Source: an uncultured Gammaproteobacteria bacterium (GTDB lineage Bacteria > Pseudomonadota > Gammaproteobacteria > Steroidobacterales > Steroidobacteraceae). Taken from it: DNA of 64,000 nt. Each line of letters opens with the position of its first letter. Position 1 is the first letter of the stretch. This document shows, in pieces, positions 1 to 64,000 of the stretch. The translations under genes were made by a program, and so were the position numbers. The stretch covers positions 3,355 through 67,354 of the forward strand of contig CAVUSC010000001.1 of assembly GCA_963743995.1 (NCBI GenBank). The letters run 5' to 3'. The notes below the pieces were generated by a model that saw nothing but the letters and a program-made list of their open reading frames with translations, was not told the origin of the DNA and did no database searches.

Positions 1-1
1 G

Positions 2-1234
2 GTCGGTCACGTTTATGGGCGCGAGGCCAGCGCACGCGTCGAACGCGCACGCGCCGAAGTCGCGGCGCTGGTGAACGCCGCGCCGGAGCAGATTCTCTTC
101 ACTTCGGGCGCGACGGAAGCGAACAACCTCGCGCTGCTCGGCGCCGCACGTTTCCACCGTAACCGGTCACGACACCTCATCACGTCGCGCACCGAACATC
201 CGGCGGTGCTCGACGCCTGCCGCCAGCTCGAACGCGAAGGGTGTGCCGTCACGTACCTGAAGCCCGGCCCGTCCGGCATCGTCGAAGTCGAGCAAGTGGC
301 GGAGGCACTGCGCCCGGACACGTTGCTGGTGTCCCTGATGCACGTGAACAACGAGATCGGCGTGATCAACGACATCGGCGCGGTCGGCCGCCTGTGCCGC
401 GAACGCGGCGTACTGTTCCACGTCGATGCGGCGCAGAGCGCGGGCAAGGTACCGATCGACGTGCGAGCCGATGCGATCGACCTGTTGTCGCTCACTGCGC
501 ACAAGCTCCACGGGCCCAAAGGCATCGGCGCGTTGTGCGTCCGGCGCGAGCCCCGCCTGGGACTGGTGCCGTTGCAGTTCGGCGGCGGGCAGGAGCGCGG
601 CCTGCGGTCCGGCACGTTGCCGACGCACCAGATCGTCGGGCTTGGCGCCGCGTACCGCGTCGCACGCGAAGTGATGAGCGTGGACATCCCCCGCATCGCA
701 GCGCTGCGTGAACGGCTCTGGAACGCGCTGGCCGCGATTCCGGGTGTCGAGCTGAATGGCGACCCGGTACGACGCGTGGCGGGCATCCTGAACGTCACGA
801 TCGACGGCGTGGAAGGCGAGACGTTGCTGCTTGCGCTCGCGGATCTTGCCGTGTCCTCCGGCTCCGCCTGCGCGAGCCTGCACGCCGAGCCTTCCTACGT
901 ACTGCGGTCCCTGGGACGCAGCGATCGACTGGCGCAAAGCTCATTGCGACTGAGCCTTGGGCGGTTTACGACGGCGGCTGAGGTGGAGCGTGGCGCAGCA
1001 CGAATTGGTGAGGAAATCGTCAGGCTCAGGGCCGGTGAGCCTCGCTGCGGTGCCATGCCCGAGATGGCGGACGACGCGAGGTACAACCCCGAGGTACGGC
1101 GCCGCCTGCATGCTTTGCCCGGCTGGGGCAACCTGCCGGATGCCAGGTCCGTCGCCAGGGGCCGCGCGGGCGACCGGGAGCAGGGCACCGAGGTCGAATT
1201 CGCGATCCGAAGTCGAGCAGGACCGGGTGGCTGA
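2..1234 (+). CDS. iscS: cysteine desulfurase, IscS/NifS family, 5-prime partial; frame runs on without a stop into an IscU-like segment
   Basis: In frame from the window edge (VGHVYGREASARVERARAEVAAL precedes the listed GTG). Motifs FTSGATEANN, SLTAHKLHGPKGIG (PLP lysine), SSGSACAS (catalytic Cys loop), SLGRFTT. Confidence 0.9.
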   Translation, partial: VGHVYGREASARVERARAEVAALVNAAPEQILFTSGATEANNLALLGAARFHRNRSRHLITSRTEHPAVLDACRQLEREGCAVTYLKPGPSGIVEVEQVAEALRPDTLLVSLMHVNNEIGVINDIGAVGRLCRERGVLFHVDAAQSAGKVPIDVRADAIDLLSLTAHKLHGPKGIGALCVRREPRLGLVPLQFGGGQERGLRSGTLPTHQIVGLGAAYRVAREVMSVDIPRIAALRERLWNALAAIPGVELNGDPVRRVAGILNVTIDGVEGETLLLALADLAVSSGSACASLHAEPSYVLRSLGRSDRLAQSSLRLSLGRFTTAAEVERGAARIGEEIVRLRAGEPRCGAMPEMADDARYNPEVRRRLHALPGWGNLPDARSVARGRAGDREQGTEVEFAIRSRAGPGG

Positions 1235-1460
1235 AATCTGCTTCCAGGCGTTTGGCTGTCCGCACCTGCTGGCCGCTGCTTCGTGGGTGACTGAAGCCGC
1301 GCGCGGGCTGAATCGCAGCCAGCTGGCCGGCTGGGACTGGCAGGAGGCCGCCCGGGTGCTGGAGGTGCCCGCGGCAAAATTCGGGCGTTTGCTCACGTTG
1401 CAGGACGCATTGCGCGCGGTTGCCCGGAACTGGCCGGGCGCGACCGAGTCTACGGTGTAG
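1055..1460 (+). pseudogene. IscU/NifU-N-like scaffold domain split over two reading frames
   Basis: MPEMADDARYNPEV..GTEVEFAIR (frame of iscS), then [46 protein letters not shown] (frame of ORF 957-1460), aligns along IscU. Frames switch near 1208-1212. Only the central IscU Cys is kept. Confidence 0.55.
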
Positions 1461-1499
1461 ACTTTTTCCCCGTCGCATTCCGCCAAGGAACACCGTTAC

Positions 1500-1823
1500 A
1501 TGTCGATTTCCCTGACTCCCACCGCCGCCGAGCGCGTCCGCACGTTCATGGCCAGCCGCGGCAAGGGCATCGGTTTGAGGCTCGGCGTGAAGCAGACGGG
1601 CTGCTCGGGCTTCGCCTACGTCGTCAGCTACGCCGATGTGCTCGATGCCAAGGACGTCGTCTTCGAGGTGTCCGACGTCAAGGTCGTCGTCGACGCCGAA
1701 AGCCTCAAGTACCTCGACGGCACCGAAATCGACTTCGTGCGCCAGGGGCTGAACGAAGCGTTCAAGTTCCGCAATCCAAACGTCAAGGGCGAGTGCGGCT
1801 GCGGCGAGAGCTTCAACGTCTAA
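1500..1823 (+). CDS. iscA: iron-sulfur cluster insertion protein, IscA/ErpA (HesB) family
   Basis: 107 aa. [15 protein letters not shown] and C-terminal GECGCGESF are the family Cys ligands. Sits directly after iscS. Confidence 0.9.
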
Positions 1824-1846
1824 CTGCCCGTCCGGGCTATGTTTTC

Positions 1847-1875
1847 TTGGCCGGCGGGTGCCGTCCGGGTATACT
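1847..1875 (+). promoter_or_regulatory. candidate sigma70 promoter upstream of ndk
   Basis: TTGGCC (1847-1852), 17-nt spacer, TATACT (1870-1875). Sequence match only. Confidence 0.3.
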
Positions 1876-1908
1876 GAAGCGTTACGTTTTCAGGTTGGCC
1901 CCGTCCGG

Positions 1909-1937
1909 ACCCGCGCTTGCGCGGGTTTCAGGTTTTT
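1909..1937 (+). terminator. stem-loop with T-rich tail between iscA and ndk (terminator or leader attenuator)
   Basis: ACCCGCG-CTTG-CGCGGGT followed by TTCAGGTTTTT. Confidence 0.4.
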
Positions 1938-1996
1938 GGGGCCCGTTCGTCACAGTCGGCAGGCTGGCCTGCCGGGCAATCATTCCAAGGATCCGT

Positions 1997-2422
1997 ATGT
2001 CCCTCGAACGCACGCTTTCCATCGTCAAGCCGGACGGTGTCCGCAAGAACGTCATTGGCGACGTCTACCATCGCTTTGAAAAGGCGGGACTGCGCATCGT
2101 CGCGGCCCGCATGATGCAGCTGACGCAGGCCCAGGCCGAAGCGTTCTACGGCATCCATCGCGAGCGCCCGTTCTTCAAGGACCTGGTCTCGTACATGATT
2201 TCCGGTCCGGTCATCGTGCAGGTACTCGAAGGTGAAGGCGCCGTCGGCAAGAACCGCGACGTGATGGGCGCGACCGATCCGAAGAAGGCAACGCCGGGCA
2301 CGATCCGCGCCGACCTCGCCGACAGCATCGAGCAGAACGTCGTGCACGGTTCGGACAGCGCTGAGAACGCCGCGCGTGAAATCGCGTTCTTCTTCTCCGA
2401 GACGGAGCTCTGCCCGCGCTGA
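1997..2422 (+). CDS. ndk: nucleoside diphosphate kinase
   Basis: [15 protein letters not shown].., NVVHGSDS active-site His motif, 141 aa. ATG at 1997 lies inside the longer listed ORF. Confidence 0.95.
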
Positions 2423-2526
2423 GGGGGCGCGGTCCACCAGGAACCCATGGGCGAAGCAACGAAATCGACGGCACGCACCAACCTGCTCGGGCTCACCCGG
2501 GCGGGCTGGAAGCGTTCGTCGTCGAG

Positions 2527-3566
<1,040 letters not shown>

Positions 3567-3567
<1 letters not shown>

Positions 3568-4343
3568 TGCGCCTGCCCTCACGCTTCGCCCTGGTCGCCG
3601 CTGGCGTGCTCGCCTGCGCAGCGATGGGTTGCGCCGTGGCGGCCGCGCCCGGCAGTCGCGAGGCGATCGACGAGGCCGGCGCCGTCAACGCCGAACTCGC
3701 GCTCGCCTACATGCGCGAAGGCAATCTCAAGGCCGCGCGCGAAAAGATCGACAAGGCCTTGCAGCAGAACGGGCGCACCGCCAATACGCAGATGGCCGCG
3801 GGCTTCATCTACGACAAGCTCGGCGACAAGAAGAAGGCCATGTCGCACTTCGAGCAGGCCGTGAAGCTCGGCGGCAAGGACAACCCCGACGTCGTCGCGA
3901 ACGCCGCCGTGTACTTCTGCATGAACGGCGAGCCGAAGCGCGGTGAGCAGTACATGCTGCAGGCCGCTGCGAGTCCGCTCAACGCGCGCCCCGACGTGGC
4001 GTACGCCAATGCCGGCCGGTGCGCCCGTGGCGACGGGCGCGCGAAAGACGCGGAACAGAACTTCCGCAAGGCGCTGGCGCTCAACCCGAAGCAGCCGGAA
4101 GCGCTGATGCAGATGGCGGAGCTCGCCCAGGCAGGTGGCAATGGGTTGCAGGCGCGCGCCTTCCTCGAGCGCTACACCGCCGTTGCGCCCGTGACGGCTG
4201 GGACGCTCTGGCTCGGCCGCAACATCGAGCTTGGCATGGGCGATGCCACGCAGGCTGCACGGTACGCGCAACGGCTCAAGAACGAGTTCCCCTCGTCCGA
4301 GGAGGCCGCACTGCTCTTCGAGGCGGAACGGACGAAGCCATGA
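3567..4343 (+). CDS. pilW: TPR lipoprotein, type IV pilus biogenesis/stability protein PilW (PilF)
   Basis: Signal peptide with Cys lipobox (AAMGC) and TPR repeats. Conserved position between rlmN and rodZ. ATG overlaps the rlmN stop (ATGA-type junction). Confidence 0.75.
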
Positions 4344-5182
4344 GTCCGTCCGACGCCGAGATTACCGAGCTCCCGTCGAGCCCGGGCGCACGCCTGCGGC
4401 GCGAGCGAGAAGCGCAGGGGATCGGTCACCAGCAGGCCGCGGAATCGCTGAACCTCGATCCTTTCGTGCTCACCGCCCTCGAGGCGAATGACTTTGCGGC
4501 GCTCGGCGCGCCGGTCTTCGTCAAGGGTCACCTGCGTCGTTACGCCACGCTGCTCGGGCTCGCGGAGGACGAGGTACTGTTGATGTACGACCGCTCGAAG
4601 CAGCAACTCGGCGAGCCGTCGCTAGTGCCGAAGTCGCGGCTCGAAATGGCTCCCGTGCGCGGCAAGCCGCGCTGGCCGTGGGTGGTCGGTGGCGCGCTGG
4701 CGTTCTTCATCGCCGCGGGCCTGATCGCGTACCTTTCCGAACACGGCTTGCCGTGGGTCGGGCCGGCCGCGGACGAGGCAACGGCACCGATCCTGCAGGA
4801 AGTACCTGCCACGACCAGTCAGGCTCCGGCGGCGACGTCCGAATCATCGGTCAGCGGATCGACAACCGACTCGACACCCGCGACTGCGGCGGATGCACCG
4901 GCAGCCTTGGCCCTGCAACCCGGCCAGGTCAGCCTGCAACTGAAGTTCGCTGCCGATTCCTGGGTCGAGGTCTTCGATGGATCGGGCAAGGCGGTGCTCT
5001 ACGATCTCGGCAAGGCCGGGACCGAGCGCACGCTCACGGCAGCGGCGCCCTTGAGCGTCACCATCGGCAATGCTGCGTCCGTGACCGTCGCGGTCAATGG
5101 CCGCACGCTGCGGTCCCTGCCGCGAGCGGAAGGGCAGGCGCTGGCGCGTTTCGGCATCGGTCCGGATGGGTCGCTGCGTTGA
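4340..5182 (+). CDS. rodZ: cytoskeleton protein RodZ (HTH + TM + C-terminal beta domain)
   Basis: [33 protein letters not shown] (XRE HTH), one TM segment, Pro/Ala/Thr linker, C-terminal [19 protein letters not shown] domain. ATG 4340 overlaps the pilW stop. Confidence 0.8.
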
Positions 5183-5198
5183 ACACGGTCCCTGTACG

Positions 5199-6485
5199 AT
5201 GAGCGAAATCCTGCAGGCCGTCCGTGGCATGAACGACGTGCTGCCCGACCAGGCGGCGGCGTGGCACACACTCGAACGGGTGGCCCGCGAAGTATTCGCG
5301 CAGTACGGTTACCGCGAAATCCGGCTGCCCCTGCTCGAACGCACGGAACTCTTCAAGCGCTCGATCGGCGAGTTCACCGACATCGTCGAGAAGGAGATGT
5401 ACACGTTCCGGGACCGTGGCGACGAATCACTCACGCTGCGGCCTGAAGCGACGGCGGGCATCGTCCGGGCCTGCATCTCGAACGGCCTGCTCCACAACCA
5501 GCGCCAGAAGGTCTGGCTGATGGGCCCGATGTTCCGCTACGAACGGCCGCAGAAAGGGCGCTATCGCCAGTTCCACCAGATCGACGTCGAAGCGCTTGGT
5601 TTCCCGGGCCCGGACGTCGACATCGAGCTGATCCTCATGACGGCCCGGCTGTGGCGTGTGCTCGGGCTGCGCGGGCTCAAGCTCAACCTCAATTCGCTCG
5701 GCACGCCGGCGTCGCGGGCCGTTTATCGGGCCAAGCTGCTGGACTATTTCGGGCTGCATCGCGACGAGCTCGATGCCGACAGCGTGCGCCGGCTCGAAGG
5801 CAATCCGCTGCGCATCCTCGACAGCAAGAACCCGGCGATGACCGCAATGATCGCGGGGGCGCCCGCGATCACCGATCACCTCGATCCGGAGTCGGCGGCA
5901 CATTTCGCTACGCTCTGTTCGCAGCTCACGGCGGCTGGCGTGGAATTCGTCGTCAATCCACGCCTGGTGCGCGGGCTCGACTACTATTCGCGCACCGTGT
6001 TCGAGTGGGTCACGACGGACCTCGGCTCGCAGGACGCAGTCTGTTCGGGCGGCCGGTACGACGGCCTGGTCGCGCAGCTGGGTGGCGAACCGGTTCCGGC
6101 CATCGGCTGGGCGCTCGGCGAGGAGCGCATCGTCGAGCTGATGCGGCTGCAGGGGCTCGCGCAGGATTCAGGCAGCCCGGACGTCTACCTGGTACTGGCT
6201 GGTACCGCGGCGGAAGCGGCGGGCCTCGGGCTCGCCGAGCGTATTCGCGATGGCGCATCCGGCGTGCGAGTCGAGTCCAACTGTGGCGGCGGCAGCTTCA
6301 AGTCGCAGCTGAAGCGCGCAGACAAGAGCGGCGCCCGCATCGCGGTCATCGTCGGTGACGACGAAGTGGAGCGACGGGTGGCCGCGGTCAAGTCACTGCG
6401 AGGCAGCCAGGCCGTGCAGCGCGAGGTTTCTTTCGATGAGCTAGCAGCGGAACTCGACCGGGAACTGCAGGCGAAGCCGGCATAA
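5199..6485 (+). CDS. hisS: histidine--tRNA ligase
   Basis: [32 protein letters not shown] (class II motif 2), GGGRYDGL. ATG at 5199 lies inside the longer ORF. Confidence 0.95.
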
Positions 6486-6520
6486 TCACAGCGAGCCGTC
6501 CCGGCGGGACGGCAGATGGA

Positions 6521-7249
6521 GTGGGTGAAGTGGAAGACCTCTCAGACAACGAACGCGAAGAACAACTGCGGCGCTTCTGGGCCGAGAACTGGCTCTGGAT
6601 CGCCGGTGGCATCGCCCTCGGGCTCGGCGGCCTGGCGGGCTGGCAGTACTGGCAGAAATCGAAGCTCAATGCGTCGGAACGCGACGAGGCGTCTTACATC
6701 GCCGTGCTCGACGCCCTTGGCAAGAGCGACAAGGAGACCGCGGCCAAGACCGCGGGCGACCTGCGCGGACTGCACCCGAAGTCGCCGTATGCGGATCAGG
6801 CCGATCTCGCGCTCGCGCGTTTCGCCGTGGACACCCGCGACCTGGATGAGGCTGCGAAGCGCCTGCGCACGGTGGCCGAGTCGTCGCGCGACCCCGAGCT
6901 GCGGCTGATCGCGCAGTCGCGCCTCGCTCGCGTGCTTTCCGAACAGGGCAAGCACGACGATGCTCTCAAGCTGCTGGACGTTGCGAAGGCCGGTTCGTTT
7001 ACGCCGGTCTTCCACGAAATCCGCGGCGACGTGCTCGCGGCAAAGGGTGATGCTGCGGCTGCGCGCCAGGCTTACGATGCCGCGCTCGCGGCGACCACCT
7101 CGGTCCAGGGCCAGGCGTTCGATCGTGAATTCGTGGAACTGAAGCGCGATTCACTGCCCGCGGCGGCGACCGTGGCGGGTGCGCCAGCCACGACGCCAGC
7201 GCCGACACCGGCAGCGGCGGCTGCCCCGGCGCAAGGCGGCCAGCCATGA
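6521..7249 (+). CDS. yfgM: YfgM-family membrane-anchored TPR-like protein
   Basis: N-terminal acidic stretch, single TM (WLWIAGGIALGLGGLAGW), helical TPR-like body. Conserved slot between hisS and bamB. Confidence 0.7.
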   Translation: MGEVEDLSDNEREEQLRRFWAENWLWIAGGIALGLGGLAGWQYWQKSKLNASERDEASYIAVLDALGKSDKETAAKTAGDLRGLHPKSPYADQADLALARFAVDTRDLDEAAKRLRTVAESSRDPELRLIAQSRLARVLSEQGKHDDALKLLDVAKAGSFTPVFHEIRGDVLAAKGDAAAARQAYDAALAATTSVQGQAFDREFVELKRDSLPAAATVAGAPATTPAPTPAAAAAPAQGGQP

Positions 7250-8418
7250 CGCTTCGCCGTCCGTCACTGCTGGCGGCCGCCTGCGTGACGAGCCTGCTGG
7301 TCCTGGTCGCCGGGTGCGACAAGGACAAGAAGGGCGTAGAACCGCCCGCCGAGCTGGTGGACCTGAAGCCGACGCTCGCGGTCCAGAAGCTCTGGGACAC
7401 GGGTGTCGGCGGCGGTGGTGAAAAGCTGCGCCTGGCGCTTGGTCTCGTGCTCGACCGTGGCGTGCTTTTCACGGCCGCGCGTGACGGCAAGGTCGTTGCG
7501 CTCGATCCGGCGTCGGGTCGTGAGAAATGGTCGCAGGACACGAAAGCCGACCTGGCCGCCGGTCCCGGTGTAGGCGCGAATGTCGTCGCGGTCGGCACGA
7601 GCGACGGCAAGGTGATCGCACTCGACGTCGCCTCCGGCAAGGTCCTGTGGAAGTCCTCGGTCAGCAGCGAGGTGCTGGCTGCCCCTCTCGTCACCGGTGA
7701 TCGCGTGATCGTGCGCTCGGTCGACGGCCGCGTGCACTCGCTCGACGCCCTGACGGGCAAGTCGCAGTGGACCGGCGAAGAGCCGGTGCCGAAGCTGTCG
7801 TTGCGCGGCACCGCGCCGCCGGTGCTGGCGAAGGACAACGTCGTCGCCGGCTTCGACTCGGGCAAGGTCGTCGCGTTCGCGCTCGGCTCGGGCGATGTCA
7901 CCTGGCAGGCGCAGATCACCACGCCGAGCGGCCGCTCGGAACTCGACCGACTTGCCGACGTGGACAGCGCCGTCCAGGTCGATGGCAATGACGGTTTTGC
8001 CGCGGGCTATCAGGGCCGTGTCGTCATGCTGGCGCTCGACTCCGGGCAGGTCTGGTGGAGCCGCGACCTTTCCAGTTATCGCGCACCCGCGCTCGACGAC
8101 ACGCAACTCTATGTCGCCACGTCCGACGGCAGCGTCGTAGCGCTGCGCCGCCGTGACGGCGCGGTGGTCTGGCAGCAGGACGGCCTCAAGCGCCGTGGCT
8201 TGAGTGCGCCCGCCGTCGTGGGCAGTGCGGTGATCGTCGGCGACTTCGACGGCTACCTGCACTGGCTCGACCGGGACTCGGGCAAGTTCATCGCCCGTGA
8301 GCGCCCGGGGAACGAACGCATCAGCATGCCTCCGGTCACGGACGGCGATCGCGCCTTCGTGATCGACAACGGCGGCCGCATCGTCGCGTTTCGCAGCGGC
8401 GCGTCCGCGGGTCGTTGA
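7246..8418 (+). CDS. bamB: outer membrane protein assembly factor BamB
   Basis: Lipobox LVAGC. Repeated PQQ-like propeller blades (DGKVVALD, DGKVIALD, DGRVHSLD, DGSVVALR, GGRIVAF). Confidence 0.9.
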   Translation: MTLRRPSLLAAACVTSLLVLVAGCDKDKKGVEPPAELVDLKPTLAVQKLWDTGVGGGGEKLRLALGLVLDRGVLFTAARDGKVVALDPASGREKWSQDTKADLAAGPGVGANVVAVGTSDGKVIALDVASGKVLWKSSVSSEVLAAPLVTGDRVIVRSVDGRVHSLDALTGKSQWTGEEPVPKLSLRGTAPPVLAKDNVVAGFDSGKVVAFALGSGDVTWQAQITTPSGRSELDRLADVDSAVQVDGNDGFAAGYQGRVVMLALDSGQVWWSRDLSSYRAPALDDTQLYVATSDGSVVALRRRDGAVVWQQDGLKRRGLSAPAVVGSAVIVGDFDGYLHWLDRDSGKFIARERPGNERISMPPVTDGDRAFVIDNGGRIVAFRSGASAGR

Positions 8419-8419
8419 T

Positions 8420-9838
8420 GTGCTGCCAGTCCTCGCCCTGGTCGGGCGTCCGAACGTCGGCAAGTCGACGCTCTTCAACGCGCTGACGCGCACGCGCGAC
8501 GCGCTTGTCGCCGACGTCCCTGGCCTGACCCGCGACCGCAAGTACGGCTATGCCCGCCACGACGGCCGCTCGTGTGTCGTCATCGACACGGGCGGACTCG
8601 TCGAGTCCATCGTTGGCGGGATCGAACGGCTGATGGCCGAGCAAACGCTGAAGGCGGTCGAAGAGGCTGACCGGGTCCTGTTCGTCGTCGACTCCCGCCA
8701 GGGCTGCACACCGCAGGACCTGCACGTGGCGGACCTGCTGCGCCGCAGCGGCAAGCCCGTCCTGGTCGTCGCCAACAAGGCTGAAGGCCTCGACGACGAC
8801 ATGGCGCAGGCGGAGTTCCATCGCTTCGGTTGCGGCGAGCCGATCGCCATTTCGTCTGCGCACAAGCAGGGCCTCGACGCACTGATCGAGCGCGCGCTCG
8901 ACGGTCTCGAAGGCGCCCTCGATGCGCCCGACGTGCTTGGGTACACCGCGGGCACGATCCGTGTCGCCGTGGTCGGCCGCCCTAACGTCGGCAAGTCGAC
9001 GCTGATCAACCGCTTGCTCGGCGAAGATCGGTTGATCGCCTTCGACCAGCCCGGCACCACGCGCGATACGGTCGAAGTCCCGTTCGAGCGCGACGGCCTG
9101 CCGTACGTGCTGATCGACACCGCGGGCGTGCGCCGCAAGTCCAAGGTCAACGAGACCGTCGAGAAGTTCAGCGTCGTGAAGACGCTGCAGGCCATCGACC
9201 GTGCGAATGTCGTGATCGGCGTACTCGACGCGCACGATACCGTTGCCGAGCAGGACGCCAGCCTGATGGGTCTCGTCGCGGAGCAGGGCCGGGCGCTCGT
9301 CATCGCGATCAACAAGTGGGACGGCATCCCGCAGGACCAGCGCGACGCGATCCGCGACGGGCTCGACCTGCGCTTCGACTTCCTGCGGTTCGCTTACGTG
9401 CACTTCATCTCGGCGCGGCACGGTACCGGTGTCGGCGAAATGATGGAGTCCGTGCTCAAGGCCTATCGCGCCGCAATGAAAGAGCTGCCGACCAAGGACC
9501 TCACGCGGGCCCTCGAGCAGGCGCTTACGATCCACCAGCCGCCGCTGGTACGGGGCCGGCGCATCAAGTTGCGCTATGCCCACCAGGGTGGTCGCAACCC
9601 ACCGGTCGTGGTCATCCACGGCAACCAGACCCAGCACGTGCCGGACTCCTACCGCCGGTTTCTCGAGAATCATTTCCGGGAGACGTTCCGGCTCAAGGGC
9701 ACGCCGATGCGGGTCGAGTTCCGGACCGACGAGAACCCGTTCAAGGGCCGTCGCAACGAACTGACCCCCCGCCAGGTCCGCAGCAAGAAGCGCCTGATTT
9801 CGCGCTCCCGCGGCGGCAAGAAGGTCGGCAAGCGCTGA
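8420..9838 (+). CDS. der: ribosome biogenesis GTPase Der (EngA)
   Basis: Two GTPase domains, each with GRPNVGKST, DTGG/DTAG and NKAE/NKWD, plus a KH-like C-terminus. GTG start right after the bamB stop. Confidence 0.95.
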   Translation: MLPVLALVGRPNVGKSTLFNALTRTRDALVADVPGLTRDRKYGYARHDGRSCVVIDTGGLVESIVGGIERLMAEQTLKAVEEADRVLFVVDSRQGCTPQDLHVADLLRRSGKPVLVVANKAEGLDDDMAQAEFHRFGCGEPIAISSAHKQGLDALIERALDGLEGALDAPDVLGYTAGTIRVAVVGRPNVGKSTLINRLLGEDRLIAFDQPGTTRDTVEVPFERDGLPYVLIDTAGVRRKSKVNETVEKFSVVKTLQAIDRANVVIGVLDAHDTVAEQDASLMGLVAEQGRALVIAINKWDGIPQDQRDAIRDGLDLRFDFLRFAYVHFISARHGTGVGEMMESVLKAYRAAMKELPTKDLTRALEQALTIHQPPLVRGRRIKLRYAHQGGRNPPVVVIHGNQTQHVPDSYRRFLENHFRETFRLKGTPMRVEFRTDENPFKGRRNELTPRQVRSKKRLISRSRGGKKVGKR

Positions 9839-9934
9839 CAGACCGGCCTGCGGCGCGGAGGACTAATAACCGACGGTTCTGACCGGCTATCCTCTCAAGC
9901 TAGTGGCCCAACGGGCCGGGTCTAGACTGGACTC

Positions 9935-11083
9935 ATGCTCATGGCCGTCGCCCGCACATCGCCCACCGCCGCCCACGACCTGCCGGCCACCCGGCTGGCC
10001 CTGCTGGACGAGCCGCTGCGCCTGTATCGTGGCGGAGTGATCGAGCACCCCGTCATCGCGTATGAGACCTGGGGCACGCTGAACGCGGCGCGCGACAATA
10101 CGGTGCTGTTGTTCACCGGTCTGTCGCCCTCGGCTCACGCGGCGTCCTCACCGGCCGATCCCAAGCCCGGCTGGTGGGAATCGATGATCGGCATCGGCAA
10201 ACCGATCGACACCCACAGGTTCCATGTCGTCTGCATCAACTCGATCGGCAGTCCTTACGGGTCATCGAGCCCGGCCTCGATCGACGCGCGCACGGGCCGG
10301 CCGTTCGGGATCACGTTCCCGGAAGTCGCGCTCGAGGACGTCGCGCGCGGCGGCTTCGAGGTATTGCGCGAACTTGGCATCGAGACCGTCGCCTGCGTTG
10401 CCGGGCCCTCCATGGGGGGCATGACCGTGCTCGCATTCGTGGCGCTGTTTCCCGGCGTCGCCCGGAACGTTCTCTCGATCTCGGGCGCCGCTGCGGCCAA
10501 CCCGTTCGCCATCGCGCTGCGTTCGCTGCAGCGTGAAATCGTGCGCAACGATCCGGCCTGGCGAGGCGGCAGTTACGAGGCCGGCCGTGGCCCGCGGCAG
10601 GGGATGCGCATGGCGCGCAAGCTCGGCACGATCACCTACCGTTCGCACGAGGAATGGGACCAGCGCTTTGGTCGCCGGCGCGTCGCCGAGACCGCAGGGC
10701 AGCCCGGCGATTTCAGGGCGCAGTTCGAGGTCGAGTCCTACCTGGAGCACCAGGGGCAGCGGTTTGCCGAGGTCTTCGACGCCAATTGCTACCTCTATCT
10801 CTCCCGTGCCATGGACCAGTTCGACCTGGCTGAACACGGCGCGGGTTCAGTCGCCGCAGCGTTCGCGAAGTTCAGCGGCGTGCAGCGGACGCTGGTGCTC
10901 GGAGCGCAGACGGACATGCTCTACACGATCGACCAGCAGGTGCTGATCGCCGAGCATTTGCGCAAGACAGGCGTCGACGTCGAATTCCACGCGTTCCCTT
11001 CGCCACAGGGTCACGACGCATTCCTGGTGGACGGCGATCGTTTCGAGCCGGCGATCGCTGAGTTTCTGTCGAAACTCAGCTGA
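9935..11083 (+). CDS. metX: homoserine O-acyltransferase, MetX family (alpha/beta hydrolase)
   Basis: YETWGTLNAARDNTVLLFTGLS, nucleophile elbow GPSMGGM, C-terminal GHDAFL. Confidence 0.85.
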   Translation: MLMAVARTSPTAAHDLPATRLALLDEPLRLYRGGVIEHPVIAYETWGTLNAARDNTVLLFTGLSPSAHAASSPADPKPGWWESMIGIGKPIDTHRFHVVCINSIGSPYGSSSPASIDARTGRPFGITFPEVALEDVARGGFEVLRELGIETVACVAGPSMGGMTVLAFVALFPGVARNVLSISGAAAANPFAIALRSLQREIVRNDPAWRGGSYEAGRGPRQGMRMARKLGTITYRSHEEWDQRFGRRRVAETAGQPGDFRAQFEVESYLEHQGQRFAEVFDANCYLYLSRAMDQFDLAEHGAGSVAAAFAKFSGVQRTLVLGAQTDMLYTIDQQVLIAEHLRKTGVDVEFHAFPSPQGHDAFLVDGDRFEPAIAEFLSKLS

Positions 11084-11097
11084 AGGGATAGGGGTTA

Positions 11098-11156
11098 GGG
11101 AAAATTGGGGACGCTCACCTATTACTGAGTAATAGGTGAGCGTCCCCAATTTTCCC
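11098..11156. terminator. 59-nt perfect palindrome (29-bp arms, 1-nt centre) between convergent metX and the M23 peptidase gene; likely bidirectional terminator
   Basis: GGGAAAATTGGGGACGCTCACCTATTACT-G-AGTAATAGGTGAGCGTCCCCAATTTTCCC, read directly. AT-richer than its surroundings. Confidence 0.6.
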
Positions 11157-11159
11157 TGG

Positions 11160-12062
11160 TCAGTTTCCTAGCATTAGTGCGGGATCGACCATTGCCCGGT
11201 TGACGCTCACGCCCCAGTGCAGATGCGGCCCGGTCACCCGGCCGGTGGCACCGACCAGACCCAGCACGTCGCCTTCCTGCACCACGTCCCCCGTCTTTAC
11301 GTCGATACGACTGAGGTGGCAGTAAAGCGTCAGCACACCCTGGCCGTGGTCGACGAACACGGTATTGCCGTTGAAGAAAAAGTCTCCGGTCTCAACGACT
11401 CGGCCTGCCGCTGGCGTGCGGATAGGCGTGCCGGTCGATGCCGCGATGTCCATTCCGCTGTGCGGCTTGCGCGGCAGTCCGTTGAACACGCGCCGCTTGC
11501 CATACGAATCCGAGCGCACCCCGGGCACCGGCACGGTCCAGCGCCACGTCGGTGACCGGCTCTCGGTGTAAGTGGCCAGCGCGCGCTCGGTGCGCTCGGT
11601 CTCGGCGTCGATGCGCTTGAGGTCCTCCGGCAGCGGTTCGGCCTTGCGTGGCTCGACCGTCAGGTTCTGGGTAGCGTACTTCCTGGGCGCGACGGTGAAC
11701 GCGATTTCGCGATCCTTGTCGCCGGTTTGCGGCGTCACGAGCTTGATCGTCTGTCGGCCCGGCTCAGTCGCGAGCGGAAGGCCGACGATCGCTTTCCAGC
11801 CGCTCGCGGCGCGAACGATCGGTGCTCGGTACTCGCCGAAGAAGACGGCGCCGGGTGATTCGGCGCCCGCACCGAGATCGATGATCGCGATGCCGCCGGG
11901 CACCCGCGTGTCGCGTGGCAACGCCACCTCGTCAGCAGCGCGTGCCGCAGACGAGGCGAAGCCAAGGATGGACGCGGCAACGCAAAACGCGGCGTATGCG
12001 GCCGCGGCGCGACGACGCAGAAGTCCGGGTCGGATTCCGGTCGGGCGGGCCGTCCGCGGCAT
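11160..12062 (-). CDS. M23 family metallopeptidase (secreted)
   Basis: HSGMDIAA and GPHLHWGV zinc motifs. Signal peptide MPRTARPTGIRPGLLRRRAAAAYAAFCVAASILGFASSAARA. ATG at 12062; the listed 608-aa ORF is an antisense-extended artefact. Confidence 0.85.
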   Translation of the reverse strand: MPRTARPTGIRPGLLRRRAAAAYAAFCVAASILGFASSAARAADEVALPRDTRVPGGIAIIDLGAGAESPGAVFFGEYRAPIVRAASGWKAIVGLPLATEPGRQTIKLVTPQTGDKDREIAFTVAPRKYATQNLTVEPRKAEPLPEDLKRIDAETERTERALATYTESRSPTWRWTVPVPGVRSDSYGKRRVFNGLPRKPHSGMDIAASTGTPIRTPAAGRVVETGDFFFNGNTVFVDHGQGVLTLYCHLSRIDVKTGDVVQEGDVLGLVGATGRVTGPHLHWGVSVNRAMVDPALMLGN

Positions 12063-12128
12063 GGACGCCGCGGCCGGAGCCCCCACGGATGGGTTTACGG
12101 CGTCCCGCGCGACCGGAATCCGACCCGG
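12025..12128 (+). repeat. REP/MITE-like structured element, copy 1 (19-bp perfect terminal inverted repeats, conserved ~60-nt core)
   Basis: CCGGGTCGGATTCCGGTCG (12025-12043) pairs with CGACCGGAATCCGACCCGG (12110-12128). The core is 56/60 identical to 13727-13795. Confidence 0.75.
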
Positions 12129-12181
12129 CCTCGGCGGCGCGTCAATGGCCGTGCGCAGAATTGTTACGAGCCTTGCGTTCG

Positions 12182-13612
12182 TCATTGCCTTGGCTTCGCC
12201 TTCTTCTTCGGTGCGGCTGTTGCGGTGCTGTCTGTCGTGAACACGTCCGTCACGTTCGCCCGAACGGAACCCCGGGCCACACGCACGTCGATCGGTGCCC
12301 CCGGTGCGAGCGAGGACACATCGGTAACGACGTGCGCACCCGCATCCGTCACGATGGCGTAGCCGCGCTCGAGGGTCGCCAGCGGACTCACGGCATTGAG
12401 CGTGCGCATGGCGCGTTCGAAGCGGTCGCGCGCAATCTGCAGTCGACGCTGGATGGCGGCTGGCAGGCGGTATTGCGCGACGTCCAAGCGCTGCTTCAGC
12501 GGTGCAATACGGCGCGCCGGACTGCTGCGGCCGAGGAGGGCTTGCGCGTTCGCCAGTCGCACGCGAGCGCGCTCGAGCCGGGAAAGCATCGCACGCTGCA
12601 GTCGCTGCTCGAGTTCGTCGAGCCGTTGCGCATGCTGCTGCAGCCGCGCGCGCGGCGACACGCGGTCGAGCGCTCGCTCCCACTGCTGCAGTGTCTGTCG
12701 CAATGCCAGCAGCCTGCGTCGCATCGCCTGCACCAGGTTGCGTTCGAATGCAGCGACCGCGCGCAGGTACTCGGCGCTGTCTGGCACGCTGCGTTCGGCC
12801 GCGCCGGACGGCGTCGGCGCACGTTCGTCGGCGACGAAGTCGGCGATCGTGACGTCCGTTTCGTGACCGACGCCGCTGATGACCGGAATGGCGCACGCAT
12901 GGATCGCGCGAGCGACCGCTTCCTCGTTGAAGGCCATCAGGTCTTCGAGCGAGCCACCGCCGCGGGCCAGGATCAGCACGTCGCACTCGCGGCGTGCATC
13001 GGCAAGTTCCAGCGCCCTTACGATCTCGCGCGGAGCGGCTTCGCCCTGCACGGCAACGGGGTAGACCAGGACCGGTACCGCCGGGAAGCGGCGTTTCAGG
13101 ATGTGCAGGATGTCGCGCAGTGCCGCGCCGGTCGGCGAGGTGATCACGCCGATGCGACGGGGCAGGGTGGGCAGCGGCTTCTTCAGCGCGGCCTCGAACA
13201 GGCCCTCGGCCTGCAGCTTGCGCTTGAGTTCCTCGAACCGTCGGCGCAGCGCGCCTTCACCGGCCTCCTCAAGGTGATCAATGACGACCTGGAACTCGCC
13301 CCGGGCCTCGTACAGGCTCACGCGACCTCGTGCGAGCACCCTGGCGCCGTCCTTTACCGGGAAACGCACCAGCATGCTGCGGTTGCGGAACATCGCGCAG
13401 CGGACCTGTGCCGACTCGTCCTTGAGCGAGAAGTACCAGTGACCCGATGCAGGGCGGGCCAGGTTCGAGATCTCGCCTTCGAGCCAGACTGAGCCCAGTC
13501 CGCGCTCCAGCAGCATCCGTGCCTGGGCGTTCAGCTGCGATATCGTGAACACTTCGCGCGCGGGGGCGGCCGGCGAGGGCGTTGCGTCGTCGTCGAACCA
13601 GGAGTCGGCCAT
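12182..13612 (-). CDS. xseA: exodeoxyribonuclease VII large subunit
   Basis: OB-fold N-terminus ([19 protein letters not shown]), [25 protein letters not shown], long coiled-coil C-terminus. Confidence 0.95.
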
Positions 13613-13705
13613 CTGGGCATCTTACCGGCCGGGGCACCCACCGGAAAACGACACGGCGCGGCCAAGTCGTTCGCCGGCCGGCTGCCACGCTCGCTGGCAG
13701 CGATT

Positions 13706-13818
13706 GCTCCGGGCTTGCCGGATCGCGGGCCGGGGCCGTCCGCCGCATGGACGCGGCGGCCGGAGCCCCCATGGAAGGGTTTACGGCGTCCCCGGCCGGG
13801 ATCCGGCAAGTCCGGAGC
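13706..13818 (+). repeat. REP/MITE-like structured element, copy 2
   Basis: Arms GCTCCGGGCTTGCCGGATC.. / ..GATCCGGCAAGTCCGGAGC differ from copy 1 but are self-complementary. Same core in the same orientation. Confidence 0.75.
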
Positions 13819-13937
13819 ACCGATGCCTTGTCACTGCGGTCGCACGGCCGGCAATCGACTTGGCATGCAACACTGGTTTTACCCCAGGCGCCCGGAGCGG
13901 GTACAATGCCGCGCTTCCTTTCGCTCCGGGTCGCCCA

Positions 13938-15407
13938 ATGCTGCGAATTCTCGAGGAAGCCCTCACCTTCGACGACGTCCTGCTCGTGCCGGCCTATTCC
14001 GAGGTCCTGCCAGCAGAGGTCAGCCTGTCGACGCAACTGACGCGCGGCATCAGGCTGAACCTGCCCGTCGTTTCGGCCGCGATGGACACCGTCACCGAGC
14101 ACCGCCTCGCGATTTCCATCGCGCAGGAGGGCGGCATCGGCATCCTGCACAAGAACATGACCATCGAGTCGCAGGCTCGCGAAGTCGCGCGCGTGAAGCG
14201 ATTCGAGAGCGGCATCATCCACGATCCGATCACGGTGCGACCCGAGCAGACAATCCGCGAAGTGCTCGAGCTCACGCGCTCGAAGAATATTTCCGGCGTG
14301 CCGGTCGTGCGCGACGGCAAGGCCGTCGGCATCGTCACCCACCGCGACCTTCGCTTCGAGACACGCTACGACGCGCCGGTTTCCGCCGTGATGACGCCGC
14401 GCGAGCGCCTCATCACCGTGCGCGAAGGCGCGCCGAAGGATGACGTGCTGATGCTGCTGCACAAGCACCGCATCGAGAAGGTCCTCGTCGTCGGCGACGA
14501 TTTCCAGCTGAAAGGCATGATCACGGTCAAGGATTTCCAGAAGGCGACCGAGTTCCCGCGCGCCTGCAAGGACGAGCGTGGCGCATTGCGCGTCGGCGCC
14601 GCCGTCGGCACCGGTGCCGACACGCTCGATCGTGCGGCGGCGCTGCGGGAAAGCGGCGTCGACGTCATCGTCGTCGACACGGCCCACGGCCACAGCCGCG
14701 GCGTGATCGAGACGGTCAGGCGCATCAAGGCGAAGTGGCCGAACCAGCAGGTCATTGCCGGCAATATCGTCACCGCCGAGGGTGCGATGGCGTTGATCGA
14801 CGCCGGCGCCGATGCCGTCAAGGTCGGCATCGGTCCCGGCTCGATCTGCACCACCCGTATCGTCGCCGGCGTCGGCGTGCCGCAGATTTCTGCGGTGGCG
14901 AACGTGGCTGCCGCGCTGGCGCCGCACGGCATTCCGCTGATTGCTGACGGTGGCATTCGCTTCTCCGGCGACGTAGCCAAGGCCATCGTCGCGGGCGCGC
15001 ACTGCGTGATGATGGGTGGCCTGTTCGCCGGCACCGAGGAATCGCCGGGCGAAGTCGAGCTGTACCAGGGTGCCTCGTACAAGTCGTATCGCGGCATGGG
15101 TTCGCTCGGCGCGATGGCGCAGTCGAACGGTTCGCGCGACCGCTACTTCCAGGACGCCTCTGCTGAAATCGAGAAGCTCGTGCCGGAAGGCGTCGAAGGC
15201 CGCGTGCCGTACAAGGGCAGCATCGTCGCGATCCTGCACCAGCTTGCAGGCGGCCTGCGCGCGGCGATGGGTTACACCGGCAGTGCGAACATCGACGAGA
15301 TGCGCACGCAGCCCAGGTTCGTGCGGATCACCAGCGCGGGCGTGCGCGAGAGCCACGTCCACGACGTGACCATCACCAAGGAAGCCCCGAATTACCGTGT
15401 CAGCTGA
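13938..15407 (+). CDS. guaB: IMP dehydrogenase
   Basis: [21 protein letters not shown] pair, catalytic loop [22 protein letters not shown] at 13938 lies inside the longer ORF. Confidence 0.95.
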
Positions 15408-17007
15408 GCAAGCGTCTGCGGCGGCGGTGCGCCCGGCAGACATCCACGCGCACCGCATCCTGATCCTCGATTTCGGGGCCCAGTACACCCAGTTGATCGC
15501 ACGACGCGTCCGTGAGTGCGGCGTCTACTGCGAGATCCATCCGTGGGACATGAGTGACGCCGACGTGCGCGCGTTCGGTGCACGCGGCATCATCCTCTCC
15601 GGCGGTCCCGAGTCCGTGACGGATGTCGAGCCGCCAAAGGCGCCGCACGCCGTGTTCGAGGCGGGAGTGCCCGTGCTCGGCATCTGCTACGGCATGCAGA
15701 CGATGGCGCAGCAGCTCGGCGGCCGTGTCAGCGGCTCAGATCACCGCGAGTTCGGCTATGCGCAGGTAACCGTGACGGCGCCATGCCGACTGCTCGATGG
15801 ATTGTTCGATCACCGCGACCCGCAGGGACGGGCGGTGCTCGACGTCTGGATGAGCCACGGCGATCGTGTCGAGGCACTGCCGGCCGGCTTCGTGCCTGTC
15901 GGTGCCTCGGCGAACGCGCCGCTCGCGGCCATGGCCGATGAAGCGCGCAGTTACTACGCTGTCCAGTTCCACCCCGAAGTGACCCACACCCTGCAGGGAG
16001 GGCGGATGCTCGAACGCTTCGTGCGCGAGATCTGCGCGTGCGAGGCGCGCTGGGAGCCGGGCAACATCATTGCCGACGCGGTCGCGCGCGTGCGCGAGCA
16101 GGTGGGCAGCGACAAGGTGCTGCTGGGCCTGTCGGGCGGCGTGGATTCGTCGGTGGTGGCGGCGCTGCTGCATAGCGCGATTGGCGACCAGCTGGTCTGC
16201 GTGTTCGTCGACCATGGCCTGCTGCGTGCCGGCGAGGGCGACCAGGTCATGAAGATGCTCGGCGAGAACATGGGGGTGAAGATCATCCGTGTGAATGCCG
16301 AGGAACGCTTCCTCGACGCGCTGCGCGGCGAGTCAGATCCCGAGCGCAAGCGCAAGATCATCGGGCGGATGTTCATCGAGGTGTTCGACGAAGAGTCGAA
16401 CAGGCTCGAAGGCGTACGCTGGCTGGCGCAGGGCACGATCTATCCCGACGTGATCGAATCCGCGGGCGCAAAGACGGGCAAGGCGCACGTGATCAAGTCG
16501 CACCACAACGTGGGCGGCCTGCCCGAGCACATGAAGCTCAAGCTGGTCGAGCCGCTGCGCGAGCTGTTCAAGGACGAGGTGCGGCGCCTCGGCCTCGAGC
16601 TCGGCTTGCCGCGCTCGATGGTGTTCCGCCATCCGTTCCCGGGTCCGGGCCTCGGCGTGCGCATCCTCGGCGAAGTGTCGAAGCAGTATGCCGACCTGCT
16701 GCGCAAGGCCGACAGGATCTTCATCGACGAGCTGCACGCACACGGACTCTACGACGCGACCAGCCAGGCATTCGCGGTGTTCCTGCCGGTGCGTTCGGTC
16801 GCGGTGATGGGCGACGGCCGTCGGTACGACTACGTGATCGCGTTGCGCGCGGTCGAGACGGTCGACTTCATGACGGCCCGCTGGGCACGCCTGCCCTACG
16901 AGTTCCTCGAACTCTGCTCACGCCGCATCATCAACGAGGTGGCCGGCATCTCGCGGGTCACGTACGACATCTCGAGCAAGCCGCCTGCGACGATCGAGTG
17001 GGAGTGA
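15397..17007 (+). CDS. guaA: GMP synthase (glutamine-hydrolysing)
   Basis: GATase domain ([24 protein letters not shown]), PP-loop SGGVDSSV, C-terminus [12 protein letters not shown] start overlaps the guaB end by 11 nt. Confidence 0.95.
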
Positions 17008-17009
17008 GG
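16993..17009 (+). repeat. att-like direct repeat, copy 1 (last codons and stop of guaA)
   Basis: ATCGAGTGGGAGTGAGG. Identical at 18406-18422, 1 mismatch at 20445-20461. Confidence 0.8.
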
Positions 17010-17120
17010 GGCCGCCCTCCAGTGTGCGCCTCAGATGCAAGAAGTTCAGCGGTCGGATTCCGGGAACATTCGACCGATACCTTCGCCGTGCTTGGGCACC
17101 AGCGAACTGGCAGCGGCAGC

Positions 17121-17252
17121 TTACGAGTAGCAAAGGCACGCGCCCCAAGTGACTTTCGACCGATCGCCTCCATCGCGATCGATCATACAGTCCACGAAGG
17201 CGCGCAGCGCGGGTTGAACATGGCGACGGCTCGGATAGTAGAGTGCACCTGA
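17121..17252 (-). pseudogene. C-terminal remnant of a LysR-type regulator
   Basis: ..ALYYPSRRHVQPALRAFVDCMID.. is a typical LysR C-terminal signature. Homology stops exactly where the IS91 fragment begins. Confidence 0.5.
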
Positions 17253-17257
17253 CGAGG

Positions 17258-17506
17258 TTAAACGCCGTGTTCGCCCCGCACAGCAAGCTACGTGCAGTGG
17301 TGCCGCCCGCGCACCGGGGCGTGGGTGCGGCGAAGCAGCAGACCGCGGATGCGGCCACGACCGCGACGCCCCGACATGTGGCGATGAACTGGGCGCGGCG
17401 CCTGAAGCGTGTGTTTGGCGTCGAGATCGAGGACTGTGCCCGTTGCGGCGGGAAGCTTGCGATCCTTGCCAGTATCGAGGAGCCAGAGGTGATCGCGAGG
17501 ATCCTG
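17258..17506 (+). mobile_element. IS91-family (Y2) transposase, C-terminal fragment
   Basis: LNAVFAPHSKLRAVVPPA..HVAMNWARRLKRVFGVEIEDCARCGGKLAILASIEEPEVIARIL matches the conserved IS91-family C-terminus. No catalytic core is present. Confidence 0.65.
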
Positions 17507-17599
17507 CGTACCGCAATGAAATCTGTCGCGTGGTTTACCTGCTATCGATGGTGCTCACTCACGGTGAGAAGAAATCCAGATTCATAAACCTTCTGCCCG

Positions 17600-17893
17600 T
17601 CAAGCCGCAGCGCTTTCGCGCTGGGAGATGGGCCGTACCTTGCCACGGAACTTCTTCTTCGCCTGCCACAGGTCGTAGTTGACCTGCATGCCGTACCAGA
17701 ACTCCGGTGACGTGCCGAGCGCCTTGGACAGACGTATGGCCATCTCCGGGCTGATGCCGGTGGCACCATTCAACAGGCGCGAGAGCGCCACACGGCCCAC
17801 GCCCAGGCGCTTGGCTGCATCGGTCACGCTGATTTCGCTCAGGGCTTCCCTGAGCACTTCGCCGGGGTGGCAGGGGTTGTGCATCTGGCTCAT
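17600..17893 (-). CDS. higA: HigA-family antitoxin (XRE HTH)
   Basis: [52 protein letters not shown]. Downstream of and adjacent to higB. Confidence 0.85.
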
Positions 17894-17903
17894 GTCGGCT
17901 CTC

Positions 17904-18185
17904 CTAGTGATAGTCCTCGTAATCGAGCAGCACGACGTCTGTGCCCTCGAAGATGAAAGTCAGTCGCCAGTTGCCGTTGACCGTGATGGACCAGCGGCCA
18001 GCTTGACTGCCCTTCAGCTCATGCAAGCGCCAGCTCGGGATCGCCGCGAGGTCCTGTGGTTGCGTCGCAGCATCCAGGGCGGTCAGTTGAGAGCGCAGCT
18101 TCTTGTCGTGCTTTGGCTGAATGCCAGCCTTCAAGCCCGTGCGGTAGAAGCGCTCAAGCCCGTCGTGCCGGAATGACTTGATCAC
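17904..18185 (-). CDS. higB: HigB-type toxin (RelE/ParE superfamily, plasmid maintenance system killer)
   Basis: [51 protein letters not shown]. Toxin-first operon order. Confidence 0.85.
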
Positions 18186-18193
18186 GGTGCAGT

Positions 18194-18210
18194 GTATCCT
18201 GATAGGATAC
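18194..18210. promoter_or_regulatory. inverted repeat, candidate HigA operator of higBA-1
   Basis: GTATCCT-GAT-AGGATAC, 9 nt upstream of the higB start. Confidence 0.5.
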
Positions 18211-18405
18211 GGGTTGTAAGGTCGATGCCGCGGGCGAGAGGACCGGCCATTAGTTCAACGTCTTGCGGGTCGATTTCCGGGCGTTCGGCCTCTGTCGGCA
18301 TGCTGCACCACCAAGCGGAATGATTCGACGGTCAGTCTGACGGTAAAGTCACGCCGCCCTCACGAGAATTCCAGCAGCGGCGGCAAGTTGCGGGGCTTGA
18401 AGATT

Positions 18406-18422
18406 ATCGAGTGGGAGTGAGG
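18406..18422 (+). repeat. att-like direct repeat, copy 2
   Basis: ATCGAGTGGGAGTGAGG, exact copy of the guaA end. Confidence 0.8.
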
Positions 18423-18668
18423 AGGCGATCCGCTTCATGATGCGCTGGCGCGCTGGTAGATCCAGCTCGGGATTCCGGGAGGAAGCGGGTCAAACTCGAC
18501 CTGCGGTTTGTCTTTCGTCGGCAAGAGTCGCTCACAGTGACAGAATCGCGGGATTCGCAAACCGATTCGGTCCAGCATTTCTGCTCGAACACGCCAGGAT
18601 TGTGCAGTCCGCTCGAGCCTGTCGCGCCCTAGTCTGTTGCGTCCCCGCCCGATGCAGGGACGCCTGCG

Positions 18669-19025
18669 GTGTCCGCAGCTACCCGACCGCAGCCGATTCG
18701 TGCGCCGCCGTTTCTCGACCCTCCGGGCTACGCCCGGCATCGCCCCGAAGCCACTCCGCTGTATCGGCTGGTGGAGCAGCACTATCCCGCCTTTCGTGCG
18801 CTTAGATCCGAGGCAGGTCGGCCGCTGCCGGATTACATCGAGCAGGAGTTCGATGCGTACCTGAAGTGCGGCCGCTTGGAAGAAGGCTTCCTGCGTCTGT
18901 GCTGCGAGGACTGCCACGCCGAGAAGGTCGTCGCATTCAGCTGTAAGAAGCGCGGATTCTGCCCCTCCTGTGGTGCGCGTCGCATGGCCGAGACCGCGGC
19001 GCTGCTGGCCGATGAGGTGCTGCCG
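18669..19025 (+). mobile_element. IS91-family transposase, N-terminal zinc-binding fragment
   Basis: PLYRLVEQHYPAFRAL..YLKCGRLEEGFLRLCCEDCHAEKVVAFSCKKRGFCPSCGARRMAETAALLADEVLP. Homology ends at about 19025. Confidence 0.7.
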
Positions 19026-19190
19026 CACCCCCGACCTCCGTACACGACAACTTCCGCATGCCGGAGGATCGTTCCCGGGCGTAGACGGTCCTTTTTCGGG
19101 TGAGTGAACCGGGCGAGCGAGATACGCTCGAGCCGTGCCCAGGGGGTGCGGGGGAGCTTGGGAAGGAGTCGAAGGCATAGGAGTCGCATA

Positions 19191-19254
19191 GTCACGCTTG
19201 CCGTTAGTCACGCTTGCCGTTAGTCACGCTTGCCGCTAATCACGCGAGGCGTTA
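19191..19254 (+). repeat. 16-bp tandem direct repeat, three good copies plus one degenerate
   Basis: GTCACGCTTGCCGTTA x2, GTCACGCTTGCCGCTA, ATCACGCGAGGCGTTA. Ends 10 nt before the higB-2 ATG. Confidence 0.85.
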
Positions 19255-19263
19255 ATATCGGGC

Positions 19264-19542
19264 ATGATCCGATCGTTCAAGTGCCCGGACACCGAGACGC
19301 TCTCGAAAGGAATCCGGGTCAAGCGGTTCGTGAACATCGAGGCGGTCGCCCGGCGCAAGCTGAGGCAGCTTGAGATCGCTGCCCGCCTGGACGATCTGAA
19401 AATACCTCCGGGCAATCGACTCGAAGCCTTGAAAGGCCGACGAGCCGGTCAGTACAGCATCCGGATCAACGATCAGTGGAGAGTCTGCTTTCGCTGGACG
19501 CAGGCCGGTGCGCTCGATGTCGAGATCATCGATTATCACTAG
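19264..19542 (+). CDS. higB: HigB-type toxin, second copy
   Basis: MIRSFKCPDTETL..LEALKGRRAGQYSIRINDQWRVCFRW..VEIIDYH. Confidence 0.85.
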   Translation: MIRSFKCPDTETLSKGIRVKRFVNIEAVARRKLRQLEIAARLDDLKIPPGNRLEALKGRRAGQYSIRINDQWRVCFRWTQAGALDVEIIDYH

Positions 19543-19554
19543 GGTGAAGTCATC

Positions 19555-19893
19555 ATGAGCAACCTGAACGCAATTACGCCCGGTGAGCTCCTGCTGGAGG
19601 AGTTCCTGGCGCCCATGGGCATCAGTCAGTATCGACTGGCCAAGGAGATTGATGTTCCGGCGCAGCGAATCAGCGAGATCGTCGCGGGAAAGCGCGCCAT
19701 CACCGCCGATACCGACCTGCGGCTCTGCCGGTTCTTCGGCCTGTCCAGCGGCTACTGGTTGCGTGCCCAGGCGGCACACGACACGGAAGTGGCCGAGCGC
19801 AAGCTGGCGCCAGTACTGCTGCGCATCAGGCCGTGGGCGACAAAGACTGCTCGACAAGGCGCTGCAGCGGACGCGGCGACGCGGCGGCGCTGA
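19555..19893 (+). CDS. higA: HigA-family antitoxin, second copy
   Basis: ITPGELLLEEFLAPMGISQYRLAKEIDVPAQRISEIVAGKRAITADTDLRLCRFFGLSSGYW. Confidence 0.85.
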   Translation: MSNLNAITPGELLLEEFLAPMGISQYRLAKEIDVPAQRISEIVAGKRAITADTDLRLCRFFGLSSGYWLRAQAAHDTEVAERKLAPVLLRIRPWATKTARQGAAADAATRRR

Positions 19894-19909
19894 TCACCGG
19901 TGTAAACAG

Positions 19910-19944
19910 GCGTGCAATTCTGACCGATGGTCAGAATTGCACGC
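19910..19944 (+). terminator. perfect hairpin after higA-2
   Basis: GCGTGCAATTCTGAC-CGATG-GTCAGAATTGCACGC (15-bp stem). No clear T-tract. Confidence 0.5.
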
Positions 19945-20060
19945 CCGTCCACAGCCTGACCGACCTGCGGACGTCCCGTCGCCAGGCCGCTTCGTCCGGC
20001 AAGGTGTGGGAAATGCTACCCGGCAGTCTCACGCCGTGTGATCGGTGTGGGCACACGGCA

Positions 20061-20126
20061 GGCTTCGACTCACCATACGGCCGGAAACGCGAATCGGTTC
20101 GGCCGCAGCAGGTGCTTTGAAATTCC
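20061..20126 (+). repeat. island-internal repeat family, copy A
   Basis: GGCTTCGACTCACCATACGGCCGG..CGAATCGGTT..GCAGGTGCTTTGAAATTCC. Related to 21217-21294 and 26272-26312. Confidence 0.6.
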
Positions 20127-20150
20127 TATCCCCCCGCCTCCACTAATAAT

Positions 20151-20168
20151 GTAGCTACCAGTAGCTAC
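20151..20168. promoter_or_regulatory. two 8-bp palindromes 10 bp apart, candidate operator of the phd-vapC remnant
   Basis: GTAGCTAC-CA-GTAGCTAC, immediately upstream of the ATG at 20170/20179. Confidence 0.45.
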
Positions 20169-20178
20169 GATGATTCCC

Positions 20179-20340
20179 ATGAAAACCGTCGGCGTCCGTG
20201 ACCTCAAGAACAAGCTGAGCGAATATCTTCGCGGCGTGCGGCTGGGAGAGAGCGTCCTGGTTACCGATTGGGGATAAGTCCTGGCGGAGCTCCTGCCACC
20301 CGGGCAAGGCCAGCGCGCGGCAGCCATTTCCCGGCGACCC
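20179..20340 (+). pseudogene. Phd/YefM-type antitoxin interrupted by an in-frame TAA
   Basis: MKTVGVRDLKNKLSEYLRGVRLGESVLVTDWG-stop(20275-20277)-VLAELLPPGQ.. The family sequence continues in frame after the stop. Confidence 0.6.
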
Positions 20341-20341
20341 G

Positions 20342-20449
20342 ATTCGACCCCTCGATGCCATCCACCTCGCATCGCTTGACGGCAAATATGGCGACCGCCG
20401 CCAGGAAGCAACGAACTTTCAAGTGCTTACGGACGTTGAGAACAATTGA
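20342..20449 (+). pseudogene. C-terminal remnant of a PIN-domain (VapC-like) toxin
   Basis: RPLDAIHLASL.. resembles the distal acidic motif of VapC. Only 35 codons remain; the stop lies inside att-like copy 3. Confidence 0.4.
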
Positions 20450-20461
20450 GTGGGAGTGAGG
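20445..20461 (+). repeat. att-like direct repeat, copy 3
   Basis: ATTGAGTGGGAGTGAGG, 16/17 identical to the guaA end. The upstream ACAAT also echoes guaA ACGAT. Confidence 0.8.
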
Positions 20462-20697
20462 AGCATTGCTCAGGTCACGGTACTACACATGTTCAATGCT
20501 GAAGGAGTGCCACCCAGGGTGCCGCGTGGCGATTCCGGGAAAATGCATCCGAAACGCGAAAGGTGGTTTACGCGTCGACGAAGCCACTCACCCGCGGTGA
20601 CTGCAACGCGAGTTTCGTAAACCACGTCCGACCGTGGCGGTGCACGGCGTTCGGCGGCCGAGCGGGCCCTCCGCCCGTGCGAGCATCTCAGGCCGCG

Positions 20698-21090
20698 TTA
20701 CCCGCGGGCGCGGGCGATGCGCTCCGCGTCGACCAGACCGCCTCCGAGCGTGGTGCGCAGCGCCTGCTTGTGGTGGTCCATCGCGGCGCGCACCGCGTCG
20801 ATCCGTGCATCTGCCTCCGGCCCGCGCCGGCCCGGGATCCGCGACTGCATCTCCTCCAGCGACACGCGGTGCGCCTCGAGGAATGCCCGACCTTCCGCCG
20901 TGACCTCGTGGAGCCTGCGCTGCTCGGCATCGATCGTGGTGCGGACCTGCCCGAGGTCCTCGAGCAGCACCAGGCGCAGGTCACCGCGACCGAAGTACCG
21001 ACCGCTGCAGCCACCACGACCGCGTCCGGGACCGTCGCCCCCTTAGCCGCCAGGACCACGACTGCCAGGGCCGACAGGACCGCCGTGACG
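20698..21090 (-). pseudogene. PadR-family regulator remnant (internal deletion, in-frame stop, no start)
   Basis: Gly/Arg-rich leader with TAA, then GRGDLRLVLL fused directly to EDLGQVRTTIDAEQRRLHEVTAEGRAFLEAH. The winged-helix core is missing. Confidence 0.45.
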
Positions 21091-21216
21091 GCCTTGGCCG
21101 CCCGGGCTCCGGCCGGTTCAGGTTTCTCCTCCAGCCCCTATCTTCCGACGTCCGCTGGCATTCCGGCGGGGCCTATCGGCCGCGACGGACCTGCCAGGCA
21201 AGCGCTGTCGAAAGCA

Positions 21217-21294
21217 GGCCTCGGCTCACCATACGGCTGGCTAAACGAATCGGTTCCGCGGATCGGCTCGGCCAGGGCAGTTGCTTGAATTTCC
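21217..21294 (+). repeat. island-internal repeat family, copy B
   Basis: GGCCTCGGCTCACCATACGGCTGG..CGAATCGGTT..GGCAGTTGCTTGAATTTCC. Confidence 0.6.
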
Positions 21295-21424
21295 TCTCCG
21301 CCATTGACGCACGCTATGGAAAACCGCCGCCGGGTCAAAAACACTGCTTGCTTTGCTTGCGAAGTCGGCGGGAATATGCGCGGAAAAGTAGAACGACTGT
21401 ACAACTCAGGTGGAGGAGCTACGC

Positions 21425-22624
21425 ATGGCAAGGTATCTACCGCACCGCGCCCTTGTGGCAGCGGCGCTTGCACTCTTTTCAGTCGCCGAAGCGCGGGCTG
21501 CAGGGGCGAGCAGCCAGCCGGTCGTCCTGCTGGAAATTACCGCGCCCCGCACCCTCAAGCTGCTGTCGCCGCCAATCGAGATGAGTTCCGGCTGGCCACT
21601 CAAGTTCCGAGCCACGGCTTTCAACAGCCTTGGGCTCGCGCTGGACACAGGTTTGCCGGAATATCCGATCCTGGGCAGCGAAGGCTACGTGGTCCTCAAG
21701 GATCCAGACGGCTGCCTCGAAATTCCGCCGCCTAGCGCGGCCACCCGCAACCCCCTCTGTGTCGACACGCCGACGGACGAGACGTACATCATTTTCCATG
21801 CGGATGTGGACCAGGCCGGTGTCCCGGACAATGTCGGCGACGCCGCGCGTGGCGCGGCACTTGCAGATCCGACAGTCAGCGGCGAACCACTGTTCAATTC
21901 GCGCACCGACGATGATCCCGTGATCGTCGAAGCGATACCTGTCGGCCCGGTAACTGGCGGCAACGTCGCCGACGGCTACGGCTACGGCGCGGACGACGAT
22001 TGGGCGAGCCTGGTCGTGCTGGTCCCGCACGGCAACGGCCTGGTGCTTGGTGCGGATTTTTCCCGACCGTCGGTACTGACCCAGCGCAACCTCGCCGGCT
22101 TCCTGAACTGGTCCGCGTACGAGCTGAGTGACCTCCTGGGTGGCGTCGCCGTCGAGGGCGGCATGATCGTGCCCTATGGCCTGGTCGCCCCGATGATGCT
22201 GGCAGACGACTGTGGAGGTGCGACGAACGGCTCAGTGTGCGAGGGGCAATCGAGCTACCGGATCGACGGCGGCCCCGTGGTCTTGTCCGCCAGGACCGGG
22301 GGCATCGGCAACGCGCAATTCACCTACCCGGCTCTGGTGGGCGCGACGCGCTTTGAAGTCCGCGCCTTTGTCGTGAGCGGTGTCGCACCATCGCAACTCA
22401 GGGATGAGAACGGTGATGGCAAGGTGACGGCGGCGGATGCCAAGCTCGCTGGCCACACGGTGGTTTCCAACGAGGTCGTGGTCCAGTTGCGCCAATACCA
22501 TGGCGACCCCTGCGGCGTCGGGCTCGCAAACGTCGTGCGCGGAGATCTCGACGGAAACAATTACGCACTCAGTAGCTTCGTGTGTCCTGCCGGTCCGGGC
22601 CAGATCAAGAAGCCGCCGCAATGA
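21425..22624 (+). CDS. secreted protein of unknown function with Asp-rich calcium-binding-like loops
   Basis: GGAGGAG 7 nt before ATG 21425. Signal peptide MARYLPHRALVAAALALFSVAEARA. DENGDGKVTAADA and GDLDGNN loops. No family recognised. Confidence 0.7.
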   Translation: MARYLPHRALVAAALALFSVAEARAAGASSQPVVLLEITAPRTLKLLSPPIEMSSGWPLKFRATAFNSLGLALDTGLPEYPILGSEGYVVLKDPDGCLEIPPPSAATRNPLCVDTPTDETYIIFHADVDQAGVPDNVGDAARGAALADPTVSGEPLFNSRTDDDPVIVEAIPVGPVTGGNVADGYGYGADDDWASLVVLVPHGNGLVLGADFSRPSVLTQRNLAGFLNWSAYELSDLLGGVAVEGGMIVPYGLVAPMMLADDCGGATNGSVCEGQSSYRIDGGPVVLSARTGGIGNAQFTYPALVGATRFEVRAFVVSGVAPSQLRDENGDGKVTAADAKLAGHTVVSNEVVVQLRQYHGDPCGVGLANVVRGDLDGNNYALSSFVCPAGPGQIKKPPQ

Positions 22625-22643
22625 CGCCAATGCTCGCCGCGGT

Positions 22644-24854
22644 TCAGAGCGCGGCGAGCACTTCCGCAGCCTGGCGGCGCGACGGTTCGAGATTCAACTG
22701 GAGGCTCGCGGGTTCCGGCATTGCGATCGCTTCCCGTGCGATCCGCTTCGCTTCGCGCTGCTCACCGTTTGCGGCCAACGCCCGGGCGAGGCCAGAACGG
22801 TAGATCTCGTACTCGGACCCGGGCATTTCGACCGCTGCCCGCATCGATACGACGGCAGCGGCCGAGTCGCCCTGCGCAATCAGCATCAGGCCTTCGAGGT
22901 ACTTGGCGGCCTTGAGGGCAGCAGGCAGCGACTGGTCCGGATCGCGTGACAACGCGCGCAATTCGCCGATCGTCCGCGTTACTGCCTCGTAGTCGCTGGA
23001 CCTCAATTCCGCGCGGCCGCGGGTGTACAGGTACCTGGTCGGTTTTCCGACCGCCTTCTCGATCGCAATCGACGCCAGTTCACGTGCGCCCGCGGCATCG
23101 CCCGCATCGAGCCGGCAGCCCGCTCGGATCGACAAGGCATAGGACTCGCGGACCTGCTCGGCGGCTATGTCGGCGGCCAGGCCAGTGAGCAACGTCTCGG
23201 CTTGTGGGCATCGCTGCTCGGCGCGGAGCAGTTCCGCTGCATTGAGTGCCGCGCTGATCCGCGAATCCGGAGGCAACGACGTTGATTCCGCGTCGGCAAC
23301 CAGGCGGGCGATGGCGTCCTCCGGGCGCCCGCGCAGTACGTCGACCTGTGCCAGGCGCAGCGTGGCATCGGAAAATGCCGGATCGATTTCGAGCACTCTT
23401 TGATACGCCGGTACTGCCTCGTCGAACAGCTTGCGGTAGAACTTGGAGTCCCCGACGAGGTAATGCGCATTCGGATTGTCGGGCGAAAGCGCAAGGAACT
23501 TCGCCAGGGGCTCGTCGGCTGCGTCGTAGCGACCAAGCTTGAGATTGATGTCCGCCATGCTGCTCCAGGCCACCTCGTCGCCCGGGTCCTGCGCAGCGAG
23601 GGTCTCGGCTTCCACCAGGGCCTCCTCCATTCGTTCCTGGTCCATCAGCACGTAGAGCAGCAGCAGGCGCGCCTCTGTTTCGTACGGGTGCTTGACCAGC
23701 AGTTCCTTGTACTGCTTCTCCGCGGCCGGATAGTCGCGAGCAAAGTAGCTCGCCCCGGCGTCGATGTAGGCGCGATCGCGCGCCGGCAGGCGATAGGCAT
23801 CCTTTTGCGCCTTGCGCACCTGTTCCAGCGCCGCCTCAGTATCTCCCTGCGACGCCAGCGTGTGTGCGAGCCGGTAGCGAGCCATCGCAAAGTCGGGCGC
23901 CTTCTGCACCGCTACTTCGAAACCGCGGCGCGCGTCCGCGTAGTTGAAGTGCAGGAAATTCTCCATCCCGGCGACAAATGCCTCGTAGGCGGCCATGTTG
24001 CGGGTGGCGAAATCGGCGGCAAAGACATCGATCTTCTCGGTGCCTGGCAGGCCGAGGCTCTGCTTGATCAGCGAGGCGACCGCCGTCGACACGGTCAGGA
24101 TCGCATCGGGTTCCAGGCCCTCGCGGCGATTCGCCCCGATCTCGACATTGCGACGCAGATCGGTCAGCCGCGACGTGATGGTGAGTCCGCCGGGGGTCCG
24201 CAGGATCTCCCCGCTCAGCACGTGCGTGATGCCGCTGTCCGCGGCTGTTGAAAACATCGTATCGAGGTCCCGGGAGTCGTCCTTGAGCCGCATCGTGCGC
24301 GCCGCGGAGACCACGGCCAGGTAGCGCGACTGCGCCAGGTCGTCGCGCACCAGGTTGGCCAGTCCAGGTCCCGCCCAGTCCAGTTCGCGCCTTCCGGTCA
24401 GATTCTCAAGCGGCAGGACGGCGACGATCGGCAGTTCGTCCGGGCGCAGCTGCCGCGTGAATTCCGTTTCGCCCGAGGTCGACAGGCCCGCCGTCCACAA
24501 CCACGCGGCGCCGCCGATGATGGCGGCCATGGCGGGCGCGGCAATCAATGGCCGAATCCACCAGCGGCTCGGCCTTGGAGCGGGTGGAGGTGGTGCGTCA
24601 ACGCCTGGGGTGACACTGATGCCTCGCGGCGTGACATCGAACACCCAAGCCAGCACGATGGCGACCGGGAAGCCGGCGAAGGCCGCCACGAGCAAGGCGC
24701 GCATCGCCCAGGCAGGTGCGCCGAAGGCGGGCAACGCGATCGAGGCGGCCTGCACGACCGCCCAGGCGACCACCGCATAGATGGCTCCCGTGCGAAAAAT
24801 CTCGCGGCGTTTCAGGTCCTGCCAGAGGTTCTTGAGACGGTTGCGTCGTTCCAC
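22644..24854 (-). CDS. membrane-anchored TPR-repeat protein with TolB-like N-terminal module
   Basis: LKRREIFRTGAIYAVVAWAVVQ TM motif, PIVAVLPLENLTG module, then many TPR repeats. Start uncertain: GTG 24854 chosen, no good SD. Confidence 0.7.
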   Translation of the reverse strand: MERRNRLKNLWQDLKRREIFRTGAIYAVVAWAVVQAASIALPAFGAPAWAMRALLVAAFAGFPVAIVLAWVFDVTPRGISVTPGVDAPPPPAPRPSRWWIRPLIAAPAMAAIIGGAAWLWTAGLSTSGETEFTRQLRPDELPIVAVLPLENLTGRRELDWAGPGLANLVRDDLAQSRYLAVVSAARTMRLKDDSRDLDTMFSTAADSGITHVLSGEILRTPGGLTITSRLTDLRRNVEIGANRREGLEPDAILTVSTAVASLIKQSLGLPGTEKIDVFAADFATRNMAAYEAFVAGMENFLHFNYADARRGFEVAVQKAPDFAMARYRLAHTLASQGDTEAALEQVRKAQKDAYRLPARDRAYIDAGASYFARDYPAAEKQYKELLVKHPYETEARLLLLYVLMDQERMEEALVEAETLAAQDPGDEVAWSSMADINLKLGRYDAADEPLAKFLALSPDNPNAHYLVGDSKFYRKLFDEAVPAYQRVLEIDPAFSDATLRLAQVDVLRGRPEDAIARLVADAESTSLPPDSRISAALNAAELLRAEQRCPQAETLLTGLAADIAAEQVRESYALSIRAGCRLDAGDAAGARELASIAIEKAVGKPTRYLYTRGRAELRSSDYEAVTRTIGELRALSRDPDQSLPAALKAAKYLEGLMLIAQGDSAAAVVSMRAAVEMPGSEYEIYRSGLARALAANGEQREAKRIAREAIAMPEPASLQLNLEPSRRQAAEVLAAL

Positions 24855-25187
24855 GGATCGGCAGTATATGCGGTGCGGCGCACGGTGCTCGTTGCAAGTT
24901 CGCCTTGCGCGCCCTGCGGCGGATTCTGCGGTCCGGCGATGGCCGCGGGCGCACAGCCATCGGCTGGAGACAAGGAGAGTGTCCCCAAGGGTCTCCAGGA
25001 GGCGGTTTAGCTTTTCGTTTTTCCTGGGTCTCCCATGGTGACTTAAATTGGCAGTCCGCAAACCACTGGCAAACTGAGGTTCATGGGATGTGATCTACAG
25101 TCACTACGAACCCGTATCAGCCTCCGTGCCGCCCGGGTCCGCGGCGTCGCGGCACACGGGCGGCAGGTGACGCGCTTCTTCCGACCG

Positions 25188-26000
25188 TTACTTCGTGTCT
25201 TTCCGGCGCATCATTGCCCAGATCAAGGCGATGATGATGACCAGCACGAGCAGGAAGAGCGGGCTCTTGAAGAAAGATTTCGGCGTCTCAGGCGCCGGTG
25301 CCGTTGCTTCCGGCGCCGGTGCGGGCGTCGCTGGTTCCATGGCTACCGGCTCAGGCGCCGGTTCCATGGCCGGTTCTGCGACCGGTTCTGCGGCTGGAGT
25401 TTCGGCTGCGACCGGTTCCGGCTCCGGAGCCGATGCAGCAGCGGTTGGCGCGGGCTCGGCCGCGAGCGTGGCATCCACGGCCGTCGACGTGAGGATCTCC
25501 GGCTTGCTCTCGGTCACGATGGTCGCGCTGATCTTGTCGCCCGGGTTCAGCTGAGAAACCTGGATCGGCGTGTCACCCGAGTACAGGCGGATACCGCGCT
25601 TGTCGATTTCACTCTGCGTGAATTTATGAATCCTGCCGTCGGGGTCCTTGATCTGGATCGAGCGCGCGGTCTGATGAGTCACGGTACCCGTCTTGATGGT
25701 CGTGACGTAGACCGGCATCTGGGTCGTCGTGGTGGTGACCACCGCCGTGCCTTTCATGCCGGCGTGAAGGTCGCTGACCGCCAGCGATTTACCGTCCACC
25801 GTGAACTTGAAGTCCGGCGGTACGGTCAGTGCGCGCGTTCCAAGCTGGTCGCGCACGACCAGGTCGTTGCCGTCGACTGCAATGATCTCGAAGTTGCTCG
25901 CTCGGTTGGTGACGGTCGTTTGTGCATATGTCGCGACCGGGCTCAAGAGCGCGAGCGCGAGCAGCATTGAGAGGCCACCAGTCAGCTTGAACTTGTGCAT
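25188..26000 (-). CDS. secreted protein with Pro/Ala/Glu-rich linker and C-terminal TM anchor, unknown function
   Basis: Signal peptide ..PVATYAQ, two beta-rich repeats, (EPAP)n-like linker, C-terminal PLFLLVLVIIIALIWAMMRRK. Confidence 0.7.
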   Translation of the reverse strand: MHKFKLTGGLSMLLALALLSPVATYAQTTVTNRASNFEIIAVDGNDLVVRDQLGTRALTVPPDFKFTVDGKSLAVSDLHAGMKGTAVVTTTTTQMPVYVTTIKTGTVTHQTARSIQIKDPDGRIHKFTQSEIDKRGIRLYSGDTPIQVSQLNPGDKISATIVTESKPEILTSTAVDATLAAEPAPTAAASAPEPEPVAAETPAAEPVAEPAMEPAPEPVAMEPATPAPAPEATAPAPETPKSFFKSPLFLLVLVIIIALIWAMMRRKDTK

Positions 26001-26271
26001 ATCGTCTCCCTGGTTGCTTTCCTATCGCTCCGTCGACCGGAACGCATGGGCGAATCCGGTAATTTGCCGTGAGTGCCAAGGGTTATGTTAACCCGATTTA
26101 GCGCGCCTACAAGTGGTCGCCACCGCCTCGCTGGTGGCCGGGCTGGCAGGATTCCAGAACTGCTGGTCAGGCAGGTGCGCGACCGAAACTGCGTCCGGCC
26201 GAGCCCCCTGCCTGCCTGACTTGCCGGACGAGGGTGGCTGGCGGCAGGTGCGGGCGCGACCTAGGGCCGGT

Positions 26272-26312
26272 CAAGCGAATCGCCTCAGTCGGGGCAGGTG
26301 CTTTGAATTTCC
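26272..26312 (+). repeat. island-internal repeat family, copy C (shorter)
   Basis: CAAGCGAATCGCC..GGGGCAGGTGCTTTGAATTTCC. Confidence 0.5.
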
Positions 26313-26499
26313 CAGCCGTCCGCAATATTCACGGGCTCTACTGGATTGCTCCTGCGATGGATGACTATCAGTCTGGGCCTGAAGCGACTCCTCTGAGTTG
26401 TCTCGGCATATAAGGGTTATCGTCGGTGAACCTGACGGTAGAATCGGCGCGCCCGGCCAGAAGCAACCTGCTTGCAAGTGTTCCAGGATGACCGAGAGG

Positions 26500-26516
26500 A
26501 TTGCATGGGAGTGAGA
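26500..26516 (+). repeat. degenerate att-like copy 4 (possible right boundary of the guaA island)
   Basis: ATTGCATGGGAGTGAGA, 14/17 to the repeat. A second partial match, ATTGAGTGG, lies at 26539-26547. Confidence 0.35.
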
Positions 26517-28157
26517 CTCCTCACGTCGTTCCTGCGTTCATTGAGTGGTCCGGGCCTGGTGCTCGGGACCCTGTTCTTTGCAGCAGCACTGACGCCCAGC
26601 CTCGTGCCGCGGGCCGCTCACTTCCAGGGATTGATCAGCGGCTTGAGCCTCGCCGCCGGCTACGGCATCGGTGTGCTCGGCGTGCTGGCCTGGCGCGCGC
26701 TGCAACTGCCGCGCGCCTCGGGGCGGGTCCTGGAGTGGGGCCGGCTCGTAGCGCTCGTCATCTGTATTGGCGCTGCAGGTTTTGCCCTGGCGCGGGCCAA
26801 GGACTGGCAGAACACGCTTCGTGCGCTGATGGGCATGGAGCCGATTCCTGGCGTCGGGGTGTTCACGATCGCGTTCGTCGCGCTGGCTGTTTTCGTGCTG
26901 CTGTTGCTGCTGGTCCGCGCTTTTCGCAGTACACGGCGTGCGATCGCGCGGCGCCTGGACCCGGTGCTGCCCGGCCCGGTGGCCGTGACGAGCGGGCTGG
27001 TAGTGACTGCGTTGCTGTTCTATTGGATTGGTACTGGCGTGATTCTCGATCGAGTGATGCGGGCTCTCGACGCCACCTACGCCGAGTTGGACGCTCTGCT
27101 CGAGGATGACAGCCCGCAGCCGAGCGATTGGCACAAGCCGGGCGCGCCCGAGTCGCTGCTGGATTGGCAGCAACTGGGGCGGGCCGGCCGTCGGATGGTT
27201 GCGGCGACGCCGGATCGCGCCCTGATCGAAGCGATGACCGGCGGGCAGGCGCTCGAGCCACTGCGCGTCTACGTCGGTCTGAACTCGGCTGAGACGGTCG
27301 AGGAGCGCGCGCGCCTGGCACTGGCCGAGATGTTGCGCATCGGTGCGTTCGAGCGCTCGACGGTCGTGATCGCCACGCCGACGGGAACCGGCTGGATCGA
27401 CCCGGAAAGCCAGGCCGCGCTGGAGTACCTGATGCGTGGCGACGTGGCGACCGTGGCGGTCCAGTACTCGTACCTGCCGAGTTGGCTGGCCCTGCTGGCC
27501 GAGTCTGCCTATGGGGTCGACACGTCGCGCGCGGTGTTTGCGGCGATCTACGCGCACTGGCGCAGCCTGCCGCAGGCGACGCGTCCCCGGTTGTACCTGC
27601 ACGGCCTGAGCCTCGGATCGCTCAATTCAGACTTGTCGCACGACTTGTACCAGGTGCTCGGTGACCCCTACCACGGCGCCTTCTGGGTCGGACCGCCGTT
27701 CTCGAGCAGCACCTGGCGGCATGTCACGTCGCAGCGCAATGCCGGTACGCCCGCGTGGCTGCCCGAATACCGCGACGGTTCCACGATCCGCTTCACCGCG
27801 CAGGAGAACCGCCTTGCTCGGGCGGCGGCACCGTGGGGGCCGTACCGGATCGTGTACCTGCAGTACGCGAGCGATGCCGTGACCTTCTTCGAGCCGCGTT
27901 CGATCTGGCGCCGGCCGGAGTGGTTGCAGGCACCGCTCGGCCCCGACGTCACGCCAGACTTCAAGTGGATTCCGGTGGTCACGTCGGTGCAGTTGTCGAT
28001 CGACTTGATGCTGGCCACGACGACTCCGCGCGGCTACGGCCATTCCTACGCCTTCGAGCATTACCTCGACGGCTGGCTGGGTCTGACCGATGCGCCGGGC
28101 TGGACTCCTGCAACCATCGCCGCGCTGAAGGCTCGATTTGCCGCGCAGCGGCTCTGA
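26505..28157 (+). CDS. membrane-bound alpha/beta-hydrolase family protein (Abhydrolase_9-like)
   Basis: GAGAGGA SD before ATG 26505. Multi-TM N-terminal half, then a hydrolase half with the GLSLGS elbow. Confidence 0.75.
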   Translation: MGVRLLTSFLRSLSGPGLVLGTLFFAAALTPSLVPRAAHFQGLISGLSLAAGYGIGVLGVLAWRALQLPRASGRVLEWGRLVALVICIGAAGFALARAKDWQNTLRALMGMEPIPGVGVFTIAFVALAVFVLLLLLVRAFRSTRRAIARRLDPVLPGPVAVTSGLVVTALLFYWIGTGVILDRVMRALDATYAELDALLEDDSPQPSDWHKPGAPESLLDWQQLGRAGRRMVAATPDRALIEAMTGGQALEPLRVYVGLNSAETVEERARLALAEMLRIGAFERSTVVIATPTGTGWIDPESQAALEYLMRGDVATVAVQYSYLPSWLALLAESAYGVDTSRAVFAAIYAHWRSLPQATRPRLYLHGLSLGSLNSDLSHDLYQVLGDPYHGAFWVGPPFSSSTWRHVTSQRNAGTPAWLPEYRDGSTIRFTAQENRLARAAAPWGPYRIVYLQYASDAVTFFEPRSIWRRPEWLQAPLGPDVTPDFKWIPVVTSVQLSIDLMLATTTPRGYGHSYAFEHYLDGWLGLTDAPGWTPATIAALKARFAAQRL

Positions 28158-28262
28158 CCGATCGGTGCGCGGGTGCGCGGTCGGCTCTTGCAAGGCGAGG
28201 TCGTCACGACACGCCTGACGACTGCGATAAGCTACGGCGAGTTCGTGTTCGGAGTCCGGCCC

Positions 28263-28736
28263 ATGCTATCCAGACGACTGCTGGCATCCAGCCGGTACGT
28301 AGCATTGATCGCTGTTGTCGGCTCCCTGGTGGGGTCGGTCGCGTTGTTGGTCTACGAAGCCTTCGTGATCATCGAAGCGGTGATCGAGACAGCCAGCAGC
28401 GACAGCCTGTCGCCGAAGATCGCCAAGGTGCTGGCGGTGGGGTTGATCGAGGCACTCGACATCTTCCTTATCGCTATCGTGGCGCAGATCATCGGCCTGG
28501 GGCTTTATGTGCTGTTCATCGACGAAACGCTGCCGTTGCCGGCGTGGCTGAAGATCAGCAACCTGGATGACCTCAAGAGCCACCTCGTCAGCAGCGTCAT
28601 CGCCGTGCTGGCGGTGTTGTTCATGCGCGAGGCGGTCGCCTGGGACGGCGAGCGCGATCTGCTTGGCTTCGGCGTCGCGCTGGCGCTGGTCATCGCCGTG
28701 CTCACGTTGTACCTGATGGTCAAGGGCAAGCGCTGA
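28263..28736 (+). CDS. YqhA-family (UPF0114) inner membrane protein
   Basis: SSRYVALIAVVGSLVGSVALLVYE.., 3-4 TM helices, about 157 aa. Confidence 0.7.
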   Translation: MLSRRLLASSRYVALIAVVGSLVGSVALLVYEAFVIIEAVIETASSDSLSPKIAKVLAVGLIEALDIFLIAIVAQIIGLGLYVLFIDETLPLPAWLKISNLDDLKSHLVSSVIAVLAVLFMREAVAWDGERDLLGFGVALALVIAVLTLYLMVKGKR

Positions 28737-28754
28737 TCGAGCCTACGCGGCACT

Positions 28755-29570
28755 TCAACCCGCAGCAGTTCGCTGATCCGGAACCACGATTTTCGCCGTG
28801 TCCGCAGTCGGCAGTTTCACCGTCGGAATGGCGTCGGTGTTGCGGATCACCTGGCGCTGCGGCAGATAATCCAGCAGCAGATCGGTCTCCTTCCTGACCA
28901 CCTCGTAACACTCGCAACACAAGGCTTCGAGTTGCGGCCGGTCCAGCACCGTGATCAAGCCGCGCTTGTAGGAAATCACCCCCAGTTGCTGAAGTCTCGA
29001 CGCGGACTGGGTCACCCCTTCGCGGCGGACTCCGATCATGTTGCCGATGAACTCCTGGGTCATCGTCAGGCGGCTGCCCTCCAGGCGATCCATCGACAGC
29101 AGCAGCCAGCGACACAACTGCTGGTCGATGGAATGATGCCGGTTGCAGACTGCGGTCTGGGCAATCTGCGTGATCAGGGCCTGCGTGTAGCGCAGCATCA
29201 GCACCAGCAATTGTCCGTGGCGGTTGAACTCCTCTTTCACCCGCTTCCTGGGCAGGCGATAGGCGTAGCCGGCGCTTTGCACCAGCGAACGGTTCGGCGT
29301 GCTTTCCCCACCCATGAACAACGTGATGCCCATAAGCCCTTCGTTGCCCACGACCAGTATCGCGGTCGACGCGCCGTTCTCCATCATGTACTGCAGCGAG
29401 ATGATGGAATCGGTCGGAAAATAGACGTGCCGCATGGCACGGCCGGATTCATACATCACGGATCGCAGTGGCAGCGGCACCAGCTCCAGGTACGGGAACA
29501 GGCGGCCTTGTACCTCGGGGGACAGGGCAGCGAGGAGGTGATTCTGTTGGGGCTCGTGCTTGGCAGGCAT
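28755..29570 (-). CDS. Crp/Fnr-family transcriptional regulator
   Basis: N-terminal cNMP-binding-like beta-roll (VYFPTDSIISL), C-terminal HTH TQEFIGNMIGVRREGVTQSASRLQQLGVI. Confidence 0.85.
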   Translation of the reverse strand: MPAKHEPQQNHLLAALSPEVQGRLFPYLELVPLPLRSVMYESGRAMRHVYFPTDSIISLQYMMENGASTAILVVGNEGLMGITLFMGGESTPNRSLVQSAGYAYRLPRKRVKEEFNRHGQLLVLMLRYTQALITQIAQTAVCNRHHSIDQQLCRWLLLSMDRLEGSRLTMTQEFIGNMIGVRREGVTQSASRLQQLGVISYKRGLITVLDRPQLEALCCECYEVVRKETDLLLDYLPQRQVIRNTDAIPTVKLPTADTAKIVVPDQRTAAG

Positions 29571-29721
29571 TTGGCATTTCGGCTTTGGGGTCGTTGGCTA
29601 CCAGCATAACCGTCGAGCTTCAGGGGTTCCGTACGGTGACGTACCCAGGGCGAGCGGCGCCGCCGCTGGAAGAGACTTTCAAATCAGGGCCAACTCCGGC
29701 CCAACGGTACGCGAGCACGCT

Positions 29722-31329
29722 CTAGAGGCTTGATTGGTCACCACGGGTGGTGGCAGTGTCTGCAGCTCCGACCTCGCCGCGGCGGATGGCCGCAGCGCGT
29801 TCGCTTATTGCGAGCTTCTGGCCGTCGTCCAGGCGGGCCACGTTCTTTATCTGCAGCGCCATGCGGGGGTTGGCGGTCAACGCAGCTTCGTGGCGCATCA
29901 GGAAATCCCAGTACAGCGTGGTGAGCGGGCAAGCCGTGTCCCCCGTGCGCTGCGCCGGGTCGTAGCGGCAGCCCCGACAGTGCGGGCTCATGCGCTGGAT
30001 GTACTTGCCGGTGGCCACGTAGGGCTTGCTGGCCATCAGTCCGCCGTCGGCGTACTGGCTCATGCCCACGGTGTTGGGCAGTTCCACCCATTCGACGGCA
30101 TCGACGTAGACCGCCAGGTACCAGGCGTGCACCTGCTGCGGCTGCACGCCATACATCAGCGCGAACAGGCCAGTCACCATCAGGCGTTGGATGTGGTGGG
30201 CGTAACCGTGCGCCAGCGTCTGTGCCAGGGCATCGCGCAGGCAAGCCATGTCCGTGGCGCCGCTCCAGTACCAGGCCGGCAGGTCTTCGTGCGCATCCAG
30301 CGCGTTGAGCGCGGCGTAGCCGGGCATGCGTGTCCAATAGATGCCGCGCACGTATTCGCGCCAGCCGAGTATCTGGCGCACGAAGCCTTCGACGCTGGCG
30401 AGCGGCGCCGCGCCCGCGCGGTACGCGGCCAAGGCCGCCGCAACTGCCTCGCGCGGGTGCAGCAGCTTCAGGTTCAGCGCGGCCGCGAGGTGCGCGTGGT
30501 AAAGCCATGGCTCGCCGGGCCACATCGCGTCCTGGTAGCGGCCGAACAGCGGCAGGCGCTCGGTGATGAACCGCTGCAGGGCCACGAGCGCCTGCTCCCG
30601 CGTCACCGGCCAGGCAAAACCGTCAAGCTTTCCCGGGTGGGCGGCGAAGCGCTTCTCGACCAGTGCGATGACCTCGCGTGTGAGCGTGTCGGGCTCGAAC
30701 ACCGCGCGCGGCGGCACGGCGCCGGGGCCCGCGGCGCCGAAGGCCTCGCGGTTGTCTTCGTCAAAGTTCCACTGGCCACCCTCGGGCTCGTCACCGCGCT
30801 CTCCGCGCATCAGCACGCCATGGCGCTTGCGCATCTCGCGGTAGAAGTACTCCATGCGCAGCGACTTGCGGCCTCGCGCGTGCGCCTCGAACTCGCGCAC
30901 GCTGCAGTAGAAGTGGCGGTCCTCGCGGATGTCCAGCGACAGCCCGTGCGCCTGCGCCACGCCCCTGATCGCCTGCAGCACCCGCCAGTCGCCCGGCGCC
31001 GTCATCACCAGGCGGGTGGGTCGCAGCTGTGCGATGTCGGCGTGCAGCTGCGCCTGCAGGCTGCCGTGGTTGTCTTGATCGTCAAGCCGGGTGCAGTGCA
31101 AGGGCCGGCCCGCAGCGCGCAGGGCCTGTGCGAAGTGGCGCATCGCCGCCAGGAACATCACCGTACGCGGCTTGCTCGACCACACATGCGTCGATTCCTC
31201 GGCCACCTCCGCCATCCACACCGCGTCGTGGGCGGTGTCGAAGCCGTCGAACGCGGCAGCGTCCAGGTCGAGCTGGTCGCCCAGCACGAGGACGAGGTGG
31301 CGCAGCTCACCCACGGGCACGGGCACCAT
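29722..31329 (-). CDS. cryptochrome/photolyase family protein, FeS-BCP / bacterial (6-4) photolyase type
   Basis: LVLGDQL N-terminus, HHIQRLMV. Cys pattern C..(~85 aa)..CRGC-x12-C matches the 4Fe-4S ligands of PhrB/CryB-type enzymes. Confidence 0.85.
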   Translation of the reverse strand: MVPVPVGELRHLVLVLGDQLDLDAAAFDGFDTAHDAVWMAEVAEESTHVWSSKPRTVMFLAAMRHFAQALRAAGRPLHCTRLDDQDNHGSLQAQLHADIAQLRPTRLVMTAPGDWRVLQAIRGVAQAHGLSLDIREDRHFYCSVREFEAHARGRKSLRMEYFYREMRKRHGVLMRGERGDEPEGGQWNFDEDNREAFGAAGPGAVPPRAVFEPDTLTREVIALVEKRFAAHPGKLDGFAWPVTREQALVALQRFITERLPLFGRYQDAMWPGEPWLYHAHLAAALNLKLLHPREAVAAALAAYRAGAAPLASVEGFVRQILGWREYVRGIYWTRMPGYAALNALDAHEDLPAWYWSGATDMACLRDALAQTLAHGYAHHIQRLMVTGLFALMYGVQPQQVHAWYLAVYVDAVEWVELPNTVGMSQYADGGLMASKPYVATGKYIQRMSPHCRGCRYDPAQRTGDTACPLTTLYWDFLMRHEAALTANPRMALQIKNVARLDDGQKLAISERAAAIRRGEVGAADTATTRGDQSSL

Positions 31330-31617
31330 TGGCTCGGCGGCAAGCGTTGGAACAGAACTTTACGTCGTTCCAGGTGCGGGCCCAGCGGCGACGCCAGGTC
31401 ATCGGGCGGCCGCAGGCCACGCAGGGCTTGCTGGGCAGGGCGGCTTTGTTGCCGCGGAATCCGGAGGTGGGCGGTGTCATCGACAATGCGCCAGGGCTGC
31501 AATTGCGTCGCGGCTGGATGGTCGAGCGTTCATGTTACCGGGGTTGAATTCAATGGCGAGTCATCCACAGGCAGCGTCGGCCATACTACGAGTTGCTCCC
31601 GCGATTCAGTTCCACCG

Positions 31618-31631
31618 ATGACCATGGTCAA
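31618..31631. promoter_or_regulatory. Crp/Fnr-type palindrome, box 1
   Basis: ATGACCATGGTCAA (TTGAC-N4-GTCAA-like). Confidence 0.4.
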
Positions 31632-31662
31632 ATGAGCCGTTGATGATCGAGTATGAATGAGC

Positions 31663-31676
31663 TTGACCATGGTACC
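31663..31676. promoter_or_regulatory. Crp/Fnr-type palindrome, box 2
   Basis: TTGACCATGGTACC. Shares the 10-mer TGACCATGGT with box 1, 45 bp away. Confidence 0.4.
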
Positions 31677-31687
31677 GAGAACGAGCG

Positions 31688-32155
31688 ATGGACACCCCTG
31701 ACCGGGCCTACATGCGTCGCGCCATCGAGCTGGCGCGGCAGGCTCAAGCGGCCGGCGAAGTGCCGGTCGGCGCGCTGATCGTGCGCAACGGCGAGGTGAT
31801 CGCCGAAGGCTTCAACCGTCCGATTTCCACGCACGATCCGACGGCGCACGCGGAGATGATTGCGCTGCGCGCGGCAGCGGCCCGCAGCGACAGTTACCGG
31901 CTGCTGGGTACGACGCTGTACGTGACGCTGGAGCCGTGTGCGATGTGCGCCGGGGCGATGGTGCATGCGCGCGTGGAGCGTCTCGTGTACGCCGCTGCGG
32001 ACCCGCGCGCAGGCGCGGCCGGGAGCGTATTCAATGTCGTGCAGAACCCAGCGCTGAACCACCGGCTCGACGTCGATTCGGGCGTCCTCGGGGAAGAATG
32101 CGGCGAGTTGCTGCGCGGTTTCTTCATCGCGCGTCGGAATCCACCGGCGCCCTAG
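31688..32155 (+). CDS. tadA: tRNA adenosine(34) deaminase
   Basis: HAEMIAL and EPCAMCAGA zinc motifs. Its stop overlaps the mltF stop in the palindrome CTAG. Confidence 0.92.
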   Translation: MDTPDRAYMRRAIELARQAQAAGEVPVGALIVRNGEVIAEGFNRPISTHDPTAHAEMIALRAAAARSDSYRLLGTTLYVTLEPCAMCAGAMVHARVERLVYAAADPRAGAAGSVFNVVQNPALNHRLDVDSGVLGEECGELLRGFFIARRNPPAP

Positions 32156-33552
32156 CGACCGTCCACACCGTTCGAGTTCAGTTCCGGCTCGGGAGGTGCC
32201 GCCCCCGTGGTCATCGACGTGCCCGCGACCTGCAGGATGTTGAGGTAGGCCTGCACGTTGTCGACATAGCGCACCGGCTCCCAGCCGCGCGCGTAGCCGC
32301 GCTTCGTCTTCGTGTACCAGCGCTCCTGGCTCAGCAGCGGCAGGAACTCGCGCACGTCCTCCCACCGGTCGGGATTGCGCCCTGCCTGCTGCGCAAGGAT
32401 CCGCGCGTCTTCCAGGTGACCCAGTCCGACGTTGTAAGCAGCCACCGCGAACCACGTGCGGTCGGGCTCCGGAATGCGGCGGGGCATGTCGCGCATCAGC
32501 ATCGACAGGTACTTGGAAGCGCCGAAGATGCTCGAGCGTGGATCGCGTCGATCGCCTGCCCGCATTCGCGACGCGGTGTCTTCGGTGAGTTGCATGAGGC
32601 CACGCACGCCGGTGAATGACACGGCGTGCGGGTCCCACTTTGATTCCTGGTACCCCATCGCCGCGAGCAGTCGCCAGTCCAGCGAGTGCTGCTGCGCGGC
32701 TTCCTGGAACCATGCGGCGTAGCTCGGCAACCGGCTTTGCAGGTGCTCCATGAAATTGCGCGAGAAAAGGTAGTCGAAGCGGTCGTCCTCGCCGTAGTAG
32801 CGGTCGAGCAGGGCAGTGATCACGCCTTCGTGGCGCGCGAGGACGAAGTAGGCATTGACCCGGTCGAGCAGGCTCGTGTCATCACCGGCGGTGCTTACCA
32901 CCCAGGTCAACGCACGTTCGGGCGACAGGTCGAGCGCGATCGCAAGTTCGGGGTGCACCGAGCGGTTCAAGGCGAATTCAGTCGAGGACGCGAGGGTGAA
33001 CTGCACCTTGCCTTGCGAGACGTCCGCCAGGATTTCCTCGGTGTCGGCGTCGTTGCGCTCGATCCACGCTAGGTCCGGGTACTTCAGCCGCAAATCCTCC
33101 AGCGTGCGTTGGTGTGCGCTGGCCGCTCCGACTTCGATCTGGCCACGGCCGGCGTCCGCGATGGAGGCGGGCCGAGCCGAGCGGCGTCGGTAGACCAGGT
33201 GCTCCCGGACGCGCTGATACCCCGGGCCGAACTGGACACCCTCGGGGAGGGCGATGCCCGTGGAGAGTCCCGCGGCTGCGATGTGTGCCCGGCCGGCAGC
33301 GACTTCCTCGATCGCAGCGTCCCGGGTCCGCACCGTATACAAGCGCAGCGGGACGCCCAGGTGCTCGGCAAACTGGCTGGCCAGGTCGTAGGCGGGGCCC
33401 TCCGGGCCGTGGCTGCCGAGGTAGTAGGCGTCCGGGCTGTTGCGGGTGACCACCCGGAGCTCGCCGTCGGCGAGGATTCGCTGCAACAACGGAGGCGGCT
33501 GGGCACAGGTGGCCAGCAGCAGCGTCGACAGCAGGGCGAGTAATACTTTCAT
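32152..33552 (-). CDS. mltF: membrane-bound lytic murein transglycosylase F
   Basis: Signal/lipobox LLLATC, SBP-like N-domain, SLT domain GYQESKWDPHAVSFTGVRGLMQL. ATG at 33552. Confidence 0.85.
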   Translation of the reverse strand: MKVLLALLSTLLLATCAQPPPLLQRILADGELRVVTRNSPDAYYLGSHGPEGPAYDLASQFAEHLGVPLRLYTVRTRDAAIEEVAAGRAHIAAAGLSTGIALPEGVQFGPGYQRVREHLVYRRRSARPASIADAGRGQIEVGAASAHQRTLEDLRLKYPDLAWIERNDADTEEILADVSQGKVQFTLASSTEFALNRSVHPELAIALDLSPERALTWVVSTAGDDTSLLDRVNAYFVLARHEGVITALLDRYYGEDDRFDYLFSRNFMEHLQSRLPSYAAWFQEAAQQHSLDWRLLAAMGYQESKWDPHAVSFTGVRGLMQLTEDTASRMRAGDRRDPRSSIFGASKYLSMLMRDMPRRIPEPDRTWFAVAAYNVGLGHLEDARILAQQAGRNPDRWEDVREFLPLLSQERWYTKTKRGYARGWEPVRYVDNVQAYLNILQVAGTSMTTGAAPPEPELNSNGVDGR

Positions 33553-33651
33553 GGGGTTAGGGCGGGCGGCCCGCCCCATTGTGCCTACCGGCGCAGGCGC
33601 GCGCGCGGGTGGTGCTGCGCGGCGGCCTGCTATAGAATTCGCGGCCCTCGT

Positions 33652-33744
33652 GGAGAGGTACCGAAGCGGTCATAACGGCGCCGACTCGAAATCGGATGGG
33701 GGTTTAATAGCCCCACGTGGGTTCGAATCCCACCCTCTCCGCCA
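33652..33744 (+). tRNA. tRNA-Ser (anticodon CGA), long variable arm, encoded CCA
   Basis: Acceptor GGAGAGG/CCTCTCC, anticodon loop CTCGAAA, variable arm TGGGGGTTTAATAGCCCCAC, T-arm GTGGGTTCGAATCCCAC. Confidence 0.9.
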
Positions 33745-33750
33745 CTAACA

Positions 33751-33784
33751 CTGGAACGCCCCGTCAAGGGGCGTTCCAGTTTGT
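33751..33784 (+). terminator. rho-independent terminator after tRNA-Ser
   Basis: CTGGAACGCCCC-GTCA-AGGGGCGTTCCAG followed by TTTGT. Confidence 0.7.
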
Positions 33785-34164
33785 GGCCCGAGGGGAGGGC
33801 TGAGAACCCACGGGACGTGGGTTCGACTTGCCGACCTTGCCATGCTGCACGGCAGGGACCGACGACGCGCACGGCCTCCTCGCGCCATGCCACCGGTGTC
33901 TGATTCGCGGGTAACGCCGGGCTGAACCAATGCAGAAATGATTCGCGCCTGAAATTGGTGCGTCGCCTCAGGTACTGCACAGTCATGGCGCGCGGTTCCC
34001 TTGCGCGAGTTTCTAAAACGCATTCAAAAGCATGAACTTAGCGCGAGCCGCGTGCGCGCTTGTAGGACTGGTTCCGACGTCGCCCGACACCGACAGCGAA
34101 GCGGGTTGTCACGGGTTCCTCCTCGGGTAGGCTTTGGCAAAAGCCGAAGACGCGGGAGGTCAGT

Positions 34165-34329
34165 ATGAAAGTCTGCCCAAATTGCAGGATGGAATCTCGA
34201 GGCGACGCCGACTGGTGCTGGCACTGTGGCTACTCGTACGAAGAAGCGGAGGCACGTGCGAACCCGGGCCCCGGTCCAGAGCAGGATCACGAAGAGCGGG
34301 ACGACCGCCAACTTGCGTGCAAGCGATGA
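34165..34329 (+). CDS. 54-aa zinc-ribbon protein (below the ORF-track cutoff)
   Basis: GGGAGG SD 7 nt before the ATG. MKVCPNCRMESRGDADWCWHCGYSYEE.. has CxxC-x11-CxxC. Acidic tail. Confidence 0.45.
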   Translation: MKVCPNCRMESRGDADWCWHCGYSYEEAEARANPGPGPEQDHEERDDRQLACKR

Positions 34330-34338
34330 GGCAGGCGG

Positions 34339-35628
34339 TCAGGTAACGGCGTCGGAAACCTGGTCGCGACCAGTGGCCACACGGTGATCCGGATCGATTA
34401 CGAACCAGCACGCGGCGGCAACGAATGCGAATACGGCGCCGATCACGAAGGTTGCGTTCCAGTTGCCGGCGCCCGACAGCGCACCGACGATCGGGGCCGA
34501 TACGATGCCTGCAAAATTGCCGCCCGTGTTGAGCACGCCCGTCGCGGCACCCGTGTCCGAGCGCGCGACTCGCATGGTTGCCGCCCAGTACGCGCCTTCG
34601 TTGAGTTCGATCATGAAGAACGTGGCCATCAGCGCGAGCACGGCCGCGTACGGTGCCGCGACGTTGATCGCAACCAGCAGCAGCACTCCAGCGAGCGGCA
34701 GCGAGATCAATGGCACCAGCCGGTAGCCCCAGCGGTAGCCGATCCTCGTCGCCATCCCGTCGGACAAGTAGCCGCCCACGCCGGCACCGATACCGGCACC
34801 GATCCAGGGCAGCATCCCCGCGAAACCGCTCTCGAGCCCGGTGAAATTTCGCTGCTGCACCAGGTAGAGGAACGACCACGTGCCGAGCAGGTAGAACACG
34901 TAATTGAGGCAGAAATACGAGAACGTCAGCAGCTGTACGTCGCGCTGGACGACGATGTGCCGCATGCGGGCCAACGTCATGGGCGCCGGCTTGGACATGT
35001 CGCGTTCGTCGAGCTCTGCGAGTTCAGCGAGCGTGACCTTGGGATGTTCTTTCGGCGTGTCGCGCCCGTACCAGGCCCAGGCCGCCGTGAGCAGTACGGC
35101 CGGGACCGCGATCCACAGCAGCGCGCCTTGCCAGCCGTAGTGCACGGTGAGGATGACGATCAGCGGTGCGGTCATCGCGCCACCGATGTTCATGCCGAGC
35201 GAGACGGTGCCGTTGGTGACGGCCCACTGGCGCTGGGGAAACCAGGTCTGCGACACGGCCGCGACCATCGGAAACACCGGGCCCTGCGAAAACCCGAGCA
35301 GGCCCTGTGCCGCGAGCAACGCGATGAACAATGCGGTGCCGGCAAGCACGACCGGCGCGAGTGGGGTTGCGATGGTGGCCACCAGCCCAACGAGGCCGAC
35401 GACCGTATACGTGAGACGCGCGCCGTAGCGCTGACCGAGGATGCCTCCAGGCAACTGCGCGAGCGCATAGCAGGTGGCGAACGCAGCGTTCAGCCAACCG
35501 ATCTGCATCTGCGAGAGGTGCAGGTCCGGCATGATGTTCTGCGCCGCGACGCCGAGGCTCGTGCGCTGCACGTACGACAGCATCGCGAAGCCGCACAGGA
35601 ACAGGAAGATGGTCCAGCGAACCTTCAC
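34339..35628 (-). CDS. MFS transporter (anion:cation symporter-like)
   Basis: 12 predicted TM helices, GGILGQRYGAR motif between TM2 and TM3. Confidence 0.85.
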   Translation of the reverse strand: MKVRWTIFLFLCGFAMLSYVQRTSLGVAAQNIMPDLHLSQMQIGWLNAAFATCYALAQLPGGILGQRYGARLTYTVVGLVGLVATIATPLAPVVLAGTALFIALLAAQGLLGFSQGPVFPMVAAVSQTWFPQRQWAVTNGTVSLGMNIGGAMTAPLIVILTVHYGWQGALLWIAVPAVLLTAAWAWYGRDTPKEHPKVTLAELAELDERDMSKPAPMTLARMRHIVVQRDVQLLTFSYFCLNYVFYLLGTWSFLYLVQQRNFTGLESGFAGMLPWIGAGIGAGVGGYLSDGMATRIGYRWGYRLVPLISLPLAGVLLLVAINVAAPYAAVLALMATFFMIELNEGAYWAATMRVARSDTGAATGVLNTGGNFAGIVSAPIVGALSGAGNWNATFVIGAVFAFVAAACWFVIDPDHRVATGRDQVSDAVT

Positions 35629-35655
35629 GCGTCACCTCCGCGAATGCGCTGGGCG

Positions 35656-38070
35656 TCAAGCACGCAGTTTCGAACCCGTCGGATCGTAGGGCGGCGCAAG
35701 CAGGATACGGGCTGGGCGTGATCGGCCCAGGATCGTGACCGACAGCGGCTCGGTCGTCGCGCACCACTGGGTGTCGACGTAGGCCAATGCAAGGCTCTGC
35801 CGAACATGATGGCCGTACGCCCCGGAAGTGACGTGCCCGATACGTTGACCTGCGCAATGGATCGGCTCGTAGGCCCTGGCGTCAGCGTCAGGTGCATCGA
35901 CCTGCAGCAGCACCAGTTTCATCTCGGGGCCGTCTGCTCGCGCGGCCAGGAACGCTTTGCGCCCGATGAAATCACCCTTGTCCGCAGCAACGAAGCGCTC
36001 GAGGCCCGCCATTGCCGGCGTGCAGGACGTGGAGAACTCGAGCGACCAGACGCCGTAGCCCTTCTCTAGCCGCAGGCTGTCCTGCGCACGCATGCCGATC
36101 GGTCGCATTCCCAACGGCGTGCCGGCAGCCAGCAGTGCTTGCCAGAGCGCGTGTTGTTGTGCAGCGCGAACGTTGATCTCATAGCCGAGCTCGCCAGTGA
36201 GCGAGAGGCGCGCCACCACTGCGGACGTCGGCCCGACGTCGATGCTGGCACACCCCATGAACGGCAGGCCGTGGTTGGAAACGTCGCTGCTGGTGAGCGA
36301 CGCGAGAATCGCGCGCGACTTGGGTCCCGACAGCGAAAAACCGAGCCAACTCTCCGAGAGGTTCTCGATCTCCACGCCCTTGGCGGGGAGGTGATCGCGG
36401 AACCAGCGCAGATGCCACTCCTGCAGGTAGTACGAGCCGACGAGCCAGTAGCGATCCTCGTCGAGCCGAGCAACGGTGAGATCGCCCATCAGGCGGGCGG
36501 CGGGGTTCAGCATCGGTGCGAGACGGATACGACCCACGGCGGGCAGGCGTGAGGCGAGCAGGTAGTCGAGCCATTTTCCCGCCTCGGGTCCGCGCACTTC
36601 GTAGCGCGCGTACACGCCCGTATCCAGCAGTCCCGCCGCCGTTCGTGTCGCCGTGACTTCAGCTGCGACGAATCGATCCGCCGGGGACCGACGCAACATC
36701 GGCGGTTCGGCGAAGCCCGGCTCTCCGGTCGCGAAGTACTGCGGCGACTCCATGCCCCAGACCACGCCGAAGCGCGCGCCGAGCGCTTGCTGCGCTGCGT
36801 AGCTGGGAGTGGTCTTGCAGGGCCGTCCCGCTGGTAACTCTTCGTTGGGATAGGCGATGACGAAACGTCGCGAGTAGAACTGCGCCGTCGTGTCGCGCAG
36901 GTAACGCTCGTCGGCGGCGAACTTGCCGTAGCGCGCGACGTCCATGCCGAAGATGTCCGTACCCGGGTCGCCCTCGACCATCCATTGCGACAGCACCTTG
37001 CCGATCGCGCCGCCCTGCGAAAAGCCGCCCATGCAACCGCACGCCGCCCAGAAGTTACGCAAGCCCGGCACGGGGCCGACCAGCGGATTGCCATCGGGCG
37101 TGAACGTGAAGGCGCCGTTGACCCACTTGCGGATGCCTGCGCGCTCCAGCGTCGGGAACCGCGCAAAGCCGATCAGCAACTCAGGGCTGATGCGATCGAT
37201 GTCCTCGGGCAGCAGCTCCATGCCGTAGTCCCAGTCGGCACCCTCGGTCTGCCAGTGCCGCGGGTTGCGTTCGTAGACGCCGAGGAGCACGCCTTTGCGT
37301 TCCTGCTGCAGGTACGTGCAGCCTTCGAGGTCCGTCACGCACGGCATCTCGTCGGGGCGCGCCAGCAGTTCCGGCAAGTCTTCGGTGATGAGGTAGTGGT
37401 GTTGCATCGGGGTGAGAGGCAGGTCCACGCCCACCATTCGTCCCACGCGACGCGCCCACAGCCCTCCGGCATTGACGACGTGTTGCGCAACGAGGGTGCC
37501 CTGTTCGGTTTCGACGAGCCAACCGTCGGCGTGCGGCCGCAGGCCCGTCACGCGGTTGCGCAGGATCACGTCGGCGCCACGCTTGCGCGCCGCGATGGCA
37601 AACGCGTGCGTCGAACCGTGCGGATCCACGGCGCCTTCGTGCGGGTCGAACAGGCCACCGAGCAAGCCGCGGGGATCCACGATCGGACACTCGGCCACGA
37701 TCTCGTCGGGCGTCGCCAGTCGCGCTTCGATACCCAGCGTCTGGTAGATCGCGAACTCCGACTGCAGCCATTCCCAGCGTTCGGGCGTGGTCGCAATGCT
37801 GTAGCCGCCGGGCATGTGCATGCCGACACTCTGGCCGCTCTCGGCTTCGATCTCCTGGTACAGCCCGATCGTGTACGCCTGCAGGGCGGCGATGTGCGGG
37901 TCGTCGTTGATCGCGTGAAAGCCGGCCGCGGCGTGCCAGGTGGAGCCGGCCGTGAGCTCGGCGCGTTCGATCAATGCAACGTCGCTCCAGCCCTTGCGCG
38001 TGAGGTGATAGAGGACGCTGGCGCCGACGATGCCGCCGCCGATCACCACGACGCGATAGTGGCTCTTCAT
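35656..38070 (-). CDS. FAD-dependent oxidoreductase fused to a GcvT-like folate-binding domain (dimethylglycine/sarcosine dehydrogenase family)
   Basis: VVVIGGGIVGASVLYHL dinucleotide fold, DAO-type body, C-terminal aminomethyltransferase-like domain. 804 aa. Confidence 0.85.
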   Translation of the reverse strand: MKSHYRVVVIGGGIVGASVLYHLTRKGWSDVALIERAELTAGSTWHAAAGFHAINDDPHIAALQAYTIGLYQEIEAESGQSVGMHMPGGYSIATTPERWEWLQSEFAIYQTLGIEARLATPDEIVAECPIVDPRGLLGGLFDPHEGAVDPHGSTHAFAIAARKRGADVILRNRVTGLRPHADGWLVETEQGTLVAQHVVNAGGLWARRVGRMVGVDLPLTPMQHHYLITEDLPELLARPDEMPCVTDLEGCTYLQQERKGVLLGVYERNPRHWQTEGADWDYGMELLPEDIDRISPELLIGFARFPTLERAGIRKWVNGAFTFTPDGNPLVGPVPGLRNFWAACGCMGGFSQGGAIGKVLSQWMVEGDPGTDIFGMDVARYGKFAADERYLRDTTAQFYSRRFVIAYPNEELPAGRPCKTTPSYAAQQALGARFGVVWGMESPQYFATGEPGFAEPPMLRRSPADRFVAAEVTATRTAAGLLDTGVYARYEVRGPEAGKWLDYLLASRLPAVGRIRLAPMLNPAARLMGDLTVARLDEDRYWLVGSYYLQEWHLRWFRDHLPAKGVEIENLSESWLGFSLSGPKSRAILASLTSSDVSNHGLPFMGCASIDVGPTSAVVARLSLTGELGYEINVRAAQQHALWQALLAAGTPLGMRPIGMRAQDSLRLEKGYGVWSLEFSTSCTPAMAGLERFVAADKGDFIGRKAFLAARADGPEMKLVLLQVDAPDADARAYEPIHCAGQRIGHVTSGAYGHHVRQSLALAYVDTQWCATTEPLSVTILGRSRPARILLAPPYDPTGSKLRA

Positions 38071-38076
38071 CGCCCG

Positions 38077-39717
38077 CTATTCCTCGTCGAGGCTGTCAGA
38101 CAGCACGGCACGGCGATCGCGCATGAACTGCTGCAGGGCCTCGTCGATGGCGGGATCGAGGCCGGGGTCTTCGTAGTCGGCGAGCATGCGCTTCCAGACG
38201 ACGTTCGCGCGCTGTTCCGCGTTCAGGCTGCCTTCGCTCGACCACTGTTCGTACGAGGAGTAATCGGCGATGGTCGACTGATGAAACGCCGCCTCGAAGT
38301 TTTCCTGCGTGTGTGCGCAACCGAGGAAGTGTCCGCCCGGGCCGACTTCACGGATGGCATCCAGTGCCTGGCCGCGCGGGCTCACGTCCATGCCATTCGC
38401 CAGCGCCTGCATCATCGCGAGCTGGTCGATGTCCATCACGAACTTTTCGTACCCCGCGACGAGTCCGCCTTCGAGCCAGCCGGCTGCGTGCGTGACGAGA
38501 TTGACACCGGCGAGCAGGGTGGGCAGCAGTGTGTGAGCGCTTTCATAGGCGGCCTGTGCATCCGCGACCTTCGACGAGCAAAGCGATCCGCCGCTGCGGC
38601 AAGGCACGTTGAGCCTGCGTGCCAGCTGCGCGGTGGCGAAGATCATCTGCGTTGCTTCGGCCGTGCCGAACGTGGGGGCGCCGGTGCGCATCGAGATGGC
38701 GCCGACGAACGAGCCCATGATCACCGGGGCACCCGGCCGGACGAGCTGCGTCAGCGCCATGCCGGCCAGTGTCTCGGCCAGCAGTTCTGCCATGCATCCG
38801 GCCGGTGTCACTGGCCCCATCGCGCCGGCGAGCACGGCCGGCACGATGATCGTGCCCTGGTTGCGGGAAGCGAAGGCACGCAGCGCGCCTAGCATGCGGC
38901 CGTCGAACGTCAGCGGTGAATTCGAGTTGATGTTGCCGAGCAGAACGCAGTGGGCGTCGGTGAAGTCCGGGCCAAACAGGATGCTGGCCATGCGCACCGC
39001 GTCCGCCGCGTGTCCCGGCGTTTCCGGCGTGCCCTCGCAACCCTGGTCGCTGTAGCGGAAGAACGCGTACTGGACATCGAGGTGGCGCTTGCCCTCGGGC
39101 ACGTCCATCGGCTCGACCATGCAGCCGCCGGAGAAATGGATGGCAGGCGCGACGTGGGCGAGCTTGATGAAGTTGTGCAGGTCGGTGAGCGTGCCATAGC
39201 GGCGACCGCCATCCAGGTCGGTCACGAAGGGCGGGCCACCGACCGGCGAGAACACCGTCGCGTCGCCCCCAAGGCGCACGCTGCGAACCGGATTTCTGGC
39301 ATGCAGGACGAACTCGCGTGGTGCGGTGCGCAGCAACTGCCGGGCGAGACCGCGGGGTATGCGGACACGCTCGCCGCGCACTTCCGCGCCTGCTTCCCGC
39401 CACAGGCGCAGCGATTCCGGGTCGCGCCGGAACTCGATGCCGATCTCTTCGAGGATCGTCTCGGCGTTGGCCTCGATGATCTCGACTGCCTCGGTGTGCA
39501 GCAGCTCGACTGCGGGGATCCGGCGGCGGATGTAGGGAAGCTTTCCGGCCGCGCGGTGCGAGCGTGCTGCGCGCCGGGTTTCGCGGCTACTGCTGCGGCC
39601 GGTGCGATAGATCGTGGACGTGTCGCTCAATGGCGCAGCTCGCGTTCGTGGCCGGCCGGCGGCCGACTGCGTTGCTATATACCACCTGGCGTGCCCGACG
39701 CGCCCGGTTCGCGTCAC
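38077..39717 (-). CDS. trimethylamine methyltransferase (MttB) superfamily protein, non-pyrrolysine type
   Basis: Family-typical RRAARS..LPYIRRRIP N-terminus and TIM-barrel body with no in-frame TAG. GTG 39717 has an AGGTGG SD; alternative TTG at 39630. Confidence 0.8.
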   Translation of the reverse strand: MTRTGRVGHARWYIATQSAAGRPRTRAAPLSDTSTIYRTGRSSSRETRRAARSHRAAGKLPYIRRRIPAVELLHTEAVEIIEANAETILEEIGIEFRRDPESLRLWREAGAEVRGERVRIPRGLARQLLRTAPREFVLHARNPVRSVRLGGDATVFSPVGGPPFVTDLDGGRRYGTLTDLHNFIKLAHVAPAIHFSGGCMVEPMDVPEGKRHLDVQYAFFRYSDQGCEGTPETPGHAADAVRMASILFGPDFTDAHCVLLGNINSNSPLTFDGRMLGALRAFASRNQGTIIVPAVLAGAMGPVTPAGCMAELLAETLAGMALTQLVRPGAPVIMGSFVGAISMRTGAPTFGTAEATQMIFATAQLARRLNVPCRSGGSLCSSKVADAQAAYESAHTLLPTLLAGVNLVTHAAGWLEGGLVAGYEKFVMDIDQLAMMQALANGMDVSPRGQALDAIREVGPGGHFLGCAHTQENFEAAFHQSTIADYSSYEQWSSEGSLNAEQRANVVWKRMLADYEDPGLDPAIDEALQQFMRDRRAVLSDSLDEE

Positions 39718-39753
39718 CGCTGACCACCTGTCACGCGGGTACCGGGGCGGTCG

Positions 39754-41166
39754 TCAGGCCTGGCGTTTCTGTCGCAGGTCCGCGCGCACGCGTGCGTACT
39801 CGATCCCGAAGGCCTCCGTGAATGACCGCGGCATTTCTTCGGTGCCGGCGGTCTGCTGGGTCAGCAGGCGATAGAATTCGGAGTAGTGCTCCCAGTACTT
39901 CGGACGCGGATCCTGCCCGGGTGCGAGCTGGCGGGCACGACCCTGCTCGAACTGATCGGCGACATTCGTCGGCGAAAGCTGCACGAGAACGGCGTCGAGT
40001 CCGGACTTCATGCCAGCCGCGAGCGCTGTTTCGTGGTCCCGCGTCTCCTGCAGCACGTCCCGCAAGGAGTCGACCGGGCCGGCAAACAGGCGGCCGTGGG
40101 ATTCAAACAGTCGCTGCAATGCCTGCTCGATGCTCGCCGACGAACGCAGTGGGTTGCTGCTGTTGCCTGGCGCCACAGGCACGCCTGACACGGCTGTACC
40201 GACGGCCCCGGAAGCGCGGGCACGCTGGATGTCGTTGATGCCGACGACCGCTTCGCGCAGCAACTGGCCCGCGACGAGCGGCAGCATGGCCTGGGCTTCC
40301 GGCGACAGCGTGGTCGGATCGATGCCGGCGCCGCGGCAGAAAGCCTGCACCGCGGAGCGCAGGTCCGTCCACGTACTGGCCTGCTGGTGAAAAGGGATGG
40401 TGCGGTCCCGGGCTTCGGCGCGATTCTTGCGACGTGCAAGCGCATCCTCGAGTTCTTCGCGCGGAATCTGTCGCGTCTTCAGCGCCCAGTCCTGGTTGCC
40501 CGGTGCCGGCGCTGCAGGCTTACCCGGGAGTGATGGCGCTGGGGCGGACTCGCTGCCGACGACCGGGTCTGCGCCCGGCACGACCGAATCGAAGCGGCCC
40601 GTGCGGGTCGGGTCGAAAGAATTCTCGCCCAGCGTCTCCACGGATCGCTGCAGCGTCTGGAGCAGGTTTGCGCGCGCCTCGGCATTCAATCGCACGCCGA
40701 ATGCGTTGCCGACTGGGAGCGAGCCGCTCTCGCCGCCGTCGCGCGGCGTGAACAGGCTGTCGAGGTCGAGGCTGTGTCCGATGTCCGGATCGAGGTGCTT
40801 GGCGGCGGAATTCTCGTCGCCCGAGGTCGGCAGGAAATCGATGCGATTGTCGACGCTGACCAGGATGTCGTAGTCGCCTACTCGCAACCGGTCGCCATCG
40901 TGCAGTTCGGTGCGGCCCGCGGTCGAAACGGGATCTTCCGCGTCGTTGACGAAGACGCCGTTGGTGCTGGTGTCGACCAGCCAGTACTTGCCGCCGGAGA
41001 ACTGCACTTCGAAGTGGTGGCCCGAGACCACGCGGCGCGGGTCGGGCAGGATCCAGTCGTTGCCAGGCGCGCGTCCCACCGTGCCACCGTTGACACCAAA
41101 GACACGCGAGCGGTTCTCGCCCAGATCACGATAATGCTCGCTGATGACGCGAAGTTTGATGGCCAT
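39754..41166 (-). CDS. tagH: FHA-domain protein of the TagH (T6SS-associated Fha) type
   Basis: FHA core GRAPGNDWILPDP..VSGHHFEV..WLVDTSTNGVFVN, long low-complexity linker, conserved TagH-like C-terminal domain. Confidence 0.7.
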   Translation of the reverse strand: MAIKLRVISEHYRDLGENRSRVFGVNGGTVGRAPGNDWILPDPRRVVSGHHFEVQFSGGKYWLVDTSTNGVFVNDAEDPVSTAGRTELHDGDRLRVGDYDILVSVDNRIDFLPTSGDENSAAKHLDPDIGHSLDLDSLFTPRDGGESGSLPVGNAFGVRLNAEARANLLQTLQRSVETLGENSFDPTRTGRFDSVVPGADPVVGSESAPAPSLPGKPAAPAPGNQDWALKTRQIPREELEDALARRKNRAEARDRTIPFHQQASTWTDLRSAVQAFCRGAGIDPTTLSPEAQAMLPLVAGQLLREAVVGINDIQRARASGAVGTAVSGVPVAPGNSSNPLRSSASIEQALQRLFESHGRLFAGPVDSLRDVLQETRDHETALAAGMKSGLDAVLVQLSPTNVADQFEQGRARQLAPGQDPRPKYWEHYSEFYRLLTQQTAGTEEMPRSFTEAFGIEYARVRADLRQKRQA

Positions 41167-41291
41167 GTAGTTGCTGGCGCTGAGTGCCTGTTGCTTTCAG
41201 TCCAGTCCCGTCGACGGGTCGGAAGCCGCTGACGCTGGTCCGCGACCCTTGTAATATGCGGCGACCCTAACACGCAAGGCGTGCCGGCCTC

Positions 41292-41639
41292 ATGGCCTCC
41301 AGTCACATTTTCAAGGTCATTTTCCACAACCAGGGCAAGGTCTTCGAGATCTACGCCCGCAAGGTGGGTCATGGCGCGATCTTCGGCTTCATCGAGGTCG
41401 AAGAACTGATTTTCGGCGAGAAGTCGACGGTCGTGGTCGACCCTGCCGAGGAGAAGATCCAGACCGAGTTCGCCGGCGTCAAGCGCACCTACCTCCCGCT
41501 GCACTCGGTCATCCGCATCGACGAGGTGCGCAAGTCGGGCGTCAGCAAGGTTTCCGCAGCGGATTCCGGCTCGAATGTCTCGCCCTTTCCGTTTCCCGTC
41601 TATACGCCCCCAGGCGGGCCTGGCAACCGCGAAAAATAG
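41292..41639 (+). CDS. small conserved protein (DUF1820-like)
   Basis: FKVIFHNQGKVFEIYARKV..FIEVEELIFGE..VVDPAEEKIQTEFAGVKRTYLPLHSVIRIDEV. As far as I recall, a common purL-upstream neighbour. Confidence 0.6.
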   Translation: MASSHIFKVIFHNQGKVFEIYARKVGHGAIFGFIEVEELIFGEKSTVVVDPAEEKIQTEFAGVKRTYLPLHSVIRIDEVRKSGVSKVSAADSGSNVSPFPFPVYTPPGGPGNREK

Positions 41640-41735
41640 AGCAACGGCGCGGCTTTACGTCGCCGTGTGCTGGTCCGGACCGGCCTGCTCCGGTATCATT
41701 TGCGGCTCACTTTTGACCGGCGGCCGCTCTCGCTC

Positions 41736-44700
41736 ATGCTCACCTTCAGCGGCGCTCCCGCGCTCTCGGGTTTCCGGCTCGACAAGGTCCTCGCGACCCT
41801 TCGCGCACGGGTTCCGCACGTCGCAGGGGTCGACACCCGGTACCTCCATTTTGTCGAGGTCGCGGCTTCGTTGTCGCACGAACAGAACGCCGTTCTCGAG
41901 GCGCTGTTGCGTTACGGGCCGTCGATCCAGGAGGGTGGCCAGGCAGGGGGGCCCGCAGGCGAGTTGCTGCTGGTCGTGCCGCGCTTCGGCACCGTGTCGC
42001 CCTGGTCGTCGAAGGCGACCGACATCGCTCACGTCTGCGGCCTGGCTGCAGTCACCCGCATCGAGCGCGGCGTCGCTTACTACATTGGGTCGTCACAGCC
42101 GCTGAGTCAGGCCGACCAAGGGGCAATCGCCGCGGTCATCCACGATCGCATGACCGAGACCGTGCTCGAATCGATCGACGAGGCGGCGAGCCTGTTTGGG
42201 CACCATGCGGCGCAGCCGCTCGCGACCGTGCCAGTGCTGGCGCAGGGCAGGGCGGCGCTCGAGCGTGCCAATGCCGAACTGGGCCTCGCGCTGTCCGAGG
42301 ACGAAATCGATTACCTGGTCGTCGCGTTCGTGGAGCAGATGCGGCGCGATCCGAGCGACGTCGAACTCATGATGTTCGCGCAGGCCAACTCCGAGCACTG
42401 CCGGCACAAGATCTTCAACGCGGACTGGATCGTCGACGGCAAGCGCAGCGAGAAGTCGCTGTTCGGCATGATCCGCAACACGTACCGCGTCAGCCCGCAG
42501 GGCGTGCTCTCGGCGTATCGCGACAATGCCGCCGTCATCGAAGGCTGGCCGGGCAGGCGCTGGTTCGCGCAGGCCGGCGACGGCAACTACGAGGGTTCCG
42601 ACGAGCCCATCGACATCCTGATGAAGGTGGAGACCCACAACCACCCGACGGCGATCTCGCCGTTCCCTGGCGCGGCCACCGGCTCAGGCGGCGAGATTCG
42701 CGACGAAGGCGCGACCGGTCGCGGCTCGAAGCCGAAAGCAGGTCTCGTCGGCTTCTCGGTTTCGAACCTGCGCATCCCCGGGTTCGAGCAGCCGTGGGAG
42801 CAGGATTTCGGCAAGCCCGAGCGCATCGTGCCCGCGCTGCAGATCATGCTCGACGGGCCGATCGGCGCTGCCGCGTTCAACAACGAATTCGGGCGGCCGA
42901 ACATCTACGGCTACTTCCGCACGTTCGAGCAGAACGTCGACACACCGGGACGCGTCGTCGCTGCGCGGCTACCACAAGCCCATCATGATCGCGGGCGGCC
43001 TCGGCAACATCCGGCGCTCGCACGTCGAGAAGGCGCCGGTCGTTCCCGGCGCGAAGATCGTCGTGCTGGGCGGCCCGTCGATGCTGATCGGGCTGGGCGG
43101 TGGCGCGGCGTCTTCGATGGGCGCGGGCTCGAGTTCGGCGGACCTCGATTTCGCGTCGGTGCAGCGCGGCAATCCGGAAATGCAGCGGCGCGCGCAGGAA
43201 GTCATCGATGCCTGCTGGGCGATGGGTGACGATAATCCGATCCTGCTCATCCACGACGTGGGTGCCGGCGGTCTCTCCAACGCGATTCCCGAATCGGTGC
43301 ACTTCGGCACGACCGGCGGGCGCATCGACCTGCGCAAGATACTGAGTGACGAGCCAGGCATGTCGCCGCTCGAACTCTGGTGCAACGAATCGCAGGAGCG
43401 CTACGTGCTGGTGATCGCTGCGGAGCAGCTCGCTGCCTTCGGCGCGCTCTGCGATCGCGAACGCTGCCCGTTCGCCGTGGTGGGCGCCGTCACCGACGAT
43501 GCCGTGCTGCGCGTGGACGATCCGCAGTTCGGCAACACGCCGGTCGACATGCCCCTGGAGACACTGCTCGGCAAGCCGCCGAGGATGACGCGCGACGTCA
43601 GGCGCATGCCGCACGCCGGCGACGGTTTTTCGGCGCAGGACGTCAAGGACGTGCGCGAAGCGGCGCTGCGCGTGCTGACCCTGCCGGCGGTGGCGGACAA
43701 GACGTTCCTGATCACGATCGGCGACCGCTCGGTCGGCGGCATGATCAGTCGCGACCCGCTGGTGGGGCCGTGGCAGGTTGCAGTGAGCGACGTCGCGGTC
43801 ACGGTCACCGACTATTTCTCGACGCACGGCGAAGCCATGGCGATGGGTGAGCGCACGCCGCTCGCGTTGCTCGACGCGGCCGCCTCCGGTCGCATGGCCG
43901 TCGCCGAAGCCGTGACCAACATCATTGCCGCCGACGTTCGGCGCCTCGAAGACATCCGGCTCTCCGCGAACTGGATGGCCGCCTGCGGCGAGCCGGGTGA
44001 AGACGCCGACCTGTACGACACCGTGCATGCAGTGGGCGAAGAGTTCTGTCCCGCGCTCGGCATTGCCATCCCGGTCGGCAAGGACTCGCTGTCGATGAAG
44101 ACCGCTTGGACGGCGCACGATGGTGAGCGCAAGGTCGTGTCGCCGGTGTCGCTGATCGTCTCGGCGTTCGCGCCGGTGGAGGACGTGCGCCGCACGCTGA
44201 CGCCGCAGCTGCGGCTGGACCGCGGCGCCACGCGGCTGTTGCTGGTCGACCTGGGCGCGGGACGCAATCGTCTCGGCGCTTCGTGCCTGGCGCAGGTCTA
44301 CGGCCGCATCGGCGCGGTCGCACCGGACTGCGACGACCCCGGGCGACTGCGTGACTTCGTGGGCGCAATCATCGAACTGCGATGCCAGGGCCTGATCCTC
44401 GCATACCACGATCGTTCGGATGGTGGACTGTTCGCGACATTGGCGGAGATGGCGTTCGCCGGGCACTGCGGTCTCGACATCACGCTGGCGGCAGGTGACC
44501 AGGATGCGGCCGTCGCCGAACTCTTCGCGGAAGAGCTGGGTGCGGTGCTGCAGGTCGAAACCGCCCGACTCACTGCCGTGCAGGCCGTGTTCGCTGCCGC
44601 GGGTCTCGGCTCGATGGTGCACGACCTCGGCACGGCCGAAGCCTTCGACCGCATCGTCATCGGCGACCGGCACGGCAAGTCGGTGCTGGACGCCACCCGC

Positions 44701-45654
44701 ACCGAACTGCGCTCGGCGTGGTCCGAGACGAGTTACCGACTGCAGTCCCTGCGTGACAATCCGGCATGCGCGCGCGAAGAGCGCGACCAGGCCACCGACC
44801 CGAAGGACCCGGGACTGTTTGCCACGTTGACGTACGATCCGGCCGAGGACATCGCCGCGCCGTACGTGTTGCGCGGTGCGCGGCCCGAGATCGCGATCCT
44901 GCGCGAGCAGGGTGTGAACAGCCAGCTGGAGATGGCCGCGGCCTTCGATCGGGCGGGCTTCCGGCCGGCCGACGTGCACATGACCGACCTGATCGCCGGC
45001 CGCACGCGACTGGAGGGATTCAAGGGCCTGGTGGCCTGCGGAGGATTCTCATACGGCGACGTGCTCGGCGCCGGCGAGGGGTGGGCTAAGTCGATCCTTT
45101 TCAATGCCGAGTTGCGCGAACAGTTCGCCGGGTTTTTCGCGCGGCCTGACAGTTTCACGCTCGGTGTCTGCAACGGCTGCCAGATGTTGTCGACGCTGAA
45201 GTCGCTGATCCCCGGCGCCGGTCACTGGCCCCGGTTCGTTCGCAATCGCTCCGAGCAGTTCGAAGGACGCGTGGGACTCGTCGAAATCCTGCCGACGCCC
45301 TCGATCTTCTTCCGTGACATGGCGGGTTCGGTGCTGCCGATCGCGGTGGCGCACGGCGAGGGCCGCGCTGAGTTCGCGCACGAAGCGGCCGAACGGGAGT
45401 GCGCCAGCGGCGGGCTGGTGAGCCTGCGATGGGTGGACAACCATGGCAAGGTCGCCCTGACATACCCTTCCAACCCGAACGGCTCGCCGGCCGGGATCAC
45501 GGGGCTCACGACAGCGGACGGGCGCGCGACGATCCTGATGCCGCACCCGGAGCGGGTGTATCGGACCGTGCAGAATTCGTGGCACCCGGAGACCTGGGCC
45601 GAGGACGGCGGCTGGATGCGGATGTTCCGCAACGCCCGCGTCTGGGTCGACTAG
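41736..45654 (+). CDS. purL: phosphoribosylformylglycinamidine synthase (single-chain PurL), apparent frameshift near 42960
   Basis: [40 protein letters not shown]-terminal GATase GVCNGCQM. Split into ORFs 41667-43229 and 42985-45654. ..[15 protein letters not shown] switches frame to [17 protein letters not shown]. Confidence 0.9.
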
Positions 45655-45800
45655 GAAGGGGAGGAAGGTCGGGAAGGCCTGGAAGGAAGGACAGGAAGGG
45701 GTTAGGGCCAGGAGTTCTTCAGCATCACCGCCGCGCGAGCAAGAATTCTTCGCACGAAGTGCGTGCCTAATACCTTCCTGACCTTCCGCTGGCCTTCCCC
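45654..45800. repeat. GGAAGG array / central unique part / CCTTCC array (imperfect long inverted repeat) between purL and the DUF4145 gene
   Basis: Five GGAAGG units at 45654-45707 and three CCTTCC units at 45773-45800. Inner palindrome AAGAATTCTT. Confidence 0.7.
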
Positions 45801-46514
45801 TTACTCCCTTGCGGCTCTCCCGATCGGCGTGATCTTGTCGAGCGTCTCTTCGGCGAAGAACTTCCGCACCATCATCGCCTGCTGCAGCCTGCCCTTGCGC
45901 ACATAGGCCTCGTACAGCATGTCCTTGACGATTTCGAGCAGCACGCCCGCGTCGCTCGCGCTGAGTTCCGGCCACTGCGGCGACGGATCGGCATCGCTGC
46001 TGAAGAGCACTTTCTTCACGATGCCGAACGTCTCGTTGTCGATCTCCGCCATCTCGCGTGCTTCCCGCGCCTCCTCGAAGATGCGCAAGCGGCCGTTCTC
46101 GCCGAGGTCCTGGAAGACCATCTGCGCGGTGCGGCGGCACATTGAAGCGAAGGCATTGAAGTAGCCCGACGAATAACAACCGAGCGCCTCGCGGAACAGC
46201 CGCTCGACGTTCTCGGGCAGGTAGGTGAAGTTGAACTTCTCCTTCGCACGCTCGAGCTCGATGAAATTGTTCGCGAGTTCGACGCGGTTGGCTGCGTACA
46301 TCTTGACCGCGAACTTGAGAAAAATCGGCGCGCCGCACGAATCGCAGCGATAGACGATGCCCACGTGGTTGGGACGGCTTGCGACGAGCTCGGAGTACTG
46401 CGGGATCGAGACCGCAGTGATGTGCGAGTACACCTGGCAGTGCGGGCACGGCAGGGCCAGGGCGCGCTCCTGGTCGTGGTGCAGACGGCTGCTGGAATCG
46501 ACGTAGACGGACAT
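45801..46514 (-). CDS. zinc-ribbon plus DUF4145-like helical domain protein
   Basis: CPHC..CDSC N-terminal ribbon. LFREALGCYSSGYFNAFASMCRRTAQMVFQDLG resembles the DUF4145 core. Confidence 0.6.
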   Translation of the reverse strand: MSVYVDSSSRLHHDQERALALPCPHCQVYSHITAVSIPQYSELVASRPNHVGIVYRCDSCGAPIFLKFAVKMYAANRVELANNFIELERAKEKFNFTYLPENVERLFREALGCYSSGYFNAFASMCRRTAQMVFQDLGENGRLRIFEEAREAREMAEIDNETFGIVKKVLFSSDADPSPQWPELSASDAGVLLEIVKDMLYEAYVRKGRLQQAMMVRKFFAEETLDKITPIGRAARE

Positions 46515-46520
46515 CTTGTC

Positions 46521-47283
46521 TCAGCCCTTGGTCCGATCGTTGCCACTTTCAGTGTAGCGCATTGCCTTTGCAGCCGCTTCGTTTGCCGGTCGCGCGTCGA
46601 GCACGATGTCTGGCTTGCCGGGCTCCCGTGTCAGGAAGATGTCGTACCGGGCGCCATCGGCCAGCGGCCGCCAGGGGCTGTACGCATGCCGGGCGTCGAT
46701 GCGGGCGTGCCATCCAGAAGCTGTCCGGGCCTGCGCCCAGATGTCTTCGCCGGCCTCGTCTACGTCACTCAAGGCATAACTGGTGGGGACGAGCAGGGCT
46801 GGCGCCGACTTTGCCGGCAACCACCGACTTTGTTGCCGCTGGAGCGCCCTTGGACGGGACCTCTGGGGCCAATTCCGTGCGCAGGTAGCGGCCGCCGAGC
46901 CGGTCCAGCCGGAAGCGATCGTGCAGCCCCAGTTCAGCGGTCCGACCCGTCCAGACCAACGTCCGGGCGTCCAACCGCCATTCGTCGCCCGCCATCTCGA
47001 ACACCTGCATGCGGCCTGCGGGCAGCCGGGTGAGGGTGACCCGGTAGGCGCTCGGCCCCGTTCGCTCGCTATGGACCTGGGCGATCAGGGTCTTTGGCCG
47101 CATCGTCTCGTACGTCCGCAGGTGCAGGACGGGCGGCCAGAGCTGCTGTGCTGCCAGCAGCAACACGACCGCGACGGCCAGGTTGCCGGCCGCCTCCCAC
47201 GGCCGATGCGCCAGCCAGCGGCTCAGGCTCACCAACAGGGCCAGCAGGCCGAAGGCGACGCAGAGCGCGATGACCCCCAGCAT
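46521..47283 (-). CDS. two-TM membrane protein, apparently split by a frameshift (ORFs 46765-47283 and 46521-46820)
   Basis: MLGVIALCVAFGLLALLVSLS.. runs to 46765. A second ORF in the +1 frame overlaps 46765-46820 and continues to 46521 with no separate SD or ATG (TTG only). Confidence 0.5.
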
Positions 47284-47296
47284 GTTGGAACCGGGC

Positions 47297-48821
47297 TCAG
47301 CTGGCGGGAATGAGCGAGGACAGGTCGCCGGAATCGACCAACCGCGCAAGGCTGGCAATGTCGCGATCCAGGCGATGGTCGTCGGGCTGGTACGGCACGA
47401 TCGCCCGCACGACATCGTGCACGCGCTGCAGCTCGGCCGTGGTGGTGAGCGGACGCAATGAATCGAGTGCATGTGCAGCGGCGAGCAGTTCGATGCCCAG
47501 CACGCGCGCGGTGTTGTCACAGATCCTGGCGAGCTTGCGTCCCGCCCACGGCGCCATGCTGACGTGGTCTTCCTGGCCGGCAGAAGTCGGCAGGCTGTCC
47601 ACTGACGCGGGGTGCGCGTACGTCTTGTTCTCCGAGACCAGCGCGGCCGCCGTGACGTGCGCAATCATGAAGCCCGATTCGAGCCCGGGCTCCGTGGTGA
47701 GAAACATGTTCAGGTTCGGGTTCACGCGTCGGTCGAGCAGGTCGATGCGCCGTTCCGACGTGCTGGCGAGTTCCGCGACGGCAATGGCGAGGAAGTCGCT
47801 GATGAACCCGATCGGTTCGGCGTGGAAGTTGCCGCCGGAGAGCACGTCCTCGCCGAAGATCAGCGGGTTGTCGGAGACGCCATTGATGGCGGCGCCAAGC
47901 ACGTCGCGCGCATGGCGCACCGTGTGTTCGACGGCGCCGAACACCTGCGGCATGCAGCGCACCGCGTACGGATCCTGCACCCGCTCGCAGTTTTCGTGGC
48001 TGAGGCGGATCTCGCTGTCCGACGCGAGCAATGCGCGGATGCGGCGGGCCGCGTCGATCTGGCCCGGCAGCCGGCTCGCCTGCTGGATGCGGTCGTCGAA
48101 CGGCGCGTGGCTGCCCGCGAGGCCTTCCACCGTCATCGCGCAACAGACCACGGAGGCATCGAGCAGCGCCTCGGCGCGGAACAGGCCGTCGAGCGCCAGC
48201 GACAAGCTCAATTGCGTTCCGTTGAGCAGCGCGAGACCTTCCTTCGCCTGCAGTTCGAGTGGCTCGACGCCAGCCGCGCGCGGTACGTCAATGTCCTTCA
48301 GGTCGCGCCGCGTGCCGTCGCCGGCGGGTGCTGTCGCCTCGCCTTCGCCGATGAGGGCGAGCGCGAGGTGCGCCAGCGGGGCCAGGTCCCCCGACGCGCC
48401 GACCGATCCCTGCGCCGGGATCACCGGCAATACGTCGGCATTGAGCAGCGCGAGCAGGGCGTCCACGACGAGTGGACGCACGCCGGAGAATCCGGCTGCC
48501 AGGTTGTTTGCCTTGAGCAGCAGCATGCGCCGCACCAGCGCGGGCGACAGCGGATCGCCGACGCCACAAGCGTGACTGCGCACGAGGTTGAGTTGCAGCT
48601 TCCTGGTTTTCTGGGCGGGAATGACACGATTGGCGAAGGCGCCAAAGCCCGTGTTGATGCCGTACGCCGTCCGCCCGGAGGCCACCGTCGCGACGACCGT
48701 GGCCTCGGACTCCCGCATGCGCGCGCGGGCGGGCTCCGACAATTCAACCGGCGGACGCTCGCGCTCGAACCGCCGCAGCTGTTCAAGCGTGAGCGACGCG
48801 CCGTCGATGGCGAGCTTCGTG

Positions 48822-48829
<8 letters not shown>
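47297..48829 (-). CDS. hutH: histidine ammonia-lyase family (MIO enzyme)
   Basis: GSVGASGDLAPLAH (MIO-forming ASG), YGINTGFG, RSHACGVG (Ser-His, HAL-type). ATG 48829 overlaps the ettA stop by 8 nt. Confidence 0.85.
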
Positions 48830-50489
<1,660 letters not shown>

Positions 50490-50661
50490 TGGGAGGGATT
50501 GCGCTCGTCGTCCGGCGGACTCGAAAAAGGTCGGGAATTATCGGTCATCCGGGGTATGGGAAGCTACCGCTGCCGCAGGCCTGCTGCTAGGCTGCCTCAC
50601 ACTCCGTTGCCAGGGCCCGCGCTGCTTGTCGCAGACCGAACCGCAATCGACGCCAGTGCTG

Positions 50662-51597
50662 ATGGTGGCCAGCGACGCCCTGGGCCGTTACGGCTTCGGC
50701 GATGGGCATCAATTCGGGCCGGACCGGCAGGAAGCCTTCCTGCGCGAGATGCGTCGCAGCCCAGCTTACCTTGAGTTGCGCATCGTCGACCCGCGCATGG
50801 CCGAGCGCGACGAGCTGGAATCGTTTCACCGTAGCGACTACGTCGACCTCGTGGTCCAGAAGTCCGCCGCAGGCCGCGGTTACCTGGACATGGGCGACAC
50901 TCCGGCGACCAAGGGCATCTTCGAGGCATCGATGCTGGTCGTGGGCGGCACGTTGCTGGCGGTCGAGGAGATCATGGGTGGCCGTGCGCGGCGTGGTTTC
51001 ATTCCCATCGCCGGCCTGCATCATGCGTCGCGCGGCGGTGCGGCCGGATTCTGCGTATTCAACGACTGCGGCGTCGCCATCGAACTGCTGCGCAAGCGGC
51101 ACGGCTTGCGCCGGATCGCCTACGTGGACATCGATGCGCATCACGGCGACGGCGTCTTCTATGCGTTCGAGTCGGACCCCGATGCGCTCTTCGCCGACAT
51201 TCACGAGGATGGGCTCCACCTGTACCCGGGCACGGGCGCGGCGGACGAAACCGGCAAGGGCAGTGCCTACGGCACCAAATTGAACCTGCCGTTGCCGCCG
51301 GGGGCGGGCGACGACGACTTTCACCGTGAATGGATCAAGGTCGAGGCGTACCTGCGGCAGACGCAGCCGGAGTTCATCCTGCTGCAGTGCGGCGCCGACA
51401 GCCTCGAGGGTGATCCCATCACGCATCTCGCCTTCTCCGAGGAGGCGCACGCGCATGCAGCGGCGGCCGTCTGCCGCATCGCCGATGAAATCGGGCACGG
51501 TCGCGTCCTCGCGCTGGGTGGCGGCGGATACAACCGGCAGAATCTCGCTCGCGCCTGGACGCGAGTGGTTGAGGCCCTCGTCGCGAGCCAGGCCTAG
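50662..51597 (+). CDS. histone deacetylase family protein (AcuC/AphA-like)
   Basis: GLHHASRGGAAGFCVFND, DIDAHHGDG, LGGGGYN. Start uncertain (ATG 50662 or GTG 50656). Confidence 0.8.
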   Translation: MVASDALGRYGFGDGHQFGPDRQEAFLREMRRSPAYLELRIVDPRMAERDELESFHRSDYVDLVVQKSAAGRGYLDMGDTPATKGIFEASMLVVGGTLLAVEEIMGGRARRGFIPIAGLHHASRGGAAGFCVFNDCGVAIELLRKRHGLRRIAYVDIDAHHGDGVFYAFESDPDALFADIHEDGLHLYPGTGAADETGKGSAYGTKLNLPLPPGAGDDDFHREWIKVEAYLRQTQPEFILLQCGADSLEGDPITHLAFSEEAHAHAAAAVCRIADEIGHGRVLALGGGGYNRQNLARAWTRVVEALVASQA

Positions 51598-52700
51598 CGC
51601 CAGCCCTTGAAGAAACTGCCGTCGGCAAAGTCCCAGAGCAGGCTCAGGTGCCAGCGCGTGTCGTAGGGCTGGTCGCTGAGCGGCATCTCCGCACCGAGGC
51701 TCAGTGCCACGTGCGCGCCACGGGTGAGTCCGAAGCGCAGTTGTGGCACCACGGTCCACTGCACCGAGTCGCCACCGTCGTCTTCGAAAGGCACTGTTGC
51801 AGTGAACTCCAGCGCGGGGAAGACGCGGCGCGGCCATTGGGTCCAGCGGTAGTGCACGACGCCAGCGAACTCGGCCTCGCCGGTGTCCACGTCGTCCACA
51901 GGGAGGATCAAGCGCGCGCTCGACTGGAACATCCAGCGCTCGTCGAAGAGACGGCCGTACGCAAGGTAGGGGATGACCTCGTCGGACGCGTCGCCGTCGG
52001 TCGGAAAGGCAACCACCACGGCGCCCGACAGGATCGAACGCCGGGCAAGATCCCAGTGCAGGACCGTCTTGGCGCCGACCTCGACTTCGGTGATCTCGGA
52101 GTCCGTGCCATCGTCTTCATGGATGACCTCGACCACACCCATCGAGCGCTTGCCAAAGCGTTTCTCGATCTCGAGTACGTTGCGCCAGATGTCGGCGCCG
52201 TCGCGCTCGGTCAACCGTGATTTCCAGACTATCTCGTCCTCTGGAAAAGCCTTCTTGGTGCGGATCGGCAGGAAGAAATTCAGTTCGCCGGGTGGGTAGG
52301 ATGCGCTGCCAGGGGCCAGGGTCTTCGCGTAGGCGACGACATTGCGGACCTGCTGCTCATCGAGCGCAGCCCCTTGCGCGGGCATCGTGGCCGACAACCC
52401 CAGCGCCTGGCCGCCATGCGTGACGACGATCTGCCAGTCTTCGGCGGGTTCGCGGCTGTTGAACAACGGGTCGGACAGGTCGGCGGGTTGCGGGTCCAGC
52501 GCCTTGACGGTTGGATTTTCCGGGTCGGGGCGCCCCGTGGGGCCGTGGCAGGCGGCGCAGACGCTCTCGAACGTGCGGCGGCCGGCATCGAGGTCTGGAC
52601 CTGGTCCCGCGCTGGCCAGGGCGGGCAGCGCGAGGGCGGCCAACCCAGGCAGGACTACAGCGAGCAAGCCTGCGAACGTCGTACTTCGTCGCTTATTCAT
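51594..52700 (-). CDS. c-type cytochrome domain fused to a beta-rich C-terminal domain
   Basis: Signal peptide, CAACH haem motif with distal Met (SATMP), then about 250 aa of alternating beta-strand-like sequence ending FFKGWR. Confidence 0.65.
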   Translation of the reverse strand: MNKRRSTTFAGLLAVVLPGLAALALPALASAGPGPDLDAGRRTFESVCAACHGPTGRPDPENPTVKALDPQPADLSDPLFNSREPAEDWQIVVTHGGQALGLSATMPAQGAALDEQQVRNVVAYAKTLAPGSASYPPGELNFFLPIRTKKAFPEDEIVWKSRLTERDGADIWRNVLEIEKRFGKRSMGVVEVIHEDDGTDSEITEVEVGAKTVLHWDLARRSILSGAVVVAFPTDGDASDEVIPYLAYGRLFDERWMFQSSARLILPVDDVDTGEAEFAGVVHYRWTQWPRRVFPALEFTATVPFEDDGGDSVQWTVVPQLRFGLTRGAHVALSLGAEMPLSDQPYDTRWHLSLLWDFADGSFFKGWR

Positions 52701-52828
52701 TGCAGCGGTCCCTTTGATGCACGCGCCGACGGGAAACTTCGATTGCACCGTAGCGCCGTCAATGCTTACGCGCGCTCGGTAGTTTCCGTGATCAGCTACA
52801 ATTGCGCGTCCCCGACCGTGGAGAGCAC

Positions 52829-54085
52829 ATGTTTCCCGCCAGCATGACTATTGCCGGGTTCGACCCCGAACTCGCGGCATCGATCGATCACGAGCGCGTC
52901 CGCCAGGAAGACCACATCGAGCTGATCGCCTCCGAGAACTACGCCAGTCCGCGCGTGCTCGAGGCGCAGGGTTCCGTGCTCACCAACAAGTACGCCGAAG
53001 GCTATCCCGGCAAGCGCTATTACGGCGGGTGTGAGTACGTCGACATCGCCGAGCAGCTGGCGATCGACCGCGCCAGGAAGCTGTTCGGTGCCGCATACGC
53101 CAACGTCCAGCCACACTCCGGTTCGCAGGCCAACGCCGCCGCGTACCTGGCGCTGATCAAGCCGGGCGACACGCTGCTCGGCATGAGCCTCGACCACGGC
53201 GGCCACCTCACGCACGGCGCCAAGGTCAACTTTTCCGGCAAGATCTTCAATGCCGTGCAGTACGGGCTCGATCCGGCCACAGGCGCGATCGATTACGCGC
53301 AGGTCGAGCGCCTCGCGCACGAACACAAGCCGAAGATGATCATCGCGGGCTTCTCCGCGTATTCGCGCATCCTCGATTTCCCGCGCTTCCGCGCGATTGC
53401 CGATGCCGTGGGCGCGTATTTTCTCTGCGACATGGCGCATGTAGCCGGCCTGGTCGCGGCGGGTGTGTATCCCAACCCGGTACCCTTTGCCGACGTCGTC
53501 ACGACGACGACGCACAAGACGCTGCGCGGTCCGCGCGGCGGCCTGATCCTGGCGCGCGAGAACGACGAGATCACCAAGAAGCTCAACTCGATGATCTTCC
53601 CCGGCACGCAGGGCGGTCCGCTGATGCACGTCATCGCGGCCAAGGCGGTGGCGTTCCTGGAGGCGATGCAGCCCGAGTTCGTGGACTACCAGAAGCAGGT
53701 CGTCGCCAATGCGCGCGAGATGTGCAAGATCTTCGAGCAGCGTGGCATCAAGATCGTTTCCGGCGGCACGGACAACCACCTGTTCCTGGTCGACCTGTCC
53801 GACAAGGACGTGACGGGCAAGGAAGCGGACGCCGCGCTCAGCCGGGCGCACATCACCGTGAACAAGAACTCGGTGCCGAACGACCCGCGCCCGCCGATGG
53901 TCTCGAGCGGTATCCGCATCGGTACGCCTGCGGTCACCACTCGCGGCTTCAAGGAAGCCGAGGTCGCGCAGCTCGCCCACTGGATCTCCGACGTGCTCAC
54001 CCACCCGAACGACGAAGCCGTGATCGCGAAGACCCGCACGGCGGTCGAAGCGATTTGCCGCCGCTTCCCGGTGTACGGCAGCTAG
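52829..54085 (+). CDS. glyA: serine hydroxymethyltransferase
   Basis: [22 protein letters not shown] (PLP lysine). GGAGAG SD before ATG 52829. Confidence 0.95.
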
Positions 54086-54122
54086 CGCGGCCTGAACAGG
54101 CAGCAGGGCAGGAGACCGTCCG

Positions 54123-54683
54123 GTGTACTGTCCGTTCTGCACCTTCGAGGAAACGAAAGTCATCGACTCGCGCCTGTCCGGCGAGGGCCAGCAGGTGCGT
54201 CGTCGCCGGGAATGCCTGCGCTGCGGCGAGCGCTTCACTACCTTCGAATCGGCCGAACTCGTCATGCCCCGTGTCGTGAAGAGCGACGCGACGCGCGAGC
54301 CCTTCGACGAAACGAAGCTGCGCTCGGGCATGGTGAAGGCGCTCGAAAAGCGGCCCGTGCCAATCGAAGCAGTGGACGCAGCCGTGAATCATGTCTGCCA
54401 CAAGTTGCGCACGCTCGGCGAGCGCGAAGTCCCGGCGCGGCTGATCGGTGAACTCGTCATGGACGAGTTGCACCAGCTCGACGAGGTGGCCTATGTCCGC
54501 TTCGCCTCCGTCTACCGCAGCTTCCAGGACGTCGACGCATTCCGCGAAGAGATCGACAAGTTGCGGCACCGGCGGCCGCGCTCCGCCGAAGAACTGCAGC
54601 TCGGGCTGTGGACCGGCGCCGACGCGCCGTTGTCCGTCGCACCTGTGCCGGGCAATGGCAACAACGCGCCTGGCAAGAAGTAG
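54123..54683 (+). CDS. nrdR: transcriptional repressor NrdR
   Basis: CPFC..CLRCG zinc ribbon followed by an ATP-cone. Confidence 0.93.
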
Positions 54684-54694
54684 ACTGCACGGCC

Positions 54695-55831
54695 ATGACC
54701 GCCGGCGCTGCTGCAATCGACCACGTCCACATGGCGCGAGCGCTGCAACTTGCCGCGCGAGGCACGTATTCGACGGCACCCAACCCAGCGGTTGGCTGCG
54801 TCGTGCTCGATGCGAGCGGCGCCGTGGCGGGCGAGGGCTGGCACCATCGCGCGGGACAGCCGCACGCCGAGGTGTATGCGCTGCACGCCGCGTCTGTCCG
54901 CGCACGCGGCGGCACGGCATACGTCACGCTCGAGCCGTGCTCGCACCACGGACGCACGCCACCGTGCGCCGACGCATTGATCGAGGCGGGAGTGCGCCGG
55001 GTCGTGGCGGCGATGCAGGATCCGAACCCGCGCGTCGCCGGGGATGGCCTGCGCAGCCTCGAAGCCGCTGGCATCGTGACGGCGGTCGGCGTACTCGAGC
55101 ACGCGGCGCGCGAGCTCAATCGTGGCTTCGTCTCGCGCATGACGCGCGGACGGCCCTGGGTGACGGTCAAGCTCGGCAGCAGCGTGGACGGGCGCACCGC
55201 GTTGGCTGATGGATCGAGTCAGTGGATCACGTCGGAATCCGCACGGGCCGACGTACAGCGGCTGCGGGCCCGCGCCTCGGCCATTGTCACTGGGATCGGC
55301 ACCGCCCTCGCGGACGATCCCGCACTGACCGTGCGTGATGGGACCCTCGACCTGGGTGGTCGCGCTCCATTGCGCGTCGTGCTCGATTCCCGCGGGCGAC
55401 TCGAACCCGACCTCAAGCTTGCACGCGACGGCTTGCCGACGCTGGTCTTTACGTCCGCTGCGGGTGCGCGTGCGTTGGCACGGCTCGCGGATTCCGAGCC
55501 AGCGGGCCTGCAGGTCGAGGCCGTGGCTGTGGATGACTCGGGATTCATCGACCTCGACGCGACGTTGCGACGCCTGGCGGCCCTCGAATGCAACGAAGTG
55601 CTGGTGGAAGCCGGGCCTCGTCTCGCGGGCAGTTTCCTCGCGGCCGGACTCGTGGATGAACTCGTGTTGTACGTCGCGCCGACGATCCTCGGCGAAACGG
55701 CGCAACCCGCGTTTATCCTCCCGCATGCGCTGCGTGTGCTGGCAGAGCGGCCACAGTATTCCTATCACGACGTGCGAAGGGTCGGAGCGGATCTGCGCCT
55801 GGCCCTGCGTCCCGTGGAGACCCGAGCCTGA
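54695..55831 (+). CDS. ribD: bifunctional riboflavin biosynthesis protein RibD (deaminase/reductase)
   Basis: HAEVYAL, EPCSHHGRTPPC, then the reductase domain. Confidence 0.92.
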   Translation: MTAGAAAIDHVHMARALQLAARGTYSTAPNPAVGCVVLDASGAVAGEGWHHRAGQPHAEVYALHAASVRARGGTAYVTLEPCSHHGRTPPCADALIEAGVRRVVAAMQDPNPRVAGDGLRSLEAAGIVTAVGVLEHAARELNRGFVSRMTRGRPWVTVKLGSSVDGRTALADGSSQWITSESARADVQRLRARASAIVTGIGTALADDPALTVRDGTLDLGGRAPLRVVLDSRGRLEPDLKLARDGLPTLVFTSAAGARALARLADSEPAGLQVEAVAVDDSGFIDLDATLRRLAALECNEVLVEAGPRLAGSFLAAGLVDELVLYVAPTILGETAQPAFILPHALRVLAERPQYSYHDVRRVGADLRLALRPVETRA

Positions 55832-56430
55832 TGTTCACCGGAATCGTGCAGGGCGTTGGAACGGTGCGTGCGATCGAGCCTCACGAAGGCGATGTCACCG
55901 TCGTGTTCGACACTGCCGGCGTCTCGCTCGCCGACATCGAACTCGGCGGCAGCATTGCCGTGAGTGGTGTCTGCCTCACGGCCACCCGCTTCGATGCGTC
56001 GAGTTTCGCGGCGGACGTTTCGCGTGAAACGCTGTCGCTCACCACGCTTGGCAACCGGGTCGTCGGCAGCAGGGTGAACCTGGAGAAAGCGCTGCGTGCC
56101 GGGCAGGCACTGGGCGGGCATTACGTTTCCGGGCACGTGGATGGCGTGGGGGAACTGGTTTCGCGTCAGGATGACGCACGTTCGGTGCGCATGGAATTCC
56201 GGGTGCCGCCCGAACTCGCTCGGTACGTCGCCCGCAAGGGGTCGATCTGCATCGACGGAGTCAGCCTCACCGTGAACGGCGCCGAGGGCAATCGCTTCGA
56301 CGTGAACCTGGTGCCACACACCGTGCAAGTCACCACGCTGGGAGCCTTGCAGCCCGGCCACCGGGTCAACCTCGAAGTCGACATCATCGCGCGTTATGTC
56401 GAGCGGATGATGCGTCCCGACCTGGACTGA
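55831..56430 (+). CDS. ribE: riboflavin synthase
   Basis: MFTGIVQGVG, duplicated lumazine-binding repeat. Confidence 0.92.
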   Translation: MFTGIVQGVGTVRAIEPHEGDVTVVFDTAGVSLADIELGGSIAVSGVCLTATRFDASSFAADVSRETLSLTTLGNRVVGSRVNLEKALRAGQALGGHYVSGHVDGVGELVSRQDDARSVRMEFRVPPELARYVARKGSICIDGVSLTVNGAEGNRFDVNLVPHTVQVTTLGALQPGHRVNLEVDIIARYVERMMRPDLD

Positions 56431-56555
56431 GCCTTGTGCCGGCGGTTCCGCCGTCGGCCCCCGCCCCTGTTAAACTGCGCGCCGCGAAGGCGGATCGGGC
56501 ACCATCGCGGCCTGATTAAACACGCTATAATTCAATGACCTAGGTGCTCTTTGTC

Positions 56556-57659
56556 ATGCATGCCCTAAATACCATAGAGGAAATCCTCGACGACATCCGC
56601 CAGGGCCGGATGGTCGTGATCATGGACGACGAGGATCGCGAGAACGAAGGCGACCTGGTGATGGCCGCGACAAAGGTGCGTCCCGAGGACGTCAACTTCA
56701 TGGCCCGGTACGGTCGTGGCTTGATTTGCCTCACGCTGACCCGCGACCGCTGCCGCCAGCTGCGGCTGCCGCTGATGGTCAGCGATACCGACGGCGACCA
56801 GCGCACGAACTTCACGCTGTCCATCGAAGCCGCCGAGGGCGTCACGACCGGCATCTCGGCGTACGACCGGGCGCACACGATTCGCACCGCGGTCGCTGCA
56901 GCCGCGCGCGCCGAAGACCTGCGCCAGCCGGGCCACATCTTTCCGCTCATGGCGCAGCCCGGCGGCGTGCTGACGCGCGCCGGTCACACGGAAGCAGGTT
57001 GTGACCTGGCGCGGCTGGCGGGCGTCGAGCCCGCAGCCGTGATCGTAGAGATCCTGAACGACGACGGCACGATGGCGCGCCGCCCCGACCTGGAAAATTT
57101 CGTGCACGAGCACAAGATCAAGATCGGCACGATCGCTGACCTGATCCGCTACCGGCTCGAGAAGGAGCGTTCGGTCGAACGCATCGCTGAGCGGCAGATC
57201 ACGACCGAGTTCGGTCCTTTCCGCCTGGTCTGCTACGAAGACCACGTCAACGGCACGGTGCACCTCGCGCTCGTCCTCGGCGACCCGGCGTCGGAGCAGG
57301 CACCGTTGGTGCGTGTGCACCTGAAAGACACCGTGCGCGATCTCGTCGGCTCCATCGAGGAAGGCCACAGCTGGTCGCTGCGAGGCGCCATCGAACGCGT
57401 GGCGCGCGAGGGTTCGGGCGTCGTGGTGCTGCTGCGTCCGCACGAAAGCCCGCTCGAGATTGCTGAAGCCGTGCGCTCGAGCAACCCGGCCGGGGCGACG
57501 GCGAGCCCGGCGCGCGGCGCGCAAGTGCTGCGCACCTACGGCATCGGGGCGCAGATCCTGCGTGATCTCGGCGTGCGCACGATGCGCGTGCTGAGCGCGC
57601 CGAAACAGATGCATGGCCTGTCGGCGTTCGGCCTCGAAGTCGCCGAATACGTGGATTGA
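56556..57659 (+). CDS. ribB: 3,4-dihydroxy-2-butanone-4-phosphate synthase with a GTP cyclohydrolase II-like C-terminal domain lacking the zinc cysteines
   Basis: DDEDRENEGDL, RAGHTEA. The C-terminal half has VRVHLKDTVRDLVG where active RibA has HSECLTGD..CDCG. Confidence 0.88.
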   Translation: MHALNTIEEILDDIRQGRMVVIMDDEDRENEGDLVMAATKVRPEDVNFMARYGRGLICLTLTRDRCRQLRLPLMVSDTDGDQRTNFTLSIEAAEGVTTGISAYDRAHTIRTAVAAAARAEDLRQPGHIFPLMAQPGGVLTRAGHTEAGCDLARLAGVEPAAVIVEILNDDGTMARRPDLENFVHEHKIKIGTIADLIRYRLEKERSVERIAERQITTEFGPFRLVCYEDHVNGTVHLALVLGDPASEQAPLVRVHLKDTVRDLVGSIEEGHSWSLRGAIERVAREGSGVVVLLRPHESPLEIAEAVRSSNPAGATASPARGAQVLRTYGIGAQILRDLGVRTMRVLSAPKQMHGLSAFGLEVAEYVD

Positions 57660-57673
57660 GGAGCAGATTCGAG

Positions 57674-58156
57674 ATGGACAACATCCGCACCCTGAACGGC
57701 GACGTCATCGCGCGCGACCTGCGCGTCACCATCATCGCCTCGCGCTTCAACGATGCGATCGTCGAGAACCTCCTGCGTGGTGCGGTCGATGCACTGCTGC
57801 GCCACGGCGCCAGCGAGAAGCAGATCGAGATCATCCGCGTGCCCGGCGCGTATGACCTGCCATTCGTCGCGCGTCGTGTCGCCGCGTCGAAGCGCTGCGA
57901 CGCCATCGTCGCCCTCGGCGCCGTGATTCGCGGCGCCACGCCGCACTTCGATTACGTCTGCAGCCAGTGCGCTTCGGGCCTGGCGCGTGCCGCGGACGAC
58001 ACCGGCGTGCCGATCGCATTCGGCGTACTGACCACCGACACCATCGAGCAGGCGGTGGAACGCGCCGGCACGAAGGCGGGCAACAAGGGTGCGGACGCGG
58101 CGCTCGTGGCGCTGGAACTTGCCAACCTGATGCGCCGGCTGGATGTCCGAGGATGA
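57674..58156 (+). CDS. ribH: 6,7-dimethyl-8-ribityllumazine synthase
   Basis: IIASRFNDAIVENLL, VPGAYDLP, GAVIRGATPHFDYV. GAGGAG SD. Confidence 0.92.
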   Translation: MDNIRTLNGDVIARDLRVTIIASRFNDAIVENLLRGAVDALLRHGASEKQIEIIRVPGAYDLPFVARRVAASKRCDAIVALGAVIRGATPHFDYVCSQCASGLARAADDTGVPIAFGVLTTDTIEQAVERAGTKAGNKGADAALVALELANLMRRLDVRG

Positions 58157-58623
58157 CGCGACCCCGTGGCGACCGGTCCGGGCGAGCGCGCAGCTTGTCG
58201 CGCCGCCTCGCGCTGCAGGCGCTGTACCAATGGCAGATGACCGGCCAGTCGTTCCCGGAACTGCGCAACCAGTACACCTCGGACGAAGGCTACCCGGAAG
58301 TCGACCCGGAGTACTTCCAGCAACTGCTGCAGGGCGTGGTCGAAGGCGCCGAGGCACTCGACGCGATGATCGGCGCCTGGCTCGATCGGCCGGTGACGCA
58401 GCTCGATCCGGTCGAGCACGCAGTGCTGCTGATCGGTGTCGAGGAACTCCGCGTGCACGTCGAAGTGCCCTACAAGGTGGTGCTGAACGAATGCGTCGAA
58501 CTCGCCAAGAAGTTCGGCGCCACCGACGGCCACAAGTTCATCAACGCCGTGCTCGATCGTGCGGCGCGCGAGTTGCGCGCAGCCGAGCAGCAGGCCACGG
58601 CGCGACGCCCGCCCCGCAAGTAA
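58153..58623 (+). CDS. nusB: transcription antitermination factor NusB
   Basis: RRLALQALYQWQMTG.., FINAVLD. ATG overlaps the ribH stop. Confidence 0.9.
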   Translation: MTRPRGDRSGRARSLSRRLALQALYQWQMTGQSFPELRNQYTSDEGYPEVDPEYFQQLLQGVVEGAEALDAMIGAWLDRPVTQLDPVEHAVLLIGVEELRVHVEVPYKVVLNECVELAKKFGATDGHKFINAVLDRAARELRAAEQQATARRPPRK

Positions 58624-58650
58624 TCGCCCCGCCCGAACGCCGGAGCACCC

Positions 58651-59610
58651 GTGTCCCTCGGTGAGTTCGACGTCATCGCCCGTTACTTCTCGCGCGCTGC
58701 GAAGCGCGGCGATGTCCTGCTCGGCGTCGGTGATGACGCGGCGTTGCTGACACCGCCCCCGGGCGTGGCCCTGGTCGCTGCCACGGATACGCTGGTCGAA
58801 GGCCGTCATTTCCTGCCGGACACGCCCGCCGCCGCTTTGGGTCACCAGGCGTTGGCCGTGAACCTGAGCGACCTTGCGGCCATGGGAGCCGAACCGGCTT
58901 GGGCGCTGCTTTCCTTGTCGCTGCCGCGCGCCGACGAGCGGTGGCTCGGCGAATTTGCTGCGGGCCTGTATGCGCTGGCTGAGCGCCACGGCGTCGCGCT
59001 CGTCGGTGGCGACACGGTCGCCGGTCCACTGGTGATCACGGTGGAAGTGCTGGGCTTTGTGCCGCCCGCGGAGGCGCTGCGCCGCTCGGGCGCACGGGCG
59101 GGTGATCTCGTCATCGTGTCCGGCGAGCCGGGAGTGTCAGCGGCCGGTCTCGAGGAATTGCAATCGGGGCGTGCAACGTTCGAGTCTAAGGACGCGCGCG
59201 TGCGCCGCTTCCTCCGTGCCGAGCCGCGACTGGCCCTGGGGCGCGCGCTGCGTGGATTCGCAACCGCTGCAATGGACGTCTCCGATGGGTTGCTCGGCGA
59301 CCTCGGCAAGCTCGCGCGAGCGAGCGGCGTGCGGGCATGCATCGACCTGGAGCGCCTGCCGGTGGCGCCTGAACTTGCGGCGTACTCCCTGGCCGAACAG
59401 GAGCGCCTGGTGCTGCACGGCGGCGACGATTACGAACTGCTGTTCACGTTGCCCTCGGACCATTTCGGCCACATCGCTCACCTCGCCGAGACGGGAGCGT
59501 GCAGCCTGCGGTGCATCGGCGCGATGGCGCCGGGCGAGGGTGTCGAATGCCGTCGTGACGGCGTGCGTGTGAATGTCGCGGGGAAAGGGTATGACCATTT
59601 CGCCTCCTGA
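58651..59610 (+). CDS. thiL: thiamine-monophosphate kinase
   Basis: GEFDVIARYF, GVGDDAALL, LVGGDT. GTG start. Confidence 0.9.
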   Translation: MSLGEFDVIARYFSRAAKRGDVLLGVGDDAALLTPPPGVALVAATDTLVEGRHFLPDTPAAALGHQALAVNLSDLAAMGAEPAWALLSLSLPRADERWLGEFAAGLYALAERHGVALVGGDTVAGPLVITVEVLGFVPPAEALRRSGARAGDLVIVSGEPGVSAAGLEELQSGRATFESKDARVRRFLRAEPRLALGRALRGFATAAMDVSDGLLGDLGKLARASGVRACIDLERLPVAPELAAYSLAEQERLVLHGGDDYELLFTLPSDHFGHIAHLAETGACSLRCIGAMAPGEGVECRRDGVRVNVAGKGYDHFAS

Positions 59611-60103
59611 GACTCCGCACAAGCACGACCGGATCCCTGTTCCAGCAGCGCTGCTGCGCGATCCCGTTCACCTGCTCGCGCTGGGATTCGGCTCGGGACT
59701 CGCGCCCATCGCGCCGGGCACGTTCGGTTCGATCGTCGGCCTGCTGTTCGGGCTCGCGCTCGCGCCGTTCGGGCTCCCGATCGCCCTGGCCGTAACGGTG
59801 GTCCTGACCCTCGCCGGAATCTGGATTTGCGGCGAGAGCGCACGCAAGCTCGGTGTGCACGACCATCCCGCCATCGTGTGGGACGAAGTGGCTGGAATGA
59901 TGCTCACTTTGCTGGCCGCGCCGGCCACCTGGTGGGGAAGCTTGCTCGCTTTCGGGTTGTTCCGCCTGTTCGACATCTGGAAGCCCTGGCCGATCCGGGA
60001 GATCGATCACGGAATGCGGGGTGGACTGGGAATTATGCTCGACGACGTTATGGCAGCCCTGATGGCCGCCATCCTGTTGCTGATCATCAAGAAGTACACG
60101 TGA
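59591..60103 (+). CDS. pgpA: phosphatidylglycerophosphatase A
   Basis: LGFGSGLAPIAPGTFGS, HDHPAIVWDEVAG, FDIWKPWPI. Confidence 0.88.
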   Translation: MTISPPETPHKHDRIPVPAALLRDPVHLLALGFGSGLAPIAPGTFGSIVGLLFGLALAPFGLPIALAVTVVLTLAGIWICGESARKLGVHDHPAIVWDEVAGMMLTLLAAPATWWGSLLAFGLFRLFDIWKPWPIREIDHGMRGGLGIMLDDVMAALMAAILLLIIKKYT

Positions 60104-61449
60104 CCGAAGCCAGTTCCACCGATCGATCCGAGGCCGCGTCATCCGTGCATCCACACGCGCAAACGCAGACCTTGATGATGGAATCGTTGCCCGGCACGCC
60201 CGAGCGGATCGGCAAGTATTACGTCGTGCACGAAGTGGGTCGCGGCAGCACGGGCACCGTGTACCTCTCGCACGATCCGTTCTACGGGCGCGACGTCGCC
60301 ATCAAGCTCTATCACGCCACGAGCAGCGACGACGCCGAAAGCCGCAATGCCCGCAGGATGTTCATGGGCGAAGCGAAGATGGTCGGCAAGCTGCAGCACC
60401 CGAACATCGTGCCGATCTTCGACGCGGGCGAGGAAGACGGCCGCCGCTATGTCGTCACCGAGCACGTACACGGCGCGCGCACGCTGAGCGCCTATTGCCG
60501 GTCGGGCAGCCTGCTGCCGATCGACCAGGTCGTCTCCATCATGTACAAGTGCGCGAAGGCACTGCACTACGCGCATTCGCGTGGCGTCGTCCATCGCGAT
60601 ATCAAGCCGTCGAACATCCTGCTGACGCAGGATGGCGACGTACGCATCGTCGATTTCGGCATCGCCCTCGTCGCGGACTCCGACGTCTCGCGGCTCGAGG
60701 GCGTCGCCGGCAGCCCGGCCTACATGTCGCCCGAGCAGGTGCAGGGCCTCGAGCTCGACGCACGCTCCGACCTGTATTCGCTCGGCGCCGTCATGTACGA
60801 AATGCTGTGCGGCCAGCGGCCGTTCCGCGCCGGTGCCCTTGGCAAGCTGCTGCGCCAGGTGGTGCAGTCCGAGGCCGAGTCGCTGCGACTCGTGCGTCCT
60901 GAGATTCCAGAGGAACTCGAGGAAGTCGTCAAGCGCGCGTTGCAGAAGGAGCCCAGCAACCGCTATCGCACGGGCACCGAATTCGCTGCCGAGCTCACGC
61001 GCGTGCACCAGAAGCTGCGCGCGTCGCAGGCAGAGATCGACGACGAAGAGCGCTTCGCCGTGATGCGCAAGCTGCGCTTCTTCCATGATTTTTCCCACGG
61101 CGAGATCCGCGAAGTGATGCGCGCCGGGGTCTGGACCGAGTGCCAGCCGGGCGAGGCCGTGCTGCGCGCGGGCGACATCGATGACCGGTTTTACATCGTG
61201 GTTTCCGGCACCGTGCGCCTGAGCCGCGGTGGCGACATCATCGGCCGAGTTCCCGCCGGCGGCTGCTTCGGCGAGGCCGGCTATGCCGAAGGCTCACGCC
61301 GTGACACCGTCGTCGAGGCCGAAAGCGCGGTGACCATGCTGAAGGTGGCGGCGACTCTGCTCGAGCAGTCCTCGGTCTCGTGCCAGCTGCGCTTCCACAA
61401 GGTGTTCGTGCGGGAGCTGATCGGGCGCCTGCAGCGTGGGAAGAAGTAG
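60100..61449 (+). CDS. Hanks-type Ser/Thr protein kinase with C-terminal cyclic-nucleotide-binding-like domain
   Basis: GRGSTGTVY, VAIK, HRDIKPSNIL, DFG, SPEQ. C-terminal beta-roll FGEAGYAEGSRRDTVVEA. Start uncertain (GTG 60100, ATG 60175). Confidence 0.8.
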   Translation: MTEASSTDRSEAASSVHPHAQTQTLMMESLPGTPERIGKYYVVHEVGRGSTGTVYLSHDPFYGRDVAIKLYHATSSDDAESRNARRMFMGEAKMVGKLQHPNIVPIFDAGEEDGRRYVVTEHVHGARTLSAYCRSGSLLPIDQVVSIMYKCAKALHYAHSRGVVHRDIKPSNILLTQDGDVRIVDFGIALVADSDVSRLEGVAGSPAYMSPEQVQGLELDARSDLYSLGAVMYEMLCGQRPFRAGALGKLLRQVVQSEAESLRLVRPEIPEELEEVVKRALQKEPSNRYRTGTEFAAELTRVHQKLRASQAEIDDEERFAVMRKLRFFHDFSHGEIREVMRAGVWTECQPGEAVLRAGDIDDRFYIVVSGTVRLSRGGDIIGRVPAGGCFGEAGYAEGSRRDTVVEAESAVTMLKVAATLLEQSSVSCQLRFHKVFVRELIGRLQRGKK

Positions 61450-61715
61450 GGGAAGGGGGTGGAAGGCCCGGAAGGCCAGGAAGGCGTTAGACGCCACCCC
61501 GCCAACGCCTGCAAACCCGAACGCTTCCAGTTCCCGCATCGATAGGAAGAAGGCGCCATCGGCGCCTTTTGTGTCTGGTCAGATCCATTGGCAGGATCAC
61601 GGGTCGCGTGTGGGACGCGCGTGAGCGAAGTGGTCGCTGATTTCCGACTAACTTTCCGGGCCTTCCTGAGCCTTCCTGGCCTTCCTGGCCTTCCTAGTCT
61701 CTTTCCTTGTCCTTC
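61449..61715. repeat. second GGAAGG array / central part / CCTTCC array element, between the kinase gene and folE2
   Basis: Four GGAAGG units at 61449-61485. CCTTCC x4 plus variants at 61652-61715, running into the folE2 3-prime end. Confidence 0.7.
61550..61570 (+). terminator. rho-independent terminator of the kinase gene
   Basis: AAGGCGCC-ATC-GGCGCCTT followed by TTGTGT. Confidence 0.7.
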
Positions 61716-62518
61716 TCGATTAACGCATACGCGCTGTGATTGTGGATCGACTCGAAGTTCTCGGTCTCGACCACGTAGGCGAGCACGCGCTCTTCCGCAT
61801 TCAGCCGCATGGCCACGTCGCGGACGATGTCCTCGACGAACTTGGGGTTATCGTAGGCGCGCTCGGTCACGTACTTCTCGTCCGGGCGTTTCAGGATGCC
61901 GAACACTTCGCACGACGCTTCCTGCTCGGCGATGTCGATCAGTTCCTCGATCCACACGTGCTCGCGCACGCGGGCCTTGATCGTGATGTGCGAACGCTGG
62001 TTGTGCGCGCCGTAATCCGAGATCCGCTTCGAGCACGGGCATAGGCTCGTGGCAGCCACCACGACGCGAATCCACATCTCTTCCACGCCAGCGTGGATCT
62101 CGCCGATCAGGCTGGCGTCATACTTGACGACGCTCTCCACCTTGGTGACGGGCGCCTGCTTCATCACGAAGTACGGGAACGACATCTCGATGTGGCCAGA
62201 GGTGGCATCGAGACGCTCGGTCATTTCGGTCAGCATGGCGCGGAACGAGTCGACCGAGATCTCCCGCTCGTGCAGGTGCAGGATCTCGACGAACCGCGAC
62301 ATGTGCGTGCCCTTGAAGTTGTGGGGCAATGCGACGTACATGTTGAAGTTCGCGACCGTGTGCTGCTCGCCGCCCGAACGGTCGCGGACGCGGACGGGGT
62401 GGAATACGTCCTTGATGCCGACCTTGTTGATCGGGACCTGGCGGGAGTCGGCCCGGCCCTGGACGTCTTCGATGGGCGTCACGCTGGCACTGCCGAGCGT
62501 TGGTGAGGGGCGGCTCAT
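61694..62518 (-). CDS. folE2: GTP cyclohydrolase FolE2 (type IB)
   Basis: [31 protein letters not shown]. Alternative ATG at 62551. Confidence 0.88.
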
Positions 62519-62646
62519 GGTGCGGTCCGGTCGGGAAGTACTGTCGTCCATTCGGGTGCTGGCCGAGCGTGGATTCCGGCCGTGAGCGACCAGTATACGA
62601 GACTCTGTCCGGGCCTGCCGGCGGTGCGGACCCCGTTACCCAGGCG

Positions 62647-64000
62647 TCAGGACGCCCGGCTCGCAACGGCTGGGCGACTCGAGCGGTGGTCCGCCCAGAG
62701 TCGCTGGACCTGCTTTTCGAGGCCCAACGTGTCGATTCCGGCCAGGCCCAGGCAATCCTCGCGCGAGCCGTGCTCGATGAACCGATCCGGGATGCCGATG
62801 TGGTGAACCTGGGCGGCGATACCGCAGCCAGCGAGGCACTCGCTCACGGCACTGCCGGCACCGCCGGCGATCACGTTTTCCTCCAGCGTGACGATGCACG
62901 AATGCGTCGCCGCGAGGCGGCAGACCGTGTCCTCGTCGAGCGGCTTGACGAAACGCATGTTGACCAGCGTCGCATCGAGTTTCTCCGCCAATGCGATGCA
63001 CGGCGCCACCATCGTGCCGAACGCAAGCAGCAACAGGCCCGAACGGCCCTCACGGCGAATTTCGGCGCGGCCGACCGGCAGCGCACTCATTGCGGCGACG
63101 ATCGGCGTGCCCGGGCCGGGCCCGCGCGGATAGCGCACGGCCGCGGGGCCATCGAGCGTGACTGCGGTGTAGAGCATCTGCCGGCATTCATTTTCGTCAG
63201 CCGGCGCCATCACGACCAGGTTGGGGATGCAACGCAGGAACGACAGGTCGAACGCGCCCTGGTGCGTAGCGCCGTCACCACCCACGAGACCGCCGCGGTC
63301 GATTGCAAACGCGACGGGTAATTCCTGCAGCGCGACGTCGTGGATCAACTGGTCGTAAGCACGCTGCAGGAACGTCGAGTAGATCGCGACCACCGGACGC
63401 AACCCTTCGCAGGCCATGCCGGCGGCGAGCGTGACTGCATGCTGCTCGGCGATGGCAACGTCGAAATAGCGGTCGGGGAATCGCTTCGAGAATTCGACCA
63501 GCCCCGAGCCCTCGCGCATGGCGGGCGTGATGCCGACGATGCGCGGATCGCGTTCGGCCATGTCACAGAGCCACTGCCCGAAAACCTGCGAGTAGACCGG
63601 GCCCGTCGCCTTTTCCTTGAAGATCGTGCCGGCCTCGGGGTCGAACGGACCCGGGCCGTGCCACTTGATCGGATCCGCTTCGGCGGGCGCGTAGCCCTTG
63701 CCCTTGCGCGTCACGACGTGCAGGAACTGCGGGCCTTCGAGATCGCGCAGGTTGGTGAGCGTCTTCACCAGCATGTCGAGATCGTGGCCGTCGATCGGGC
63801 CGAAGTAATTGAAGCCCATCTCCTCGAACAACGTGCCGGGCAGCACCATGCCCTTGAAGTGCTCCTCGGAGCGGCGCGCGAGTTCCCACACGGTGGGCAT
63901 GCGGCGCAGGATTTTCTTGCCGCCTTCGCGCAGCGCGGCGTAGGTCTTGCCCGAGAGCACGCGGGCGAAGTAGTTCGACAGCGCGCCGACGTTCTCCGAG
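62647..64000 (-). CDS. dxs: 1-deoxy-D-xylulose-5-phosphate synthase, N-terminus outside the window
   Basis: [31 protein letters not shown]. The frame stays open to the window edge. Confidence 0.93.

Follow-up and report, generated by a model that had tools for sequence, protein, structure and literature searches.

The two elements that flank xseA in the 64,000-nucleotide stretch analysed here (the window) are of the YPAL/RU-2 kind already known from Yersinia; they are neither REP elements mobilised by a RAYT nor a new class of RNA. We put at about 0.6 the probability of an explanation in which both loci are YPAL/RU-2-type non-coding, non-autonomous mobile palindromic repeats that spread and persist as follows. 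Only the head of the element would be copied into a new site, the nascent strand switching template at a short match to the head end (GGGACGC); after folding back, the newly made strand would be extended with the flank of the target as template, and this copy would provide the stem. After insertion, the stem would be kept by selection on the folding of the strand that carries the GGA loops. One-strand tolerance of wobble pairs, the target-derived, in-frame insertion of copy 1 and in-place flips of the core are new here. YPAL was first regarded as a peculiarity of Yersinia, and Rfam files it as an sRNA.

Core, arms and family

Copy 1 and copy 2 lie in the same orientation on either side of xseA (exonuclease VII large subunit; 12182-13612, minus strand), as the preliminary description had proposed, and their cores (12047-12106 and 13733-13792, plus strand) are identical at 56 of 60 positions. 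A 30-nt sub-pattern of the shared core has a chance expectation of 0.00. Hairpin 1 of copy 1 (12054-12073, plus strand) consists of a 7-bp stem and the loop ATGGAC, where GCATGGACGC fits CANGGANG; hairpin 2 (12082-12093, plus strand) reads CCC-ACGGAT-GGG and contains a second CANGGANG, 24 nt past the first GGA. The corresponding hairpins of copy 2 are found at 13740-13759 and 13768-13779 (CCC-ATGGAA-GGG). The compensatory change reported earlier in hairpin 1 is confirmed, with CCGCGGC-ATGGAC-GCCGCGG in copy 1 and CCGCCGC-ATGGAC-GCGGCGG in copy 2 differing by one G:C to C:G swap.

The arms around each core are self-complementary and specific to the copy, again as first described. Those of copy 1 (12022-12052 and 12101-12131) span 31 nt with 90% complementarity, including 19 bp of perfect pairing, and those of copy 2 (13705-13734 and its inverted-repeat match 13790-13819, plus strand) span 30 nt with 87% complementarity; the arms of one copy are unalignable with those of the other. 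In orthologous copies of copy 2, the left arm differs by compensated changes. The copy 2 palindrome also has an imperfect outer extension (13661-13864), in which 13661-13680 pairs with 13845-13864 (20 nt, 90%). As plus-strand RNA, copy 1 and copy 2 have folding energies of -83.1 and -91.3 kcal/mol (z of -6.9 and -8.2), and each is predicted to form one long stable hairpin, as in YPAL/RU-2. Copy 2 is located between divergent genes, upstream of a conserved guaB -10 box, and the GGA strand of copy 1 is antisense to the M23/xseA mRNA.

A search of the window's genome (G000) with the core returned 16 copies, each with its own arms of 17-48 bp; these arms are barely more alike than shuffled sequences (mean local score of 7.8 vs 6.6). 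The core 27-mer occurs at more than 120 loci in many gammaproteobacterial genera. A sample of 401 genomes of the class yielded 12 carriers, with 1-84 copies in each, and none for a backwards control. The family is widespread and patchy in Gammaproteobacteria. Among 109 family sequences, the covariation score is 0.611, compared to 0.167 for shuffles (reached in 0 of 500) and 0.13-0.23 for slid controls, and nine of the ten inner-hairpin pairs change on both sides. The earlier suggestion that structure is kept rather than arm sequence is therefore borne out on this larger set, as is the contrast drawn with the terminal repeats of MITEs: the arms differ from copy to copy, and the combination expected of a classical MITE, terminal inverted repeats common to all copies with a target-site duplication of fixed length, was not found.

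What stays constant is the head, ~55-60 nt in length, which forms two short hairpins, each with a hexaloop A-N-G-G-A-N closed by C-G, and tops a long stem that is different in every copy. The GGA of hairpin 1 is at least 90% conserved, though it lies outside the search pattern; CANGGANG is found in hairpin 1 of 78 of the 109 sequences, and the two GGA motifs lie 23-24 nt apart. Despite changes in the stems, the CsrA-type octamer is retained exactly in both loops across orders, and CCC/GGG of hairpin 2 becomes TAC/GTA in divergent copies and in Y. pestis RU-2. From Yersinia through Xanthomonadales-like to marine Gammaproteobacteria, the head appears almost base-for-base conserved, with stems free to change. 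Loci of Stenotrophomonas, Xanthomonas and Yersinia have arms conserved from one locus to another, which hence travel with the element in these genera and weigh against a target-derived stem.

YPAL, the Yersinia palindromic sequences, were reportedly treated by De Gregorio et al. in 2006. Using the Y. pestis RU-2 sequence given by Delihas 2007 (PMC2759123), we aligned the window cores with the RU-2 centre; the alignment is ungapped, with 38 of 60 columns invariant among the two window copies and two Yersinia sequences, and the head is, as judged from this alignment, homologous to the YPAL/RU-2 centre. The two hairpins and the terminal ...TTTACGGCGTC are common to the two families. Both form long hairpins and are multi-copy and mostly intergenic, at times in frame within ORFs. 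YPAL/RU-2 has target-site duplications of variable length (3-26 bp) and targets that coincide with a dyad symmetry or lie close to one, traits that the window family may share (YPAL/RU-2 is further described in Delihas 2008, PMC2229807). However, the YPAL unit is ~130-169 bp (~168 bp) with arms conserved between copies, whereas the window elements are 104-115 bp with arms of their own, and the head has CCCCC/GGG in the window copies versus CTACA/TGTAT in Y. pestis. Neither inverted target duplication nor in-place flipping was found for YPAL/RU-2 in the literature covered by a limited search.

Insertion and rearrangement at the two sites

Copy 1 is a lineage-specific, in-frame insertion in the 5' part of the M23 gene, as judged by comparison with sites that lack it. 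The block missing from the closest empty site, L252, corresponds to 12007-12102 (plus strand), 96 nt that add 32 codons to the M23 ORF without shifting its frame, with boundaries uncertain by ~3 nt because CGC is shared. Alignment of the M23 homologue P0002 with the window likewise gives gaps of 31 + 1 aa at the insertion. The copy is missing in G001, G016, G003, G011 and L252, always with identical boundaries; in the tree, G000 is sister to (G001,(G016,G003)), with G011 and G006 outside. The empty site in L252 has 25 nt identical to the right arm of copy 1 (12103-12131, plus strand), and no palindrome or hairpin pre-exists in it at the target. The right arm can thus be read as native M23 5' coding sequence, present in relatives without the element, and the left arm (12022-12046, plus strand), which is missing at all empty sites, as an inverted copy of that native right flank.

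Additional features of the junction are a 7-nt microhomology, GGGACGC (12100-12106, minus strand), shared by the native target and the core end, and a 7-nt direct repeat, GCGCGAC (12007-12013 and 12107-12113), that flanks copy 1 without being flush with its ends. A diverged direct repeat of ~17 nt is present in L253. In a second, short metagenome contig, an element occupies the same position in M23, and one of its arms mirrors the native flank of that contig; the left half of this contig resembles an assembly fold-back. Locus C35_70945 is, like copy 1, filled only in G000, the filled/empty-site pattern of recent mobility. Its empty site in G001 contains a 10-bp hairpin, and it provides a partial case of a target-derived stem, the junction being too diverged for exact placement. 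The evidence for such a stem thus comprises one clean junction (copy 1 vs L252), the partial case of C35_70945 and one short metagenome contig; the clean junction suggests that the stem may derive from the target by inverted duplication. At C35_92715 and at a G016/G006 site, by contrast, the empty relatives have neither arm, which counts against fold-back. If target-derived stems were general, they would constitute a new route to long palindromes and to mobilising DNA without a recognisable transposase.

Copy 2 is old, being common to related species and flipped in some. It occupies the same site in G001, G016, G003, G011 and L252, is inverted in G006 and G012, and is absent from the corresponding site in G002, G010 and others. 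Comparison of orthologous sites shows cores inverted without a change of location, and deletion of a whole palindrome was seen in G001. Two other loci were considered. C5_209012 was rejected as a fresh insertion, since it is an old copy that is filled in G011 and a remnant in G003, while G001 has lost the intergenic region; at C2_140845, a family B hairpin occupying the site confounds the comparison.

Translation start of the M23 gene

The M23 (MepM/NlpD-type) peptidase ORF (11160-12185, minus strand), whose homologues contain PF01551 and PF18421, encodes 341 aa from the ATG at 12183-12185, which overlaps the xseA stop codon (ATGA), and 300 aa from an ATG at 12062. The latter was noted in the preliminary description, which held that the element supplies the start codon. 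The codon is there: CAT at 12060-12062, at the loop edge of copy 1 hairpin 1, is a minus-strand ATG (12062-12060) in frame with M23. However, in close M23 homologues without the element, among them P0002 and P0006, the gene caller placed the start at the ATG that overlaps the xseA stop, and the proteins begin MT(N/H/Q)A...; in L252, xseA (1074-2504) and M23 (2501-3430) overlap by 4 nt. This coupled ATG is retained intact in the window and is in frame right through copy 1, with no stop in the 32 codons; therefore, M23 does not depend on the element for a start codon, and this part of the description is not upheld as stated. Orthologues that start elsewhere and have no element are also what the description itself had named as refuting it.

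The loop ATG has no Shine-Dalgarno-like sequence upstream and is enclosed in a hairpin with a folding energy of about -81 kcal/mol. No other ATG, GTG or TTG lies between it and the signal peptide, and it was chosen by the gene caller on a related metagenome contig (P0013 begins MPRTARPT). It is a possible secondary M23 start. Most likely, M23 is still translated from the xseA-coupled ATG, with the element adding 32 residues ahead of the signal peptide. In-frame palindromes that leave the gene intact, as the 32 codons of copy 1 do, are known from the Rickettsia palindromic elements (RPE) and in-frame RU insertions (Delihas 2007, PMC2759123); RPE are unrelated in sequence, and copy 1 lies in a leader before the signal peptide instead of in a folded domain. 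An in-frame element in a gene leader can mislead start-codon calls in annotation.

Strand bias and competing explanations

Read on the GGA-loop strand, the arms contain 120 G.T versus 26 A.C pairs in all copies, and 100 versus 24 when one copy per arm cluster is counted, which rules out repeated counting of relatives as the source of the bias. G000 alone gives 15 versus 3. The bias is spread along the arms, not concentrated at the conserved stem base, and is present in every gene context, whatever direction the neighbouring genes take. Two control hairpin families of the same genome show no bias (53 vs 51 for family B and 20 vs 18 for family C), and their symmetry led us to reject a method artefact. 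Mutational explanations were rejected, as the bias is unlinked to GC skew and to gene direction; polymerase G.T errors during minus-strand fold-back would predict the opposite sign and were set aside. Since only the GGA strand tolerates wobble pairs, the stem appears to be kept by selection on the folding of one strand, which points to a single-stranded working form. The copies have no preferred orientation relative to neighbouring genes (+E+ 15, -E- 21; crude ORF-based gene calls in two versions gave the same result) or to local GC skew (50/45). An RNA role of the GGA strand would, given this random orientation, need transcription.

The consensus for CsrA/RsmE is (A/U)CANGGANG(U/A) (Schubert et al. 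2007, quoted in PMC6849547). Loops of the CANGGANG type are GCAUGGACGC and CCACGGAUGG in copy 1 and GCAUGGACGC and CCAUGGAAGG in copy 2, and both head hairpins present the paired motif in a hairpin hexaloop; csrA is present in G000. A spacing of 23-24 nt between sites is within reach of one CsrA dimer. In the manner of the GGA hairpins of CsrB, RsmY and RsmZ, both head hairpins present CANGGANG as a hexaloop on a C-G-closed stem, but the head has only two predicted sites per unit, on a mobile palindrome and with no promoter. We tentatively propose, at rather less than even odds, that the folded GGA strand is an RNA hairpin with two predicted CsrA/RsmA docking sites; otherwise, the element would simply be a stable hairpin or a passenger. 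The match of both loops to the CsrA/RsmA site is of relevance where Csr/Rsm decoys are poorly known. A more far-reaching proposal, in which the head alone moves, the stem is built by fold-back, and the family is a CsrA-docking module that spreads by itself, is tolerated by the host and inserts in an undescribed way without a transposase, seems unlikely on present sequence comparisons.

A purely selfish palindrome, with no strand-specific role, template switching between the arms to keep them paired and a head needed by the mobilising machinery, would explain much of the above: the patchy distribution and burst-like copy numbers, the random orientation relative to genes and GC skew, the in-place core flips and the whole-palindrome deletion in G001, and the location of copy 2 between divergent promoters, a region not expected to be transcribed. 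Its difficulty is the excess of G.T over A.C (100 vs 24) that is tied to head orientation, as arm-to-arm conversion is symmetric and therefore cannot yield it, together with the balanced counts in the two other hairpin families (53:51 and 20:18) and the CsrA-type octamer kept in both loops across orders as the stems change. We regard this explanation as unlikely. We consider it improbable that each copy is a free-standing sRNA gene of the Ysr224 or TwoAYGGAY type acting in trans, e.g. as a CsrA sponge, and not mobile DNA. The two GGA hexaloops, the wobble bias on one strand and the filing of the Yersinia version as an sRNA agree with such a gene. The Rfam model of Ysr224 (Yersinia sRNA 224, RF02770) covers the same head and reaches 94 bits at a Y. 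proxima locus that contains the window's 27-mer; in the window it gives 29.9 bits (copy 1, minus strand) and 18.9 bits, below the gathering threshold of 70, with 23.1 bits in a small-region scan. However, the GGA loops are on the other strand from the one modelled, and the model also takes in an arm that is specific to Yersinia. TwoAYGGAY (RF01731), a gammaproteobacterial motif rated a probable RNA (Weinberg et al. 2010, PMC2864571), resembles the head in its loops: its two hairpins have AYGGAY loops, as in copy 1 (AUGGAC and ACGGAU), whereas copy 2 has AUGGAC and AUGGAA, the last base of which is not Y. Membership by model was rejected, the TwoAYGGAY model having no match on 12015-12140 (copy 1) even at E<=10. 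In addition, no conserved promoter or terminator accompanies the copies, as their flanks are copy-specific; copy 1 lies inside an ORF, and the presence/absence polymorphism and in-place inversions fit mobile DNA.

The reading put forward in the preliminary description, a RAYT-mobilised REP-like element whose copy 1 supplies the M23 start and gates translation by sequestering the ATG, is highly improbable, and its REP/RAYT component is largely refuted. The in-frame ATG at the loop edge, its being the only candidate start before the signal peptide and its choice in P0013 are in its favour; against it stand the xseA-coupled ATG used by homologues and kept here, an insertion of exactly 32 stop-free codons, and a loop ATG that is buried and has no Shine-Dalgarno-like sequence. 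REPs have conserved stems, a GTAG or CGTC tag and a Y1 transposase (Di Nocera et al. 2013, PMC3733652). Like these GC-rich intergenic palindromes, the window family shows compensatory stem changes, but its stems are copy-specific and its loops conserved; it is not a short palindrome with a GTAG/CGTC tag, and its core is that of the YPAL/RU-2 centre. The suggested search for a RAYT gave no Y1/RAYT (PF01797) match in G000 (79% complete) or in G011 (99% complete), which carries copies; PF01797 is present in 14 of 21 genomes of the genus. REP/REPIN elements with RAYT are reportedly the subject of work by Bertels and Rainey in 2011. The REPIN-like family of this genome is family C, represented in the window at 11098-11156.

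A weak core match at 5217-5250 of the window was dismissed as chance, as it falls in the hisS coding sequence. As a probe for closer relatives, purC was set aside, being broken across two frames in this assembly.

The elements beside xseA and their family

The xseA gene (12182–13612, minus strand) belongs to a metagenome-assembled genome (G000; 3.9 Mb, 66% GC, 79% complete) of an uncultured gammaproteobacterium, whose proteins have their nearest named relatives under the label Steroidobacteraceae. One element lies on either side of the gene, both in the same orientation: copy 1 within the 5′ part of the M23 peptidase reading frame, and copy 2 on the far side of xseA. Their 60-nt cores, or heads (12047–12106 and 13733–13792), are identical at 56 positions, show a single compensated pair difference in hairpin 1, and are enclosed by copy-specific inverted arms (31 nt at 90% in copy 1, 30 nt at 87% in copy 2). 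The preliminary description of two structured copies in the same orientation, with a compensatory hairpin swap and arms of their own, is right in every detail. Each copy folds into one long hairpin on either strand, with the plus strand giving the more stable fold in both (−83.1 versus −80.8 kcal/mol for copy 1; −91.3 versus −84.8 kcal/mol for copy 2). Copies 1 and 2 are a real, well-structured element.

A genome-wide profile search for further copies located 16 in G000, all of which keep the core. Their flanks form stems of 17–48 bp, with a likeness between copies barely above that of shuffled sequence. A 27-mer of the core, GAGCCCCCANGGANGGGTTNACGGCGT, was found at more than 120 loci, in Stenotrophomonas, Xanthomonas, Yersinia, Serratia, Sodalis, Marinobacter, Microbulbifer, Rheinheimera and Zobellella, and also in many uncultured Gammaproteobacteria. 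The centre of RU-2 (also known as YPAL, the Yersinia palindromic repeat), published as a 168-nt Y. pestis sequence (Delihas 2007, PMC2759123), matches the window cores in an ungapped alignment. Rfam Ysr224 scores 94 bits on a Yersinia proxima locus and only 29.9 and 18.9 bits on the window copies. When up to one mismatch was allowed, the 27-mer occurred in 12 of 401 genomes sampled across the class, at 1 to 84 copies each and with balanced forward and reverse counts, while the same sequence read backwards, used as a control, had no match in the 401. The family is thus known, widespread and patchy, and, by its sequence, the window element is a diverged member of YPAL/RU-2 and not a new kind of system. 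The arms of YPAL/RU-2 in Yersinia, and of the Stenotrophomonas and Xanthomonas elements, are conserved between loci, whereas those of the G000 copies are copy-specific. Target-derived stems, head flipping and a one-strand wobble bias go beyond the published descriptions in the literature covered, and merit direct test. In another uncultured gammaproteobacterium (MFD03804.bin.1.8), five heads lie within one 8-kb stretch (array at L018:44–952), the first three 147 nt apart, as a tandem array and not as dispersed single copies.

The label "REP-like", used in the preliminary description, had to be dropped. A search with PF01797 (Y1/RAYT) gave no match in G000 (79% complete) or in G011, a related genome that is 99% complete and carries copies of the element, and the GTAG/CGTC REP format (PMC3733652) does not fit; a REP/RAYT identity was rejected on these grounds. 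Of the 21 genus genomes, 14 have one or two PF01797 genes; these more likely go with family C, a REPIN-like hairpin family of G000. Family C has conserved arms (AAATAGGGGACGCTCACCTATTTCC), variable loops and dozens of copies genome-wide, including a perfect 59-nt palindrome between metX and the M23 gene (11098–11156). Another family in this genome, B, has 55 copies on contigs outside the window (e.g. C2:19833, C11:30793 and C15:129727). Its hairpins have TGTCTGCCTTTC(CAA) as their loop and usually follow CTCAGGCGC; its outer arm is conserved (GCGGTCGATCCGG), and its inner stem segment is hypervariable and always perfectly paired.

Covariation and strand asymmetry of the fold

Covariation was assessed over 109 distinct sequences, with 500 shuffles and slid alignments as controls. 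Paired cells amount to 82.9%, compared to 57.1% in shuffles, and the covariation score is 0.611, compared to 0.167 in shuffles (0/500) and 0.13–0.23 in the slid controls. Both sides change at every one of the 19 pairs of the outer stem, and at 9 of the 10 in hairpin 1; the covariation proposed from the two window copies is thus strong in the larger set. Hairpin 1 reaches ∼10 bp, with all four Watson-Crick pairs seen at one position (CCGT..CG, CCTT..AG, CCCT..GG and CCAT..TG). Hairpin 2 (CCC-ANGGAN-GGG) was fixed by the search pattern and is, hence, invariant in this set. Y. pestis and the divergent copies of G000 have TAC/GTA in place of its CCC/GGG, which supports the CCC/GGG pairing over the RNAalifold alternative.

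Both head loops read C-A-N-G-G-A-N-G. The GGA of hairpin 1 is at least 90% conserved, although it was unconstrained by the search pattern; the full loop octamer is present in 78 of the 109 sequences, and the two GGA motifs are 23–24 nt apart. The octamer matches the core of the CsrA/RsmE consensus, (A/U)CANGGANG(U/A), in the form in which Schubert et al. 2007 is quoted in PMC6849547. A csrA gene is present in G000.

Wobble pairs are distributed along the outer stems and, when read on the strand carrying the GGA loops, comprise 120 G.T and 26 A.C overall (100 and 24 when each arm cluster is counted once, 85 and 20 in singleton clusters, 15 and 3 in G000 alone). Strand-symmetric mutation is expected to yield a ratio of 1:1. 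The same count gives 53:51 and 20:18 in families B and C of G000. The bias is independent of gene direction (24:8 with sense genes on both flanks, 28:3 with antisense genes on both), and element orientation is random with respect to both the flanking genes (+E+ 15, −E− 21, convergent 15, divergent 8) and the local GC skew (50 positive, 45 negative). Since the bias follows the head, and not the neighbours or the skew, it suggests that one strand, set by the head, is constrained to fold.

Insertion of copy 1 and the M23 start

Copy 1 is found only in G000; the same block is absent from the related genomes G001, G016, G003 and G011, and from L252, a closer metagenome contig with 86% identity in xseA. 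Compared to L252, the extra block is 96 nt (12007–12102) and consists, on the M23 strand, of a 55-nt head, 25 nt that repeat the immediately preceding sequence in inverted form, and 16 nt of filler. The right arm (12103–12131) is native sequence: 25 nt of it are identical in L252, and even in G011 it can still be recognised as coding sequence from the 5′ part of M23. GGGACGC, the 7 nt with which the head begins on the M23 strand, is also present in the native target, where comparison with L252 revealed no palindrome.

The 5′ to 3′ order on the M23 strand (native flank, head, inverted flank copy), together with the 7-nt identity at the passage from native sequence to head, fits a template switch with fold-back. 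The nascent strand would leave its template for the head of a donor element, fold back on itself and copy the flank, and then return to its original template. Judged from one clean junction, the insertion of copy 1 may be such a copy-choice event, rather than cut-and-paste transposition. This route would explain both the copy-specific stems in this genus and the lack of a transposase tied to the family. Other routes must exist as well, since Yersinia, Stenotrophomonas and Xanthomonas have arms that are conserved from one locus to the next.

A 1173-nt wastewater contig (L253; ENA ERZ965210) carries an element whose position in M23 and orientation are those of copy 1. The arm after its head mirrors its own version of the M23 flank and is followed by a diverged direct repeat of ∼17 nt. 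Over its left 120 nt the contig is perfectly reverse-complementary to its M23 5′ region further right, centred on the head (L253:1–300), probably through an assembly fold-back at the palindrome. Another copy, C35_70945, is also G000-specific, with a native distal right arm; a 10-bp hairpin is present at the corresponding empty site of G001, and the junction is too diverged for exact placement. The adjoining purC (L255:600–1530, G000:C35) is split over two reading frames, through either an indel error or pseudogene formation; similar frame breaks occur in the M23 leader of G001 and G003.

An in-frame ATG does lie at the loop edge of hairpin 1 (12062–12060), as had been claimed, but M23 does not need copy 1 for its start codon, since homologues start at an ATG overlapping the xseA stop codon that is kept in the window. 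In an alignment of ten close homologues, several, from independent calling pipelines, begin MT(N/H/Q)A... at this ATG; the xseA and M23 calls of L252 overlap by 4 nt. The window retains the coupled ATG (12183–12185) and the conserved leader, and the element adds exactly 32 stop-free codons ahead of the M23 signal peptide. The loop ATG is not preceded by any Shine-Dalgarno-like sequence and lies inside the long hairpin. For these reasons, we interpret copy 1 as an insertion, in frame, into the leader of M23, with initiation at 12062 as a possible secondary event. In L253, the M23 gene call starts at the ATG of the hairpin loop (MPRTARPT...). In G001 and G003 the signal peptide is not in frame with the coupled ATG, which was given no weight because these long-read metagenome assemblies have visible frame errors elsewhere.

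History of copy 2 and turnover at other sites

Copy 2 is old. It occupies the same site in G001, G016, G003, G011 and L252, has an inverted core at this site in G006 and G012, and is absent there in G002, G010 and more distant genomes. The xseA tree is (G000,(G001,(G016,G003))), with G011 and G006 outside. Among the orthologues of copy 2, the arms have diverged at many positions, and the changes affect both sides.

The core is inverted in place at two further sites, on contigs C33 (in G001) and C32, which is most simply explained by recombination between the arms. The G001 locus L171, compared to G000:C33:39712–39770 and to L170 of G003, has its head flipped and its arms unchanged; as only ∼5 of 55 head positions differ, the copy was inverted rather than replaced. 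The same flip, again with unchanged arms, is seen between L146 (G001) and G000:C32:80328–80387, in these closely related genomes.

Most of the other G000 copies are common to G001, G016 or G003. Other candidate empty sites are either uninformative or lack both arms, and the latter imply that deletion of the whole palindrome also occurs. One site is filled in both G016 (L154) and G006 (L257), and G001 (L261, C26:73462–73472 on its own contig) lacks the element, both arms and 22 more bases there. With flanks 97% identical to those of G016, the G001 site represents a clean deletion of the whole palindrome. One intergenic spot is used by two different hairpin families: G000:C2:140787–140846 is a YPAL-type element, and the orthologous sites in G001 (L168) and G003 (L169) hold a family B hairpin, accompanied in G003 by what looks like the decayed start of a YPAL head.

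Follow-up and report, generated by a model that had tools for sequence, protein, structure and literature searches.

A probable stack of att-flanked, integrase-less elements separating guaA from tadA in an uncultured Steroidobacteraceae-like bacterium

In the 64-kb stretch of DNA analysed here (the window), from an uncultured soil Steroidobacteraceae-like bacterium, guaA and its ancestral right-hand neighbours, tadA and an mltF-like gene, stand 14.7 kb apart, and the end of guaA recurs in the space between them (Table 1). The repeated 17-mer, ATCGAGTGGGAGTGAGG, takes in the last guaA codons (IEWE-stop), which carry the attachment core, and two bases beyond the stop; a sequence-only reading of this DNA had counted the codons and stop alone. 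The exact second copy and the variant third copy which that reading had reported both stand: with up to three mismatches allowed, 0.22 matches would be expected by chance, and none of 100 shuffles gave three. The exact core GAGTGGGA occurs at 16996, 18409 and 20448 only, with decayed cores at 26503 and 31649.

Table 1. Features of the guaA–tadA interval and its flanks; units are numbered outward from guaA.
Feature	Position	Strand	Evidence
guaA (GMP synthase), target gene	15397..17007	+	ORF; 95% identical to P0121; guaB-guaA syntenic in relatives
att copy 1 (attL)	16993..17009	+	ATCGAGTGGGAGTGAGG; core at 16996-17003
LysR C-terminus-like relic, about 25-45 codons	17124..17258	-	Pfam LysR_substrate positions 184-206 of 209, E 0.076 (weak)
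C-terminal relic of ISCR2-like rcr (IS91-family, Y2-type)	17240..17506	+	50% identity to Rcr2 residues 379/380-466
higB-1 (17904-18185) and higA-1 (17600-17893), apparently intact	17600..18185	-	Pfam HigB-like_toxin 1-91 of 91, HTH_3
att copy 2	18406..18422	+	exact 17-mer; PWM 36.3, best score in the window
N-terminal relic of ISCR2-like rcr	18669..19103	+	Pfam Zn_Tnp_IS91; 66% identity to Rcr2 residues 14-116
higBA-2 module: three 16-nt iterons (19189-19252), higB-2 (19264-19542), higA-2 (19555-19893)	19065..19902	+	Pfam
phd fragment (20170-20265) and possible vapC C-terminal relic, stop overlapping att copy 3	20170..20447	+	phd: Pfam PhdYeFM_antitox positions 1-30 of 74, E 2.3e-4
att copy 3	20445..20461	+	ATTGAGTGGGAGTGAGG, 16/17; PWM 22.7
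Unit 3 cargo	20462..26499	.	four ORFs/relics
PadR-like relic, unit 3	20698-20970	-	no Pfam match
Secreted-looking 404-aa ORF, unit 3	21410-22624	+	
TPR protein, unit 3	22644-25061	-	Pfam
270-aa ORF, unit 3	25188-26000	-	
att copy 4, probable decayed site	26500..26548	+	ATTGCATGGGAGTGAGA (26500-26516) and ATTGAGTGG (26540-26548); weak; PWM 6.0, fifth in the window
Unit 4 cargo	26505..31329	.	Pfam; absent from empty-site relatives
Abhydrolase_9 membrane protein, unit 4	ends 28157	+	
UPF0114, unit 4	28173-28736	+	
Crp-like regulator, unit 4	28755-29570	-	
Photolyase-related DPRP protein, unit 4	29722-31329	-	
att copy 5 (outermost attR)	31646..31662	+	ATCGAGTATGAATGAGC, 13/17; PWM 14.7, fourth in the window
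tadA	31688-32155	+	Pfam
mltF-like gene	32152-33579	-	Pfam

An att weight matrix (PWM) trained only on seven att sites from other genomes and GIsul2 returned exactly copies 1–5 as its top five among 128,000 window positions, and a repeat-finding program independently grouped five copies (16989, 18402, 20441, 26496 and 31642). Similarity to guaA does not extend past the 17-mer, whose left arms are foreign: those of copies 2, 3 and 5 are unlike guaA coding sequence and resemble the element-side att arms of the loci L107, L027, L063 and L053 and of GIsul2. The arm of copy 2, a site ~260 nt upstream of the rcr N-terminal fragment, has no relation to guaA, and that of copy 3 is similar both to it (76% over 37 nt) and to GIsul2 attLR/attR. 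Chance, a dispersed genomic repeat or slippage duplication of the guaA end, with no mobile element involved, has a negligible claim as the source of the repeats, even though other kinds of duplication do occur, as in L032, where the guaA 3′ end is duplicated (at least 49 nt) 1.1 kb downstream. The sequence-only reading had allowed that the 17-mer might be a dispersed repeat, but it is not: every strong copy lies on the plus strand between guaA and tadA, and no other was found in the 64 kb on either strand with up to three mismatches. For copies 1–3, the shuffles, this search, the foreign arms and the empty site of the closest relative refute all three origins.

A comparison of guaA-downstream loci in relatives had been named beforehand as the test of serial accretion at guaA followed by deletion, and the empty or differently filled sites that it revealed support that proposal. 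In the closest relative found (L175, GuaA 95% identical), guaA is followed after 26 nt by tadA-mltF; the alignment (90.3% nucleotide identity over guaB-guaA) covers window positions 13728–17008 and resumes at 31686, leaving the window a surplus of 14,677 bases (17009–31685). A second relative, L182, also has an empty site. Fills differing from that of the window, consisting of ordinary genes without an integrase, occupy L178 (~2.3 kb), L179 (~5 kb) and L181 (~3.8 kb), and in L180, a 92% relative, a 2.4-kb integrase-free unit containing only a transporter gene is ended by a second guaA-end copy. No invariant repeat-bounded block was present in L175 or L178–L182. Among 160 guaA-anchored loci, tadA comes next after guaA in 72, with smallest gaps of 12 nt. 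That the array begins at the guaA stop, and that guaA directly precedes tadA in L175, is the arrangement expected of insertion at the guaA 3′ end with regeneration of the gene end.

Copies 4 and 5 are degenerate. The boundary at 26500 is weak and decayed: the 14/17 match reported there holds against the T variant seen in copy 3, and falls to 13/17 against the guaA form, while the additional ATTGAGTGG is present one base away from where it had been placed (26539–26547). The PWM score of copy 4 is one that shuffled sequence also attains; by eye, the site aligns with L107 attR at 20 of 24 positions. The sequence-only reading had closed the array at 26547, missing a fifth copy; the array runs on to 31646–31662, before tadA, where positions 31646–31660 read ATCGAGTATGAATGA and translate as IEYE-stop. 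The match of copy 5 is 13/17, and the best match in 1 of 10 shuffles beat its PWM score; its weight comes from its position and arm. It stands 27 nt short of the tadA start, where the empty L175 site has a gap of 26 nt. Scored by its arm alone, copy 5 ranks in the top 0.02% of positions in the window, and the sequence of that left arm, CGTTGATGAT, agrees with CGTTGATAAT, the element-side arm of the L063 att site. Copy 5 is supported as the displaced, decaying original guaA end.

The genes of units 3 and 4, like the relatives' fills, are ordinary metabolic and regulatory genes without a mobile-element hallmark, and homologous recombination between guaA and tadA, instead of integration, could have exchanged them. 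It is possible, although unlikely, that only the first two units (17010–20444) are att-bounded and that the remaining 11 kb (20462–31685) is a variable region swapped through homologous recombination in the guaA and tadA flanks, the matches at 26500 and 31646 being coincidental. The absence of mobility genes from units 3–4 and from L178, L179 and L181, the failure to find an att-like site between guaA and tadA in L179, and the shuffle-range score of copy 4 and 13/17 match of copy 5 would all suit such a history. It accounts poorly for the position and arm of copy 5, for the 10-mer TGGGAGTGAG (26506) and the 9-mer at 26540 lying 40 nt apart on the same strand, when the 9-mer is expected 0.31 times per window, and for L180, where an ordinary gene does lie between two guaA-end copies.

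Units 1 and 2, nearest guaA, hold ISCR2-like rcr fragments, small relics and two higBA pairs, which are their sole intact genes. Both pairs, already recognized from sequence, are open over their full length, and Pfam confirmed them, matching the toxins to HigB-like_toxin (E 3e-22 and 1.5e-17) and their partners to HTH_3; with a RelE-like toxin gene beside an HTH antitoxin gene, each is predicted to be a type II toxin–antitoxin system of the HigB/HigA kind. The IS91 assignment of the two transposase pieces also held, and can be narrowed to ISCR2-like (CR-type), their nearest family members being ISCR2 and ISCR16. They comprise 103 N-terminal residues (66% identical to Rcr2 of ISCR2) and 88 C-terminal residues (50%, Rcr2 residues 380–466, with no Pfam match), lie in two different units, and lack the catalytic middle. 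The N-terminal homology spans 18717–19025 and is then cut, the truncation point being the left edge of the higBA-2 module. The smaller wrecks fared unevenly: the LysR C-terminus and phd find weak Pfam matches, vapC finds none and is assigned by reading the sequence, and the supposed PadR wreck was not borne out by Pfam. One of the three genes called unknown in the third interval encodes a TPR protein, and the unit 3 cargo has no homologues in the 160 guaA loci. A frameshift in purL suggests that the assembly may hold indel errors, so some small wrecks could be artefacts.

No recombinase gene is left in the window, as the sequence-only reading had noted. Pfam found no Phage_integrase domain among the interval ORFs and no excisionase/alpA, replication, mobilization or transfer genes, and tblastn of two guaA-adjacent integrases (L068 and L056) against the 64 kb yielded no hit better than E 0.2. 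Since none of these genes is present, the case for an agent is drawn wholly from the sites.

The parallel with GIsul2 drawn in that reading is documented: its attB is the guaA 3′ end, with the same core (PMC9376610; PMC5704250). It carries attLR upstream of rcr2 (CR2), and its integrase excises and integrates the CR2-sul2 unit (Zhang et al. 2022, PMC9376610). Like GIsul2, the window array targets the last guaA codons, has more than two att copies and a toxin–antitoxin module aboard, and its left arms have CTTG..A..AT as in GIsul2 attLR/attR. Its layout also resembles that of CR2-sul2, in which rcr, preceded by an att copy, gives way to cargo and a further att, although the rcr sequence here consists of homologous ISCR2-type fragments: at copy 2 the core is followed by a right side starting GGGAGTGA, and copy 3 forms the far-end att. 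In contrast to GIsul2, the window has no int, alpA, rep, resG, ars or sul2, its rcr is divergent and broken between two units, its att-to-rcr distance is about 260 nt (copy 2 to the rcr start-equivalent) versus 115 nt in CR2, and its host is no clinical isolate. The ATGGTAT-type arm motifs of GIsul2 and L063 are absent from the window's att arms, which would make the integrase involved a relation of GIsul2 Int and not that enzyme itself.

The rcr relics could suggest a different agent, in which rolling-circle transposition of an IS91/ISCR-type element made the repeats, the 17-mer being the element's 5′ end (terIS), similar to the guaA end by chance, and the copies recording successive transposition or read-through. 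Both young units carry rcr relics, copy 2 precedes the rcr N-terminus, and the proposed terIS of CR2, GGGAGTGACGGGCACTGGC, starts within the same core (PMC9376610). Only 2 of the 160 guaA-anchored loci (L072 and L078) have rcr relics, both less than 2 kb downstream of guaA, and in L072 the guaA end itself is the att site upstream of rcr. We nevertheless judge this origin very improbable. Units without any trace of rcr are bounded by guaA-end repeats in L027, L053, L107, L114 and L180, copies 3 and 5 do not adjoin rcr, and near rcr relatives in L084–L087 have no such motif upstream. In L063, L114 and the window, moreover, the repeat has the stop codon and next bases of its own genome's guaA end, not a fixed terIS. 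IS91-family elements, besides, target tetranucleotides. The window fragments belong to the family, but the window has no intact transposase and no recognisable oriIS, and its repeats behave as integrase att sites, not as IS ends. Movement of CR elements by an integrase has been demonstrated, but never their movement by a rolling-circle mechanism (PMC9376610).

The interval is therefore best read, with good though not complete confidence, as a stack of integrase-less, att-flanked elements (CIMEs) built by repeated integration at the guaA end. Tyrosine integrases targeting guaA (GIsul2, PIME and relatives) would have repeatedly inserted circular elements into the core, every insertion bringing a new guaA end with its stop codon and shifting the earlier end downstream. 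The guaA-proximal site would stay a perfect, usable target because selection acts on the GuaA C-terminus, while distal copies drift, so that the array would form a stratigraphy: young units beside guaA (17/17 and 16/17), older ones outward (13–14/17 at 26500), and the original chromosomal end (13/17 at 31646) before tadA. Integration and transfer genes would have been deleted afterwards. The two youngest units would be of the CR type, with att upstream of an ISCR2-like rcr, then cargo, then att.

CIMEs (cis-mobilizable elements) are att-flanked elements that have lost their integration and transfer genes; their formation and accretion are on record, with tandem decayed elements as the usual case (Pavlovic et al. 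2004; Bellanger et al. 2011; PMC5704250). The term is used here as by Guedon and colleagues, and the concept was worked out on ICESt1/ICESt3 at fda of Streptococcus thermophilus (PMC5704250). Judged by sequence, the units would qualify, units 1 and 2 being flanked by 17/17 and 16/17 att copies and units 3 and 4 by decayed ones, all lacking integration and transfer genes of their own. Differing from the described CIMEs, the window has four units and no functional partner element in view. Mobilization in trans by a related element's integrase is putative, by analogy with the movement of CR2-sul2 by GIsul2 Int (PMC9376610). PIMEs, BcenGI2, the Brucella IncP island and ATE-1, of several unrelated subfamilies, likewise use an attB adjacent to the guaA 3′ end or within it (bioRxiv 10.64898/2026.01.12.698999; PMC5704250), but are complete with int, alpA and mobilization modules, which the window lacks. 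The locus would be a clear but ordinary case of a known process, foreign DNA layered at a well-known docking site, and the ISCR2-like identity of its rcr is relevant because a guaA-island integrase is known to move CR2 units.

The higBA pairs may have survived because loss of an addiction module is counter-selected. An identical HigB-1 is encoded on another contig, adjoining a 97-aa HTH protein, and an identical HigB-2 was found on 18 contigs. The higBA-2 module also occurs in L172/L173 (88% nucleotide identity across 840 nt), away from guaA and without att sites, so not all pieces of the stack came by integration.

Synteny in this Steroidobacteraceae-like gammaproteobacterium is conserved 5′ through guaB-guaA, and the conserved neighbours on the 3′ side are tadA and an mltF-like gene. 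Of 160 guaA-anchored loci examined, 72 have tadA after guaA, the smallest gaps being 12 nt. These loci came from guaA-anchored scans of species-representative genomes and JGI metagenomes, in which relatives reached at most 82% identity, adequate for the survey but not for testing whether the site is empty. Database queries for exact copies of GuaA and of the Abhydrolase_9 protein had no hit; the closest relative found (locus L175; GuaA 95% identical, guaB-guaA DNA 90.3% identical) came from a large protein search. L175 aligns to window positions 13728-17008 and then again at 31686-33078, its guaA stop being followed by 26 nt and tadA, and this break in the alignment defines 14 677 additional bases in the window (17009-31685). 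The guaA-tadA site is also empty in L182 (GuaA 89% identical). It holds integrase-free fills of ∼2.3 kb in L178 (90%), ∼5 kb in L179 (89%), and ∼3.8 kb in L181 (90%), and in L180 (92%) a 2.4 kb unit with a transporter only, bounded by another copy of the guaA end, ATTGAATGGGAGTGA. The sequence-only reading had proposed serial accretion at the guaA attB, to be checked against the guaA-downstream locus of relatives, and these empty and otherwise filled sites back it.

Within the window, the 17-mer ATCGAGTGGGAGTGAGG of copy 1 comprises the final guaA codons (IEWE), the stop, and 2 more bases. As had been noted, it recurs exactly in copy 2 and with 1 mismatch in copy 3, all on the + strand. Only 0.22 matches are expected by chance and three matches occurred in 0 of 100 shuffles; the 8-nt core GAGTGGGA has only these three sites within 64 kb. 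A chance or dispersed repeat is excluded for copies 1-3. The previously proposed fourth copy matches a T variant of the repeat at 14/17 positions but the guaA form at just 13/17, and the additional ATTGAGTGG nearby is present at 26540-26548, one base from where it had been placed. Copy 4 by itself is a weak candidate boundary, helped somewhat by this second half-copy 40 nt off and by 20/24 positions shared with the att site of L107. A repeat search of the window placed five copies in one family, including a member at 31642-31661 that had been overlooked. Agreement with the repeat falls with distance from guaA (17/17, 16/17, 13-14/17, 13/17). With an att weight matrix trained on seven att sites from other genomes and GIsul2 only, none from the window, the five sites are the top five among all window positions on both strands (36.3, 22.7, 21.1, 14.7, and 6.0). 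In ten shuffles the highest score of the whole window lay between 2.4 and 15.7, so the weight of copy 5 comes from its position plus its arm.

Copy 5, ATCGAGTATGAATGA, reads IEYE-stop, with the tadA start codon 27 nt further on. From its sequence and its placement where such an end should be, it is most likely the original guaA end, displaced. Its left arm, CGTTGATGAT, is non-guaA sequence that matches the element-side arm of the L063 att copy, CGTTGATAAT, and also resembles the L053 arm; scored on the arm alone, site 31649 falls in the top 0.02% of window positions. The array is thus present as first described, but copy 5 and the alignment to the relative move its end from 26547 to 31662/31685. 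An origin of the outer 11 kb as common variable sequence swapped by homologous recombination appears quite improbable to us, though it may apply to the cargo; the guaA end displaced to 31646 and the repeat-closed unit of L180 argue for a framework built by integration.

Coordinates of the guaA-end repeats, inserted units, and neighbouring features in the window
Feature	Position	Description
Copy 1	16993-17009	guaA end
Unit 1	17010-18405	LysR-like C-terminal relic, rcr C-terminal relic, higB/higA pair
Copy 2	18406-18422	
Unit 2	18423-20444	rcr N-terminal relic, iterons, higB/higA, phd fragment, vapC-like end
rcr N-terminal fragment	18669-19103	
higBA-2 module	19065-19902	
Iterons	19189-19252	three, 16 nt each, upstream of the second higB/higA pair
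Palindrome	19901-19953	25-nt arms, after the higBA-2 module
∼80-100-nt repeat	20056-20137, 21214-21295, 26242-26323	three copies, 71-83% identity
Copy 3	20445-20461	
Copy 4	26500-26516	
Copy 5	31646-31660	
tadA	31688-32155	
mltF-like gene	32152-33579	
Possible second variable spot	33600-41640	∼8 kb
MFS transporter	34339-35628	
DAO/GCV_T fusion	35656-38070	
purL	41667-45654	two frames
purL frameshift	42947-42961	

The LysR-like relic of unit 1 is a short, weak match (E 0.076), followed by the C-terminal 88 residues of an rcr product, 50% identical to residues 380-466 of Rcr2, the Rcr of ISCR2; unit 2 holds the N-terminal 103 residues of one (Pfam Zn_Tnp_IS91), 66% identical to Rcr2 residues 14-116. 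Both fragments are of IS91 type, as first described, and these identities place them more precisely as ISCR2-like. The higB/higA pairs of both units have open frames. Unit 2 also retains the phd fragment and what reads as a vapC gene end, its stop codon overlapping copy 3. Past copy 3, a PadR-like relic is followed by two ORFs, of 404 and 270 aa, with a TPR protein between them. The genes further out encode a membrane protein of the Abhydrolase_9 type, a UPF0114 member, a Crp-like regulator, and a relative of photolyases. The claim that no recombinase is left stands: an integrase domain is absent from every ORF of the inserted region, and tblastn of two guaA-adjacent integrases (L068, P4-type; L056) against the whole 64 kb gave a best E of 0.2. 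An Rfam scan of 16.5-32.5 kb returned no matches, and GC3 did not cleanly separate the island from core genes.

The higBA-2 module has counterparts in L172 (1034-2716) and L173 (364-2035), 88% identical across 840 nt, whose surroundings are different and lack att sites. A higBA-1-like pair lies next to it there, so the window's two toxin-antitoxin types are companions in other places too. The left edge of the module is the truncation point of rcr, and the module behaves as a discrete unit followed by the palindrome. Each copy of the ∼80-100-nt repeat lies within the inserted region 5′ of a + strand gene (phd relic, 404-aa ORF, Abhydrolase_9 gene), two of them roughly 180-390 nt 5′ of att copies 3 and 4; there was no further copy in the rest of the window or any fetched locus, and no Rfam match.

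purL carries a single frameshift, and tblastn with Pseudomonas PurL passes there from frame 3 to frame 1. The split is either a pseudogene or an assembly indel error; small assembly indels are therefore possible, which calls for caution with all small wrecks in the window. Errors of this kind do not account for the large deletions by which the wrecks are defined.

GIsul2 uses the guaA 3′ end, core GAGTGGGA, as its attB (PMC9376610), and so do several further mobilizable elements (PMC5704250; bioRxiv 10.64898/2026.01.12.698999). Of the three att sites in GIsul2, attLR is in the middle, 5′ of the CR2 rcr2 gene; attLR × attR recombination by the GIsul2 integrase both excises the CR2-sul2 unit and integrates it, and the proposed terIS of CR2 starts inside the att core (PMC9376610). 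Window copies 2 (gcttgaagattatcGAGTGGGAgtgaggagg) and 3 (cgttgagaacaattGAGTGGGAgtgaggagc) share with GIsul2 attLR (cttgtttacaatcGAGTGGGAgtgacggg) and attR (cttgtttacaataGAGTGGGAtaaatgg), both taken from pSN254, the core, the subsequent GTGA, and parts of the left arm. Copy 2 lies ∼260 nt 5′ of the rcr fragment. This position and the shared att sequence indicate that unit 2 is built like a CR unit, with the architecture seen in GIsul2. Plasmid searches with the rcr fragment led to ISCR16 regions.

Across the 160 loci (∼965 kb of downstream DNA), roughly eight have a second guaA-end copy ≤10 kb from guaA, where ∼1.7 chance matches are expected by extrapolating the window's rate; unlike the window, none of the surveyed repeat or rcr loci has three or more copies. 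In L063 an exact 17-mer repeat, spaced 1.39 kb, encloses a higBA pair as sole content, and the CR2 5′ motif GGCACTGGCTGGCA lies immediately 3′ of guaA. Between its guaA and tadA, L119 carries a pair of the higBA-2 type, with HigA 69% identical. Two of the 160 loci contain rcr relics, in L072 with the gene start ∼270 nt past the guaA stop and in L078 1.6 kb 3′ of guaA; these and the window's all lie <2 kb 3′ of a guaA end, and in the window and L072, two of these three loci, an att core lies ahead of the start of rcr. Between window and L072, the att-to-rcr spacer showed no homology beyond core and coding sequence. A rolling-circle process driven by rcr is an unlikely source of the repeats, since units without rcr are also repeat-bounded (L027, L107, L114, L053), and the repeat carries its own genome's guaA stop and next bases (L063, L114, window) rather than a fixed terIS. 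The motif is moreover absent at close rcr relatives distant from guaA: the loci L084-L087, which carry the nearest rcr relative found on long contigs, have no att motif upstream of rcr, so the link between rcr and att is not universal.

Taken together, these results support the window array as a decayed stack of cis-mobilizable elements (CIMEs) at the guaA attB. CIMEs have att sites but have lost their integration and transfer genes, and they have been described as piling up when integration recurs at whichever att copy carries the gene end (PMC5704250). Here, successive elements would have integrated at the att copy holding the guaA end and lost their integration and transfer genes, the array growing from the guaA side. 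Selection on the GuaA C-terminus may have kept the guaA-proximal att perfect while distal copies decayed, and the higBA pairs would be the last intact genes since their loss is counter-selected. The locus is a clean natural record of one att site in an essential gene gathering, then eroding, mobile DNA.

Because rcr relics lie near guaA ends, mostly behind an att core, one could go further and regard the guaA end in soil Gammaproteobacteria as a cassette dock, with CR/ISCR2-clade elements as ancestral integrase passengers and not rolling-circle transposons, but we consider this unlikely. Under that view, guaA-targeting integrases encoded at other loci would act in trans to move small integrase-less att-flanked units, for example a lone toxin-antitoxin pair (window unit 1; L063), a single transporter (L180), or CR-type units. 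ISCR ("common region") elements carry many resistance genes, and their mode of movement is still debated. Here an ISCR2-like gene again lies behind a guaA-type att, in an environmental lineage distant from clinical isolates. The window fits the 2022 proposal that island integrases move CR units; its main value is as one added, environmental example consistent with such movement.

The best 120 relatives of the rcr N-terminal fragment (P0001-P0120; 65-94% identical) are all short (108-252 aa), with 0/120 full-length. A conserved short isoform is ruled out, as truncation points differ in the alignment of long-contig members, making these proteins independent wrecks. By sequence, the CR lineage of the window seems to persist mostly as such wrecks in soil metagenomes, to which contig breaks in repeats may contribute.

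Several surveyed loci showed further features. L063, a MAG, has at 11575-12060, 3′ of guaA, clear homology to the element-side arm of GIsul2 attR (ggaaaataagccattgaatataaa...tttacaata), terminating in a degenerate core and then GGGAGTGACGG; several CATGGTAT motifs in L063, found in GIsul2 arms too, may be integrase arm sites. In L119 a long GGGGCC microsatellite (4490-4575) interrupts the higB-like gene between guaA and tadA, and 5′ of it are many CGTTAATAAC-like iterons reminiscent of those before window higB-2. A direct repeat in L078, CCAACAAGGCCACTGCATCAGATGGGATTGAC, spans about 33 nt or more and occurs at 13455 and 16267, 2.8 kb apart, the first copy just past the rcr C-terminal relic 3′ of guaA. 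The second guaA-end copy of L032 (Pseudomonas entomophila; 11567-12745) belongs to a far longer duplication, in which at least 49 nt of the guaA 3′ coding sequence recur at ∼92% identity, a pattern other than the 17-nt core repeats. Downstream of the array, L178 and L179 have mltF, an FHA/T6SS_FHA_C gene, DUF1820, and then purL, where the window instead has the MFS transporter, the DAO/GCV_T fusion, and other genes; this stretch may be a second variable spot.
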